From: Actinomycetota bacterium
Lineage (GTDB): Bacteria > Actinomycetota > UBA4738 > HRBIN12
DNA length: 50,841 nucleotides
NCBI GenBank assembly: GCA_044869895.1
Contig: JBIOXZ010000201.1
Span: 1 to 50,841 of the forward strand
Direction of reading: 5' to 3'
In this document: one piece after another, positions 1 to 50,841 of the stretch
Layout of the letters: every line of letters begins with the position of its first letter
How positions within the stretch are numbered: the stretch's first letter is position 1
Position numbers and translations under genes: made by a program
Notes under the pieces: generated by a model
Told to the model about the DNA's origin: nothing
Databases searched by the model: none
Seen by the model: the letters and a program-made list of their open reading frames with translations, nothing else

Positions 1-372
1 CGAGCCATGCCGCTCGTGCGGGAACGGATGAAGCGGCTCACCGACGTTATCGAGCTCCTCAGGTTCCTGCTCACCGACGACGTCAAGCCGAACGAGAACG
101 CGGCCGAGCTCATCGCGAAAGCTGGATCCGACTACCTGCGAAGGGCGGCCGACGTTCTGGAGCGCGTCGAGCCGTGGACGAGCGAGCGCATCCTGCGGGC
201 GCTGGACGAGGTGGCGAAGGAGGCTGGGCTGAACCGGACGAAGGGATGGCAGCCCATCCGGGCCGCCGTCACCGGGTCGAACGTCTCACCGCCGCTTCCG
301 GAATCGCTCGAGCTGCTGGGCCGGGAAGCCACGGTGGCTCGGCTCCGAGCAGCCGCGGCTGCTGCGGGCTGA
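1..372 (+). CDS. gltX: Glutamate--tRNA ligase, C-terminal anticodon-binding domain (5' truncated by window edge)
   Basis: 'LVRERMKRL' and 'QPIRAAVTGSNVSPPLPESLELLGREATVARL' are typical of the GltX C-terminus; the frame is open from base 1. Confidence 0.85.
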   Translation, partial: RAMPLVRERMKRLTDVIELLRFLLTDDVKPNENAAELIAKAGSDYLRRAADVLERVEPWTSERILRALDEVAKEAGLNRTKGWQPIRAAVTGSNVSPPLPESLELLGREATVARLRAAAAAAG

Positions 373-377
373 TTCCC

Positions 378-1391
378 CTAGCCGAGTCGAGGTGCGACGG
401 CGGGCACCAGGGCGTTCCGGAGGCTCGTCGCAGCGTCCTCGGGGAGCACGGTGTTGATGCTCATGGCGGAGCCCAACTCGAAGCCCGCCTGCGTCGAGAG
501 CTTGGGCACGATCTTGATGTGCCAGTGGAAGACCTCGTTCGTATGGCCGTTCGTGGGGGCCGAGTACATGACCAGGTTGAAGTCGGGATCGCCGCAGGCC
601 CGCCGGATCGCGGCGAGGACGCGGATCAGGATAGCGGCCAAGTCGTCGACCTCCTCGTCGGCCAGATCGCCGAACGAGCCCTGGTGAAACGTGGGGATCA
701 CCCACGTCTCGAACGGGGAGCCGGCGGCGAAAGGCTCGAAGGCGATGAAGCCGACCTGCTCCTGGACCACTCGGACATCGGCCGCGCGCTCCGCGGCGAT
801 GAGGTCGTCGTACACGCAGCTGCCGTGCTCGTCGTAGTAGCGGGTGGCCACATCGACCCGACGGAGGAGCCGGGGGAGGAACACCGGCGTTGCCACGATC
901 TGCGAATGAGGGTGCGTGAGCGACGTGCCGGCAAGTGGCCCGAAGTTCTTGAACATCACGACCGCTTGGATGTGATGCTGGACGATGAGCTCGCGGTACC
1001 GGGTCCGCCACACGTCGACGACGCGAGCAACGTCCTGTTGGGTCATCTCGTCCATCCGGCCGTCGTGCCGGCGAGACTCGATCACGACCTCGTGACTTCC
1101 CACACCCGGCATCTCCCGGAAGAGCGGAGGGCCGCTGCGAGCCACTGAGCCGTCACCCGAAAAGGCCCCGTAGAGGTTGGGGACGACCCGAACCTGCCAG
1201 TCACCCCCCTTCGGATCTCGGAGGATCTCCGGCGGGGTCTGGTCCTCGTTCCCGGGGCAGAACGGGCAGGAGCGGTCGAGCTCGGGGAGATGCGCGCGGG
1301 GGACCACGACTGGCTGGTGTGGCCGGCCGGCTCGAATCGGCGCCATCACAGCCCACTGCCGGCTGGTCGGATCCTGCCTCAGGGTCGACAT
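378..1391 (-). CDS. galT: Galactose-1-phosphate uridylyltransferase (HIT-like)
   Basis: CPFCPGNE, HEVVIES, FKNFGPLAGTSLTHPHSQ (HxHxQ active site), FHWHI and AGFELGS. Confidence 0.9.
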   Translation of the reverse strand: MSTLRQDPTSRQWAVMAPIRAGRPHQPVVVPRAHLPELDRSCPFCPGNEDQTPPEILRDPKGGDWQVRVVPNLYGAFSGDGSVARSGPPLFREMPGVGSHEVVIESRRHDGRMDEMTQQDVARVVDVWRTRYRELIVQHHIQAVVMFKNFGPLAGTSLTHPHSQIVATPVFLPRLLRRVDVATRYYDEHGSCVYDDLIAAERAADVRVVQEQVGFIAFEPFAAGSPFETWVIPTFHQGSFGDLADEEVDDLAAILIRVLAAIRRACGDPDFNLVMYSAPTNGHTNEVFHWHIKIVPKLSTQAGFELGSAMSINTVLPEDAATSLRNALVPAVAPRLG

Positions 1392-1487
1392 CCGACCGAC
1401 AACGCTACAGGAACGTCCACATGACCAGGAACCGAGTACGTCAGTGGACCCGGTGCCCGATCGCAGGGTCTTGGCCTGGAGCCTGAA

Positions 1488-2534
1488 TCATGCGGGCGGC
1501 GCATCGGCGTCCGGCAGCGGGTCGCCATCGGCCGGCGGGTCGCCATCGGCCGGCGGGTCTGTATCCGGCGGCGGGCCAGCATCCGGCGGCGGGCCTGCGT
1601 CCGGTGGCGGACCGGCATCAGGTGGCGGGCCTGCGTCCGGCGGCGGGCCGGCATCCGGCGGCGCTCCTGAATCGGGCGGCGGGCCTGCATCCGGCGGCGG
1701 GCCTGCATCTGGCGGCGGGCCTGCATCTGGCGGCGGGCCGGCATCCGGCGGCGGCCCGGCATCCGGCGGCGACCCGGCATCCGGCGGCGACCCGGCATGG
1801 GGCGGCGGGCCAGCATGGGGTGGCGGGCCTTGATCGGCGTCCGGCTCCGGCACTTCATCGGCGTCGGGCGGCGGAACCTCGTCGGCATCTGGCCCCGGCC
1901 CTTCATCTGAACCGGGCTGCGGGCCTTGACCAGTACCGGGCTGCGGGCCTTGACCAGTACCGGGCTGCGGGTCTTGACCGCCACCGGGCTTCGGGCCTTG
2001 ATCGCCGGCGGGCTGCGGTCCTTGACCGCTCCGCGGCTCGTCCCTCGACACATCGGATCCACTCGGCCCGTCGTGCATGACCCCGCTCGGGATCCCCAAT
2101 CGAAGCCAGATTCGGTCATCCGGTCCGAGAGGCTCCCCGGTCGTGTGAGGAGCTGTAGCCTCGCCCGAGGCCTCGAGCACGGGGACCGGCGCGGGGAGTC
2201 CGATCCGGGCGAGGAAGTTCGCGGCGACATCACGAGCCCCCGGTGGGAGTTGCCCGCTGATGGCGAGGCTCGTGCTGGCTGTCAGGACCACGACGACGAG
2301 CGCCGCTCCGAGCCGTATGCTCGCGCGTCGACCTGCCGACGCGACCTCGCGCGCGGCAGTCCCTTGAATCGGCCGCCGCCTCGAGCGAATGACTGCAGCG
2401 ATCGCAGGGATCACCTCGTCTGCGCTCGCCCGCTCCTCGGGGGTCGCGGCGGCGCGGACCGCTCGAAGGAGCTCGTCGAATTCGAACCCTCCACGGTCAT
2501 TGTCGCTGGGCACCGCGTTCATCGGCGTCATCAT
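1488..2534 (-). CDS. Putative anti-sigma-like single-pass membrane protein with long Pro/Gly/Asp-rich repeat tail
   Basis: Start overlaps the upstream kinase-sigma stop (ATGA); short N-terminal region, one hydrophobic helix (LGAALVVVVLTASTSLA), 'GQLPPGARDVAANFLARIGL', then tandem repeats. Confidence 0.6.
   Translation of the reverse strand: MMTPMNAVPSDNDRGGFEFDELLRAVRAAATPEERASADEVIPAIAAVIRSRRRPIQGTAAREVASAGRRASIRLGAALVVVVLTASTSLAISGQLPPGARDVAANFLARIGLPAPVPVLEASGEATAPHTTGEPLGPDDRIWLRLGIPSGVMHDGPSGSDVSRDEPRSGQGPQPAGDQGPKPGGGQDPQPGTGQGPQPGTGQGPQPGSDEGPGPDADEVPPPDADEVPEPDADQGPPPHAGPPPHAGSPPDAGSPPDAGPPPDAGPPPDAGPPPDAGPPPDAGPPPDSGAPPDAGPPPDAGPPPDAGPPPDAGPPPDAGPPPDTDPPADGDPPADGDPLPDADAPPA
1491..1836 (-). 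repeat. 18-bp coding tandem repeat, ~19 units of consensus DAGPPP
   Basis: Repeated ggcatccggcggcgggcc variants on + strand with synonymous variation between units. Confidence 0.95.
1885..2030 (-). repeat. 24-bp coding tandem repeat, ~5-6 units of consensus GQGPQPGT
   Basis: Repeated ccgggctgcgggccttgaccagta variants. Confidence 0.9.
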
Positions 2535-5029
2535 CGCTCCATCCCTGAAGGAGCCCGGTCCAGATCCCGAACCTTGGCGGCCTCAGCGTCGTGGCGCAGG
2601 CGCCTGAGCCCCTCGGTCTCCGTCATGCGAACGACGTTGGGCGGACTGCCGGTGATCCCGGCGACATCGACCACGTCGAGGCCGCCCACGGCCCGCAGGA
2701 GAAGCACGTCGGCTTGCTCGGGAGCGAGGGTTCGGATGCGGACGAGCGCCGCGTCCACCGCGCGCCCTTCGTCGGACGCGTCGTCTGATTCCTGCCCGTT
2801 CTCCTGGGTCGAGCGAGACGACCCACCGTTTTCTCGAGCTTTGAGCTGCCGCCTCGCGACGGCGAACACCCATCGGCGGAAGGAGCCCTCGTCTCCATCG
2901 AACTCCGGCAACGCGGACGCGATGTGGTTCCAGGTCTCCGAGGCGAGCTCATCCGCCCCGTCGGGGCCGTGCGCGCGGAGGTAGCGGAGCACCCTGGGGT
3001 GAAACTCACGGAAGAGGGTCGCGACTGGCCACTCGAGTCCTGCCTGTGCCGCCGCCAGAACCGTCTCGAACCGCTCGGCTATGCCGTTTTGGCTCACGAC
3101 CAGCGGCCGGGGCAGCTCACCCTGTACCGAGACCACGTTGGTTTCGTCGCCTCTGCCATCTTGGCGCACAAAGGTCCAATTGCTCCGTGGGAGCCGGAAG
3201 GAGAATCGAGACCCGATCCCGAGCTCGCTCTCGACCTCGAGGTAGGTGCCGTGCATGTCGAGGATCTCCGACGCGAGCGCGAGTCCGAGCCCCGTTCCTC
3301 GGGTGGAGCGAGTGTTCGGATCGCCTCCGCGGAAGAACCGTTCCCCGATGTGGCACGTCTCCTCAGGCGGTATCCCGGGTCCGTCGTCGGTGACCGAGAT
3401 GACTGCATCCGGCCCATGGCCGCTCGCGGCGACGCGCACGCGGCTACCCATGGGGGTGTACTTCGCAGCGTTCGTCAGGAGGTTCTCGACCACCCGCTCG
3501 ATGAGCAACGGATCCGCGAGGGCCGTGAGCCCATCCTCGACGTGGACTTGGACCACGTGGTTGCGGAGGAGGCTGGTGAGACGATCGGCGACGCCGCTCA
3601 GGAACTCGCGGAGATCGACCTCCCGGGGCTCCATCTCGAGCCGTCCCGCCTCCAGTCGCCCGAAGTCCAGAAGCTCAGCGATGATGCTGTCGAGGGTCGC
3701 GGCGTTCGTGTTGAGCCTTGCCAGGAGATCGCGCCGGTCCGCTTCGGAGAGGTCATACCAGCTCTCCTCGAGCGTTCTCCCCATCCCGGCGATCACCGTG
3801 AGAGGCGTCCGGAGCTCGTGGGAGACATTGGAGAGGAAGTCGCTCTTCATCCGATCGAGCTCGGCGATGCGGTCCATCGAGCGACGCTGCTGCTCGAACC
3901 GGCGCGCGTTCTCGAGCGCGACGGCCGCCTGCGTCGCCAGCATCTGGAAGACCTCGAGGTCCTGAGGGGAAGGACCCGGGGGCTCCTCGATGCCCACGAC
4001 GAGGATCGCCTCCACGCGATCGGCGGCGAAGATGGGGATCACCACGGCGTGCGACACGCCGAGCCGGCGGAGCGGCCCCCCGAGGGCATCATCATCCGTG
4101 AGGCCCACGACAACGGCCCGTCCTCCGACCAACACACTCTCGATCGCCCCGAAGCGAAGCGACTCGATCCCTTCGGCGAAGTCCTCCTGGGCTTCCAGAG
4201 GAAAGGCAACATGATGGTCAACGCCCTCCTGCACGAAGATGCGGGTCGTGGGGAAGCCCAGGGCAACGACCGAGTCGACGACGGCTCGCAGAACGGCCAT
4301 CGGTTCGACAGCGCTCATCTGCCGAGCCGCTGCGGACACCACCGCCAGCAGCGCCCACCGACGCTCGGACTCCACACGCGCTTCCCTGTGGGCGGCCGTC
4401 TGACGCTTCAGCTGGCCCACCAGGAGGTTCGCGAGGATCGCCAGGACGGCCAGCACCGCCAGGAGCATCGGGTCCCATTTCGAGGCGCCGACGGCCACCG
4501 AGTAGCTGCCGACGGTGAGGCCCAGCAGGACGATCTGAGCTGAAGGCGAGAAGGCGACGGCGAAGAGCATGGTTGTGAGCGCGTACTGGAACATGAGCGG
4601 GGAGCTCGAGCCGCCCGTCGCCCAGATGCCGACCGCGATCAAGGTGAGGTTCACGACCGACCACACATACAGGGCCAGCATCCCCCAGCCCTTCCTGAAG
4701 AGACGCTCGTACGGTAGGAGCGTGGCCAGACCCGCGCTGACGGCCACGGCGACGAACACCAAGCCGAACGGGCCCATCTCCACATTGGCACGCCGCGCGA
4801 TCACGAGTGCCGCCGCTGCAACGAGGGGCGAGAGCAACGTCATCCGCATACCGATCGTCAGGGTGCGGAGTTGCAGGGGGAAGGCGCGTTCGTCGGGTGT
4901 CCATGCCCTGTCGACCCGCGCACGTTTGACGCCATGGGTGGCCTTCAACATGGCCCGAGCGCCATGCGTTATGTCCCGAACGCTGCGCGTCGATCGGCTT
5001 CGCCGCAGAAATGCAATGGATACCGCCAT
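2531..5029 (-). CDS. Membrane sensor histidine kinase (multi-TM, GAF, HisKA, HATPase) fused to a C-terminal ECF sigma-70-like domain
   Basis: H-box DFLSNVSHELRTPL, N-box ENLLTNAAKY, DDGPGI, GTGLGL; then sigma2-like (VLAAAQAG...VLRYLRA...ASETW...FRRWVFAVARR) and sigma4-like (LAPEQADVLLLRAVGGLDVVDVAGITG...GLRRLR). Start placed at ATG 5029 because TACCTT lies 7 nt upstream; the ORF extends to 5080. Confidence 0.85.
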   Translation of the reverse strand: MAVSIAFLRRSRSTRSVRDITHGARAMLKATHGVKRARVDRAWTPDERAFPLQLRTLTIGMRMTLLSPLVAAAALVIARRANVEMGPFGLVFVAVAVSAGLATLLPYERLFRKGWGMLALYVWSVVNLTLIAVGIWATGGSSSPLMFQYALTTMLFAVAFSPSAQIVLLGLTVGSYSVAVGASKWDPMLLAVLAVLAILANLLVGQLKRQTAAHREARVESERRWALLAVVSAAARQMSAVEPMAVLRAVVDSVVALGFPTTRIFVQEGVDHHVAFPLEAQEDFAEGIESLRFGAIESVLVGGRAVVVGLTDDDALGGPLRRLGVSHAVVIPIFAADRVEAILVVGIEEPPGPSPQDLEVFQMLATQAAVALENARRFEQQRRSMDRIAELDRMKSDFLSNVSHELRTPLTVIAGMGRTLEESWYDLSEADRRDLLARLNTNAATLDSIIAELLDFGRLEAGRLEMEPREVDLREFLSGVADRLTSLLRNHVVQVHVEDGLTALADPLLIERVVENLLTNAAKYTPMGSRVRVAASGHGPDAVISVTDDGPGIPPEETCHIGERFFRGGDPNTRSTRGTGLGLALASEILDMHGTYLEVESELGIGSRFSFRLPRSNWTFVRQDGRGDETNVVSVQGELPRPLVVSQNGIAERFETVLAAAQAGLEWPVATLFREFHPRVLRYLRAHGPDGADELASETWNHIASALPEFDGDEGSFRRWVFAVARRQLKARENGGSSRSTQENGQESDDASDEGRAVDAALVRIRTLAPEQADVLLLRAVGGLDVVDVAGITGSPPNVVRMTETEGLRRLRHDAEAAKVRDLDRAPSGMER

Positions 5030-5036
5030 TCGGGTT

Positions 5037-5080
5037 AAGGTAGGCCGAATCGGAGGACGCCGAATCGGCCGACCGGTCAT
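5037..5080 (-). promoter_or_regulatory. Putative promoter (-10 TACCTT, 5037-5042) with 10-bp direct repeat gccgaatcgg at 5044-5053 and 5059-5068
   Basis: Exact repeat with 15-bp period immediately upstream of the -10-like hexamer. Confidence 0.4.
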
Positions 5081-5248
5081 TTTGGCTACGGCATCGCACC
5101 AGGCTGTGTAGGTCTTCCGGCCTCCCCCGATCTGGACCAGATTCCCGCTGTCGGCGCCCTGTGCTTGTCTGGTGGACGGGGATTGGAGTGTCTGAACTGG
5201 ATGGTGAACCCGTCCTTTAGGGTTTGCTGCGAGCGTGTCGACGTGCGC

Positions 5249-6646
5249 TCAGTACCGCCACCTGTGAGCCGCCACGACCTCCTCGGGCTCCTGGCCGGCG
5301 AACGCCTCGGCCTCGGCCCTGCGAACCGCGGTGAACGGCCCGAACAGCATCGGGCCCATGGCCTCCCGCAGAACGTCTGACGTCTCCAGGTGCGAAAGCG
5401 CTTCCTCGACGGACTGGGGCAGCCGTTCGATGCCCCGGCTTGACAGCTCGTGGACGGAGAGCCCGCCGGGGTCGATGGTCACCTCTTCGGGAAGTCGCAG
5501 GTCTTTGTTCACCCCCGCCAGGCCGGCGGCGATGAGCGCTCCTGCAACCAGGTAAGGGTTCGCGCTCTGGTCGAAGCACTTCACCTCGGTGTTCGCCGCG
5601 GTCTCGCGCGTTCCCACCATCCCGGTGACGAATCGGATGGCGGCCTCCCGGTTCTCCCGTCCCCAGCACGCGAACGCCCCGGCCCAGTGCGACGGGATCA
5701 ACCGGAGGTAGCTCGGCACGCTCGGTGAGCCAACCGCGAGAAGGGCGGGAAGCTCGGCCAACACGCCTGCCACGAACGCCTCGCCCGTCTCGGTCATCCC
5801 GTACGGCCCGGTTCCCCCGTCGAACAGGTTCCTCCCGTCGCGCCAAAGGCTGAAGTGGACGTGGCCGCCGTTCCCAACGTGGCCCGCGATGACGACGGGG
5901 GAGAACGACGCTCGCATCCCGTTCCTCGCCGCCATCGCTCGGATCGTTTGACGGACCAGGACCGTCGTGTCGGCCGCGCCGACCGGATCGGCCGGCTCCA
6001 CCGAGATCTCCAATTGCCCCACGGCGTACTCGGGATGGAACTGGTCCACTCCGACGCCCTGATCCTCGAGCGCGGCGATCAGGTCGCGGGCATAGTCCGA
6101 GATCGTCGCCAGGACCGGGAGCCCGTATGCGGGACCCGTGTGGATGGGGCTGTCGATCTCCGAGCTCGCGGCGGCCTGGAACCATTCCAGCTCGAACGTC
6201 ATCCGCACCTCGATCCCGGCGTCGGCCGCCCTGCGCGCCATACGCTTGGCGAACGTCCGCTGGCACCCGGGATAGACCTCGCCCTCCTGCGTGTGCTTGT
6301 CCACAGGAGCCCAGGCCCATCCGGGTTGCGCGGCAAGCACCTTCACCGCCGAGGGGTCGGGCATGAGCCGGAGGTCGCCGACCGGGCCGCCGACCTCGTC
6401 GCTCGAGGTGATGGAGTCATTCACCAGGAAGACCTCGAACACCGGGGACATGCCGATCCCGTACTTCACCGCCCGTTCGAGGACCGACACGGGGACGGTC
6501 TTCACCCGCGTCACACCCGCGTTGTCGACCTGGCTGAGTGCGATGGCCCGGATGCCCAGGGCCGACAGCGACTCCCTCAGTTCACTGGCCCGAGCAGCGC
6601 GCCACTTCGTCTCCTCCGAAGATCCGTCCGTCCGGTCCTCAGGCAA
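5249..6646 (-). CDS. Glutamine synthetase-like gamma-glutamyl-amine ligase (GlnA3-like)
   Basis: DNAGVTRVKTVP, GIGMSPVF, GGPVGDLRLMPD, ELEW, HPEYAVGQLE, GNGGHVH, WGRENRE, ANPYL. Confidence 0.85.
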   Translation of the reverse strand: MPEDRTDGSSEETKWRAARASELRESLSALGIRAIALSQVDNAGVTRVKTVPVSVLERAVKYGIGMSPVFEVFLVNDSITSSDEVGGPVGDLRLMPDPSAVKVLAAQPGWAWAPVDKHTQEGEVYPGCQRTFAKRMARRAADAGIEVRMTFELEWFQAAASSEIDSPIHTGPAYGLPVLATISDYARDLIAALEDQGVGVDQFHPEYAVGQLEISVEPADPVGAADTTVLVRQTIRAMAARNGMRASFSPVVIAGHVGNGGHVHFSLWRDGRNLFDGGTGPYGMTETGEAFVAGVLAELPALLAVGSPSVPSYLRLIPSHWAGAFACWGRENREAAIRFVTGMVGTRETAANTEVKCFDQSANPYLVAGALIAAGLAGVNKDLRLPEEVTIDPGGLSVHELSSRGIERLPQSVEEALSHLETSDVLREAMGPMLFGPFTAVRRAEAEAFAGQEPEEVVAAHRWRY

Positions 6647-6794
6647 CCCTCTACCCCCCGTGGCTCGCTCGACCCTGGCCGAGCCGAATCATCGCACCCG
6701 TGGACCGCCGGACGCGATCGGGTCTCGCACGGGCTTGGGAGGCGAGGCTATGCTCGCCCCCGTTCGGGGGTGGAGAGGGGAGGAAGGCCCGGCG

Positions 6795-7931
6795 GTGACG
6801 GCGGTGGACGTCGAGCATCTGCGGTTGATCGATCACCACTGTCACGGGGTGGTGAAGGCCGACCTCGACGTGGACGGCTTCGAGAACCTGATCACCGAGA
6901 GCATCGATCCGCCCCCGGCCGGGACCAGCCGGTTCGACGGCCCGCTCGGCCTGGCGGTGCGGCGATGGTGCGCGCCGATGCTGGGCCTCGAGCCGTTTCC
7001 CTCGCCGGAGGAGTACGTGGCTCGTCGGGCCGAGCTGGGCGCCGACGCGGTGGCCAGCTCGTTCCTGAAAGAAGCGGGCCTCGGCATGCTCCTCCTGGAC
7101 ACGGGGTACCGCTCCGAGGAGCTCCACGATCTGAATGCCATGGGTCATCTGGCCGGGGTCCCGGTCCACGAGATCGTCCGGCTGGAGGCCGTGGCGGAGG
7201 CCGTGGCCGCATCCGGCGTGGATGCGAGTTCGTACGCGAACGCGTACCGGGAGACGCTCGAGAAGTCGTCGAGACATGCCGTTGGGCTCAAGACCATCGT
7301 GGCCTACCGGGGCGGGTTCTCCTTCGAGCCGGAGGAGCCGACCGACGCCGAGGTCATACAGGCCGCCGGGACGTTCCTGGACGAGGCGGCGTCGGGCCAT
7401 CCCCGGCTGGTGGATCCCGTGTTGCTCCGGTTCGGGATCTGGTCGGGCGCGCGGCTGGGCCGCGAGCGTGGCTTCCCCATGCAGTTTCACAGCGGTTGGG
7501 GGGACGCCGACCTCGACCTGCATCTGTCGAACCCAACGCTCCTCACCGGGTTGATCCGCCAGCTCGACCGGCTCGGGGTGAACGTGGTGTTCCTCCATTG
7601 TTACCCGTTCCACCGCGACGCGGCGTACCTCTCGTCGGTGTACGGGAACGTGCACTTCGACGTGGGCTCGGCTTTGCACTACCACGGCCCCAGCTCGGCG
7701 CGCCTGCTCGCGGAGGCCATGGAGGTCGCGCCGTTCTCGAAGGTCCTGTTCTCCTCGGATGCCTTCGGGCTGGCCGAGCAGTACCACCTGGGGGCCATGC
7801 TCTTCCGGCGTGCGCTCGGAGAGGTCCTCGACGGGTGGATCGAGGCCGACCACTGCGACGCGGTCACCGCCGGGCGCATCGCCGAGGGCATCGCCCGGGG
7901 GAACGCGCTCAGGATCTACCCGCTGCCCTAG
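6795..7931 (+). CDS. Amidohydrolase-family protein (FluG/NodGS N-terminal-like partner of GlnA3)
   Basis: IDHHCH metal motif, GLKTIVAYRGG, QFHSGWGD, LHCYPF, FSSDA; GTG at 6795 after purine-rich RBS. Confidence 0.85.
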   Translation: MTAVDVEHLRLIDHHCHGVVKADLDVDGFENLITESIDPPPAGTSRFDGPLGLAVRRWCAPMLGLEPFPSPEEYVARRAELGADAVASSFLKEAGLGMLLLDTGYRSEELHDLNAMGHLAGVPVHEIVRLEAVAEAVAASGVDASSYANAYRETLEKSSRHAVGLKTIVAYRGGFSFEPEEPTDAEVIQAAGTFLDEAASGHPRLVDPVLLRFGIWSGARLGRERGFPMQFHSGWGDADLDLHLSNPTLLTGLIRQLDRLGVNVVFLHCYPFHRDAAYLSSVYGNVHFDVGSALHYHGPSSARLLAEAMEVAPFSKVLFSSDAFGLAEQYHLGAMLFRRALGEVLDGWIEADHCDAVTAGRIAEGIARGNALRIYPLP

Positions 7932-7950
7932 CCTTCGCGGGCTGGCGGAG

Positions 7951-8430
7951 TCAGGACCCCCAGGCCTCCGCCACCGCTCGCTCGATCTGTCCAACGTGAT
8001 CGTGGGCGTGCTCGGCGAAGATCTCGAGCCACATCTCCACGGAGTAATCCCCGCCCTCCGTGTGCGCCCCGGACCGGCCCCAATCCTCCTCTGTCAGCAA
8101 GTCGAGGAGCGCGGCGGTGCTCTCCCGAGTAGCCCGCAAGGCGGCCAGCGATGGTCCGAGCGGCCTCCTGTCGTAGTGCAGACGGTGAGCGAGCTCCTTC
8201 TCGTCGTAGCCCTGGATCACGGGCCCTTTCTCGGCGAGCAGCAGGCGGAGCCGAGCGGCGGACATCATCTCGCTGTCCGCCAGGTGATGGATGACCGCCC
8301 GTGCCGACCACCCGCCCTCGGCGGGCACGTGGTCGAGTTCCTCGTCCGAGAGACCCGCCACGACCTGCTCCACGACTTCCGGCCCTTCCCCGTATCGCGT
8401 GATCAGCTCGTTGCGGCTCGCTCCGGCCAC
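7951..8430 (-). CDS. DinB/YfiT-family protein
   Basis: WSARAVIHHLADSE and HAHDH (three-His metal site); GAGGAGG RBS; 13 nt downstream of the GS-like gene. Confidence 0.8.
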   Translation of the reverse strand: MAGASRNELITRYGEGPEVVEQVVAGLSDEELDHVPAEGGWSARAVIHHLADSEMMSAARLRLLLAEKGPVIQGYDEKELAHRLHYDRRPLGPSLAALRATRESTAALLDLLTEEDWGRSGAHTEGGDYSVEMWLEIFAEHAHDHVGQIERAVAEAWGS

Positions 8431-8443
8431 GTGAACGACCTCC

Positions 8444-9769
8444 TCAGAACAGCTCGAGATATTCCTGGCGCTCCCAATCGCTCACCGAGTCTGCGAACCG
8501 GGCGAGCTCGTGGCCTCGGATGGCCGTGTAGGCCTTCAGGAACTCCTCCCCGAAGAACTCCTTCGTGGCCGGCTCTGCGGCCAGCTCCCCAAGCGCCTCG
8601 GGCAGCGAGGAGGGAAGCGGCTCGAGCGATGGGTCTTCCTCGGCCGGCGCATCGCTCGACGGCGGGGGAGGCGTCAGTCCCTGCTCGATCCCCGCCAGTC
8701 CCGCCGAGAGCAAGGCCGCACCGACCAGGTACGGATTCGACAGGGCGGTGGGGCCTCGGTTTTCCGTGTGCGTCGACTCGGGCCCCCCGCCCTTCACCCG
8801 GAGGAGCGCCGAGCGGTCCTCGAGACCCCAGGAGATGTTGGTCGGGCTGAACGTGTGTTTCCGGCGGCGTCGGTGGCAGTTCACGGTGGGGGCGATGAGC
8901 GCGTCGACCGCCTTGGCGTACCGGAGCTGCCCGGCGATGAAAGACCGGCAGACATCGGTGATGCCCTGGGGGTCGTCGGCGTCTCCGAACGCGTTCTTCC
9001 CGGTCTTGGAATCCACCAGCGACATGTGAGTGTGGCAGCCGCTGCCGGCGGAGTCCGCAAACGGCTTGCTCATGAACGTGGCGAGGTAACCGTCGGCCCG
9101 CGCGATCTCCTTCACCCCGTTCTTGAAGGTGAACGCGTTGTCGGGGCCCGCCAACCCCTGGCCCGGCGCGAAGTTGATCTCCCACTGCGACCCGGCGTAC
9201 TCGCAGTTCGACGTGATGATGTCCACCCCGATCTGGGGCATCTGCTCCAGGATGCGGCCGATCGTGGGGACGTAGGCGTTCCGAACCGTGTTGAAGATGT
9301 GGTACCCGCCGAACAGCGGCTCCAGGGTCTCCGGGTTCAGCAGGTAGAACTCGTACTCGAAGCCCGTGACGGGCTCGTAGCCCATCGCTCGGCATCTCTC
9401 CAAGGCCCTGCGGTAGACCTGCCTCGGGGTGGCGTCGAGCGGCGTGTCGTCGTACCAGCGGGCGTCGCAGATGAGCCGGGCCGTCCGGTCCGCCCATGGG
9501 ACAACCGCGGCCGTTTCCGGGTCGGGGAAGAGCAGCTGGTCCCCGTACCGACGCTCCTCGTTGTAGAGCGTGCCGCCCACGACGTCCGACCGGGTATCCA
9601 GGACGCTGGCCCCGCCGTACATGTTGAGGCCCCGCTGGGCGTAGCCGAACGCGTGGCGGATGGGGACCGTCTTGGACCGGGAGGTACCGTGCATGTCGGG
9701 CAGCTCGAACCGGACCCAATCGATCCCGTCCTTCTGCCACCCCTCGAGGATGTCGTCCGCGCCGGCCAC
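8444..9769 (-). CDS. Glutamine synthetase-family protein (gamma-glutamylamine ligase-like)
   Basis: RFELPDMHGTSRSK, GFEYEFY, EYAGSQWE, FMSKP, GSGCHTH, ENR, NPYL; start set at GTG 9769 (TATCCT 8 nt upstream). The 917-aa track ORF over-extends into the opposite-strand gene. Confidence 0.85.
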   Translation of the reverse strand: MAGADDILEGWQKDGIDWVRFELPDMHGTSRSKTVPIRHAFGYAQRGLNMYGGASVLDTRSDVVGGTLYNEERRYGDQLLFPDPETAAVVPWADRTARLICDARWYDDTPLDATPRQVYRRALERCRAMGYEPVTGFEYEFYLLNPETLEPLFGGYHIFNTVRNAYVPTIGRILEQMPQIGVDIITSNCEYAGSQWEINFAPGQGLAGPDNAFTFKNGVKEIARADGYLATFMSKPFADSAGSGCHTHMSLVDSKTGKNAFGDADDPQGITDVCRSFIAGQLRYAKAVDALIAPTVNCHRRRRKHTFSPTNISWGLEDRSALLRVKGGGPESTHTENRGPTALSNPYLVGAALLSAGLAGIEQGLTPPPPSSDAPAEEDPSLEPLPSSLPEALGELAAEPATKEFFGEEFLKAYTAIRGHELARFADSVSDWERQEYLELF

Positions 9770-9856
9770 GGGGCAGCAGGATAGCGTCCCGCCCCGGCCA
9801 GGCATAGCCGGGCGCCCGGTTCGTGGCGGCACCGACCGGGAGGTAATCTCCGGGCG
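9770..9856. promoter_or_regulatory. Divergent leaderless promoter pair: TATCCT (minus, 9778-9783) and TAATCT (plus, 9844-9849)
   Basis: TANNNT hexamers 8 and 7 nt before the start codons; no SD directly before either start. Confidence 0.55.
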
Positions 9857-11224
9857 ATGGTGGACAGCAACGAGACCCGGGTGCTCCCCCTGGAGCTCGA
9901 CCACCGATACCCGGTCGTCGTCCGGGGCCGGGGTGTCTGGGCGGAGGACTCCGGTGGGCGGCGGTACCTCGACGCCATGAGCGGTGGCTCGATGGCGGCG
10001 ACCCTGGGCCACGGCCGAACGGACATCATCCAGGCGGCCCGCGCCCAGGCCGAGCGGCTGGCATACGTGCACAACGAGCGACTCACCAACCCCGCGCAGG
10101 AGAAGCTGGCTCGAGAGCTCGTCGAGGTCGCGCCTGAGGGATTCACCCGCGTGCGCTTCGTGGCCAGTGGGTCCGATGCGAACGAGATGGCCGTCCAGCT
10201 CGCCCGGAGCTTCCACGTCGAGCGAGGCGAACCCGATCGGTGGCAGGTGATCTCCCCGGCTCAGGCTTATCACGGTCCGACGATGGAGACCCTGGCCCTG
10301 ACCGGCCGGCCAGGGCTCCAGGGACCGTTCGGCCCGTACCTGCCGCGTCACCTGCATATCCCCCCGAGCACGTGGCGCTTCGATCCCAGCGGCGAAGCCG
10401 CCCTGGAGGCTCTGGACCGGGCCTTGGAGGAGTCCGGCTCCGGGACCGTCTCGGCGTTCTTCTGCGAGCCGATCAGCGCCGCGGCCCTGCCCGCGTACAC
10501 CCCGCCCCGACGTTTCTGGGAGGGCCTTGCCGAGCGGCGCGAGCGTCACGGCTTCCTCGTCCTGTTCGACGAGGTGGTCACCGGCGTGGGGCGAACCGGA
10601 AGGTGGTTCGCCGGCGCCGGCACCGAGTGCGCGCCCGACATCATCGCCACCGCCAAGGGCTTGGGGGCCGGGTACGTTGCCATTGGGGCCCTGCTGGTCA
10701 AGGAGCACGTGTACGACGCGATCGCTCGCGGCTCGAGGCGGTTCACGCTGGGGCACACTTGGGACGGCGCCCCGCTCGCATGTGCCGTCGGACTCGCCGT
10801 GCTCCACGCGATGCGCTCCGAGGGCCTGGTCGACCGGGTCCGAGACCGCGGGGCGAAGCTGCTCGAGGAACTCGGCGCGGCCATGAACGGGATCCCAATG
10901 GTCCGGGAGGTTCGAGGGCACGGGTACCTGCTGGGCGTTTCGTTCGTCGACCCTCGCGACGGTGATTCGCTCCTTCCGCGGGAGCTCCGCGTGGGGGCCA
11001 GGATCGACGGAGCCGCCTTCGAGCGCGGCCTGATCGTCCTGTCCACCCAACCCACGCGAGACGGGTACGCCGGCGACCAGACCTTGTTTGCACCGCCATT
11101 CACTGCTTCGGACGAGGAGCTGGCCGAGATGGTGTCCCGGTTCGGCGACACCGTGCGGCACGTCGCCGAGGAGGTCGAGCGCGAGCTGTCCGCGCACCCG
11201 GCGGCGACGGGGGCCGAGCGATGA
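9857..11224 (+). CDS. Class III PLP-dependent aminotransferase (copy 1)
   Basis: YLDAMSGG, SGSDANE, YHG, FDEVVTGVGRTG, TAKGLG (PLP Lys), GHTW. Confidence 0.9.
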   Translation: MVDSNETRVLPLELDHRYPVVVRGRGVWAEDSGGRRYLDAMSGGSMAATLGHGRTDIIQAARAQAERLAYVHNERLTNPAQEKLARELVEVAPEGFTRVRFVASGSDANEMAVQLARSFHVERGEPDRWQVISPAQAYHGPTMETLALTGRPGLQGPFGPYLPRHLHIPPSTWRFDPSGEAALEALDRALEESGSGTVSAFFCEPISAAALPAYTPPRRFWEGLAERRERHGFLVLFDEVVTGVGRTGRWFAGAGTECAPDIIATAKGLGAGYVAIGALLVKEHVYDAIARGSRRFTLGHTWDGAPLACAVGLAVLHAMRSEGLVDRVRDRGAKLLEELGAAMNGIPMVREVRGHGYLLGVSFVDPRDGDSLLPRELRVGARIDGAAFERGLIVLSTQPTRDGYAGDQTLFAPPFTASDEELAEMVSRFGDTVRHVAEEVERELSAHPAATGAER

Positions 11225-11934
11225 CGGAGCCGGCAGCGAGGGCTGCGCTTCGGGCGCTCATCCTCCAGCACGAGGAGCCCACGCCGCCGGGCCACGTGAC
11301 CGAGTGGCTGGAGGGCCACGGCGCCGAGATGGATGTCTTCCGCATCGACCTCGACGAGCCCAAGGCCGATCCCGGGGACTACGACCTGATCGTGTCGCTC
11401 GGTTCCGAGTTCGCCGCGTACGACGACTCGCACCGGTTCGTCACGACCGAGGGGGAGCTGATGCGGCGCGCGGTCGACGCGAACGTGCCCGTCCTGGGCC
11501 TGTGCTTCGGCGGCCAGATGCTCGCCCGGGTGCTGGGCGGGGAGGTATATCGCGGGTCCGAATCGGAGATCGGCTGGCTCCCGGTGCGGACCGGGGACCC
11601 CGAGCTTGTTCCAGCGGGCCCGTGGTTCCAGTGGCACTTCGACGTAATCACCGCGCCCCCCGACGCGACGGTGCTCGCGGAGACCGACCTGGGCACGCAG
11701 GCGTTCGTCGCGGGCCGGAGCCTCGGCTTGCAGTTCCACCCGGAAGTGACGCCCGAGATCATGGATGAGTGGGTTCGGACGTATCGCCACGAGCTCGATG
11801 CCGAGGGCATCGACCCGGATGCGCTGCTCGAGGAGACGAACCGACGCGCGGCGGAGAGCAAGCGGAGGTCGTGGCGGCTGCTGGAGGGCTTCCTCGACCG
11901 CGTCGCCGGGTTGGGGTCCGGGGCCGCGACGTGA
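11221..11934 (+). CDS. Type 1 glutamine amidotransferase-like hydrolase (probable gamma-glutamyl hydrolase)
   Basis: GLCFGGQ nucleophile and QFHPE catalytic His/Glu; ATGA overlap with upstream gene. Confidence 0.85.
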   Translation: MTEPAARAALRALILQHEEPTPPGHVTEWLEGHGAEMDVFRIDLDEPKADPGDYDLIVSLGSEFAAYDDSHRFVTTEGELMRRAVDANVPVLGLCFGGQMLARVLGGEVYRGSESEIGWLPVRTGDPELVPAGPWFQWHFDVITAPPDATVLAETDLGTQAFVAGRSLGLQFHPEVTPEIMDEWVRTYRHELDAEGIDPDALLEETNRRAAESKRRSWRLLEGFLDRVAGLGSGAAT

Positions 11935-13295
11935 AGGGGACGATCGGCTCCCACGACACCAGCGTGTTCCCCCGCTTCCTCGATCGGGCCTACCCGAACG
12001 TCGAGCGGGGGGAGGGCGTCTGGCTCACCACGACCGGCGGCGAGCGGATCCTCGACGCAACCTCCGGTGGCGCGATGGTCACGTGTCTCGGCCACGGTGT
12101 TGCCGAGCTGGTCGTGGCGGCCACCGAGCAGGCCGAGCGCATCGCCTACTTCTACAACCACCACTTCACCAGCGAGCCGCAGGAGCGGCTTGCCGACCGC
12201 ATACTCGAGGTCGTGGCGCCGGAGATGGCGCGCGTCCGGTTCGTCTCGGGGGGATCCGAGGCGAACGAGACGGCCCTCCAGCTCGCCCGTCTCTACCACG
12301 TGGAGCGGGGTGACACGGAACGGTGGCGGGTGATCTCGCCGGCTCAGGCCTATCACGGCTCGACCATGGGCACCCTCGCGCTCTCGGGACGGCGGGTCCT
12401 GCACGAGCCGTACACGCCGTACCTGGCCGAGCATCTCCACCTCCCGCCGAGCACGTGGCGGTTCGACCCGAGCGGCGAGGCCGCGCTGACCGAGCTGGAT
12501 CGTCTGCTCGAGCGGGCGGGCCCCCAAACGATCGCCGCGTTCGTCTGCGAGCCGATCAGCGCGGCGGCCCTTCCCGGGTACTCCCCGCCGGAGAGGTTCT
12601 GGCAGGGCCTGGCCGAGCGACGCGAGGAGCACGGCTTCCTGGTCTGCTTCGACGAGGTGGTGACGGGCATCGGCCGGGCGGGGACGTGGCTGGCCGCCCA
12701 CCAGCTCGCCCTCGAGCCCGACATCGTGGCCGTGGGGAAGGCCCTCGGCGCCGGCCACGCCCCGCTCGGGGCCGTGCTCTGTCGGCAGCACGTGTACGAG
12801 GCGATCGAGCAGGGGTCCCGGGAGTTCGACCTGGGGCACACGTGGGACGGCGCGCCGCTGTCCTCGGCCGTCGGCGTCGCCGTCCTCGACCTGATCGTCG
12901 AGCGCGGCCTGGTGGAACGGGTCCGCGAGGGGGGACCGGACCTGCTCGGTGAGCTGGAGGCGGCCACGTCGGGCTCCGAGATCGTCCGCGAGGTGCGAGG
13001 CTGCGGCTTCCTGCTCGGCGTGGAGCTCGTCGACCCGCGCGACATGACGTCGTTCCTGCCCGAGGACCTGGACGCCGCGGCGCTGGTCGACGACACGGCC
13101 CTGGAGCACGGCCTCCTGGTCACGTCGACACACCCGCAGGCGGACGGCTACGTGGGGGACCAGGTGCTGCTGGCCCCGGCGTACACGAGCTCGGATGAGG
13201 AGCTCGGCGAGATGGTCGAGCGGTTCGCCGCCACCATGGTCGACGTGGAGCGAACGATCAAGCGATCGCTGACGAGCCCGATGGCCGCGACGTGA
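11931..13295 (+). CDS. Class III PLP-dependent aminotransferase (copy 2)
   Basis: ILDATSGG, GGSEANE, FDEVVTGIGRAG, VGKALG, GHTW; GTGA overlap with upstream stop. Confidence 0.9.
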   Translation: MKGTIGSHDTSVFPRFLDRAYPNVERGEGVWLTTTGGERILDATSGGAMVTCLGHGVAELVVAATEQAERIAYFYNHHFTSEPQERLADRILEVVAPEMARVRFVSGGSEANETALQLARLYHVERGDTERWRVISPAQAYHGSTMGTLALSGRRVLHEPYTPYLAEHLHLPPSTWRFDPSGEAALTELDRLLERAGPQTIAAFVCEPISAAALPGYSPPERFWQGLAERREEHGFLVCFDEVVTGIGRAGTWLAAHQLALEPDIVAVGKALGAGHAPLGAVLCRQHVYEAIEQGSREFDLGHTWDGAPLSSAVGVAVLDLIVERGLVERVREGGPDLLGELEAATSGSEIVREVRGCGFLLGVELVDPRDMTSFLPEDLDAAALVDDTALEHGLLVTSTHPQADGYVGDQVLLAPAYTSSDEELGEMVERFAATMVDVERTIKRSLTSPMAAT

Positions 13296-14593
13296 TCTCA
13301 GAGGGCCGCGCCCGCGACGGGGAGTTCGTCCTGCTGGGGATCCCCGACGTCAACGGGTCGATCCGAGGGAAGGCCTTGCGGCCCGCCGCGTTCGACTCGG
13401 CGGTACGTCACGGAACGGTGATGACCGACCTGATCCTGGGCCTCGACCCCGTGGACACCCCCATCACCGACTTCGAACGGTTCGGCATCCGGACCGGGGC
13501 GGCCGACCTGGTCGTGCACCCGGATCCCGAGACCCTCCACCAGCTGACGTGGCGTCCGGGATGGCGCGTCTGCCTGGCCACCCCGAGCTGGCCCGACGGC
13601 ACCCCCTGCGACTTCGCCCCGCGAGAGGTGTTCCGCCACGCGCTGAACCAGATGGCGGAGCTCGGCTACGAGCCCATGACGGCGCTGGAATACGAGATCC
13701 GGTTATGGGATGGCGACGGACAGCCCATGTCGAGCGGCATCAGCTACAGCCTCACGGAGATCGGACGGTACGGCGAGTTCGTGTCCCGGCTCGTCCCGGC
13801 GCTCGAAGGACTGGGCGTCGACCTCTCCGCCGTGCACACGGAGGCCGGTCCCGGGTTGCTCGAGCTGAACCTGGAGCCCCGGCGAGGCCTGCGCGCCGCC
13901 GACGACGCCGCCCTCGTGAAGTTCGCCGTGAAGGAGTTGGCCGCATCGATGGGGATGCGCGCGAGCTTCCTGGCGAAGACCGCGCCGGGTGAGGAGGGTT
14001 CGAGCGGGCACATCCACTTCTCGTGCTGGGACGGTCAGACGAACGCGTTCGCCGGGCCGGACGCGGCCGACCCGGTGCCGCCGGCGTTCGGCGCGGCCAT
14101 CGCCGGCGTGGTGGAGCACCTGCCCGCCGCCTCCCTGCTGCTGAACCCCAACGTGAACTCGTACAAGCGCCTGGTCCCGGGGTGGTTCGCGCCGATCAAC
14201 GCGACGTGGGGATACGAGAACCGTTCCTGCGCCGTGCGGGCCATCCGCTCGAACCGGCCGGACCTGTGGCGCTTCGAGTGCCGAAGGCCGGGCGCCGACG
14301 CCAATCCCTACCTCGCGCTGGCCGCCGTGGTCGCCTCCGCCGCCGACGGTATGAAGATCAAGGCGGAGCCGCCGCCGCCCATCGAGGGCGACGCCTATGC
14401 ACGGGCGGACCTTCCGGAGCTGCCCGGCTCGCTCGAGTCGGCCATCCGGGCGTTCGAGGCGGACCGGGCGTTGCAGTCGGCGCTCGGCGAGGCTTTCAGC
14501 GCGTACTACACGACGTCCCGAGCGTGGGAGCTCAAGGCCTGGCGCGAGACCGTCACCGACTGGGAACGCGACCGGTACGGGCGCTCGGTCTAA
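13292..14593 (+). CDS. Glutamine synthetase-family protein (PuuA/GlnA4-like)
   Basis: PDVNGSIRGK, LEYEI, HTEAGPGLLE, GSSGHIH, NSYKRL, WGYENR, ECRRPGADANPYL. Confidence 0.85.
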   Translation: MISEGRARDGEFVLLGIPDVNGSIRGKALRPAAFDSAVRHGTVMTDLILGLDPVDTPITDFERFGIRTGAADLVVHPDPETLHQLTWRPGWRVCLATPSWPDGTPCDFAPREVFRHALNQMAELGYEPMTALEYEIRLWDGDGQPMSSGISYSLTEIGRYGEFVSRLVPALEGLGVDLSAVHTEAGPGLLELNLEPRRGLRAADDAALVKFAVKELAASMGMRASFLAKTAPGEEGSSGHIHFSCWDGQTNAFAGPDAADPVPPAFGAAIAGVVEHLPAASLLLNPNVNSYKRLVPGWFAPINATWGYENRSCAVRAIRSNRPDLWRFECRRPGADANPYLALAAVVASAADGMKIKAEPPPPIEGDAYARADLPELPGSLESAIRAFEADRALQSALGEAFSAYYTTSRAWELKAWRETVTDWERDRYGRSV

Positions 14594-16039
14594 CTAGGCC
14601 TCCGAGAAGTAGACGTTCTTCACCTCGGTGTACAGGTTCACCGCGTGCATGCCCATCTCCCGGCCGATACCACTGCGCTTGTAGCCGCCGAACGGCGCCT
14701 CTGTGTGCACGCTGTGCGAGGAGTTCACGCTGATGACCCCGGTACGGATGGCTTTCGCCACCCGGATGGCCCGTCCCAGGTCCCGCGTCCAGATCGATCC
14801 CGAGAGCCCGTATTCGGTCTCGTTGGCCATGCGGATGGCCTCCTCTTCGGTGTCGAACGCGATCAGACTGGCCACCGGCCCGAAGATCTCCTCCTGGGCC
14901 ACCCGCGTATCGTTGCGGACGTCGGCAAGCACCGCCGGGCGAAGGTAGAACCCGCCCTCGCCCCCGGCCACCTGCGGGATGTCGCCTCCCGTCACGAGGC
15001 GCGCCCCCTCCTTCTGGCCGATCTCCAGGTATTCGAGCGAAGTTTCCCGCTGGCCGGCGGAGATCATCGGCCCCAGCTCCGTCTCCTCCTCGAGCGGCGG
15101 TCCCACCCTGAGCTCATCGGTCCGCTTGGCCATGGCCGCGACGACCTCGTCGTAGGCGGACCGCTCGACGAGCACGCGGCTGCGAGCGCAGCAGTCCTGC
15201 CCCGTGTTTCCGAACACCGACCACACGGAGCGTTCGACCGCCGTGTCCATGTCGGCATCGGCGAAGACCACGTTCGCGGACTTGCCGCCGAGTTCGAGCG
15301 AGACGCGCGTGACGTTCCGAGCGGCCAGGGCCATGATCTTCGACCCCACCTCGGTCGAGCCGGTGAACCCCACCTTGTTCACCCGGGGGTCGGCGACCAG
15401 GGCATTGCCCACCGCCGAGCCCGGCCCCGGAAGGACGGAGATCGCGTCCGCAGGCAGGCCCGCCTCAACCAGGATCTCGGCCAGGCGGAGCACCGACAGC
15501 GGAGTGTAGGAGGCCGGCTTGACCACGATGGTGTTCCCACACGCGAGGGCCGGCGCGATCTTCCACGTCGAGATGACGAGCGGGAAATTCCATGGCGTGA
15601 TGAGGGCGCAGACGCCCACGGGCTCACGGAGGGTCACGTCGAGCCCCGGATCCTGGATGGGCACGGTCTCCCCGAAGATCTTGTTGGCCGCCCCGCCCCA
15701 GTACTCGAGGGTGTCGGCCACGATCTCGATCTCGTCCCGGGCGTCGCGGATCGGCTTCCCGGCGTTTCGGGCCTCGAGCCGCGCCAGTTCCTCCAGCCGG
15801 TCGCGAACCATTCCGGAGGCGCGGAGGAGAACGCGGCCCCGGAGCGTGGCGGGGGTGCTCGGCCAGGGGCCCTCGTCGAATGCGCGAACCGCGACGTCGA
15901 CCGCCCTCCGTGCGTCTTCGGGACCGGCCTCGGCCACCTCCGTCATGGGGGCGCCGGTTCCGGGCTCGATCACCGCGAACGTCTTGCCCTCGGCGGCGGG
16001 CCGGCCCTCGCCGCCCAGGACCAGCAACTCGGTGGTCAT
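14594..16039 (-). CDS. NAD(P)-dependent aldehyde dehydrogenase
   Basis: PWNFP, FTGSTEVG, LELGGKS, GQDCCA, QEEIFGP, PFGGYKRSG; GAGGAGGG RBS. Confidence 0.92.
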   Translation of the reverse strand: MTTELLVLGGEGRPAAEGKTFAVIEPGTGAPMTEVAEAGPEDARRAVDVAVRAFDEGPWPSTPATLRGRVLLRASGMVRDRLEELARLEARNAGKPIRDARDEIEIVADTLEYWGGAANKIFGETVPIQDPGLDVTLREPVGVCALITPWNFPLVISTWKIAPALACGNTIVVKPASYTPLSVLRLAEILVEAGLPADAISVLPGPGSAVGNALVADPRVNKVGFTGSTEVGSKIMALAARNVTRVSLELGGKSANVVFADADMDTAVERSVWSVFGNTGQDCCARSRVLVERSAYDEVVAAMAKRTDELRVGPPLEEETELGPMISAGQRETSLEYLEIGQKEGARLVTGGDIPQVAGGEGGFYLRPAVLADVRNDTRVAQEEIFGPVASLIAFDTEEEAIRMANETEYGLSGSIWTRDLGRAIRVAKAIRTGVISVNSSHSVHTEAPFGGYKRSGIGREMGMHAVNLYTEVKNVYFSEA

Positions 16040-16149
16040 CGTCCCTCCTCTGATATGGGGTTGGGGCTTGGTGCGAGCGCGGGGCGATGATACCGGCGCT
16101 CGATCCGGGATGTCCGTGGCTGATCGAGGCCCGGTACGATCCGGTGGCC

Positions 16150-16941
16150 ATGGAAACGGTGCGCTCGAAGGACGGCACCATCATCGCGTTCGACCGGGTC
16201 GGCCGGGGTCCGTCGGTCATCCTGGTCGGCGGTGCGCTAAGCGATCGATCGGCGGGAGCTCCCCTTGCGAATCTTCTATCGCAGGGTTTCACGGTTGTCA
16301 CGTTCGATCGCCGCGGCCGAGGAGACAGTGGGGATACGGCAACGTATGCGGTTGAGCGCGAGGTCGAGGACCTCGGAGCCCTGATTGCGGAGACCGCCGG
16401 GGCGGCGTCGGTGTTCGGGCATTCCTCGGGGGCGGTCCTGGCCCTCGAGGGCGCCGTCCGGGGCCTCCCGATCACCAGGCTCGCGGTCTATGAGCCGCCA
16501 TTCATCGTCGACGACACCCGCCCGTTGCTGCCCGATGACTACGGGCCGCGGCTCACCGAGTTGATTTCCGCCGGCCGACGGGGAGACGCCGTCGAGCTGT
16601 TCATGACTGTAGCGGTGGGGGTTCCCGCCGAGATGGTGGCCGAGATGCGGGGCTCGCCGATGTGGCCGGCCATGGAGGCCCTGGCCCACACGCTCCCTTA
16701 CGACGGTGCGGTCATGGGCGACACGATGGAGGGCAACCCCGCCTCGATGAAGCGGTGGGCATCCATCACGGTCCCCACGCTCGCGATGGACGGCGGGGCG
16801 AGCCCGGAATGGGCCCAGAACGCCGTCCGTGCGCTTGTGGAGGTCCTGCCCGATGCGCAGCACCTCACACTGGAGGGTCAGACGCACGGGGCCGCCCCCG
16901 AGATTGTCGCGCCGATCCTGGAGAGGTTCTTCTCCCGCTGA
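16150..16941 (+). CDS. Alpha/beta hydrolase
   Basis: METVRSKDGT start, DRRGRGDS, GHSSG nucleophile, GQTH. Confidence 0.85.
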   Translation: METVRSKDGTIIAFDRVGRGPSVILVGGALSDRSAGAPLANLLSQGFTVVTFDRRGRGDSGDTATYAVEREVEDLGALIAETAGAASVFGHSSGAVLALEGAVRGLPITRLAVYEPPFIVDDTRPLLPDDYGPRLTELISAGRRGDAVELFMTVAVGVPAEMVAEMRGSPMWPAMEALAHTLPYDGAVMGDTMEGNPASMKRWASITVPTLAMDGGASPEWAQNAVRALVEVLPDAQHLTLEGQTHGAAPEIVAPILERFFSR

Positions 16942-17025
16942 GCCGACGTTGAGGTACCGGCCAGCCTGCCGGCTCCATCCAGCGATAGGCTTTTGCCCTG
17001 CGTCACGAGCACGGAGGTCGCGGAG

Positions 17026-17670
17026 GTGACGTTTCGTGGGTGGCCGGCTGAGGCTCTCGAGTTCTTCGAGGGACTCGAGGCCGACAACTCGAAGACCTAC
17101 TGGCAGCGGAACAGGGATGTCTACGACTCGATGGTTCGCGCCCCCATGGAGAAGCTCCTGGAGGAGCTCGCGCCTGAGTTCGGCGAGGGCCGCATCTTTC
17201 GACCGTATCGGGATGTCCGATTCAGCCTCGACAAGTCGCCCTATAAGACCAATATCGCAGCGACGATCGGGGATGGCTACATCCAGCTCACTGCCGATGG
17301 ATTGGGGGTGGGATCGGGTATGTGGGAGATGGCTCCGGACCAGCTCGAGCGCTACCGGGCGGCGGTGAGCGAGGATCGGTCCGGTGGCAAGCTCGTCGAT
17401 CTGGTGGCCAAGGCATCCGCGGCCGGAGTGGAGGTGACCGGCCACGATGTCCTGAAGACCGCCCCGAAGGGATACCCCAAGGATCATCCTCGGATCGAGC
17501 TCCTGCGATACAAGGGCCTCGTCACGTGGCGGGAGTGGCCTGCCACAGCATGGCTTGGATCCCGGCGAGTCAAGGATCGAGTGGTCGAGTTCCTTCGACT
17601 GTCCAAGCCTCTCAATGACTGGCTGCGAACGAATGTCGGCCCATCGACCCGCCCCGAACGGCGGCGATAG
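17026..17670 (+). CDS. DUF2461-family protein
   Basis: FFEGLEADNSK, FRPYRDVRFSLDKSPYKT, LKTAPKGYPKDHPRIELLR; GTG start after GGAGG. Confidence 0.8.
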   Translation: MTFRGWPAEALEFFEGLEADNSKTYWQRNRDVYDSMVRAPMEKLLEELAPEFGEGRIFRPYRDVRFSLDKSPYKTNIAATIGDGYIQLTADGLGVGSGMWEMAPDQLERYRAAVSEDRSGGKLVDLVAKASAAGVEVTGHDVLKTAPKGYPKDHPRIELLRYKGLVTWREWPATAWLGSRRVKDRVVEFLRLSKPLNDWLRTNVGPSTRPERRR

Positions 17671-17704
17671 TCTTGGTCGCTGGGCCACTCAGGAAGGAGG
17701 CGGT

Positions 17705-18058
17705 ATGAACCTGAACAGCATCATGATCGGGTCCGAGGACCCCCAGCGCTTGACCGATTACTACGCCAGGCTCTTCGGCAAACCCACTTGGGAAGATGCG
17801 GACTTCAAGGGGTGGCAGCTCGGCACGGGCTCCGTCTCCGTCGGGCCGCACGATCAGGTGAAGGGCAAGAACGCCCACCCGGGGCGCGTGATGTGGAACA
17901 TCGAGAGCTCGGACGTGAAGGGCGATTTCGAACGGCTCAAGGCCGCCGGCGGGACCGTCGTTCAGGAGCCGTATCAGCCGGAAGGGGCGCCCGAGATGTG
18001 GGTGGCCACGTTCTCCGACCCGGACGAGAACTACTTCCAGCTCATGAGCCCGATGTAG
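17705..18058 (+). CDS. VOC/glyoxalase-family protein
   Basis: MNLNSIMIGSEDP...FSDPDENYFQL; AAGGAGG RBS. Confidence 0.8.
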   Translation: MNLNSIMIGSEDPQRLTDYYARLFGKPTWEDADFKGWQLGTGSVSVGPHDQVKGKNAHPGRVMWNIESSDVKGDFERLKAAGGTVVQEPYQPEGAPEMWVATFSDPDENYFQLMSPM

Positions 18059-18383
18059 GACCGTACTCGGCGTTCCTGGGCGTTCCGCTCATTTGCCTGG
18101 GCGAGCGCGCGAAGAAGTGGTCGCCGTTGCGCAGTTCGACTGGGGCGTCGTCGGGGGTCGGCTCGCTACCCCCCTGAACGCGGCGGTAGAGAGCGAAGCC
18201 CGGCGGGACGTTGGCCCTCTCCTTGATCTGCTGTCCCGTTACGACCTCGGTGTCGAAGGTGTAGCGGTTCTGAACGATCACGGTGATGCGGACGCTCGAC
18301 GGCCGGTTCTCGCGCTCGGTGTCCTTCGCATCGGCCACCTCTGCGCTCTCGTCTGCGCTTCCATGGGGCGCGGGCGACGACAT
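18042..18383 (-). CDS. Small multiubiquitin-like (beta-grasp) domain protein, possibly degenerate
   Basis: 'YTFDTEVVTGQQIKERANVPPGFALYRR...DDAPVELRNGDHFF' resembles the Multi_ubiq domain; start and C-terminus uncertain. Confidence 0.55.
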   Translation of the reverse strand: MSSPAPHGSADESAEVADAKDTERENRPSSVRITVIVQNRYTFDTEVVTGQQIKERANVPPGFALYRRVQGGSEPTPDDAPVELRNGDHFFARSPRQMSGTPRNAEYGPTSGS

Positions 18384-18494
18384 CGACTTATCCAACGTCA
18401 CGGCGGGAGGTTGCGAATGCGCCACCGAGGGCCGCGACCATAGCGTAGGAAGCGAGCAGGAGGAGGCCGGCCGCGGGCGAGAGCAGTGTGGCTG

Positions 18495-18818
18495 GATCCT
18501 GGCCGCGAACGGCTCGAAGCGGTGCTCGAGGCCTAGGCCTTCGTCTCCCACGAGTCCGGCGGGCACAACGACACCGAATTCGCGGCGTTGCTGCATCGAG
18601 ACGAGCACGTCGCGCGAGCGCAGCGCCAGGTTCGGGACATGATCCGAGACCTGCTGATCAAGTCAGCAGAAACCAGCGACGTCCGCGACGACGTGCCGCC
18701 TGACGAGCTTGCGAGCTTCTGTCTCCACGCCCTGGGGGGTGCAAGCACCCGGCGTTCGAAGGCCGCGGTCCACAGGCTCGTCACCGTCACGCTGGCCGGC
18801 TTGCGTCCTCCGCGCTGA
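18495..18818 (+). pseudogene. TetR/AcrR-family regulator C-terminal remnant
   Basis: Frame reads RERLEAVLEA*AFVSHESGGHNDTEFAALLHRDEHV...VRDDVPPDELASFCLHAL...LAGLRP; in-frame TAG at 18534-18536; N-terminal HTH absent. Confidence 0.7.
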
Positions 18819-18842
18819 CTCGATCTCGCTGGAGCGTGGTTC

Positions 18843-19133
18843 CTAGCGCGAGACCATCCTGCCTACGGCCCCCATGAGCTCTTGTGCCTGTTCTTCTGGG
18901 TCGCTCGGGCCTCCGTGACCGCCGATCAGGCAGTGGCGGACGTGGCCGTCCAAAAGGCCCAATCCGACCTTGTCCAACGCTGCTCTGACCGCGTTGATCT
19001 GGGTCACGACGTCGATGCAGTAGCGATCCTGCTCGACCATCTTCGATACGCCCCGGACCTGTCCCTCGATCTTGGCCAGGCGATCGATCAGCTGATCCTT
19101 GGTCGCGGTGTACCCGCGCGTCTGGGTTGCCAT
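18843..19133 (-). CDS. csoR: CsoR/RicR-family copper-sensing repressor
   Basis: RLAKIEGQVRG, RYCIDVVTQ, HVRHC (Cys/His/Cys Cu(I) ligands); divergent from Cu ATPase. Confidence 0.9.
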   Translation of the reverse strand: MATQTRGYTATKDQLIDRLAKIEGQVRGVSKMVEQDRYCIDVVTQINAVRAALDKVGLGLLDGHVRHCLIGGHGGPSDPEEQAQELMGAVGRMVSR

Positions 19134-19159
19134 GGCCTCCGCCCCTCGTCCGTGTTCGG

Positions 19160-19188
19160 TTGACGATTGTACCCCTCCAGGGTATAGG
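19160..19188. promoter_or_regulatory. CsoR/RicR operator TACCC-CTCCA-GGGTA (19170-19184) overlapping divergent promoters
   Basis: C-tract/G-tract inverted repeat typical of CsoR operators; TTGACG (19160-19165, +) and TACAAT (19166-19171, -) adjoin it. Confidence 0.75.
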
Positions 19189-19274
19189 TATCAACGGAAA
19201 CAAGCGCCAACCGGACCACGGAGCGGGGCCGCGATTCGGCTTGAACGCGACTCGTTCGAAGGAAGCGGGAGGAC

Positions 19275-22256
19275 ATGACCGGGACGGAGATCTTGGTGAC
19301 GGGCTTGGGCGTGGCGCTCATCGCGTTGCTCAGCTGGTTCTTTTTCGGGCCGAAGCAGGGGGGGCGAGCCGAGCTCCGCGGTGGGATGCAGGAGGTGGAG
19401 ATCACCGTCAAGGGTGGCTACTCCCCGAACCTCATCAGGGTGAAGGAGGGCGTACCTCTTCGACTCATCTTCGATCGGCAGGAGAACAGCGACTGTTCTT
19501 CGCGCGTCGTGTTCCCGGACTTCGGAGTGAGCAAGTCGCTCGCCGCCTTCGGCCGGACCACCGTGGAGCTCATGCCCGCGCGGACGGGGGAGTTCGGCTT
19601 CGCCTGCGGGATGAACATGCTTCACGGCACGCTCGTGGTTGAGGCAGGTGACGGCTCGGGCGAGATGCCGGCCGAGATGCCGGAGGCCGTGCCCGGCGCC
19701 TCGAACACCGAACCCGCGCCGACGCACACGCATGAGGGGGCCAGGGCCGTGGGCGTGGGACCGACTCGAGAGGTCGGCGGCACGACTCGGGTTGAGTTCT
19801 CGCTTCGGGCCGGCGGTGTTGCCTGCCCGACGTGCGTGACGAACATCGAATCGCTGCTCGACCGCCTGCCTGGCATCGTCGGCGTCGAGACCAACTACCC
19901 CGCCGAACGCGTGATGGTCGACTTCGACTCGACCGAGATCGAGACCGATGAGATGAGCCGCGCCATCGGGTCCGCCGGGTACCGGCTCGAGGAGCGGCGG
20001 GAGCCCGGCTCGGCGGACACCCAGGACGCGGAACCGATCGCTCGGCGCGCCGAGATCCGCGACCTGTCGCGCCGCGTCGTGGTCGGTGCGATCCTGACGG
20101 CGCCGGTGCTCATCGCCATCATGGCGACGGAGTTCTTCGACGCGACCTGGGTACCGGACTTCCTGTTGAACCGGTGGGTGCAGCTCGCGTTCATCGCGCC
20201 CGTGATGTTCTACACGGGCTGGCCGATCCACCGCTCCGGCTGGCTCATCCTCAGCAACCGCACGGCCGACATGAACTCGCTCATCACCATCGGCACGAGT
20301 GCGGCGTTCGGCTACAGCCTGTTCGTGACGGTCGCTCCCGGAGCCGTTCCCGAGGAGCTTCGAGAGGTTTACTTCGAAGCCGTCGGCGTGATCCTCACGC
20401 TGATCCTGCTCGGCCGGCTGCTCGAAGCGAGGGCGAAGGCCGGGACCGGCGAGGCGATCCGCAAGCTCATCGGTCTCCAGGCGAAGACCGCTCGCATCGT
20501 TCGCGACGGCGAGGAGCGGGAGATCCCGATCGGGGAGGTCGAGGTTGGCGACGTCATCGTCGTCCGCCCTGGGGAGAAGATCCCGGTCGACGGAGAAGTG
20601 CTCGACGGGCGCTCTGCGATCGACGAGTCGATGGTGACCGGCGAGCCGATCCCGGTCTCGAAGGACCGGGGCGACACGGTGATCGGAGCGACGATCAATC
20701 AGTTGGGCGCGTTCCGATTCCGCGCCACGAAGGTCGGGCGAGACACGATGCTTGCCCAGATCATCGGGCTCGTCGAACGGGCACAGGCCTCGAAGGCGCC
20801 GATCCAGCGTCTCGCGGATCTCGTTGCCAGCTACTTCGTCCCGGCGGCCGTGTTCATCGCCATCGGTACGTTCGTCATCTGGTTCGATTTTGGGCCCGCG
20901 CCGGCCGTCACGTTCGCTCTCGTGAGCGCAGTCTCAGTCTTGATCATCGCGTGCCCCTGCGCGCTTGGCCTCGCGACGCCGCTGTCGATCATGGTGGGGA
21001 CTGGGAAGGGCGCCGAGAACGGCGTCCTGATCCGTTCCGCCGAGGCCCTGGAGACGGCATACAAACTGAACACGATCGTCCTGGACAAGACGGGAACGAT
21101 CACGCAGGGCGCCCCTGCCCTGACCGATGTCGTCGTCGCCGACGGCTTTGATGAGCGGACGCTGCTTCGCCTCGTGGCATCGGCGGAGCGCTCATCGGAG
21201 CATCCGCTCGCCTCGGCGATCGTGGCCGGAGCCGAGGCTCGAGCTCTCGCCCTCGACGAACCGAGCGGATTCGAGTCCGTCACGGGTCAGGGGGTCCGAG
21301 CGACCGTGGATGGGCACCCGGTGGTGGTCGGACGGAAGGAGCTGCTCGCCAATGCCGGCGCCGATCTGGGGGCGCTCGAGAAGACTGCCGGGAGTCTCGC
21401 ATCGGACGGAAAGACCGCGATCTACGCGGCCGTGGACGGACGTCCCGCCGGCGTCGTCGCGGTCGCCGACACGATCAAGGAGGACTCGCCCTCCGCCGTC
21501 CGTGCGCTCCGCGACCTCGGCCTGGAAGTCGTCATGATCACCGGTGACAACGCCCGCACCGCCGAAGCAGTCGCACGCCAGGTCGGGATCGAGCGCGTCC
21601 TCGCCGAGGTCCTCCCGCAGGATAAGGCGCTCGAGGTTCGTCGGCTGCAGGACGAGGGGAAGCTCGTGGCGATGGTGGGGGATGGGATCAACGATGCGCC
21701 TGCGCTCGCACAGTCGGACGTCGGCATCGCGATCGGGACCGGCACGGACGTCGCGATTGAGGCGGCCGACGTCACGCTCATCTCCGGCGATCTCCGCGGG
21801 GTCGTCTCGGCGCTTGCGCTCAGCCGGGCCACGATGCGCAACATCAGGCAGAACCTGTTCTTCGCGTTCATCTACAACTCGATCGGCATCCCGATCGCCG
21901 CCGGGATCCTCTACCCATTCATCGGGGTCGTCCTGAACCCGATGATTGCAGCCGCGGCGATGGCCGCGAGCTCGCTCTCAGTAGTGACCAACGCGAACCG
22001 CCTGCGCGGGTTCAAGGGACCTGCGGTCGCGGATGGAGCGCGGCCGGTAACGGGGGCTGTTCGAGTGGAGGTCGGCGAGCGTGCGCCAACCAGGAAGGAG
22101 GACACGATGGCAACCGTGAAGGACCCGGTGTGCGGCATGGAGATCGATCCGGCAACGGCCGCCGCAAGCGAGGAATATCGAGGGACGACGTACTACTTCT
22201 GCTCGCAGAGCTGCCACGAGAGTTTCATGGCCGAGCCCGAGAAGTACGCTGCCTGA
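19275..22256 (+). CDS. copA: Cu(I)-translocating P1B ATPase with N-terminal cupredoxin, HMA and C-terminal YHS domains
   Basis: FACGMNM cupredoxin motif, ACPTC HMA motif, [29 protein letters not shown]; C-terminal DPVCGM...YYFCSQSC. Confidence 0.92.
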
Positions 22257-22283
22257 TCGCCGGAGGGCGGAGGGAACGACGAA

Positions 22284-24788
22284 ATGGGCGCGGAACCCCG
22301 CAGCGGACCTGCTCGGCATGAAGGGCACAAGGGGCACGAGGCTGGCGGTTCCAGGCGGCATGACGATGGGAAGGTCGCCTCGTCGGTGCTCCACGTCGGC
22401 GGGATGTACCTGGCCAGCGAGAAGACCGTGGTTGAAAAGGTTCTGGGGCACAGTCCCGGAGTGATCGGCGTCGAGGCGAATCCCGTCGGCCAGACGGCCA
22501 ACGTCACCTTCGATACGGCGAGGACCTCGGTGGCCGACCTGCGTCGATGTATCGAGGAGTGCGGTTTCCACTGTGCGGGGCAGTCGGTGCCGAAGCATAT
22601 CTGCGACCCGCTCATGGAACCCGATCCATCCAACGCGATCCAAGCCGGCCACGCGACGGTCACAGAGCCTCCCGCGGCGCCGGTGGAGCACATGGGGCAC
22701 GCCGGACACGGATCCTCGACCGTCACGCCTTCTGCAGAGCATGCGGAACACGCGATCACCCATGAACAAGCGATGCCGTCACCGCACGAGATGATGGGCC
22801 ACGGTGGTGACGCGGGCATGTCGATGGACGCGATGGTCCGAGACATGCGCAATCGGTTCCTCGTGGCCGCACTGCTCTCGATCCCCATCCTGCTGTGGTC
22901 CCCGATCGGCCGCGACGTTCTCAACTTCGAGGTCGCAGCACCGTTCGGGCTCCGCGACGATGTCTGGCTGCTCCTGCTCAGCCTCCCAGTGATCTTCTAC
23001 TCGGCCTGGATCTTCTTCGACGGCGCCGTCCGCGCGCTGCGGGCGCGAACCCTCGACATGATGGTGCTGGTGGCGGTGGCGATCGGGGCCGGTTGGCTGT
23101 ACTCGGTGGTGGTCACGCTGACCGGCGGTGGCGACACGTTCTACGAGGCCGCGACGGTGCTTGCGGCCTTCGTCCTTCTCGGTCACTGGTTCGAGATGCG
23201 AGCGCGAGGTGGGGCGAACGATGCGATCCGGACGCTTCTCGACCTCGCGCCGCCGAAGGCGACGGTGATCCGGGACGGTCAGACCATCGAGATCTCCACA
23301 GCCGAGGTCCGAGTGGGCGACCTGATGCTCGTCCGTCCCGGGGACAAGATCGGCGTCGATGGCGTCGTCGAGGAAGGCCAGAGCGAGGTCGACGAGTCGG
23401 TGGTCACCGGCGAGAGCCTCCCGCTGTCGAAGGTACCCGGCTCCGAGGTGATCGGGGCGACGATCAACAAGAACGGGACGCTCCGCGTCCGAGCCACCAA
23501 GGTCGGGGCAGACACGGCCTTGGCACAGATCGTGGAGCTTGTGCAGGAGGCCCAGAACTCCAAGGCGCCGGGCCAGCGTCTGGCGGACCGCGCCGCGTTC
23601 TGGCTCGTGCTGGTGGCCCTTATCGGCGGGGCAGCAACTCTGGCGGTCTGGCTCTCGGTTGGAGAGTCACTCAGCACGGCGATGCTCTACGCGATCACGG
23701 TCGTGGTGATCACGTGCCCCGACGCGCTCGGCCTGGCCACGCCGACGGCGATCATGGTGGGAACGAGCCTCGGTGCGAAGCGAGGGATCCTGTTCAAGAA
23801 CGCGATCGCCCTGGAAACCTCGGCCCGGATCCAAGCCGTGGTCATGGACAAGACCGGCACGCTCACCAAGGGGGAGCCGGAAGTAACCGACGTGGTCGTC
23901 GACGGGATGACGGAGGACGGGGTGCTCCGGTTGGCAGCGGCGGTCGAGCGGGAGTCGGAGCATCCCCTTGCGGAGGCCGTGGTGAAGCACGCCGACTCGA
24001 AGGGGATCCCGAACGTTCGTGCCGAGAAGTTCGAGAACGTCCCCGGACACGGCGTGACCGGCCTCGTGGATAGCCACCGTATCGCGGTAGGAAACGTACG
24101 CCTGATGGACCGGGACGGGGTCGACCTCGGCTCGCTGAAGGCCGGTCGTGAGGAATTGGCCTCGACCGGGCGCACCGTGATCTGCGTGGCCGTGGACGGG
24201 GAGGCGGTGGCATTGATCGGCATCGCCGACGCACCTCGGCCGACATCCGCCGCGGCGGTCGCCGCCCTGAAGGAGGCCGGTGTCGAGGTGATCATGCTCA
24301 CAGGCGACAACGAGGCCACGGCGAAACGGATCGCCGCTCAGCTCGGCGTGCAGACGGTGATCGCCGAAGTGCTTCCGGGCGACAAGGCGAGCAGGATCAC
24401 GGAGTTGCAGGGGGCGGGCAAGAAGGTCGCGATGGTCGGGGACGGCGTGAACGATGCGCCCGCGCTCGCCCAGGCCGACCTCGGGATGGCCATCGGCGCG
24501 GGCACGGATGTCGCGATCGAGACGGCGGACGTGGTCCTCATGCGCTCCGATCCGCTCGACGTGCCGACCGCCCTTGCGATCGGGCGTGGAACGCTCCGCA
24601 AGATACGGCAGAACCTGGGATGGGCTATCGGCTACAACTCGGTGGCTATACCGATCGCGGCCGGCATCTTCGAGCCAGCCTTCGGGCTGGTGCTTCGGCC
24701 CGAGATCGCGGCTCTCTCGATGTCCGGCTCGAGCCTCCTCGTGGCGGTGAACGCGCTTCTCTTGAAAGGGCTCCCCCTGCCGAGGTAG
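22284..24788 (+). CDS. Heavy-metal (probably copper) P1B ATPase, CPD variant, His/Met-rich N-terminus
   Basis: ITCPDALGLATP, DKTGT, EHP, GDGVNDAP, YN, MSGSS. Confidence 0.88.
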   Translation: MGAEPRSGPARHEGHKGHEAGGSRRHDDGKVASSVLHVGGMYLASEKTVVEKVLGHSPGVIGVEANPVGQTANVTFDTARTSVADLRRCIEECGFHCAGQSVPKHICDPLMEPDPSNAIQAGHATVTEPPAAPVEHMGHAGHGSSTVTPSAEHAEHAITHEQAMPSPHEMMGHGGDAGMSMDAMVRDMRNRFLVAALLSIPILLWSPIGRDVLNFEVAAPFGLRDDVWLLLLSLPVIFYSAWIFFDGAVRALRARTLDMMVLVAVAIGAGWLYSVVVTLTGGGDTFYEAATVLAAFVLLGHWFEMRARGGANDAIRTLLDLAPPKATVIRDGQTIEISTAEVRVGDLMLVRPGDKIGVDGVVEEGQSEVDESVVTGESLPLSKVPGSEVIGATINKNGTLRVRATKVGADTALAQIVELVQEAQNSKAPGQRLADRAAFWLVLVALIGGAATLAVWLSVGESLSTAMLYAITVVVITCPDALGLATPTAIMVGTSLGAKRGILFKNAIALETSARIQAVVMDKTGTLTKGEPEVTDVVVDGMTEDGVLRLAAAVERESEHPLAEAVVKHADSKGIPNVRAEKFENVPGHGVTGLVDSHRIAVGNVRLMDRDGVDLGSLKAGREELASTGRTVICVAVDGEAVALIGIADAPRPTSAAAVAALKEAGVEVIMLTGDNEATAKRIAAQLGVQTVIAEVLPGDKASRITELQGAGKKVAMVGDGVNDAPALAQADLGMAIGAGTDVAIETADVVLMRSDPLDVPTALAIGRGTLRKIRQNLGWAIGYNSVAIPIAAGIFEPAFGLVLRPEIAALSMSGSSLLVAVNALLLKGLPLPR

Positions 24789-24943
24789 GAGCGCTCCACG
24801 CTCGCGGTCTCAGTGGGTGATCCCACCGAGCTCACGGTTCATTGTCGGGCGCGGGGGCGGTCGGGTGGGTGATCGCGGGATGAAACACCAGGCGGCGGGA
24901 TAATCCTGCAACTGCGAGGGTGGCCAACGTGTTTGGTCGCGCG

Positions 24944-25741
24944 TCACTTCCTGGGCGACGAACGCCGATCATCGGCGGCCGCGCGACGCTTGGAGCTGAT
25001 CCGTGCTTTCCGAAATGGCACGGTTGATGACTCGGGCTCGACCCAGATGAGGCGGGCGACCCCGGTGCCGATCGGCCTCGTCTTACCACCGACCTCCACG
25101 GGAACCGCCTGGACGCTGCGATCCGCATCAGTGACCGTGATCCGGGCTCCGGTCACCAAACCGTAAGTGTCGAGCTCTCGCAACAGCTCGGGTGCGTCGT
25201 GCTCCGCGACCTCGGACACGCGCTGAACCATGGCACGTGTGCCGGGCTTGAGGTCCGCGAGTGCGATGAGCTCTCCGTACGGCGGCTCCCGGCCGGGGAT
25301 CACATTGCCGTGTGGGCAGGTCGTCGGATTGCCGAGCAGTTCGTCCAATCGATCGGCCACCCTCTCAGAGACACCAGGGGCAAGGAGCTGCGCTTCTTGG
25401 TCGGCCGTGGCCCAGTCCAGACCCAGGACGTCGGTCAGCCACCGCTCCAGCAGTCGGTGGACGCGCACGATCGCCGCGGCAAGCCTGTCTCCGGTCGGCG
25501 TGAGCGACACGCTCCGGTCTGACCCGATCCTGAGCCAACCGTCCCGAGCCAACCGCTGGAGGGTGACGGTGACGGTGGGAGCGCTTACACCCATCCACTC
25601 GGCAAGTCGCCCGGGCCGGACCCGTCCTTCCTCGTAGCGGATGTAGAAGATCGTCTCCGCATAGTGCTTGACCGTTTCCATCCGGAGGGTGCGTCCGGCT
25701 ACAGGCTCGGCCCCGGCGGAACGAGATCGGGATCGGGTCAC
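24944..25741 (-). CDS. DtxR/IdeR/MntR-family transcriptional regulator with FeoA-like domain
   Basis: GVSAPTVT HTH, HRLLERWLTDVLG, CPHGNVIP, C-terminal SH3/FeoA-like region; TACGAT 6 nt before GTG 25741 (alternative ATG 25681). Confidence 0.85.
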   Translation of the reverse strand: MTRSRSRSAGAEPVAGRTLRMETVKHYAETIFYIRYEEGRVRPGRLAEWMGVSAPTVTVTLQRLARDGWLRIGSDRSVSLTPTGDRLAAAIVRVHRLLERWLTDVLGLDWATADQEAQLLAPGVSERVADRLDELLGNPTTCPHGNVIPGREPPYGELIALADLKPGTRAMVQRVSEVAEHDAPELLRELDTYGLVTGARITVTDADRSVQAVPVEVGGKTRPIGTGVARLIWVEPESSTVPFRKARISSKRRAAADDRRSSPRK

Positions 25742-25779
25742 GCGCGCATCGTAGCTCTCCCCATCCCCGCCATCTCTTC

Positions 25780-25830
25780 TTGACGCTTTGACGCGTCTAA
25801 GCCTAGAGTTTCCGATACATTAGGTCGGAA
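25780..25830 (+). promoter_or_regulatory. Promoter TTGACG-N18-TAGAGT followed by inverted repeat TTCCGA-N9-TCGGAA (candidate operator)
   Basis: Hexamers at 25780-25785 and 25804-25809; palindrome arms at 25810-25815 and 25825-25830, before the GGAGGAG RBS. Confidence 0.6.
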
Positions 25831-25843
25831 TTTGGAGGAGCAG

Positions 25844-26887
25844 ATGAATCGACTTCGTCGGGTTGGCCTCTTCCTGGGTCTCGGCGCCGCACTGTCGCTC
25901 GTTGCGGCGTCGTGCGGCGGTGATGGCGGAGCTACCGAGTTTCCTGATGAGGGCGGCCCCCTCACCCTCTACAGCGGCCGCGAGGAGGAGTTCGTGGCGC
26001 CCCTGTTCGAGCAGTTCGAGGTCGACACCGGTGTCCACGTCGACGTCCGGTACGGCGACTCGGCGGAGCTCGCCGCGACGATCGTCGAGGAAGGCGACGC
26101 GTCCCCCGCCGATGTGTTCTTCTCCCAGGACGCGGGCTCGCTCGGTGCCGTGGCCGAGGCAGGGCTCTTCTCGGAGATCGATCCAGAGATTTTGGACCGG
26201 GTCGAGGAACGCTTCCGCTCGCCAGATGGCCTGTGGGTCGGGACCTCTGGCCGGGGTCGGGTGGCCGTCTACAACACCGAGGCCCTGGATGCCTCCGAGC
26301 TGCCGACCTCGATCCTGGACTTCGCCGACCCGCGATGGGAGGGAAGGATCGGCCTGCCCCCAACGAACTCGTCGTTCCAGGCTCATGTGGCCGCGATGAT
26401 GCTCACGATCGGGGAGGGTCCCACCCGCGATTGGCTCGAGGGACTCATGGCGAACGGCGTGCGCTTTTACGAGGACAACGCCGCCACCACCCGCGCCGTG
26501 GCCACCGGTGAGATCGAGGTCGGGCTGGTGAACCACTACTACAAGTTCGAGGTCGAGGCCGAGGACGGGTCGCTGCCGATTGCGAACCACTACTTCGGGA
26601 CCGGGGACCCGGGCTCGTTCGTGAACACTGCCGGGGTCGGGATCCTGGCGAGCGCCGAGCACGCCGAGGTCGCGCGGACCTTCGTCGACTACGTCACCGG
26701 CGAGGCGGGCCAGACGTGGGTCGCGACCGAGACCTGGGAATACCCGGTCGCACCGGGGTTCGAGCCCTCGGTGGACATCCTTGCGATCAGTCGGTTCGTG
26801 GGGCCCGAGAGCCAGGAGGACCTGTCCGATCTCGGGCCCGCACTGCCGCGAGCGCTCCAGCTGCTCGCCGAGGTCGGGATGGTGTGA
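25844..26887 (+). CDS. Fe(III) ABC transporter substrate-binding lipoprotein (FbpA/FutA-like)
   Basis: Lipobox VAASC, LYSGR, EGDASPADVF, VNHYY tyrosine pair, EYP. Confidence 0.88.
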   Translation: MNRLRRVGLFLGLGAALSLVAASCGGDGGATEFPDEGGPLTLYSGREEEFVAPLFEQFEVDTGVHVDVRYGDSAELAATIVEEGDASPADVFFSQDAGSLGAVAEAGLFSEIDPEILDRVEERFRSPDGLWVGTSGRGRVAVYNTEALDASELPTSILDFADPRWEGRIGLPPTNSSFQAHVAAMMLTIGEGPTRDWLEGLMANGVRFYEDNAATTRAVATGEIEVGLVNHYYKFEVEAEDGSLPIANHYFGTGDPGSFVNTAGVGILASAEHAEVARTFVDYVTGEAGQTWVATETWEYPVAPGFEPSVDILAISRFVGPESQEDLSDLGPALPRALQLLAEVGMV

Positions 26888-28530
26888 TCTCGAGTCCGCG
26901 AGTGGTCGAGCCGGGGGTGGGCGCGGCCATGGCCGGCACCCCTTGGCCGAGGCGGCGGCACGTGCCGGCGGGGCTCGCGGGGGCGGCGCTCCTCGTCTGC
27001 GGGCTCGTCGGGTTGCCCGTCGTCTACCTCGCAATCCGGGCGGCCGGGGCCTCGGAGGGGAGCTGGGACCTGATCCTTCGGTCCCGGACTGTCTGGCTCG
27101 CGCTGCGGACGATCGCCCTTGCCGCGGCGGTGACGGCGACGGCCGGGGGGATCGGGGTGGCGTTCGCCTGGCTCGCCGTGCGAAGCGACCTCCCGTACCG
27201 GAGGGCATGGGCGGTCCTGTACGCGCTGCCCCTCGTCGTCCCGAGCTACGTGGGGGCCTTCGCGCTCCTCGCGGCGCTCGGCCCCAAGGGGCTGGTGCAG
27301 GGCTGGCTCGAGCCGCTTGGCGTCGATCGCCTGCCCGACATCGGCGGGTTCCCCGGCGCCTACCTCGCGCTCACGCTGTTCACGTACCCCTACGTGTACC
27401 TGGTGTCCGCGGCCGCGATCCGCGGCCTGGATCCCTCGCTGGAGGAGACCGCTCGGACCCTGGGGTGTCCGCGAAGCGAGGTCTTCCGGCGCGTCACTCT
27501 GCCGCTGCTGCGACCGGCGATCGCCGCCGGATGTTTGCTCGTCGCCCTCTACACGCTGCACGACTTCGGTGCGGTCTCACTCATGCGGTTCCCGACGTTC
27601 ACGCAGGGGATCTACCTCCAGTATCGGGCCGCGTTCGACAGGACCCCCGCGGCGATCCTGTCGCTCATGCTCGTCGCGATCGTGTTCGCGATCCTCGCTG
27701 CCGAGCAGCGCTTCCGGGGCCGGGCCCGCTACTTCCGGACGGGTGCCGGTGCCGCCCGGGAGCTCCCCGCGGTGCCGCTCGGACGCTGGCGATGGGGAGC
27801 CCTGGTGGCCTCGGCGGCGGTCGTCGCTCTTGCGCTCGTGCTACCGGTCGGCGTTCTCGGGTATCTCCTCGTCCGCGGGCTGGATGGCGGGATCCCACTC
27901 AACCTCACCGTGGGAGCAGCGGGGAACTCGGTGCTCGTTTCGGCCGCCGGCGCTGTCGTCGCGATGCTGCTGGCCTTACCGATCGCGACCCTCGCCGCCC
28001 GCTATCCGGGGCGCGGCGCCAACACGGTCGAGCGTGTTGCGTACGCCGGGTACGCGCTCCCTGGGCTCGTGGTCGCGCTCGCGTTCGTTTTCTTCGCGGC
28101 GAGGTATGCACCGGCCGTGTACCAGTCGCTCCCGCTCGTGATCGCGGCCTACGTCGTGCTGTTCCTCCCTCAGGTCGCGGAGCCACTGAAGTCGGGGCTG
28201 CTGCAGCTGAGCCCGCGTGTCGAAGAGGCGGGGCGCACGCTGGGGCGCGGGCCGGGGGCCGTGTTGCGGCGGGTGGTCCTCCCGCTCCTCGCGCGGCCGG
28301 CGGCAGCCGGGATGGCCCTGGTATTCCTGACCGCGATGAAGGAGCTCCCGGCGACGTTGCTTCTCCGCCCGACGGGCTTCGAGACACTCGCTACCAGGAT
28401 CTGGACGTCTGCATCAGCCGGGCTGTACTCGCGCGCGGCCGTCCCGGCGCTGCTGATCGTGCTGGTTTCCGCCGTCCCGCTCTCGGCGCTCGCTCGCCGG
28501 GTCGGGGTCGAGGAGATCCGGGGGGACTGA
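26884..28530 (+). CDS. Fe(III) ABC transporter permease (FbpB-like, two EAA motifs)
   Basis: PLVVPSYV, LEETARTLG, DFGAV, VEEAGRTLG, MKELPATLLLRP. Confidence 0.88.
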   Translation: MISSPRVVEPGVGAAMAGTPWPRRRHVPAGLAGAALLVCGLVGLPVVYLAIRAAGASEGSWDLILRSRTVWLALRTIALAAAVTATAGGIGVAFAWLAVRSDLPYRRAWAVLYALPLVVPSYVGAFALLAALGPKGLVQGWLEPLGVDRLPDIGGFPGAYLALTLFTYPYVYLVSAAAIRGLDPSLEETARTLGCPRSEVFRRVTLPLLRPAIAAGCLLVALYTLHDFGAVSLMRFPTFTQGIYLQYRAAFDRTPAAILSLMLVAIVFAILAAEQRFRGRARYFRTGAGAARELPAVPLGRWRWGALVASAAVVALALVLPVGVLGYLLVRGLDGGIPLNLTVGAAGNSVLVSAAGAVVAMLLALPIATLAARYPGRGANTVERVAYAGYALPGLVVALAFVFFAARYAPAVYQSLPLVIAAYVVLFLPQVAEPLKSGLLQLSPRVEEAGRTLGRGPGAVLRRVVLPLLARPAAAGMALVFLTAMKELPATLLLRPTGFETLATRIWTSASAGLYSRAAVPALLIVLVSAVPLSALARRVGVEEIRGD

Positions 28531-29651
28531 TGCCGCACCTCGTGCTCCGGTGCGCCGGCCTCGCAAAGCGCTTCGGCGACGTCGTCGCCGTCCGCGGGTT
28601 CGATCTCGAGGTGGATGACGGCGAGCTGCTATGCCTGCTCGGGCCGAGCGGCTGTGGCAAGACCACCGCGCTCCGTCTCATCGCAGGCCTCGAGCGCCCC
28701 GACGCCGGGACGGTGGAGGTGGCCGGGCGCGCGGTAGCGGGTCCACAAACCTGGGTACCGTCGGATCGGCGCCGGGTCGGCATGGTCTTCCAGGATTGGG
28801 CGCTGTTCCCTCACCTTGACGTCCGGGGCAACGTGGCCTTCGGGCTCGATGGGGAGACGCAAGGTCGCGTAGGGGAACTGCTGGAGCTGGTGCGCCTCAC
28901 CGGGCTTGAGGACAGGATGCCCAACGAGCTCTCCGGTGGGCAGCAGCAGCGCGTGGCCCTCGCTCGCGCGCTCGCACCCTCGCCCGACGTGTTGCTGCTG
29001 GACGAGCCCTTCTCCAATCTCGACGCGCAGCTTCGCGCCGAAGTCCGCTCGGAGGTCCGGCAGGTTCTCCGCTCGACCGGCACGACCGCGGTGTTCGTGA
29101 CCCACGACCAGGAGGAGGCGTTGTCGATCGCGGACCGGGTGGCGGTGATGATTGCCGGACGGATCCTGCGCTCGGGACCACCGTACGACGTGTATGCGGA
29201 TCCCGCCGACGCAGTAGTGGCCCGGTTGCTGGGCCAGACGAACCTTCTCCCAGCTCTGATCACCCGCGGGGTCGCGATGACGGCGCTCGGTGAGTTTCAC
29301 GTGCCCGACGCCCCGGACGGCGCCGCCGAGGTCCTCGTGCCGCCGGAGTCTCTGCGTGCCTTGCCCGACCCGGCGGGGCAAGCCCGCATCGTGAACGTCG
29401 AGTTCTATGGGCACGATCAGCTCCTTCGATGCGCCCTCGGCGAGGAGGCGGAACTCGATGTGCGCCTCATGGGTCCCCATCCAGAGCTCAAAGTCGGTAC
29501 GGCGGTGCGGCTGGAGGCGATCGGGGCGGCGCGCGTCCTGCGACAGGAACGTGAACTCTCCCCGAGCTTCATGCGGCAGCGTCCGAGCCATGATGCGGTG
29601 TTCGTCACCTCGGCGCCGGGATACGACGATCGGTCTCCGCCGATACCTTGA
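28530..29651 (+). CDS. Fe(III) ABC transporter ATP-binding protein (FbpC-like)
   Basis: GPSGCGKTT, LSGGQQQRVALARAL, LLLDEPF, THDQEEA; TGATG overlap. Confidence 0.9.
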   Translation: MPHLVLRCAGLAKRFGDVVAVRGFDLEVDDGELLCLLGPSGCGKTTALRLIAGLERPDAGTVEVAGRAVAGPQTWVPSDRRRVGMVFQDWALFPHLDVRGNVAFGLDGETQGRVGELLELVRLTGLEDRMPNELSGGQQQRVALARALAPSPDVLLLDEPFSNLDAQLRAEVRSEVRQVLRSTGTTAVFVTHDQEEALSIADRVAVMIAGRILRSGPPYDVYADPADAVVARLLGQTNLLPALITRGVAMTALGEFHVPDAPDGAAEVLVPPESLRALPDPAGQARIVNVEFYGHDQLLRCALGEEAELDVRLMGPHPELKVGTAVRLEAIGAARVLRQERELSPSFMRQRPSHDAVFVTSAPGYDDRSPPIP

Positions 29652-29819
29652 CACGTGTTACGCGGACGCTCGACGAGTTCGGCTTCGCAGCGAGACCGGT
29701 CCTACGACCTGGCAGGAGCCGTTCGAGGAGGGCGCATGCAGTCAGGGCCGAGGCGGGGAGATGCGGAACGGTCTGAGCCACGTATCAGCCAACGGCATCG
29801 ATCAGGGCAAGAGGTGACC

Positions 29820-31547
29820 TCAGGTTCCCGCCTCGAGATTCTCCACGACGCAGGGTAGGGACGGAATGGTCTCGGATGGGAAGACCGCCTCGAAGACCGG
29901 TGCCCGGATGTCCGTGATATTCGAGACGCCGGGGCTCTCCAGATCTCCCTGCGTCAGCGTCATGACGAACTCGGCCACGTCTGACAGCGTGGCGCCCCCC
30001 TGCGCGAGCTCTCCCTCATTGATGAAGATCTCCGTCTGCTTCACCTGCTCCACCACCGGGTCTCCGTCGCCTCCGAAGGTCTCATTGATCGCCTGTTGGA
30101 GTCTGCTCGCGGAGATCTGGAAGGCACCGCTCACCCGCGGGTTGGGGGTGGACCCGTGGTCGGCGGTCACCACCATCGCCCACCGCCCCTCGCCCACCTC
30201 GCGATCCAGGATGTCGATCACCACCGGCAGGTACTCGTCCTGCGTTCTGAGCGTGTCCCGCATCTCGCCGCTATTCATCGAGAAGATGTGCCCGACCTGA
30301 TCGATCACCTTGTAGTTCAGGTACATGAGGTCAGGGACGTCGTGTTTGCCGAATCCCTCTCGGCCGATGATCTCCTCCACGAGGCGGGTTTGGTAGGGGA
30401 TCCGGGCCGGCGTCTGGAAGCCACTCTCGATCACCACGTCATCCAGACCGTGTCCCCGCCATCTCCCGTCGGCGATGCCGTCCCGGCCCTCGAGCTCGGC
30501 GAAGTAGGTGGCAAGAGCCGGGAGATCGTTCGCGTACTCGGGAAACCGATACCACTGACGGAGCAGCTCCGACAGATTCCATGCCGGCCCCTCCGCACCG
30601 AGCGTCTCCGCGCCTGGGGCTTCCCGAAGGACGGCCAAGGGCTTCTCGTTCCCTTCCCAGCCCGCCCCGTGCCCCAGCATGCCAAGCTGGATCGCTACGG
30701 TCCCGACCATCCCGGTCAGGGTCCGGTCGTCTGCGGCCTCGGTGTACCGGTCGGCCAGCGTCGGGCGCAAGAGAAGGCCGGGTCCGCTGCTCCAGGGTGA
30801 GACGATCCTGCCGTCTACTCGGAGGTGATGGCCGACTAGACCGTGGGTCTCGGGGAACACGCCCGTGCCGATCGTGGCGTGGATCTGGGCGCTGCTGGTG
30901 GGGCTCGACCCTACTTCTGCCTCCTCGATCCAGGCGCCCTGGGGGACGAGCGAGCGGAGGTTGGGCCACTCGTCGGGCCACTCGTCGAGCACGTTGCGCC
31001 CGGCGCCGTCCCAAATCAGCGTCACGATGAGCCTCGGGGGATCCGGCCGCTCATCACTGGGAACCATGACGTCGGTGAGGGCGCGGCCGTACGGCGTGGG
31101 GAACTCGGTGTCGAGGAGCCTGGCCCAGGTGGGGGAGATGTCCGCGGAGGTCGCTCGCCGGTCGACGACGCCGAGGGGCTTGATGAAGCCGGGTCCGTAC
31201 CAGAACATCGGGACGCGAGAGGTGTAATCCCACGGGCCGACGTGCGGGAGCCCATCGCCCACGAAGTTCGGCGCTTTCGGCAGGATCTGTATCTCGCCGC
31301 TGCGCTGAGGGTGGTACCCGCGGGCGATCCGACGGATCCACCTCCGAGGCAGGGCGCAGGCCATCTCGACCATCGGGTCGTTCGCGGGTAACAGAACCGG
31401 ACCCGCTGCCCCCACTGGGGGGGCGGCCCGGCGGGTGATCGGGTCCGATCCGGTGCAGGCGGCAAGAAGCGTAGCCGCTGCCGACCCTGCGGACAGTCGC
31501 AGGAAGTCCCGTCGACTGAAGCTGCGAAGGCGTCCGGTGCGCGACAT
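29820..31547 (-). CDS. Tat-exported lipoprotein of the alkaline phosphatase/NPP superfamily, circularly permuted
   Basis: SRRDFL Tat motif, LLAAC lipobox; IWDG, SPTSSAQIHATIGTG, DQVGH, TADHG; the usual C-terminal block (RSGE, H, RVPM, ADISPT, GRAL) lies at the N-terminus. Confidence 0.82.
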   Translation of the reverse strand: MSRTGRLRSFSRRDFLRLSAGSAAATLLAACTGSDPITRRAAPPVGAAGPVLLPANDPMVEMACALPRRWIRRIARGYHPQRSGEIQILPKAPNFVGDGLPHVGPWDYTSRVPMFWYGPGFIKPLGVVDRRATSADISPTWARLLDTEFPTPYGRALTDVMVPSDERPDPPRLIVTLIWDGAGRNVLDEWPDEWPNLRSLVPQGAWIEEAEVGSSPTSSAQIHATIGTGVFPETHGLVGHHLRVDGRIVSPWSSGPGLLLRPTLADRYTEAADDRTLTGMVGTVAIQLGMLGHGAGWEGNEKPLAVLREAPGAETLGAEGPAWNLSELLRQWYRFPEYANDLPALATYFAELEGRDGIADGRWRGHGLDDVVIESGFQTPARIPYQTRLVEEIIGREGFGKHDVPDLMYLNYKVIDQVGHIFSMNSGEMRDTLRTQDEYLPVVIDILDREVGEGRWAMVVTADHGSTPNPRVSGAFQISASRLQQAINETFGGDGDPVVEQVKQTEIFINEGELAQGGATLSDVAEFVMTLTQGDLESPGVSNITDIRAPVFEAVFPSETIPSLPCVVENLEAGT

Positions 31548-31654
31548 GGTGAGGAGGCTAGCAGCGAACGACTGGTCCTCCGATAGGCTGCCCCTGGAGA
31601 AGCTCGAGTCCGTCGCGAGACACGGTTCCGGGGGTCCGGGGCTATCGTTGGTCG

Positions 31655-34600
31655 ATGGTCTGCCCCGAGTGCGCGACCCCGAACCCGGATGGAGCTCGGT
31701 TCTGCTTGAGCTGCGGAGCGCGGCTCGAGCGAGCCTCCTCGATGGGGCGGGAGACGCGACTCGAGTCCTACCTTCCGAAAGGCATGCTCGCCAAGCTCCA
31801 TGCCGCGCGGGCCGGCCGGTCGATGCAGGGCGAGCGCCGGATCGTGACCATGCTCTTCTGCGACGTGGTGGGCTCGACGGCCATGGCCGAGAACCTCGAC
31901 CCCGAGGAGTGGACCGAGATCATGAACGGGGCGTACGAGAACCTCATCGCCCCCGTCTATCGCTACGAGGGCACGTTGGCCCGGCTGATGGGCGATGCCA
32001 TCTTCGCGTTCTTCGGAGCGCCGATCGCCCACGAGGACGACCCGCAGCGCGCGGTCGCCGCCGGCCTGGAGATCGTCGAGGGGATCACCGCGTACCGCGA
32101 GATGATGAAGGCCGATCGGGATCTGCACCTGAACGTCCGCGTGGGCATCAACACGGGTCCCGTCGTCGTGGGCGAGGTCGGCTCGGACCTTCGACTCGAG
32201 TACACGGCCATGGGCGACGCGGTGAACGTCGCGGCCCGCATGGAGCAGACGGCCGAGCCCGGCACCGTGCAGATCACCGCCGCGACACAGCGCCTCGTCG
32301 CGCCGCTCTTCGACGTCGAGTCCCGAGGCGCCGTCCAGGTCAAGGGCAAGGCAGAGCTGGTCGCGTCCTTCAGGGTCATGGGAAGGAAGGAGCATCCAGG
32401 ACCGATGCGTGGGTCCGGTCCCCGAGGAGCGCGGCTCGTGGGACGCGAGCGCGAGATGGCGGTGCTCCGGCGCGCCGTCGACGAATTGCTCGACGGACGC
32501 GGACGGATCGTCTCGCTGATCGGCGAGGCCGGCGTGGGGAAGAGCCGGTTGATCGAGGAAACCCGTCGGTACTTAGAGCAGCGTCGGCCGGAGCAGCCTG
32601 GCAGCGTCCGAGACGTCCGCCGCGTGTGGGAGGTCTGGCAATGCGTGTCTTACGACACGACCCGTCCCTATGCGCAGTACCGCCGCCTGCTGGCAGGAAT
32701 CCTCGGGATCCGCGACACCGACCCGCCGGAGGTCGTCCGGAAGAAGCTCGCCCACCCCCTCGAGGACGGCCGTTCCGGGTGGGAGGAGCCACATATGCGG
32801 GTCCGGCGTTCGCTCTTCGGCGTGCCGGAGCCCGGCGAGGAACCGCTCGAGGGCGAGGCGTTCCGGAACGCGATCATGGAGTTGGTCCCGGCGTTCACTC
32901 GGCACTTCGGCTCCGATCCTCGGTTGTTGGTGTTCGAGGATCTGCACTGGTGCGACGAGGCATCGAGGGACCTGTTGATCGAGACGGCGAAGGTCGTCGA
33001 CGAGTTGCCGTTGCTGATCCTGTTCGCCTTTCGCCCCGACCGCGGGGCGCCGTCGTGGCGACTCAAGCAGTGGCTCGAGTTCGAGTACCCACACCGATCC
33101 ACCGAGATCCTCTTGCCTCCGCTGTCACCGAACGAGAGCGGTGCTCTGATCGACGAACTCCTGCCGGAAGACAGGTTCGGCGCTCTTCGTCCCCAGATCC
33201 TCGAGCGGACGGACGGCAATCCACTCTTCGTGGAGGAGGTGGCCGCCGCCGTCCTTGAGCAAGGGGCTGAACCGGGGAACGAGATCGCCATCCCGTCGAC
33301 TCTGCAGGCGCTGTTCACGGCGCGCCTCGACACGCTCGACGAGGCTACCCGACGAACCCTGCAGCTTGCGTCGGTCATCGGGCGTTCGTTCCCCGAACCC
33401 GTCCTGCGCGCGGTCGCGGCCGGTGGCGAGGACCTCGAGCAGCATCTACGAACGCTCGAGCGGGGCGGGCTCATCATCGAGACCGCGCGGATACCTGAGC
33501 GCGAATATGCCTTCCACCACAGCCTGACGCAGGAATCGACCTATGGCACGATCCTGCTCCGCACGAGGCGAGCGCTTCACCAGCAGGTGGGCGAGGTCTT
33601 CGAGGAGCTGTACACCAACCGGATCGAGGAGTTCGCGCCCCTGCTCGCTCGCCACTTCCAGGAGGCCGGCGATGACGACCGGACGCTCCGCTACGCTGCC
33701 CTCGCTGGCGATCACGCGGCCAAACTCTACGCCAATGCCGACGCGGTGACCCATTACACGAACGCGATCGACGCCGCTCGGCGGCTCGAGCGCTCGGAGG
33801 AGCAGCTCCGTCTGTTCCCCAGTCGCGGCCGGGCGTTGGAGCTCGCGGGGCGCTACGACGACGCGGTTGCCAACGACGAATCCTGGCGCGCGCTCGCAGA
33901 GGATGCGGGAGACGGGTCCGCCGTTCTGGGCGCCGATCTGGCGCTCGCTACCCTGTTCTCGACGCCCACCCCGAAGTTCGATGCCGAGCGCGGCAGAGAG
34001 CTCTCGGAACGCACGCTCGACCTCGCGCGCCAGCTGGGCGATCGCGTGGCCGAGTCCAAGGCCCTTTGGAACGTGATGATCCTCAACGTGTACGGCGGTG
34101 GGGACCTCCGTGAGGCCGTGGACGCCGGCGAGCGGTCGCTCGCCATCGCGCGTGAGCTGAACGCGCGCGAGCAGATGGCGTTCACGCTGAACGATCTGTG
34201 GCGTCCGTACGTCGCGATCGGTGGCTTGGGTGCTTCAGCCGCGAGCCTGGAGGAGGCGCGAGGGCTCTGGCGCGAGCTCGGCAACCTCCCGATGCTGAGC
34301 GAGAACCTTGCTAGCTCGGCGTCGGTCGCCCGCCTCGCCGGAAACGACCGGGACGCGCTCGCCCTCGCCGAGGAAGCCCACGGGATCGCCCGGGACATCG
34401 GCAACCTGTGGGGCCAGGCGTACAGCCTGATGAGCATCTACGACATCTACCTGGATCGCGGCGAGCTCGGGAGGGCCATGGCAACGATGAGGGAATGCAT
34501 CGCGATCGCCGAGCCCGCCGGGTTCATCCCTCCGCAGGCGACCACCCGCGCCGAACTCGCGTACGTCCACGCGTACCTCGGCGATCTCGAAGGGGCCCAC

Positions 34601-35200
34601 GAGCTCGTGCGGGTCGCCCTCGATGTGGCGAAGGAGAGGATGCAGATCGCACTCCCATGGGTGATGGGCGTGAAGTCGGAACTCCACCTTCTTGCTGGCG
34701 AGCTCGAGGAGGCCGAGTCCGCCGTCGGGGGGAGCCAGGTGGAGCTGCTCCCCGAGCCGCTCCGGTCCGCAGCCTCCATCCACGTAGCGCTCGTGCGCGG
34801 CCGCATCGCCTTGGCGAGAGGTGAGCATATCGGTGCCGCTGAGATCGCGGACACGATCCTCGACCGGCTGCGCCGGCGCGAGATCCGGCTCTTCGGGGCG
34901 GACGCCCTCTTGCTCAAGGGAAGGTCACTCGCTTCGGCAGGAAAGGCAGCCGAGGCCGAACGCGTGCTCGGCGAGGCGCGGTCGGAGGCGGAGAGGCGCG
35001 AGTACCGGCGAGTTCTGTGGGAGGTCCTTCGCCAGCTCTGCGAGATCCTGGACGTACAGGGGAACGTCGAAGCGGCGAGAGAGCTCCGGACCGAAGCTCG
35101 ACGGCTCGTTGAGGGGATAGCGGAGAGTGTCGATGACGATCAACTCCGATCGAGCTTCCTGGGTCGGTCAGATGTGAAGGTCGTGCTCTCCGGGTATTGA
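31655..35200 (+). CDS. Zinc-ribbon + class III nucleotidyl cyclase + STAND/AAA ATPase + TPR-like repeat protein
   Basis: CPEC..CLSC; LFCDVVGS, MGDA, YTAMGDAVNVAAR; Walker A GEAGVGKS; Walker B VFEDLHW; GNPLFVEE; helical C-terminus. Confidence 0.9.
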   Translation: MVCPECATPNPDGARFCLSCGARLERASSMGRETRLESYLPKGMLAKLHAARAGRSMQGERRIVTMLFCDVVGSTAMAENLDPEEWTEIMNGAYENLIAPVYRYEGTLARLMGDAIFAFFGAPIAHEDDPQRAVAAGLEIVEGITAYREMMKADRDLHLNVRVGINTGPVVVGEVGSDLRLEYTAMGDAVNVAARMEQTAEPGTVQITAATQRLVAPLFDVESRGAVQVKGKAELVASFRVMGRKEHPGPMRGSGPRGARLVGREREMAVLRRAVDELLDGRGRIVSLIGEAGVGKSRLIEETRRYLEQRRPEQPGSVRDVRRVWEVWQCVSYDTTRPYAQYRRLLAGILGIRDTDPPEVVRKKLAHPLEDGRSGWEEPHMRVRRSLFGVPEPGEEPLEGEAFRNAIMELVPAFTRHFGSDPRLLVFEDLHWCDEASRDLLIETAKVVDELPLLILFAFRPDRGAPSWRLKQWLEFEYPHRSTEILLPPLSPNESGALIDELLPEDRFGALRPQILERTDGNPLFVEEVAAAVLEQGAEPGNEIAIPSTLQALFTARLDTLDEATRRTLQLASVIGRSFPEPVLRAVAAGGEDLEQHLRTLERGGLIIETARIPEREYAFHHSLTQESTYGTILLRTRRALHQQVGEVFEELYTNRIEEFAPLLARHFQEAGDDDRTLRYAALAGDHAAKLYANADAVTHYTNAIDAARRLERSEEQLRLFPSRGRALELAGRYDDAVANDESWRALAEDAGDGSAVLGADLALATLFSTPTPKFDAERGRELSERTLDLARQLGDRVAESKALWNVMILNVYGGGDLREAVDAGERSLAIARELNAREQMAFTLNDLWRPYVAIGGLGASAASLEEARGLWRELGNLPMLSENLASSASVARLAGNDRDALALAEEAHGIARDIGNLWGQAYSLMSIYDIYLDRGELGRAMATMRECIAIAEPAGFIPPQATTRAELAYVHAYLGDLEGAHELVRVALDVAKERMQIALPWVMGVKSELHLLAGELEEAESAVGGSQVELLPEPLRSAASIHVALVRGRIALARGEHIGAAEIADTILDRLRRREIRLFGADALLLKGRSLASAGKAAEAERVLGEARSEAERREYRRVLWEVLRQLCEILDVQGNVEAARELRTEARRLVEGIAESVDDDQLRSSFLGRSDVKVVLSGY

Positions 35201-35273
35201 CTATGGAGCGGAGGCTCGCCCAAACCCGAGGCTGCACGCTCACCAGATGGAGGCTCGGCGAAAGGAGGATGCC

Positions 35274-35423
35274 ATGGCGATGGCCATCGATCCCGTCTGC
35301 GGGATGCGGGTCGATACAGACGACGCGGCGTCGACCGCCGAGTACGAGGGGAAGACCTACTTCTTCTGTTCTCAAGCCTGCAACGATGCGTTCGTGGCCG
35401 ATCCGATCTCGTTCGTCGCTTGA
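35274..35423 (+). CDS. 49-aa YHS/TRASH metal-binding protein (absent from ORF track)
   Basis: AAAGGAGG RBS; MAMAIDPVCGMRVDTDDAASTAEYEGKTYFFCSQACNDAFVADPISFVA*. Confidence 0.85.
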   Translation: MAMAIDPVCGMRVDTDDAASTAEYEGKTYFFCSQACNDAFVADPISFVA

Positions 35424-35427
35424 CCCC

Positions 35428-36651
35428 ATGTCGGGCATGGAGCGCGACCGGCTAACCGAAGGCGAACTCGCCGAGCGAGCGGGCACGAGCGTCGAACGCA
35501 TCCGACAGCTCGCGGACCTCGGGATCCTCGAGCCCGAGGACGGGAGGTTCCCCCGTCGCGACGTCATGCGAGCGCGGGTGGTCCTGGAGCTGGAAGCAAA
35601 GGGGATAGACGCGGACGGGCTCGCCAAGGCATTGGCGTCCGGACATCTGACCCTCGGGTACGTCGAAAGCGCAGTGCGGCGCTTCCCTCGCCTGGATCAG
35701 ACGTTCGCGCAGCTCAGCGAGGACATGGGGATTCCCTTCGAGACCTTGCAGAGGTTCTACGTGGCGTTCGGTCTGCCGCGCCCGCGTTCCGACGAACACG
35801 TCCGAGAGGAAGATCTCCCAGTGATCAAGGCCATTCCCGTCCTCTTTGGAGCTGGAGTTGGGGAGGGCGACGTTCTGCGTGCGGTGCGCATTTGGGGCGA
35901 CAGCGCGCGGCGCGTGGCTCAGTTCCAGACCCACTACTTCCATCACACGATCGAACAGCCCTTCCGACGCCGCGGCCTCCGCGACAACGAGGCGTTCGAA
36001 GCCGCCATCCGCGAGGTCGGAGTCCGGATGGGCCACTCGGGCGAGCAGATGCTGGGCTGGTTGTTTCGACGTCACGCCGAGACCTTCTTTACCGAGCACC
36101 AGTTCGAGCACATCGAGACGGCGCTCGAAGAGGCCGGGATACGTCAGAGGCCAGCTCCGGGTGTCGAGGCGGTCGTGTTCGCCGACCTCTCCGGCTACAC
36201 GAGGCTGACCGAGGAGGCCGGTGACGAGGTGGCAACCCAGGTCTCGCTGACACTCGCGCAGCTTGTGAGCGAGATCGCTGCGCGGCACCGCGGCGAGGTC
36301 GTCAAGATGCTGGGCGATGGGGTGCTCTTCCACTTCCGCGATCCGGGCGACGCCGTCCGAGCGTCCCTCGAGATCGTCGAGGACGTCAACCCGCATGGCC
36401 TCCCACCAGCCCACATCGGCGTGAACGCGGGACCGATGATCTACGACGAGGGCGATTACTTCGGTCGGACCGTGAACATCGCTGCCCGGATCGCGTCGCA
36501 AGCCGGGGCCGAGCAGGTATTCGTCGGCGAGGACCTGGTCCGCAGCGTTTCGCCAAAGGGTTTCCAGGTGGTCGAGGTAGGCGAGTTCGAACTGAAGGGC
36601 GTCGCCCGCCCCGTGAAGCTATTCGAAGCTGTGCCGGACCATGCCGAGTGA
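35428..36651 (+). CDS. Class III adenylate cyclase with N-terminal MerR-like HTH/regulatory region
   Basis: ELAERAGTSVERIRQLADLGIL; VFADLSGYT, VKMLGDG, DYFGRTVNIAARI; start set at ATG 35428, just after the YHS gene. Confidence 0.85.
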   Translation: MSGMERDRLTEGELAERAGTSVERIRQLADLGILEPEDGRFPRRDVMRARVVLELEAKGIDADGLAKALASGHLTLGYVESAVRRFPRLDQTFAQLSEDMGIPFETLQRFYVAFGLPRPRSDEHVREEDLPVIKAIPVLFGAGVGEGDVLRAVRIWGDSARRVAQFQTHYFHHTIEQPFRRRGLRDNEAFEAAIREVGVRMGHSGEQMLGWLFRRHAETFFTEHQFEHIETALEEAGIRQRPAPGVEAVVFADLSGYTRLTEEAGDEVATQVSLTLAQLVSEIAARHRGEVVKMLGDGVLFHFRDPGDAVRASLEIVEDVNPHGLPPAHIGVNAGPMIYDEGDYFGRTVNIAARIASQAGAEQVFVGEDLVRSVSPKGFQVVEVGEFELKGVARPVKLFEAVPDHAE

Positions 36652-39539
36652 CGCGTTCTGCCCCTGACGAGGTGCTAGGTCATATGGGACTCGCTTCGCG
36701 CCTCCTGCGTATCCAGAAAGGTGAGGGTCGTGTTGCCGGACTGGTGGTCGCCCTGGCGTTCGTGGCGATGACGGCATTCACGGTTGGTGAGAGCGGGATC
36801 AACGCCCTGTTCTTCGATCGAGTGGGCGCACAGGCGCTCCCCATCACATACCTCCTCCAGGGAGGGGCCTCGTTCGTCGTCATGCTCGGCCTCACCGGCA
36901 CGCTGGGCAGGCTCGGCCCTCGTCGGACGTACCTCTCAGCGCCCCTCGCGCTCGGCGTCATCCTGGTCGCCGAACGTGCATTGATCCTCACGGACGTCCG
37001 ATGGATCTACTTCGTGCTCTGGGTCACGGCGGCGATCGGGACGCTCCTGCTGGGGGTTTCGCTCTGGGGGGTTGCTGGCGCGGTCGTCGACACTCGGCAG
37101 GCCAAGCGACTGTTCCCGATCTTCGCGGCGGGCGGCATCCTCGGTTCGGTCTTCGGGGGCGTTCTGACTAGGCCCTTGGCCCAGATGATCGGCGCCGAGA
37201 ACCTGCTCCTGGTGTGGGCGGGTGGTTTGGGGGCGGCCTTCTTGCTCTCGCGCATCGTGCTGGGCCCCAGGATGGCGTCGGCGGTGCGGCGCGTCGCCCG
37301 GAGGCGTCCGTCGGCGCTGCGCGACATGGCCGGCGCGTTTGTCTTCGTCCGCAGATCGCGGCTGCTTGTGTGGATGACCGTTGCCGCCGTCTTCTTCTCG
37401 ATCCTGTTCTACCTGCTGTACCTGCCCTACGCGCGAGCCGCGAGCGAGCGGTTCCCGAAGGCAGACGAGCTCGCCGGCTTCTTTGGGTTGTTCTGGGCCG
37501 GCGTCACCCTGGCGGCGTTCCTCGTATCGATGCTCGTCACGAACCGCCTCTTTGCGTGGCTCGGTGTGGCCGCGATGGTGATCGTCCTACCCGTCCTCTA
37601 CACGGGCGCCTTCGGAGTTCTGCTCCTCGCGTCAGGCTTCGTGACGCTCGTGGTGCTCCGCTTGGTGCTTGGCACGTGGCTTCAGGGGGTGGCGTCGCCG
37701 GGCTGGGAGACGTTGACGAACGTTGTCCCCGAGTCGAGACGAGACCAGACGCGCGCATTCCTGAACGGTGGCCCGACGCAGATCGGAACGGTGATCGCCG
37801 GCCTCGTCGCGATCATCGGGCAAAATGCACTGACCCTTCGCCAGTACGCAGCGATGGGGCTCGTCGCCGCCGTCGTGACGGTCCTGGCAACTATCGGCAT
37901 ACGCCGTTCCTATGCAGGCGCGCTCGCGCAAGCCCTCCGCGCCGGGCGACCACAGGTATTCGAGCGCCCCTTGACGAGGCAGGCATCCGCCGCGCTGACG
38001 GTGGATGCCGATTCCGCACGCGTCATCTCCGAATCGATGAGGTCCTCGGACGTTCGCGAACGACGGGTCGCGTTCCAGATCCTTGCCGACCTGCCGACGG
38101 AGAGCCGCCCACCGGCCGTTGCGGACGGCGTCCACGACGATGACCCGATCGTCCGGCTGGCCGCCATTCGGGCGCTTGACGACTCCACGCCGGCCGGGCG
38201 CGATGCCATTGTCACGATGATCGAGGACTCTGACCCCACGGTTGCCGCAGGAGCCTCCGCGCGGGCACTGGGCCTCACGGACGACGACCGCCCGGCGTCC
38301 CGGCTTCGCGATCTGGTCGCTCACTCCGATGAAAGTGTCCGGCGAGCCACCATAGAACAACTTTCGCTCGCCCCGGCCACCTGGGCAGAGCGGCTGGCCT
38401 CCGAACTCCTAGCAGACCCGGTCGCCGAGGTCCGTGCGGCAGCGCTTGAGCGGCTTGCCGAAGCTGCGCCCGACCGCGCGCTGGAACCAGCGCTCGCCGG
38501 CCTCCAGGACCCCGACCCAGGCGTCCGGATCGCTTCGGGACGGGCGCTCGGCTCCGCAGGGACGGATCGCATGGAACATGTCCTGAGGGCGCTCGAGGAC
38601 CCTCGCACGGCGGAGGCCGCGGTCGAGGCCGTTCGCAGGACGGAAGTGAACGGCAAGGGCGACCGGGTGCGAGACTTCGTCCGGTCAGCGGCCGCGCGAG
38701 CCACACACAATCGCGCGCGGGCGGTCATGATCCCGGCGGAGGACGACGCGTCGGGACTCCTGCGCGACGCGATCCTCGACCGCGGTCGTCGCATCGCCCG
38801 CTCTGGGCTCTGGGCCGCGACCATGCTGGGAACCAGGCGAGACGCGATGGAGACCGCGATCGAGAACCTCGATGGCGGCTCAGCACAGGTGGCCACCGCG
38901 CTCGAGACGCTCGAGACGGCAAGCGATCCGGCGCTCGTCCGTCCGCTCCTAGCGCTTTGGGAACCGGTGGGTCCGCCAGCGAGCGCGAGCCGCGAGTGGC
39001 TGTCCATCGCGCTGGAGGACGAGGATCCGTTCATCAGGCAGTGTGCGGACGTGATCCGTGCCAGAGAAGGAGGTTCCATGCCAGGTTCCGTCACGGCGCT
39101 CTCGGTGATCGAACGCGTCCTGTTCCTCCGCAAGGTCTCTTTGTTCGCCGATCTGTCGCCGGCGGACCTCGAGCGCGTCGCGCAACTGGTCGAGGAGCGC
39201 GGCTACGCCGATGGCGAGGTCATCGCTGCCGAGGGCGAAGTCGGCGAGGAGCTCCATATCGTGATCGAGGGCACGATTCGCGTGGTTCAGGGCGGAGAGG
39301 GATCTGAGCGCGAGCTTGCGCGACGCAGCTCGGGCGACGTCGTCGGGGAGATGTCGCTCATCGCGCAAGCACCCCGGATCGCGTCGCTCATCGCCGATGG
39401 TCCCGTCCGGACGATCCGGCTGGGCCGTCACGAGTTCGAGAGCATGCTTCGCGAGCGACCTGGGGTCGCACTCGCTGTCATGCGCGTCCTGGTCCAACGC
39501 CTCGCCGAAGGGCGCCGCCCGGAGGCAACGGGGTCGTAG
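36648..39539 (+). CDS. MFS/NTT(Tlc)-like transporter fused to HEAT repeats and a cyclic-nucleotide-binding domain
   Basis: RIQKGEGR, RQAKRLFP, ~12 hydrophobic helices; DDDPIVRLAA/DPVAEVRAAA/DPDPGVRIA HEAT units; GEMSLIAQAPRIAS phosphate-binding cassette; alternative start ATG 36684. Confidence 0.82.
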   Translation: MTRSAPDEVLGHMGLASRLLRIQKGEGRVAGLVVALAFVAMTAFTVGESGINALFFDRVGAQALPITYLLQGGASFVVMLGLTGTLGRLGPRRTYLSAPLALGVILVAERALILTDVRWIYFVLWVTAAIGTLLLGVSLWGVAGAVVDTRQAKRLFPIFAAGGILGSVFGGVLTRPLAQMIGAENLLLVWAGGLGAAFLLSRIVLGPRMASAVRRVARRRPSALRDMAGAFVFVRRSRLLVWMTVAAVFFSILFYLLYLPYARAASERFPKADELAGFFGLFWAGVTLAAFLVSMLVTNRLFAWLGVAAMVIVLPVLYTGAFGVLLLASGFVTLVVLRLVLGTWLQGVASPGWETLTNVVPESRRDQTRAFLNGGPTQIGTVIAGLVAIIGQNALTLRQYAAMGLVAAVVTVLATIGIRRSYAGALAQALRAGRPQVFERPLTRQASAALTVDADSARVISESMRSSDVRERRVAFQILADLPTESRPPAVADGVHDDDPIVRLAAIRALDDSTPAGRDAIVTMIEDSDPTVAAGASARALGLTDDDRPASRLRDLVAHSDESVRRATIEQLSLAPATWAERLASELLADPVAEVRAAALERLAEAAPDRALEPALAGLQDPDPGVRIASGRALGSAGTDRMEHVLRALEDPRTAEAAVEAVRRTEVNGKGDRVRDFVRSAAARATHNRARAVMIPAEDDASGLLRDAILDRGRRIARSGLWAATMLGTRRDAMETAIENLDGGSAQVATALETLETASDPALVRPLLALWEPVGPPASASREWLSIALEDEDPFIRQCADVIRAREGGSMPGSVTALSVIERVLFLRKVSLFADLSPADLERVAQLVEERGYADGEVIAAEGEVGEELHIVIEGTIRVVQGGEGSERELARRSSGDVVGEMSLIAQAPRIASLIADGPVRTIRLGRHEFESMLRERPGVALAVMRVLVQRLAEGRRPEATGS

Positions 39540-39604
39540 GCAGGCCTCATGCCGCTCAACTGCTCGACGCAGCGGCCTGGCGGACCAGCCGTACTGCTAC
39601 CCCG

Positions 39605-39939
39605 TCAGAAGGAGAAGCACTCCATCAGGTCGTCGACCACGTCAAGCTCCGATCCCGTGGTGGGGCCGGTGGTCCGATCGGCTGACCCTCGGCCGCCGCG
39701 TAGTTGGGGCCTCCGGGGGTGGACTCGTCGAACAGATGGTTGACCGATGCAAGGGTGGGCAGCCCGAAGTTCGCCTCCAGGAACTTGAGGATCGAGACGA
39801 GGTCGTACGTAGTCGGCTCCAGGTGCGCCGGGTAGGCGAACGGCGAGATTACCCATGTCGGGATCCGGATACCGAGGCCGAAGGCATCAACTTGCGGCGG
39901 CGGCACGTGGTCGAAGTATCCGCCGTGCTCGTCGTAAGC
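39605..39939 (-). pseudogene. Phosphoesterase/phospholipase C C-terminal remnant
   Basis: AYDEHGGYFDHVPPP...GIRIPTWVISPF...YDLVSILKFLE; no N-terminus; frameshift near 39650 before DLMECFSF*. Confidence 0.75.
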
Positions 39940-39954
39940 CTCTGGCGGTCATTT

Positions 39955-40839
39955 TCAATCGCTGAGGAGCGATGAGGGCAGGCGTTGATGCCGGTCGCCC
40001 GCCGCCTGGGTCCACCGCGCTGGGCCGGTGTCATCGAGCCGCTGGGGCACGGTCGCCACGGTGAAGTGGGCGGGCGCGATCGACCGCAGCTCGTCGGGGA
40101 CGACGGGGAATGAGACCGTGGCCTCGGGGCGAGCGCGAGGTGAGTAGGGGGCCACGATCGTGGCGCCCGTGCCGTTGCGAGACGGGTCGAGCATGACCCG
40201 CCCCTTCCGCCCGGCCTTGCGGAACTCGGTGGTCACCAGGTCGGGCCTGCGGTCGGCGACGATCGTGGTGAGCCTCGCGGCAGCGTGCCGAAGCTGTTCG
40301 GGAGACACCCGCCGTCCGATCGGAACGACGATGTGCAGCCCCTTGCCGCCCGTCGTCTTGACCAAGGTGGTCAGGCCGAAATCGTCGAGGACGTCGAGAA
40401 CCAGGAACGCAACCTCCACCGCGGCGTCGAACGCGCCATCGGGCGGATCGATGTCCACGACGAGCAGGTCGGGGCGCTCGAGACGGTCCCGGCGGACCGG
40501 TGCCGGATGGAACTCGATCGCCGCCTGGTTCCCCAGCCACGCGAGCGTGGCGGCGTCGTTGCACACGGTGTAGGCAACATCCCGCTTGGCGCTGGGCGCC
40601 GGGATCGTGACGGTCCGGATCCACGACGGTGCGTACGCCGGTGTGTCCTTCTGGAAGTAGCGCTGGCCGTCCACGCCGTTTGGCGCGCGGATCAACGTGA
40701 GGGGTCGATCGTGCAGCCAAGGGAGCATGCGATCGGCCGCGGAGTCGAGATAGTCCACGAATGCCTGCTTGGTAATGCCGAGCGCGGGCCAGAGAAGCTT
40801 GTCGGGACGGGTGACCTCGACGCGCCTTTGTGCCGTCAC
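39955..40839 (-). CDS. LigD-type primase-polymerase (stand-alone)
   Basis: TRPDKLLWP, RPLTLIRAPNG, FQK, DIDPP, KTTGGKGLH, APYSPRARP. Confidence 0.9.
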   Translation of the reverse strand: MTAQRRVEVTRPDKLLWPALGITKQAFVDYLDSAADRMLPWLHDRPLTLIRAPNGVDGQRYFQKDTPAYAPSWIRTVTIPAPSAKRDVAYTVCNDAATLAWLGNQAAIEFHPAPVRRDRLERPDLLVVDIDPPDGAFDAAVEVAFLVLDVLDDFGLTTLVKTTGGKGLHIVVPIGRRVSPEQLRHAAARLTTIVADRRPDLVTTEFRKAGRKGRVMLDPSRNGTGATIVAPYSPRARPEATVSFPVVPDELRSIAPAHFTVATVPQRLDDTGPARWTQAAGDRHQRLPSSLLSD

Positions 40840-41849
40840 GTTTCCTGCGCCCGCTCGCGGACGACTTGCTCCGGCCGCTTGTCATCGCGAAGTCCAACGT
40901 AGCGAGGATGCCGCAGCTTGCCGTCGGGGGTCCACTCGCTGAAGCCGACCTGTGCGACCAGCTCGGGTCGTACCCAATGCACGCCCTTCATCGACAGGCC
41001 CTTCGTGTCGCCGACCGGTGGGATCGTCTGTTCGAGCGGGGCGAGACGCCGTTTGAGTACGGCGAGCTCGCGGTCACCGAAGCCGGTGCCCACCTTGCCG
41101 CCGAACCGCAGCTCGCCGTCCTCCTGGTAGCCGACCAGCAGCGCTCCGAGTCCCGAGCGCGCCCCGTGGGGGTCGGTCCATCCCAGCACGACGAACTCCT
41201 GCTCGTTCACGCACTTGAACTTCAACCAGTCCTTCGAGCGCGCGTGGGTGTACGGAGACGAGGCACGTTTGGCGATGAGACCCTCCCAGCCTTTCTCGCA
41301 GGCGGCCCGGAATGCGACCTCTCCCTCCTGGTCCAGGTGCTCGGAGAAGCGGATCTGGTCCTCGAAGGCGATCGCGCGCCGCAGAACCGACTTCCGCGCG
41401 AGCAGCGGCAACGCGGAGAGGTCGTAGCCGTCGAACCAGATCAGGTCGAACAGATAGAAAAGCACCGGTACGGCCGCGACCTGCGCCGCGCTGGGACTGG
41501 CGTTCTGCATCCGCTCCTGCAGGCGTGAGAAGGAGGTGACGTCTCCGCGGAAGGCGACGATCTCGCCGTCCGCGATCAGCGGAGCGGTCTCGTCGCGCCG
41601 AACGGCTTCGAGCAGATCCGGATAGCGCGACGTGCGGTCCTTCTGGTTCCTCGTGATCAACCGAACGGTCGAGCGCCCCTTCCACAGGAGCGAGCGCTGA
41701 CCATCGAGCTTGGCCTCGAACACCCATGCCGGGTCGGAGAAGGCGTGCTTGGCCAGCGTTGCCAGCATCAGCGGTGTGAAGGCAGGCATGGCCCGACGCC
41801 GGAGCAGGCGCCGATCGCGTTCATCCAGTTCCTCGAGGATAGGGTGCAT
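40836..41849 (-). CDS. ATP-dependent DNA ligase (LigD/LigC-type ligase domain, stand-alone)
   Basis: EAKLDG, DGEIV, FDL, EGLIAK, WLKFK, GKVGTGF, LRHPRY; start uncertain (41849 or 41930). Confidence 0.9.
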   Translation of the reverse strand: MHPILEELDERDRRLLRRRAMPAFTPLMLATLAKHAFSDPAWVFEAKLDGQRSLLWKGRSTVRLITRNQKDRTSRYPDLLEAVRRDETAPLIADGEIVAFRGDVTSFSRLQERMQNASPSAAQVAAVPVLFYLFDLIWFDGYDLSALPLLARKSVLRRAIAFEDQIRFSEHLDQEGEVAFRAACEKGWEGLIAKRASSPYTHARSKDWLKFKCVNEQEFVVLGWTDPHGARSGLGALLVGYQEDGELRFGGKVGTGFGDRELAVLKRRLAPLEQTIPPVGDTKGLSMKGVHWVRPELVAQVGFSEWTPDGKLRHPRYVGLRDDKRPEQVVRERAQET

Positions 41850-41898
41850 GTGCCTGGCAGGTACTGACGTTAGCTCGGATCCAACGTCTCGCGCCTGA

Positions 41899-42364
41899 AT
41901 GTTCGAGATTCTGGGTTTGGACTTTCGCACTCGATCCCGGGTGCCGCTGAGTCCCCCGGTTGTCAGGACTCCGCGGGAGCAACCAGGCCGGCCTCCTCGC
42001 CCTCGCCCGTTGCGACCGACCCTTGGGGTTCCACGTCCCCGTGGCTTTCGCGCACACCCGCAGGCGAGTGGACCGCCTGCAGCCGGCGCTGCTCTCGGTC
42101 AGTTTCGTGTCTACGATCGGCTTTGCCGTCACCGCGGCCGGGTCGGCGCGGGCGGTCGCCGTCTTTGCCGCCGCCGGCTTCTCTTGATCCTCATCGGCTC
42201 GCTGGTCTGGCTGGTCCCGATCCAGCGAACCCTGCAGTCCGGTTCGGAACTATCGGCGGCCGCCGTTGACGAGCTGAGGACGCGATGGCTTCGCGGTCAC
42301 CTCATCCGGGCGATCGCCGGCGTGGCGTTTGTTCGCCGTGGCCGTCGTGGCCACGATCCCATGA
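41899..42364 (+). pseudogene. Frameshifted DUF1772/anthrone-oxygenase-like membrane protein
   Basis: Segments in different frames join as ...LQPALLSVSFVSTIGFAV...AAAGF / LLILIGSLVWLVPIQRTL...LRTRWLRGHLIRAIAGVA / LFAVAVVATIP*; shifts near 42180 and 42330. Confidence 0.6.
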
Positions 42365-42649
42365 GCCTCTCCCAGTCCCCTGGCCGGGCGAGAAGAGGTT
42401 CGTTGCCGGGCTTGGTCACCGGAGGCGCGACTGGGGGAGGGTTCGGGTGGGGCGGCAGGGAGAGGTTCGTTGGCAGCAGGTTCACGACCAGCTCACCGGT
42501 CACTACATCGAGAGATCAGGTCGGCGAACCGTGTCGGGCGTGCTTCGACGACGCCATCGCGCACCTGTGGAATCGAGGGCGGGCAGGCGGCGCGACGCAA
42601 TTGATGCTCTATCTCACCGGCATGACCGACGCAGTCCGGCGACGGTCGT

Positions 42650-43357
42650 TCACACGGACACGTCGGGACGCGGCGGCGGCGACCCCCGAGGCGCAGGTAT
42701 ATGCGGAACCGCCAGCGTGAGACGGTCCTGTCGCGCGAGGACCGAACGGACCAGCAGGATCGCGAGCACGGCCGATGCGACCACTACGACGGTCGACAAC
42801 AGGTCGATGAAGTCCGCGCTTCGGATCTCCATCGGAGTTTCCGCGCTCTGGCGGGCCCCGGCCGCTATCCGGCCGAGCACTCCTGCCGAGATCCACGACG
42901 CCCACCACCAGCCGAGAACAGGCCACGTCGGGAGTGAACGCCAGTCGCTGACGCCACTGCTCGCCTTCCACAGCTCGCGATTCACCTGGAACGGCTTCCA
43001 CAGGTTCGCGATCGGGATCAGCCACCAGCCGACGGCCCATCGGGGCGAGTACTCCATCCCGGTCACCCCGACCGCCTCGAGGTTCGCGTGCCCGCGGTGC
43101 TGCCAGATGAGCCACACGACCACCGTTGCGACGAGCACTACCAGCCAGAGCCGAGCGGAGGCGGCGACACGGTTGTCTGAAGCCGTTGCCTCGGCCAGTG
43201 TCACCTGACTGCCGTCAATGATCCGCTGGAGAAGGCTCATCTCCCGGAGCACCGCCCCCGCTTCGAAGAGGATAGTCAGGACCTGAGCGACGAGAAGCGC
43301 GATCACGGCATTCCCGAGGCCGCGGATTCTCCGTCGATGACGGCCGGAAGTTACCAT
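42650..43357 (-). CDS. DUF4328-family membrane protein
   Basis: YSPRWAVGWWLIPIANLWKPFQV and LGWWWASW signatures. Confidence 0.78.
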   Translation of the reverse strand: MVTSGRHRRRIRGLGNAVIALLVAQVLTILFEAGAVLREMSLLQRIIDGSQVTLAEATASDNRVAASARLWLVVLVATVVVWLIWQHRGHANLEAVGVTGMEYSPRWAVGWWLIPIANLWKPFQVNRELWKASSGVSDWRSLPTWPVLGWWWASWISAGVLGRIAAGARQSAETPMEIRSADFIDLLSTVVVVASAVLAILLVRSVLARQDRLTLAVPHIPAPRGSPPPRPDVSV

Positions 43358-43380
43358 CGCCCTTCCCGGAAGTTACCATC
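43344..43380. repeat. 15-bp direct repeat ccggaagttaccatc x2 (22-bp period)
   Basis: Exact copies at 43344-43358 and 43366-43380. Confidence 0.9.
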
Positions 43381-43456
43381 ACCCCATCCATGAAGCCAGC
43401 ATGCGTGCTCCGATAGGAACGCTTTGGTTGCATGGGTCGAACGCACGACGCCGTGT

Positions 43457-44086
43457 TCATGCGCGACCGCGGACCGACAGGTAGTGGTGCCACAGGATCC
43501 TCGCGGCGGTGGCTCGGTGGGGTCGCCACGATTGTGCCCGAAGCTCCAGCTGGTCGAAGCTGGGTCGGGTCGGGAGCTCGAAGAGCTCGCGTGCGGCGGT
43601 CGCGAGTGCCTGGTCGCCGTGCGGCCAGACGTCGGGGCGTCGCAGGCACATGATCAAGTAGATGTCGGCGGTCCACCGGCCGATGCCGCGGAGCCGCATG
43701 AGGCTCGCGCGGACATCGTCGTCGGGCAGGTGCGCGAGGCCCGTCAGCTCGAAGCCGTCGCTGAGCGCGATGGCCAGATCACGCGCGTAGCCGGCCTTCT
43801 GGCGGCTGAAGCCGATGGTGCGGAGGTCGGAGTCCGACAGCGCGAGGAAGGCTCGCGGGCGGATGCTGCCGCCCAGCGCAGCGTCGAGCCGGTCGAACGC
43901 GGCCCGAGCCGACGCCAACGACACCTGCTGTTCGAGGATCAGATGGATGAGCGTGGCGTACGATGGCTCGCGCGCCCAGAGCGGGGGAGCGCCGTACCGG
44001 TCGACCGACGCGGCAAGGGCCGGGTCGCCGTTCACGAGCTCCGTGACTGCTCGTACGAGCGATCGACGTGTCAGCGATCGGATCAT
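43457..44086 (-). CDS. DNA-3-methyladenine glycosylase (AlkA/HhH-GPD family)
   Basis: ILEQQVSLASA, GFSRQK, LRGIGRWTAD HhH, RRPDVWPHGD, WRP; start 44086 or 44110. Confidence 0.88.
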   Translation of the reverse strand: MIRSLTRRSLVRAVTELVNGDPALAASVDRYGAPPLWAREPSYATLIHLILEQQVSLASARAAFDRLDAALGGSIRPRAFLALSDSDLRTIGFSRQKAGYARDLAIALSDGFELTGLAHLPDDDVRASLMRLRGIGRWTADIYLIMCLRRPDVWPHGDQALATAARELFELPTRPSFDQLELRAQSWRPHRATAARILWHHYLSVRGRA

Positions 44087-44342
44087 CGGGAGAGCATCTT
44101 CCCGCATCATCCCTTGCGCTGCGGGCCGGCAATCCGGACCCGATCCAAGCTTGCTGCGGGGTGCGCGCTCGGGACACTCGAGCAGGGCGAGAACCTCAGA
44201 CCCGACGACAGGGGCTTCTTGGATTGCGACGGCGGCGACTACTCGATGTCGTACTCATCGTGAGGTGGCGTTCGGTTTCCGGTGAAGTCGTGCGCGCCCA
44301 GACAGTTACACTCGCACAGTCTCATCAAGGGAGGAGATCGTC

Positions 44343-44975
44343 ATGTCGGACCTGCTGACGAGGAACGTCCTGGTGATCAGCCAGAAGCCAAAGTTCATCG
44401 AGATGACGAACGAGTACGAGATCACCGGGGAGGACGGCACCCCGGTTGGCTCGATCCGGCAGGAGGGGCAGTCGAAGGCGCGCAAGTTCCTTCGCCTGGT
44501 CTCGAGCGTCGACCAGTTCTTGACGCACACGCTCGCCGTCTACGACGCCGCCGGGACCAAGGTGCTCGAGCTCGTCCGCCCGGCAAAGGTGTTCAAGTCG
44601 ACTGTCGAGGTGCACGACGCGGAGGGTGCGCGCGTCGGAAAGATCGTGCAGGAGAACATCGTCGGCAAGAAGCGGTTCCGCCTCGTCGGGCCGTCTGAGG
44701 CGCTCCTCGGCTCGATCGACGCCGAGAACTGGCGCTCCTGGGATTTCGCCATCCACGACGTCACTGGCAACGAGGTTGGCCGGATCACGAAGAAGTGGGC
44801 AGGGATCCTCCGGGAGGGCTTCACGACGGCCGATCACTACCTCCTCCACATCTCAGGCCATGTCTCGGGACCGCTCCGCACGCTCATGGTTGCATCGGCC
44901 GCGGGGGTGGACACCGCGCTGAAGCAGGACGACACCGGCGGGTTCGGCTTCGGCGGGATCGACCTCGATATCTAA
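44343..44975 (+). CDS. Phospholipid scramblase/LURP-one (tubby-like) family protein
   Basis: QKPKFIEMTNEYEI, ENWRSWDF, ITKKWAG, FTTADHY; GGAGGAG RBS. Confidence 0.78.
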   Translation: MSDLLTRNVLVISQKPKFIEMTNEYEITGEDGTPVGSIRQEGQSKARKFLRLVSSVDQFLTHTLAVYDAAGTKVLELVRPAKVFKSTVEVHDAEGARVGKIVQENIVGKKRFRLVGPSEALLGSIDAENWRSWDFAIHDVTGNEVGRITKKWAGILREGFTTADHYLLHISGHVSGPLRTLMVASAAGVDTALKQDDTGGFGFGGIDLDI

Positions 44976-44986
44976 CGACTGCCATC

Positions 44987-46399
44987 TCAGTCGTCGAGGA
45001 TCCCCTCCAGGACATCTCCGAACTGGACGAGCTGACGGGGATCCAGGAACTCGTCAAGGATGCGTCGATGCGCGTCTGCGCCGATCCGGGCTGCCCCGTC
45101 GCCATCCGCCAGGAGCCCCGACACCGCCCTTCCAAACTCCTCGTAATCCGTCGGGTCGACCAAGAACCCCGATCGACCGTGCTCGATCTGATCCTGGATG
45201 CCCCCCACCCGGCTGGCCACGACAGGACGTCCCTTCCACATGGCTTCGGCCACCGTGAGCCCGAATCCTTCGGCCAAGCTCTTCTGCACCACGACGTCGG
45301 CCCGACGCTGCAACGCGTTCACGATGGCACCGTTCTCCTCGAGGTCCTCCATGGGCAAGCACGTCAGATGGATCCGTCCCCTTGCTCGAGGCGGGCATGC
45401 GTGCCAGGCCTCGATGGACGCCTCGAGCACCGCTTGCTCCTCAGGGTCGTCGGAGACAGAGCCAGTCTCCGGGCCGGCCAGAACGAGGTGGGCGTTGGAT
45501 TCCTCGGCGACATGGGCAGCAAATGCCGAAAGGACCCCTTCAGGGTCCTTCAGCCTGTCCCATCTCGACACCTGGACCACGATCGGCACGTCGGCAGGCA
45601 GCGGCCGTTCTTGGATCATCCGCCCCTTCCTCGAGACGGTGGCCCTCGTGCCGTCGGCCCGGATGAACGTCGGCTCACCACTCCCGTCGGCCTGCAGGAT
45701 CTCGGCCGCCCGCAAGATCCCCGCTTCGGCTTCCGCGGTCATCGCTTGGTTCTTGGACGAGAAGGCGTCGATGGAGGGGGCGATCACCCATAGTCGGTCC
45801 ACATCCAACCCCTCCCATGCGTACTCCCGTCGGGAGAAGACCACGGCGTCGGCCTGGACGATGTACGGAAGAAGGAAGGCCCACGCGGTCCGGGCCAGCT
45901 CGTTCGGGTCGTCGATCCCGACATGACACCGCCAGATCACCTTGACCCCTCGCTCCTTCAGGACAGGGATCAGACTTGCCGGCTGCGGATCGTGAACGAC
46001 CACGATGTCTGACGGGCGGACCAGCGTCGTGAGGTGATGCGCCTCAGATGCCATCGTGCGTTCGAGCGTGGCGCGCTCGTCCGTCCCCAGCTCGCCGCCA
46101 TCTCCGTCCTGCCCGTGGAGCAGGTTGTGGACGCGCTTGGTGATCCGGAAGAACTCGTCCTCTCCTTCAAGTACCAACCAGCTGGTCTCCACCTCATCCC
46201 CGACCATGTACCCGAGAAGCGATCGGAGCATCTCGGCCACGCCGCCGCCCACCGATGCCGTGTTCACGTGCCACACCTTCCTGCCACGGAGCAGTGCGGC
46301 CGTCCTCCGAGCAGCGTCCCGGAACGATGCATAGCGGTCCGAGTCGAGGATGGTCTCGAATCGCTTGGGATCAAGCGGGTCGATCTGGATATCGAACAT
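44987..46399 (-). CDS. GT4 glycosyltransferase, TreT (trehalose synthase)-like
   Basis: HVNTASVGGGVAEML, HDPQP, WRCH, QVSRWDRLKDP, QKSLAEGFGLTVAEAMWK; start at MFDIQ. Confidence 0.85.
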   Translation of the reverse strand: MFDIQIDPLDPKRFETILDSDRYASFRDAARRTAALLRGRKVWHVNTASVGGGVAEMLRSLLGYMVGDEVETSWLVLEGEDEFFRITKRVHNLLHGQDGDGGELGTDERATLERTMASEAHHLTTLVRPSDIVVVHDPQPASLIPVLKERGVKVIWRCHVGIDDPNELARTAWAFLLPYIVQADAVVFSRREYAWEGLDVDRLWVIAPSIDAFSSKNQAMTAEAEAGILRAAEILQADGSGEPTFIRADGTRATVSRKGRMIQERPLPADVPIVVQVSRWDRLKDPEGVLSAFAAHVAEESNAHLVLAGPETGSVSDDPEEQAVLEASIEAWHACPPRARGRIHLTCLPMEDLEENGAIVNALQRRADVVVQKSLAEGFGLTVAEAMWKGRPVVASRVGGIQDQIEHGRSGFLVDPTDYEEFGRAVSGLLADGDGAARIGADAHRRILDEFLDPRQLVQFGDVLEGILDD

Positions 46400-46412
46400 C
46401 AGGACTCTTCGA

Positions 46413-48611
46413 TCACGACGGAGCGCTCGAAGGTGTCGAAGAAGCGGTCGGCGAGGGGGACGGCGACGGGGATGAGGATGGAGTGGGCGAGGGTGATGGG
46501 GAAAGTGACGTCGACGGCGATGGAGTCGTGCTCGGGGTCGGGGTGGCAGTCGGGGTCGGCGTCGGTGAGGCGATACCAAGGAGAGTGCCGATCGGGCCAG
46601 CCGCCGCGGCCGGTCGCTGCGGGATCTCGAAGGGACTCTGCGTTTCCGCCACCGGCTGAGAGCCGCCGTACACGAGCAGGGCACCGAGGAGCAGCGCGAC
46701 CGCGGAGCCGACCGCGGCCCCCGCCACGAACGGCGCCGCGGCCGTCAGGCGCTCCCGCACCCACTCGGATCTGCGCCTCCGCTCGAGCTGCGCCGACAAT
46801 TCCGTGTGCTGGTTGAGCCAGGACATGAAGGGCGCGGTCGCGTAGACCGATCCCTGCCAGACGAACAGGGCCAGCACGAACCAAGTGGCCCGGCCGTTGA
46901 TGAATGCCAGAGCCCCCGCCGTCCACAGCGCCAGGGCCAGGACGACCTCGGTCCGAGCGCTCCACAGCGCGGTGATGACGTTCCTTCGCTCGCCGGTTTT
47001 CGGGGTCCTCAGGAACACGCCCTTGGAGCGGACGAGACCTTGGATACAAGCGAGCGCGACGGTCCAAGAAAGGGAGAGCCAGTTGGCGAACGCGAGAATG
47101 GCTCGGCGGAATCCGATCCGGGCTCGGGCCCGGAGCGCCCACAGGGCCCGGAGCAAGCCCGACGCGATCAGAGCGCTGGGCAGAAGAACGGCGACGCCGA
47201 GGAGCGGGCGGAGGGCGAACCATCCCTTCGTCAAGAGCACGGTCGCGGTGGCGAGAAGGACCACGGTGAACCCGAGGTACATGAGATCGTTCAGCCACTG
47301 CACCCCGCCGAGCAGGTAGTCGATCCGCTGACCGAACCGGAGATGGTTCTCCGGATCCCGGTTCCACGGCATGAGATCCCGCCAGTGCCGCCGGAGGATC
47401 TGCATACCACCGAAACACCATCGGAACCTCTGACTCTTCAGCGCGGAAAAGGTGAGCGGCATGATGCCCTTCCCGAAGGACCGGCCGACGTACAGGCCTG
47501 AGTAGCCGGCCTTGAGCATCCTCAACGAGGCCTCAGAGTCTTCGGTGATGCACCATTCGTCCCACCCACCGAGCTTCTCCAGCATCGAACGTCGGAGCAG
47601 ACCCATGGTCCCGGCGAAGATGATCGAGTTGCGCTCGTTGCGGGAGGGCATCGTTGTCAGAAAGAAGTAGTGATAGGCGTCGTAGCAAGCGGTGAGGTAC
47701 GCGTCGTGCTCGAATTCCCGATAATCCTGGGGCGTCTGCACGAAGGCCAGGCCGGGCTCGGCGAAGTATCCGACCAGGCTCCGCAGGTAGTCGGGATCCA
47801 CCAGATAGTCGGCGTCGATCACGCCCACGATCTCCGCATCCGGGTCGGTGTACTCGGTGAGCGCAAGATTCAACGCTCCGGACTTGAATCCGGACAGGGA
47901 ATCGACGTGCACGAACTTCACGCGAGCGCGGTCCCGACAGTATTCTTCCACGGGCTTCCAGACGTTCGGGTCCTTCGTGTTGTTATCGATCACCACCACT
48001 TCGAGGTTCGGATAGTCGATCGCCTCTACCGAGCCGATCGTTTCGATCAGCATGTCGGGCGGTTCGTTGTAGGCCGCGATCTGAAGAGAGACCTTGGGCC
48101 GGTACGTGGGGTCGGGCTCAATCACAGGCCGGTCCCAGCGTGTCCTGCACAGCACGTCGAGGCTCTCGAAGGCAAACGAGGCTGCAAGGAACAACGCGAC
48201 GAGCTCGAGAAGTAGCAACGCGGCAGAGGCCGCCATGCCGGGACCGGAGAGCCCGCTTGCGAACGTGATGTCGATCGCGAACGCCAGATAGGCCAGGGTC
48301 GAGGCCAGGAACGAGCCGTAGAAGACCTGTCCCAGGGGGTTCCAGCGACGCCGCAGCAACACGACCAGCAGGGTGGGGAGGAGGAGGAGGGCCTCGCCGG
48401 CCCACACGTAGGAGGTTTCGAGCCGCCAGATCGCCGCCGCGATCTCGCCGGAACCGATGGCGACGACGATCGCGAAGAAGGTTCCGAGCAGCCGAGAAGC
48501 GACTCGGAGGCGGTGGCCCGCGAGCAGGAGAAGCACCGTCGTAAGGACGAGCGCGACGAAGCACACCAGGAACAAGCTCAGCAGCACCAGCCAGGTGTTC
48601 CCGAAACGACT
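46413..48611 (-). CDS. Processive GT2 glycosyltransferase (cellulose synthase/NdvB-like) with Ser/Pro/Thr-rich tail; start uncertain
   Basis: AYNEP, DNN, FKSGALN, DAD, QTPQDY, TED, QRFRW; TM helices on both sides of the catalytic domain. Confidence 0.85.
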   Translation of the reverse strand, partial: SRFGNTWLVLLSLFLVCFVALVLTTVLLLLAGHRLRVASRLLGTFFAIVVAIGSGEIAAAIWRLETSYVWAGEALLLLPTLLVVLLRRRWNPLGQVFYGSFLASTLAYLAFAIDITFASGLSGPGMAASAALLLLELVALFLAASFAFESLDVLCRTRWDRPVIEPDPTYRPKVSLQIAAYNEPPDMLIETIGSVEAIDYPNLEVVVIDNNTKDPNVWKPVEEYCRDRARVKFVHVDSLSGFKSGALNLALTEYTDPDAEIVGVIDADYLVDPDYLRSLVGYFAEPGLAFVQTPQDYREFEHDAYLTACYDAYHYFFLTTMPSRNERNSIIFAGTMGLLRRSMLEKLGGWDEWCITEDSEASLRMLKAGYSGLYVGRSFGKGIMPLTFSALKSQRFRWCFGGMQILRRHWRDLMPWNRDPENHLRFGQRIDYLLGGVQWLNDLMYLGFTVVLLATATVLLTKGWFALRPLLGVAVLLPSALIASGLLRALWALRARARIGFRRAILAFANWLSLSWTVALACIQGLVRSKGVFLRTPKTGERRNVITALWSARTEVVLALALWTAGALAFINGRATWFVLALFVWQGSVYATAPFMSWLNQHTELSAQLERRRRSEWVRERLTAAAPFVAGAAVGSAVALLLGALLVYGGSQPVAETQSPFEIPQRPAAAAGPIGTLLGIASPTPTPTATPTPSTTPSPSTSLSPSPSPTPSSSPSPSPSPTASSTPSSAPS

Positions 48612-48738
48612 GTGGGGTAAACGGACTACGGTGGCCTGCGACGCCTCTGCGCTCGCGATGAGTTTTGCTCCCCTGGGGCGTCTTATGCTGCGGTGGGATT
48701 CACTCAAGCCGGGGAACCGATCGAAAGGACACGAGGCG

Positions 48739-49350
48739 ATGAGAGAGCTGGTCGTGAGCACCTTCTTGACCCTCGACGGTGTCATCCAGGCGCCGGGAGG
48801 ACCTGAGGAGGACCAAAGCGGCGGCTTCGCGTACGGTGGCTGGTCGGTGAACTATTGGGACGAGCAGATGGGTCAGGTCATGACCGAGGCGATGAGCGAG
48901 CCGTTCGACCTCGTCCTCGGACGCAGGACCTACGACATCTTCGCCGCGTACTGGCCGCACGCCCCGGAGGAAGCGGGCGCCAAGCCGTTGAACGAAGCCA
49001 CCAAGTACGTCGCGTCGCGGAGTCGTCCCACGCTGGAGTGGAGCCCTGCGGTGCTGATCGAGGGGGACGCGGCCGAAGGCATCGCGGCGCTCAAGAAAGA
49101 AGATGGGCCGGAGCTGCAGGTGCACGGCAGCGGGAACCTGATCCAGACCCTGATGCGCCACAACCTTGTCGACCAGTACCGACTGTGGGTCTTCCCCCTC
49201 GTCATCGGATCTGGCAAACGCCTGTTCTCGGATGGCACTATCCCGTCCGGGCTGAAGCTCGTCGACAGCAAGGTCTCCACCACGGGCGTCGTGATCGGTA
49301 CGTACGAGCCGGCAGGCGAAATCGTTACGGGATCGTTCGCGCTGGACTGA
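48739..49350 (+). CDS. Dihydrofolate reductase/RibD C-terminal family protein
   Basis: TLDGVIQAPGGPEED, LGRRTY, VHGSGNL, GSGKRLF. Confidence 0.88.
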   Translation: MRELVVSTFLTLDGVIQAPGGPEEDQSGGFAYGGWSVNYWDEQMGQVMTEAMSEPFDLVLGRRTYDIFAAYWPHAPEEAGAKPLNEATKYVASRSRPTLEWSPAVLIEGDAAEGIAALKKEDGPELQVHGSGNLIQTLMRHNLVDQYRLWVFPLVIGSGKRLFSDGTIPSGLKLVDSKVSTTGVVIGTYEPAGEIVTGSFALD

Positions 49351-49399
49351 CCGAGCGGGAAGGAGGATTCCAACTTCGTTCAGTCCACGGAGTGACTAG

Positions 49400-49780
49400 A
49401 TGGATACAGCGCGCAAAACCTTCGTCGGGCTTGCCTGGTTGTTTGTTCTCGCTGTTGCGATCCAGTTTCTCCTCGCCGGTCTCGGCATCCTGGGCGGGGA
49501 GAGCCTTGAGCCGCACCGGCAGTGGGGGTTCATCGTCCTCCACCTCATACCCATCCTGATGCTCATCGCCGCGATCATCGGCCGCATGGGGCGGACCGTC
49601 ATCGTCCTGACAGTGGTGCTCTTCCTGCTCGTGTTTCTGCAGCCGCTCCTCGTCGACCCCGAGCTTGACCCGCGTTGGCTCCGGTCGCTACACGTTCTCA
49701 ACGCTCTGTTCATCTTCGCGCTCGGCTACCACCTGGCACAGCGAGGGACAAAGACGGTCCGGGGCATAGCAGTCGCCTGA
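49400..49780 (+). CDS. Small membrane protein (DUF6220-like)
   Basis: Four hydrophobic helices; QFLLAGLG, H..WG, LQ, LHVLNA. Confidence 0.65.
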   Translation: MDTARKTFVGLAWLFVLAVAIQFLLAGLGILGGESLEPHRQWGFIVLHLIPILMLIAAIIGRMGRTVIVLTVVLFLLVFLQPLLVDPELDPRWLRSLHVLNALFIFALGYHLAQRGTKTVRGIAVA

Positions 49781-49857
49781 CACGATCTCCTTCAGACCCT
49801 CGACTTGAAACGACTCGACGGCCATTGCCCCATTGCCGCACGATAACGCCAACCTCG

Positions 49858-50841
49858 TCACTGTGGTTGCCTTCGACTCCGCAGGTATGCGACCGCGGCA
49901 AGCAGGGTCACGACAAGGACGGCGGCCGCGGCACCTGTGGCCGCGGCGACGGGAGACCCGTCATCGGCCGCTCGGTGCATGATGCTCACTGGAAGGATGA
50001 GAGCCACCGCGGCGAGGATCGGGCCTATCACCAACCACACGAGGAGGACTACCGCGCCCACGTCCCCCCCGAGCAGGAGCAGCTCGATCGGGAAGGGACC
50101 TCGCTGGCCCGCGATGGCTGCGGACGACACGAACGTCGCTGAGACGACCGGGCACAGAGCGAGGGTCGACCAGGCGGCAGTCGGTGAGAGCAGCCCGGCG
50201 ACGGATGCTGCGGTCACTGCGAGCACTCCGAGGGCGGTGAGCGACAGGACCGGCACGGCGCAATGGAGTAGCAACAGGTCGCCCCAGCGCCACGGAATCA
50301 CGTGGTGAGCGTCGGGCTGGTCGGCCTCTAGGCGAAGAGGTTCGACCAACCGGGTGGCGGCCGCGTACCCGCCGAGCACACCGGCGGCCACGACGGCCCG
50401 GCTGTCGGGCGCCGCCGCGACGGCCGACACGCCGGCGAAGGTCAAGAGCAGCGCCCACCCGATGCGAGAAGGAGCGCGCAAGATGCTCAGCGCATCCCGC
50501 CAGGGGACGGCAAGCCAACTCGACCTCGGCGGCCGCAGTCGGATCCTGCGCATGCCCAGCAGGCCCTCGCCAGCCCGACGGACCACTACTGCAGCGCCTC
50601 GGACGTCCGCGAAGTACAGGGCGGCGACCAGTCCAGAGTGGATCCCGGCCCGGCGGGCGAGCTCCTCGGTTGGTGCGCTGCCGGCGCTCCGCCAGGCCAT
50701 CGCGACGGTGACCAAGGCGGTCACTGCAAGGAGCGTGGCCTGGTATGGCCAGCCCGGCGCGGAGCCCTCGGCCGCCGCGATCACGGGTCCTGCCGCCCAT
50801 CCCCAGGGCCCAGACCAAAGCGCGACATCGCCGTCCACCAC
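49858..50841 (-). CDS. Polytopic membrane protein (DUF6297-like), 5' end beyond window
   Basis: SGPWGWA, WRDALSILRAPSR, LVEPLRLEADQP; multiple TM helices. Confidence 0.65.
   Translation of the reverse strand: MVDGDVALWSGPWGWAAGPVIAAAEGSAPGWPYQATLLAVTALVTVAMAWRSAGSAPTEELARRAGIHSGLVAALYFADVRGAAVVVRRAGEGLLGMRRIRLRPPRSSWLAVPWRDALSILRAPSRIGWALLLTFAGVSAVAAAPDSRAVVAAGVLGGYAAATRLVEPLRLEADQPDAHHVIPWRWGDLLLLHCAVPVLSLTALGVLAVTAASVAGLLSPTAAWSTLALCPVVSATFVSSAAIAGQRGPFPIELLLLGGDVGAVVLLVWLVIGPILAAVALILPVSIMHRAADDGSPVAAATGAAAAVLVVTLLAAVAYLRSRRQPQ

Follow-up and report, generated by a model that had tools for sequence, protein, structure and literature searches.

Rv1264 of Mycobacterium tuberculosis (PDB 1y10/1y11) is a pH-sensing adenylyl cyclase, and Rv0386 of the same bacterium is a STAND/LAL-type cyclase. 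The sperm Na+/H+ exchanger SLC9C1 (PDB 8pd9 and others), a secondary transporter with a C-terminal cNMP-binding (CNB) domain, is regulated by cNMP. The NTT-HEAT-cNBD fusions, which also carry such a domain, were described by Major, Embley and Williams in 2017 (Genome Biol Evol, PMC5381601). According to that paper, these proteins are common among free-living bacteria and are found in chlamydiae and oomycetes as well; the sampling there comprised one actinobacterial and two Chloroflexi sequences, and the authors speculated that ATP uptake is tuned by cAMP. In a further study (Linder 2015, PLoS One, PMC4626032), the YHS-adenylyl cyclase of Mycobacterium phlei is activated by 1-10 uM Cu2+ via its YHS domain, for which an Asp and three Cys are named as the ligand set.

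Here we analysed a 50,841-nt stretch of DNA (the window) from an Actinomycetota bacterium of soil with a genome of 2.86 Mb. It carries four genes on the + strand, termed cyc1, YHS, cyc2 and ntt (Table 1). The ORF coordinates agree with the tight packing given in a preliminary description of this DNA: cyc1 and YHS are separated by 73 nt and YHS and cyc2 by 4 nt, and cyc2 and ntt overlap in a GTGA. An AGGAGG lies 7 nt 5' of the YHS ATG. More distant ntt homologues align from residue 13 onward, which makes the ATG at 36684 an alternative start of ntt; it would give a 32-nt gap after cyc2. The four-gene stretch contains no terminator-like site, the sole one being located at 39929-39948. A promoter scan found none with the sigma-70 consensus, a poor guide for a high-GC actinobacterium, and an Rfam search across the window matched no family. 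RNA runs share 0.05-0.13 of words with the stretch, and assembled contigs (92-99% alike, mostly those of relatives) align with portions of cyc1, cyc2 and ntt. The cyc2/ntt junction is bridged by two contigs of RNA libraries (X5, 36189-36740; X2, 36517-36706); since such contigs cannot prove that the genes share one transcript and may derive from carried-over DNA, co-transcription is a possibility at most.

Table 1. Features of the locus and its surroundings (positions in the window)
Feature	Position	Strand	Description	Basis
CsoR-type repressor	18843-19133	-		Pfam
Copper-efflux cluster	18843-24788		Genomic context; 6.9 kb upstream of cyc1	Pfam
P-type ATPase 1	19275-22256		Cupredoxin, HMA and C-terminal YHS domains	Pfam
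P-type ATPase 2	22284-24788		HMA domain	Pfam
TAT-signal nucleotide pyrophosphatase / PafA-like alkaline phosphatase	29820-31547	-	Divergent neighbour	Pfam, NCBIfam
cyc1	31655-35200	+	1181 aa, STAND-type class III nucleotidyl cyclase	Pfam, NCBIfam
cyc1 Zn ribbon	31661-31726	+	Zn_Ribbon_1, residues 3-24
cyc1 cyclase domain	31841-32359	+	Guanylate_cyc, residues 63-235, 6.9e-28
cyc1 AAA_16 NTPase	32432-33019	+	Residues 260-455, 3.1e-21
cyc1 TPR/MalT-like region	about 33842-35113	+	TPR_12, TPR_MalT
YHS/TRASH protein	35274-35423	+	49 aa, PF04945
cyc2	35428-36651	+	407 aa, class IIIc Rv1264-like adenylyl cyclase	Pfam, NCBIfam
cyc2 MerR-type HTH	35461-35637	+	MerR_1, residues 12-70, 1e-5
cyc2 helical regulatory region	about 35572-35961	+	Ad_Cy_reg, residues 49-178, just under the cut-off
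cyc2 cyclase domain	36169-36600	+	Guanylate_cyc, residues 248-391, 1.9e-10
ntt	36648-39539	+	963 aa, NTT(TLC)-HEAT-cNMP-binding membrane protein	Pfam
ntt membrane domain	about 36726-37943	+	TLC, residues 117-328, 2.1e-7
ntt HEAT solenoid	about 38007-39065	+	HEAT_2
ntt CNB domain	39198-39455	+	cNMP_binding, residues 851-936, 1.7e-17

By domain content, ntt shows the same order as the NTT-HEAT-cNBD fusions of PMC5381601, namely an NTT/TLC domain, PBS-type HEAT repeats (PF13646/PF02985) and a C-terminal CNB domain (PF00027). The protein scores 30.6 bits against TLC (PF03219; cut-off 21), with the match confined to profile positions 144-375 of 491, and the top Foldseek matches of its AF2 model (pLDDT 74.9) are NTT1 and AtNTT1. 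The TLC score and this NTT-like fold place ntt in the NTT/TLC family. At E <= 0.001, 735 homologues were found among 8000 candidates scored; TLC, HEAT and cNMP domains occur together in most of the 120 homologues listed, and some sources label such proteins as the Npt1/Npt2 family. Against the ATP/ADP exchanger model TIGR00769, ntt reaches 24.9 bits (cut-off 387.2), and its identification as an ATP/ADP translocase was rejected on this score. Given the partial TLC match and a TIGR00769 score far under the cut-off, ntt is no more than a candidate nucleotide transporter.

Searched by sequence against the PDB, the membrane domain has no relatives other than C. pneumoniae NTT1 (E 1e-3) and AtNTT1 (E 0.019). 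Such remote similarity would fit another reading, in which ntt is not a cNMP-regulated importer and instead exports locally made cNMP, or serves as carrier or transceptor of a solute that is not a nucleotide, e.g., a precursor of lipid head groups; its CNB domain would then be a substrate or feedback sensor. Other MFS carriers reach similar Foldseek TM values, and a Chloroflexota operon that consists of DUF2652-SRPBCC, ntt, a PLD-like gene and a PIG-L deacetylase gene also fits this reading; in Actinomycetota, no conserved downstream partner of ntt was found. However, a WG.A....AKR.FP.F stretch is conserved in ntt and common to the solved NTTs, NTTs rank top in Foldseek, and export is favoured by no data. 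We thus regard this reading as clearly improbable.

The CNB domain of ntt matches the regulatory subunits of PKA. The phosphate-binding cassette GE...PR, noted as intact in the preliminary description, is present as G900-E901 and P909-R910, and in 13 ntt homologues of 54-92% identity G900, P909 and R910 are invariant and E901 is nearly so. These residues predict a functional CNB domain. SLC9C1, with its cAMP- or cGMP-bound structures, is also among the Foldseek matches of ntt. In both proteins, a secondary transporter carries a CNB domain at its C-terminus, but SLC9C1 is a eukaryotic protein of the NHE fold that has a voltage-sensor domain and lacks HEAT repeats.

The enzyme encoded by cyc2 scores 41.1 bits against PF00211 (Pfam; cut-off 21.9), in line with a class III cyclase. 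Alignment to Rv1264 revealed that D253, K293, D297, D343, N350 and R354 are all canonical, which confirms the two metal Asp, the Asn/Arg pair and the adenine-specifying Lys/Asp pair (K293 and D343) read earlier. In a phmmer search, residues 94-400 of cyc2 aligned to residues 70-373 of Rv1264 (1y10; E 3.5e-16), covering the catalytic domain and part of the regulatory domain. Unlike Rv1264, cyc2 has an extra N-terminal MerR-type HTH and a YHS partner, and it scores 27.4 bits against Ad_Cy_reg (PF16701; cut-off 28.6). Its N-terminus also matches the NCBIfam FtsR-like HTH (4.6e-10).

The YHS protein scores 59.1 bits against PF04945 (Pfam; cut-off 30.3, 4.3e-16), and the ligand set D6, C9, C32 and C36 is invariant in 10 orthologues, as expected of the YHS/TRASH family. 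With the YHS domain at the C-terminus of P-type ATPase 1, it shares 51% identity. All 24 orthologous cyc2 loci have a YHS gene immediately 5' of cyc2, and none of six paralogous cyc2 loci does; YHS and cyc2 thus form a strict pair. The small protein is a probable copper-binding partner of cyc2. Like the M. phlei enzyme of PMC4626032, the pair comprises a class IIIc cyclase and a YHS domain with an Asp and three Cys. In M. phlei, the YHS domain forms the C-terminal end of a fusion with a bare cyclase domain (233 aa in all), whereas here it is a separate protein encoded upstream, and cyc2 possesses a 240-aa MerR-HTH/Rv1264-like N-terminal region. The YHS-cyc2 pair represents the split form of the M. 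phlei YHS-adenylyl cyclase. An HYFHH motif of cyc2 (residues 169-173) is retained only in YHS-linked orthologues. Complex prediction of YHS with cyc2 residues 1-240 gave a score of 0.00, which is uninformative either way. The cyc2 protein is devoid of Cys, and it is not known to have a docking site for YHS; both points count against the explanation we prefer below.

Copper genes are found in the same window, upstream of cyc1 (Table 1). In one relative (L010), about 100 nt separate cyc1 from a preceding co-oriented gene, the orthologue (92% identity) of the second ATPase. Copper genes near ntt also recur in L012, L018, L027 (a fragment), L045, L046 and L048; these cases are no more than suggestive of an enrichment of copper genes around ntt. 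The pairing of YHS with cyc2, the Cu2+ activation of the fused YHS-cyclase and the recurrent nearby copper genes lend strong indirect support to a metal input through YHS, which had been raised as possible in the preliminary description. By analogy with the fused enzyme, the strict pairing suggests that copper status is one input of the locus.

In cyc1, the cyclase domain is followed by an AAA_16 NTPase and a TPR/MalT-like region, the order seen in STAND/LAL-type cyclases and MalT-like ATPases. The protein scores 97.9 bits against PF00211 (Pfam; cut-off 21.9) and belongs to the class III cyclases; the AAA_16 match of 77 bits followed by TPR_12 and TPR_MalT assigns it to the STAND NTPases. Walker A is GEAGVGKS (residues 290-297), a VFEDLHW stretch spans residues 426-432, and the MalT model matches residues 972-1153. 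Unlike STAND/LAL-type cyclases, cyc1 lacks a C-terminal LuxR HTH, and it has an N-terminal Zn ribbon and an Arg/Thr pocket. Alignments to solved cyclases confirmed the metal Asp residues (D70 and D114), the transition-state N191 and R195, and an Arg (R110) at the Lys site, all as first described. The Asp site is occupied by Thr (T184), a residue absent from the preliminary description. The two substrate-specifying positions are therefore Arg/Thr instead of the Lys/Asp (or Lys/Thr) pair of adenylyl cyclases; they are Lys/Thr in CyaB (3r5g) and Glu/Gly in Cya2 (2w01), the nearest structures among the best 60 of 73 PDB matches. Both R110 and T184 are retained in all 12 orthologous cyc1 cyclase domains (66-94% identity), and a Lys takes the place of R110 in the four paralogous domains that were aligned with them (39-46% identity). 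The pocket is unusual, and its product is not readable from sequence.

A class III-fold cyclase encoded beside a CNB-domain membrane protein is also the arrangement of Pycsar, to which the locus had initially been likened. A Pycsar- or Pucsar-like anti-phage system would follow the same logic: the STAND cyclase senses infection, and its cNMP, possibly a pyrimidine one, opens ntt, so that nucleotides drain and the cell dies or arrests. STAND NTPases are frequent in defence, PADLOC PycC models match cyc1 (9.6e-24), and the CNB part of the PycTIR models matches ntt. In the cCMP synthase EaPycC, the specificity residue R142 lies four residues before the metal Asp D146 (PMC11224242), a spacing that R110 and D114 of cyc1 share as inferred from numbering, not from alignment. 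Nevertheless, the PADLOC matches are at the level of domains, and apart from the CNB domain no effector model was matched by cyc2 or ntt. The cyc1 cyclase domain is nearest to Cya2, CyaB and mammalian cyclases; no PycC structure appears among the best 60 of its 73 PDB matches, and kinship of cyc1 with PycC was dismissed accordingly. The effector would be a 12-helix NTT-type carrier with HEAT repeats and not a short TM/TIR protein. Moreover, the 26 other ORFs of the window yielded one weak PADLOC match and no defence genes; the neighbourhood consists of copper-efflux genes, an ABC transporter and LigD. The sensor inputs are those expected of a signalling system, one of them being of the copper-sensor type, and the presence of ntt tracks genera (6 of 6, 6 of 6, 3 of 3, 0 of 6 and so on) and is not scattered within them. 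Hence, the likeness to Pycsar reduces to shared domains, and we hold an anti-phage role to be highly improbable.

The neighbourhoods of ntt homologues were then compared across public loci. In a six-frame HMM scan, 71 of 80 loci had a cyclase-type domain adjoining the ntt homologue or at most 3 kb away; among the nine others, two have no upstream DNA, and in one a STAND gene is truncated where the contig ends. In automatic gene calls, the gene at position -1 of ntt is of cyclase type in 48 of 75 loci, against a background of 13 of 513 genes (2.5%) at least four genes away. Pfam assigned PF00211 to the gene 5' of ntt in 40 of 77 cases and DUF2652 in 13 of 77, a set in which eight ORFs having tblastn cyclase matches were substituted by hand. 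The linked cyclases are of several types, namely a small Zn-ribbon cyclase, cyc1, YHS-cyc2, NB-ARC cyclases and DUF2652-SRPBCC, and the linkage spans two phyla and at least five cyclase architectures. The partner switches type and side, yet its adjacency to ntt stays. For DUF2652, the AF2 model (pLDDT 83.8) matches class III cyclases (E 1e-9, TMt 0.70-0.80), and a cyclase-like nature has been proposed (PMC4886424). By contrast, hhalign detected no significant similarity between DUF2652 and the small cyclase (probability 0.14), and a DUF2652 profile found no cyclase among the PDB sequences. We therefore treat DUF2652 as cyclase-like on the evidence of its predicted fold and PMC4886424 only.

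Considering that the host genome has 22 cyclase-domain matches in 2.86 Mb, yet most public ntt homologues adjoin cyclase genes, the arrangement of cyclases and ntt exceeds chance. The term "gene neighbo" is absent from the text of PMC5381601; here, the gene is tied to dedicated cyclase genes in 71 of 80 loci. A search of the full-text literature, with subscription journals and supplementary files outside its scope, retrieved no paper on the pairing of cyclases with ntt. The module postulated in the preliminary description is thus partly supported: the co-occurrence of cyclases with a CNB-domain transporter is well above background, but the four genes do not form a fixed unit, which tells against the model proposed below. 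The complete set was restricted to L010, L022 and G051, which carry an ntt about 90% identical to that of the window. By coordinates, a cyc2 orthologue immediately precedes ntt at 8 of the 24 loci fetched, and at about four more of 26 places the two are no more than 5 kb apart; cyc1-like genes occur near ntt at about eight of 26 places. Most relatives have the different, small Zn-ribbon cyclase in front of ntt; the orthologue in the host genome is located elsewhere (C41:4410-5249). The divergent phosphoesterase, suggested at first as a functional partner, has a homologue near ntt in one of 80 loci (L022, a close relative) and was rejected as a member of the module.

These neighbourhoods also bear on whether the genes form a private circuit. 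Alternatively, they may be mere neighbours, the cyclases feeding a general cAMP pool for CRP-type regulators and other receptors, which the CNB domain of ntt reads as well; clustering would then be a product of co-regulation, or of drift in a genome rich in cyclases. The host genome contains the 22 cyclase-domain matches plus about 10 CNB-domain frames besides that of ntt, which makes a shared cAMP pool possible. In addition, cyc1 and YHS-cyc2 orthologues are often far from ntt in related genomes, and the four-gene set is limited to close relatives. However, the excess of cyclases at position -1 over background and the linkage within 3 kb across phyla and architectures are hard to explain without selection for linkage. 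We consider a general pool rather unlikely, though worth keeping in mind.

These comparisons enable us to propose a putative model, which we hold to be probable though by no means certain, in which the locus is a cyclic-nucleotide (most likely cAMP) signalling operon that controls a carrier through two input enzymes and one membrane output. In one branch, cyc2 would act as an Rv1264-type autoinhibited adenylyl cyclase, to which the obligate free-standing YHS partner reports copper, resulting in the synthesis of cAMP. In the other, cyc1 would work as a STAND switch, the TPR/NTPase part of which senses a ligand and oligomerises, leading to the production of cNMP. The cNMP would then bind to the C-terminal CNB domain of ntt and act through the HEAT solenoid. 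Finally, the bound cNMP may alter the activity of the 12-helix carrier, the substrate of which is possibly a nucleotide. A more specific joint reading, quite unlikely in all its parts, takes YHS as a detachable copper sensor for cyc2 and cAMP as the signal that opens or closes the carrier, with cyc1 adding a possibly non-adenine messenger read by the CNB domain of ntt or by another receptor.

In summary, the conserved link between cyclases and ntt indicates where the ligand of the CNB domain probably comes from, and makes the NTT-HEAT-cNBD family accessible to experimental tests. With the strict pairing of YHS and cyc2, a two-protein form is added to the single biochemically studied YHS-cyclase (PMC4626032), and the invariant Arg/Thr pocket sets cyc1 apart as a group of cyclases with a product worth measuring. 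If the reading from copper via cAMP to the carrier is true, it would provide the first function and the first regulator for the NTT-HEAT-cNBD family, together with the first two-protein YHS sensor.

The analyzed stretch comes from contig C201 of a 2.86-Mb genome in 214 contigs and has a high GC content (64–71% in 2-kb windows); among the matches listed, the closest homologues of its proteins carry the label Actinomycetota in several sources. Four co-oriented genes encode a STAND-type class III cyclase of 1181 aa (cyc1), a 49-aa YHS protein, a class IIIc Rv1264-like cyclase of 407 aa (cyc2) and a 963-aa membrane protein (ntt). The 73-nt gap, 4-nt gap and GTGA overlap reported between them in the preliminary description all match the ORF coordinates. 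Alignments of ntt with distant homologues begin only at residue 13, so ATG 36684 may be its true start. No terminator-like site was found inside the four-gene cluster, the sole one found lying at 39929–39948. The cyc2/ntt junction is bridged by two contigs from RNA libraries of relatives, which do not prove a transcript, and contigs from such libraries cover parts of cyc1, cyc2 and ntt. Just 3′ of ntt, a 93-aa ORF on the minus strand (39625–39906) matches Phosphoesterase PF04185 over its final 43 positions alone and looks like the remnant of a larger gene. Also on the minus strand, genes for a LigD primase-polymerase and an ATP-dependent DNA ligase (39955–41930) overlap by 4 nt, corresponding to a split NHEJ LigD.

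Coordinates of the four-gene cluster and the copper-efflux cluster in the window
Feature	Position	Strand	Remark
cyc1	31655-35200	+	ORF, first of four co-oriented
49-aa YHS ORF	35274-35423	+	AGGAGG 5′ of ORF
cyc2	35428-36651	+	ORF, third of four co-oriented
ntt	36648-39539	+	ORF, last of four co-oriented
copper-efflux cluster	18843-24788		CsoR-type repressor divergent from two P-type ATPases

To assess gene linkage, 80 public loci around ntt homologues (33–91% identity) were fetched from Actinomycetota and Chloroflexota. A six-frame scan with custom profiles for the cyclase domain and DUF2652 placed a cyclase-type domain adjoining ntt or at most 3 kb away in 71 of them; among the other nine, L017 and L044 are without upstream DNA, and the STAND gene of L064 is truncated at the contig end. 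By automatic gene calls, cyclase-type genes occupy position −1 in 48 of 75 loci, −2 in 12 of 63 and +1 in 5 of 60, against a background of 13 in 513 genes at least four positions from ntt. Among 77 upstream genes, eight of them ORFs swapped in by hand, Pfam assigned PF00211 to 40 and DUF2652 to 13. Sequence comparison gave no link between DUF2652 and cyclases, but the structure model of DUF2652 matches class III cyclases, in agreement with the earlier proposal of a cyclase-like family (PMC4886424). The commonest partner in Actinomycetota is a cyclase of about 280 aa with an N-terminal Cys4 motif and His replacing the transition-state Arg; other partners are cyc1 orthologues (5′ or 3′), YHS–cyc2, NB-ARC/TPR cyclases and, in Anaerolineales, DUF2652-SRPBCC. 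The linkage thus outlasts changes of partner and gene order, which argues for a functional tie between the cyclase and the carrier with its cNMP-binding (CNB) domain. We consider it unlikely that the cyclases feed a common cAMP pool with no circuit of their own.

The small cyclase, usually 5′ of ntt (alignment A3, e.g. L014:8978-9988 and L034:9155-9988), has an invariant Cys4 motif (PRCKLC...CGRCF), a Lys/Thr pair and the invariant His. In five Anaerolineales loci (L053, L058, L061, L068 and L080), the conserved operon runs from DUF2652-SRPBCC through NTT-HEAT-cNBD to a PLD-like protein that contains two PLDc_2 motifs, and a PIG-L deacetylase comes next in both loci where the following gene was scanned (L058 and L061). 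These neighbors hint that the carrier is linked to lipids or head groups in Chloroflexota. In two Chloroflexota loci the gene directly 5′ of the ntt homologue encodes a Ser/Thr protein kinase and no cyclase (L081:8159-9940, labelled Chloroflexota, and L086:8196-9935, labelled Limnocylindria). A 2035-aa open frame 3′ of ntt (L054:12965-19069) joins DUF4062-NB-ARC-TPR to a cyc1-like cyclase-AAA_16 part, and could represent one fused gene or two genes run together in the ORF call. Another protein encoded beside ntt (L020:13428-16556, 1043 aa) combines an N-terminal cyclase, a beta-propeller (Vgb_lyase/SGL-like) and an SBP_bac_5 domain for solute binding.

In the ntt protein, a TLC/NTT-like membrane domain is followed by HEAT repeats and, at the C-terminus, a CNB domain, an architecture already described (PMC5381601). 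Its CNB cassette (Gly-Glu...Pro-Arg) is invariant or nearly so across 13 homologues. The only PDB sequence relatives of the membrane domain are C. pneumoniae NTT1 (E 1e-3) and AtNTT1 (E 0.019), which are also the top Foldseek matches of the AF2 model (pLDDT 74.9); the TM-scores of other MFS carriers are similar, and the score against the ATP/ADP-exchanger equivalog model was far under its cut-off. We place the protein in the NTT superfamily, with nucleotide transport as a putative activity. A different role, such as cNMP export or transport of a non-nucleotide substrate, appears rather improbable.

The 49-aa protein consists of a YHS/TRASH domain in which D6, C9, C32 and C36 are invariant. Its gene lies directly 5′ of the cyc2 orthologue in all 24 fetched loci, and none of six paralogues has it nearby; it is also directly 5′ in 9 of 10 genome-contig loci, whose genomes partly overlap the fetched set. 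The alignment of cyc2 with Rv1264 spans part of the regulatory and the whole catalytic domain; cyc2 carries a MerR-type HTH, retains the six canonical residues, the adenine pair K293/D343 among them, contains no Cys, and has a HYFHH stretch specific to YHS-linked orthologues. YHS-cyclase fusions are known: Linder (PMC4626032) showed that 1–10 uM Cu2+ turns on an M. phlei class IIIc cyclase via its fused C-terminal YHS domain. Whereas that enzyme is one protein, YHS and cyc2 represent a split form of its architecture. A Cu-type P-type ATPase (19275-22256), which also bears Cupredoxin_1 and HMA domains, ends in a YHS domain that shares 51% identity with the YHS protein; this ATPase is the first of two in a copper-efflux cluster 6.9 kb upstream of cyc1. 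In L010 the orthologue of the second ATPase abuts cyc1, and ntt has multicopper oxidases as flanking neighbors in L012, L018, L046 and L048.

In the cyc1 protein, a Zn ribbon precedes a class III cyclase domain, which is followed by an AAA_16 NTPase and repeats of the TPR/MalT-like type. The protein retains D70, D114, N191 and R195, with R110 in place of the adenylyl-cyclase Lys and T184 at a site that is Asp in many of these enzymes. This Arg/Thr pair is kept in 12 of 12 orthologous cyclase domains (66–94% identical), whereas the four paralogous domains aligned with them (39–46% identity) all have Lys at the R110 position. Cyclase with CNB-domain effector is the logic of Pycsar, and the specificity residue R142 of the cCMP synthase EaPycC stands four residues ahead of metal Asp D146 (PMC11224242), as does R110 before D114. 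A Pycsar/Pucsar-like defense system is nevertheless very improbable: PADLOC matched at the domain level only and found no nearby defense genes, with one weak match among 26 other ORFs of the window, the ntt distribution is structured by genus, and the best 60 of 73 PDB matches of the cyc1 cyclase domain, among which Cya2 (2w01), CyaB (3r5g) and mammalian cyclases are nearest, do not include PycC. The own genome is very cyclase-rich for its small size: class III cyclase domains were matched 22 times in its 2.86 Mb, several of them in frames of about 1000–1200 aa that resemble that of cyc1.

The four-gene operon is not very fixed across relatives. L010, L022 and G051 are the only places where the complete set was seen, and their ntt is about 90% identical to that of the window. 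In the family, ntt was found in 50 of 101 genomes, a count that takes in G053 and G032, both flagged as unpublished; it occurs in 31 of the 61 genomes of high quality and in 19 of 33 genera, and its presence tracks genera. Orthologues of cyc2 (at least 64.9% identical) were located at 26 places, 24 of which were fetched as loci; ntt follows directly 3′ in 8 of these 24, and about four more of the 26 places have it within 5 kb by coordinates. Genes similar to cyc1 lie near ntt at about 8 of the 26 places counted for cyc1. At C41:4410-5249 the own genome retains the small Zn-ribbon cyclase with 74% identity, between a sigma-70/DUF6596 gene (5′) and a 5′-3′ exonuclease gene (3′), with no ntt following; thus in this lineage ntt stands behind cyc1–YHS–cyc2 and not behind the usual small cyclase.

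Full-text literature searches found no report of cyclase–ntt gene pairing. New here are the strict pairing of a split YHS with a class IIIc cyclase 5′ of ntt, the copper context, and the Arg/Thr cyclase group. We propose, as the probable reading, that two sensor cyclases supply the CNB ligand of the NTT-HEAT carrier. In this putative model, cyc2 would be an autoinhibited adenylyl cyclase freed by copper-loaded YHS, and cyc1 would act as a STAND switch. The cyclase products would then bind the CNB domain, and the HEAT solenoid would pass this binding on to the carrier, with a predicted effect on transport.
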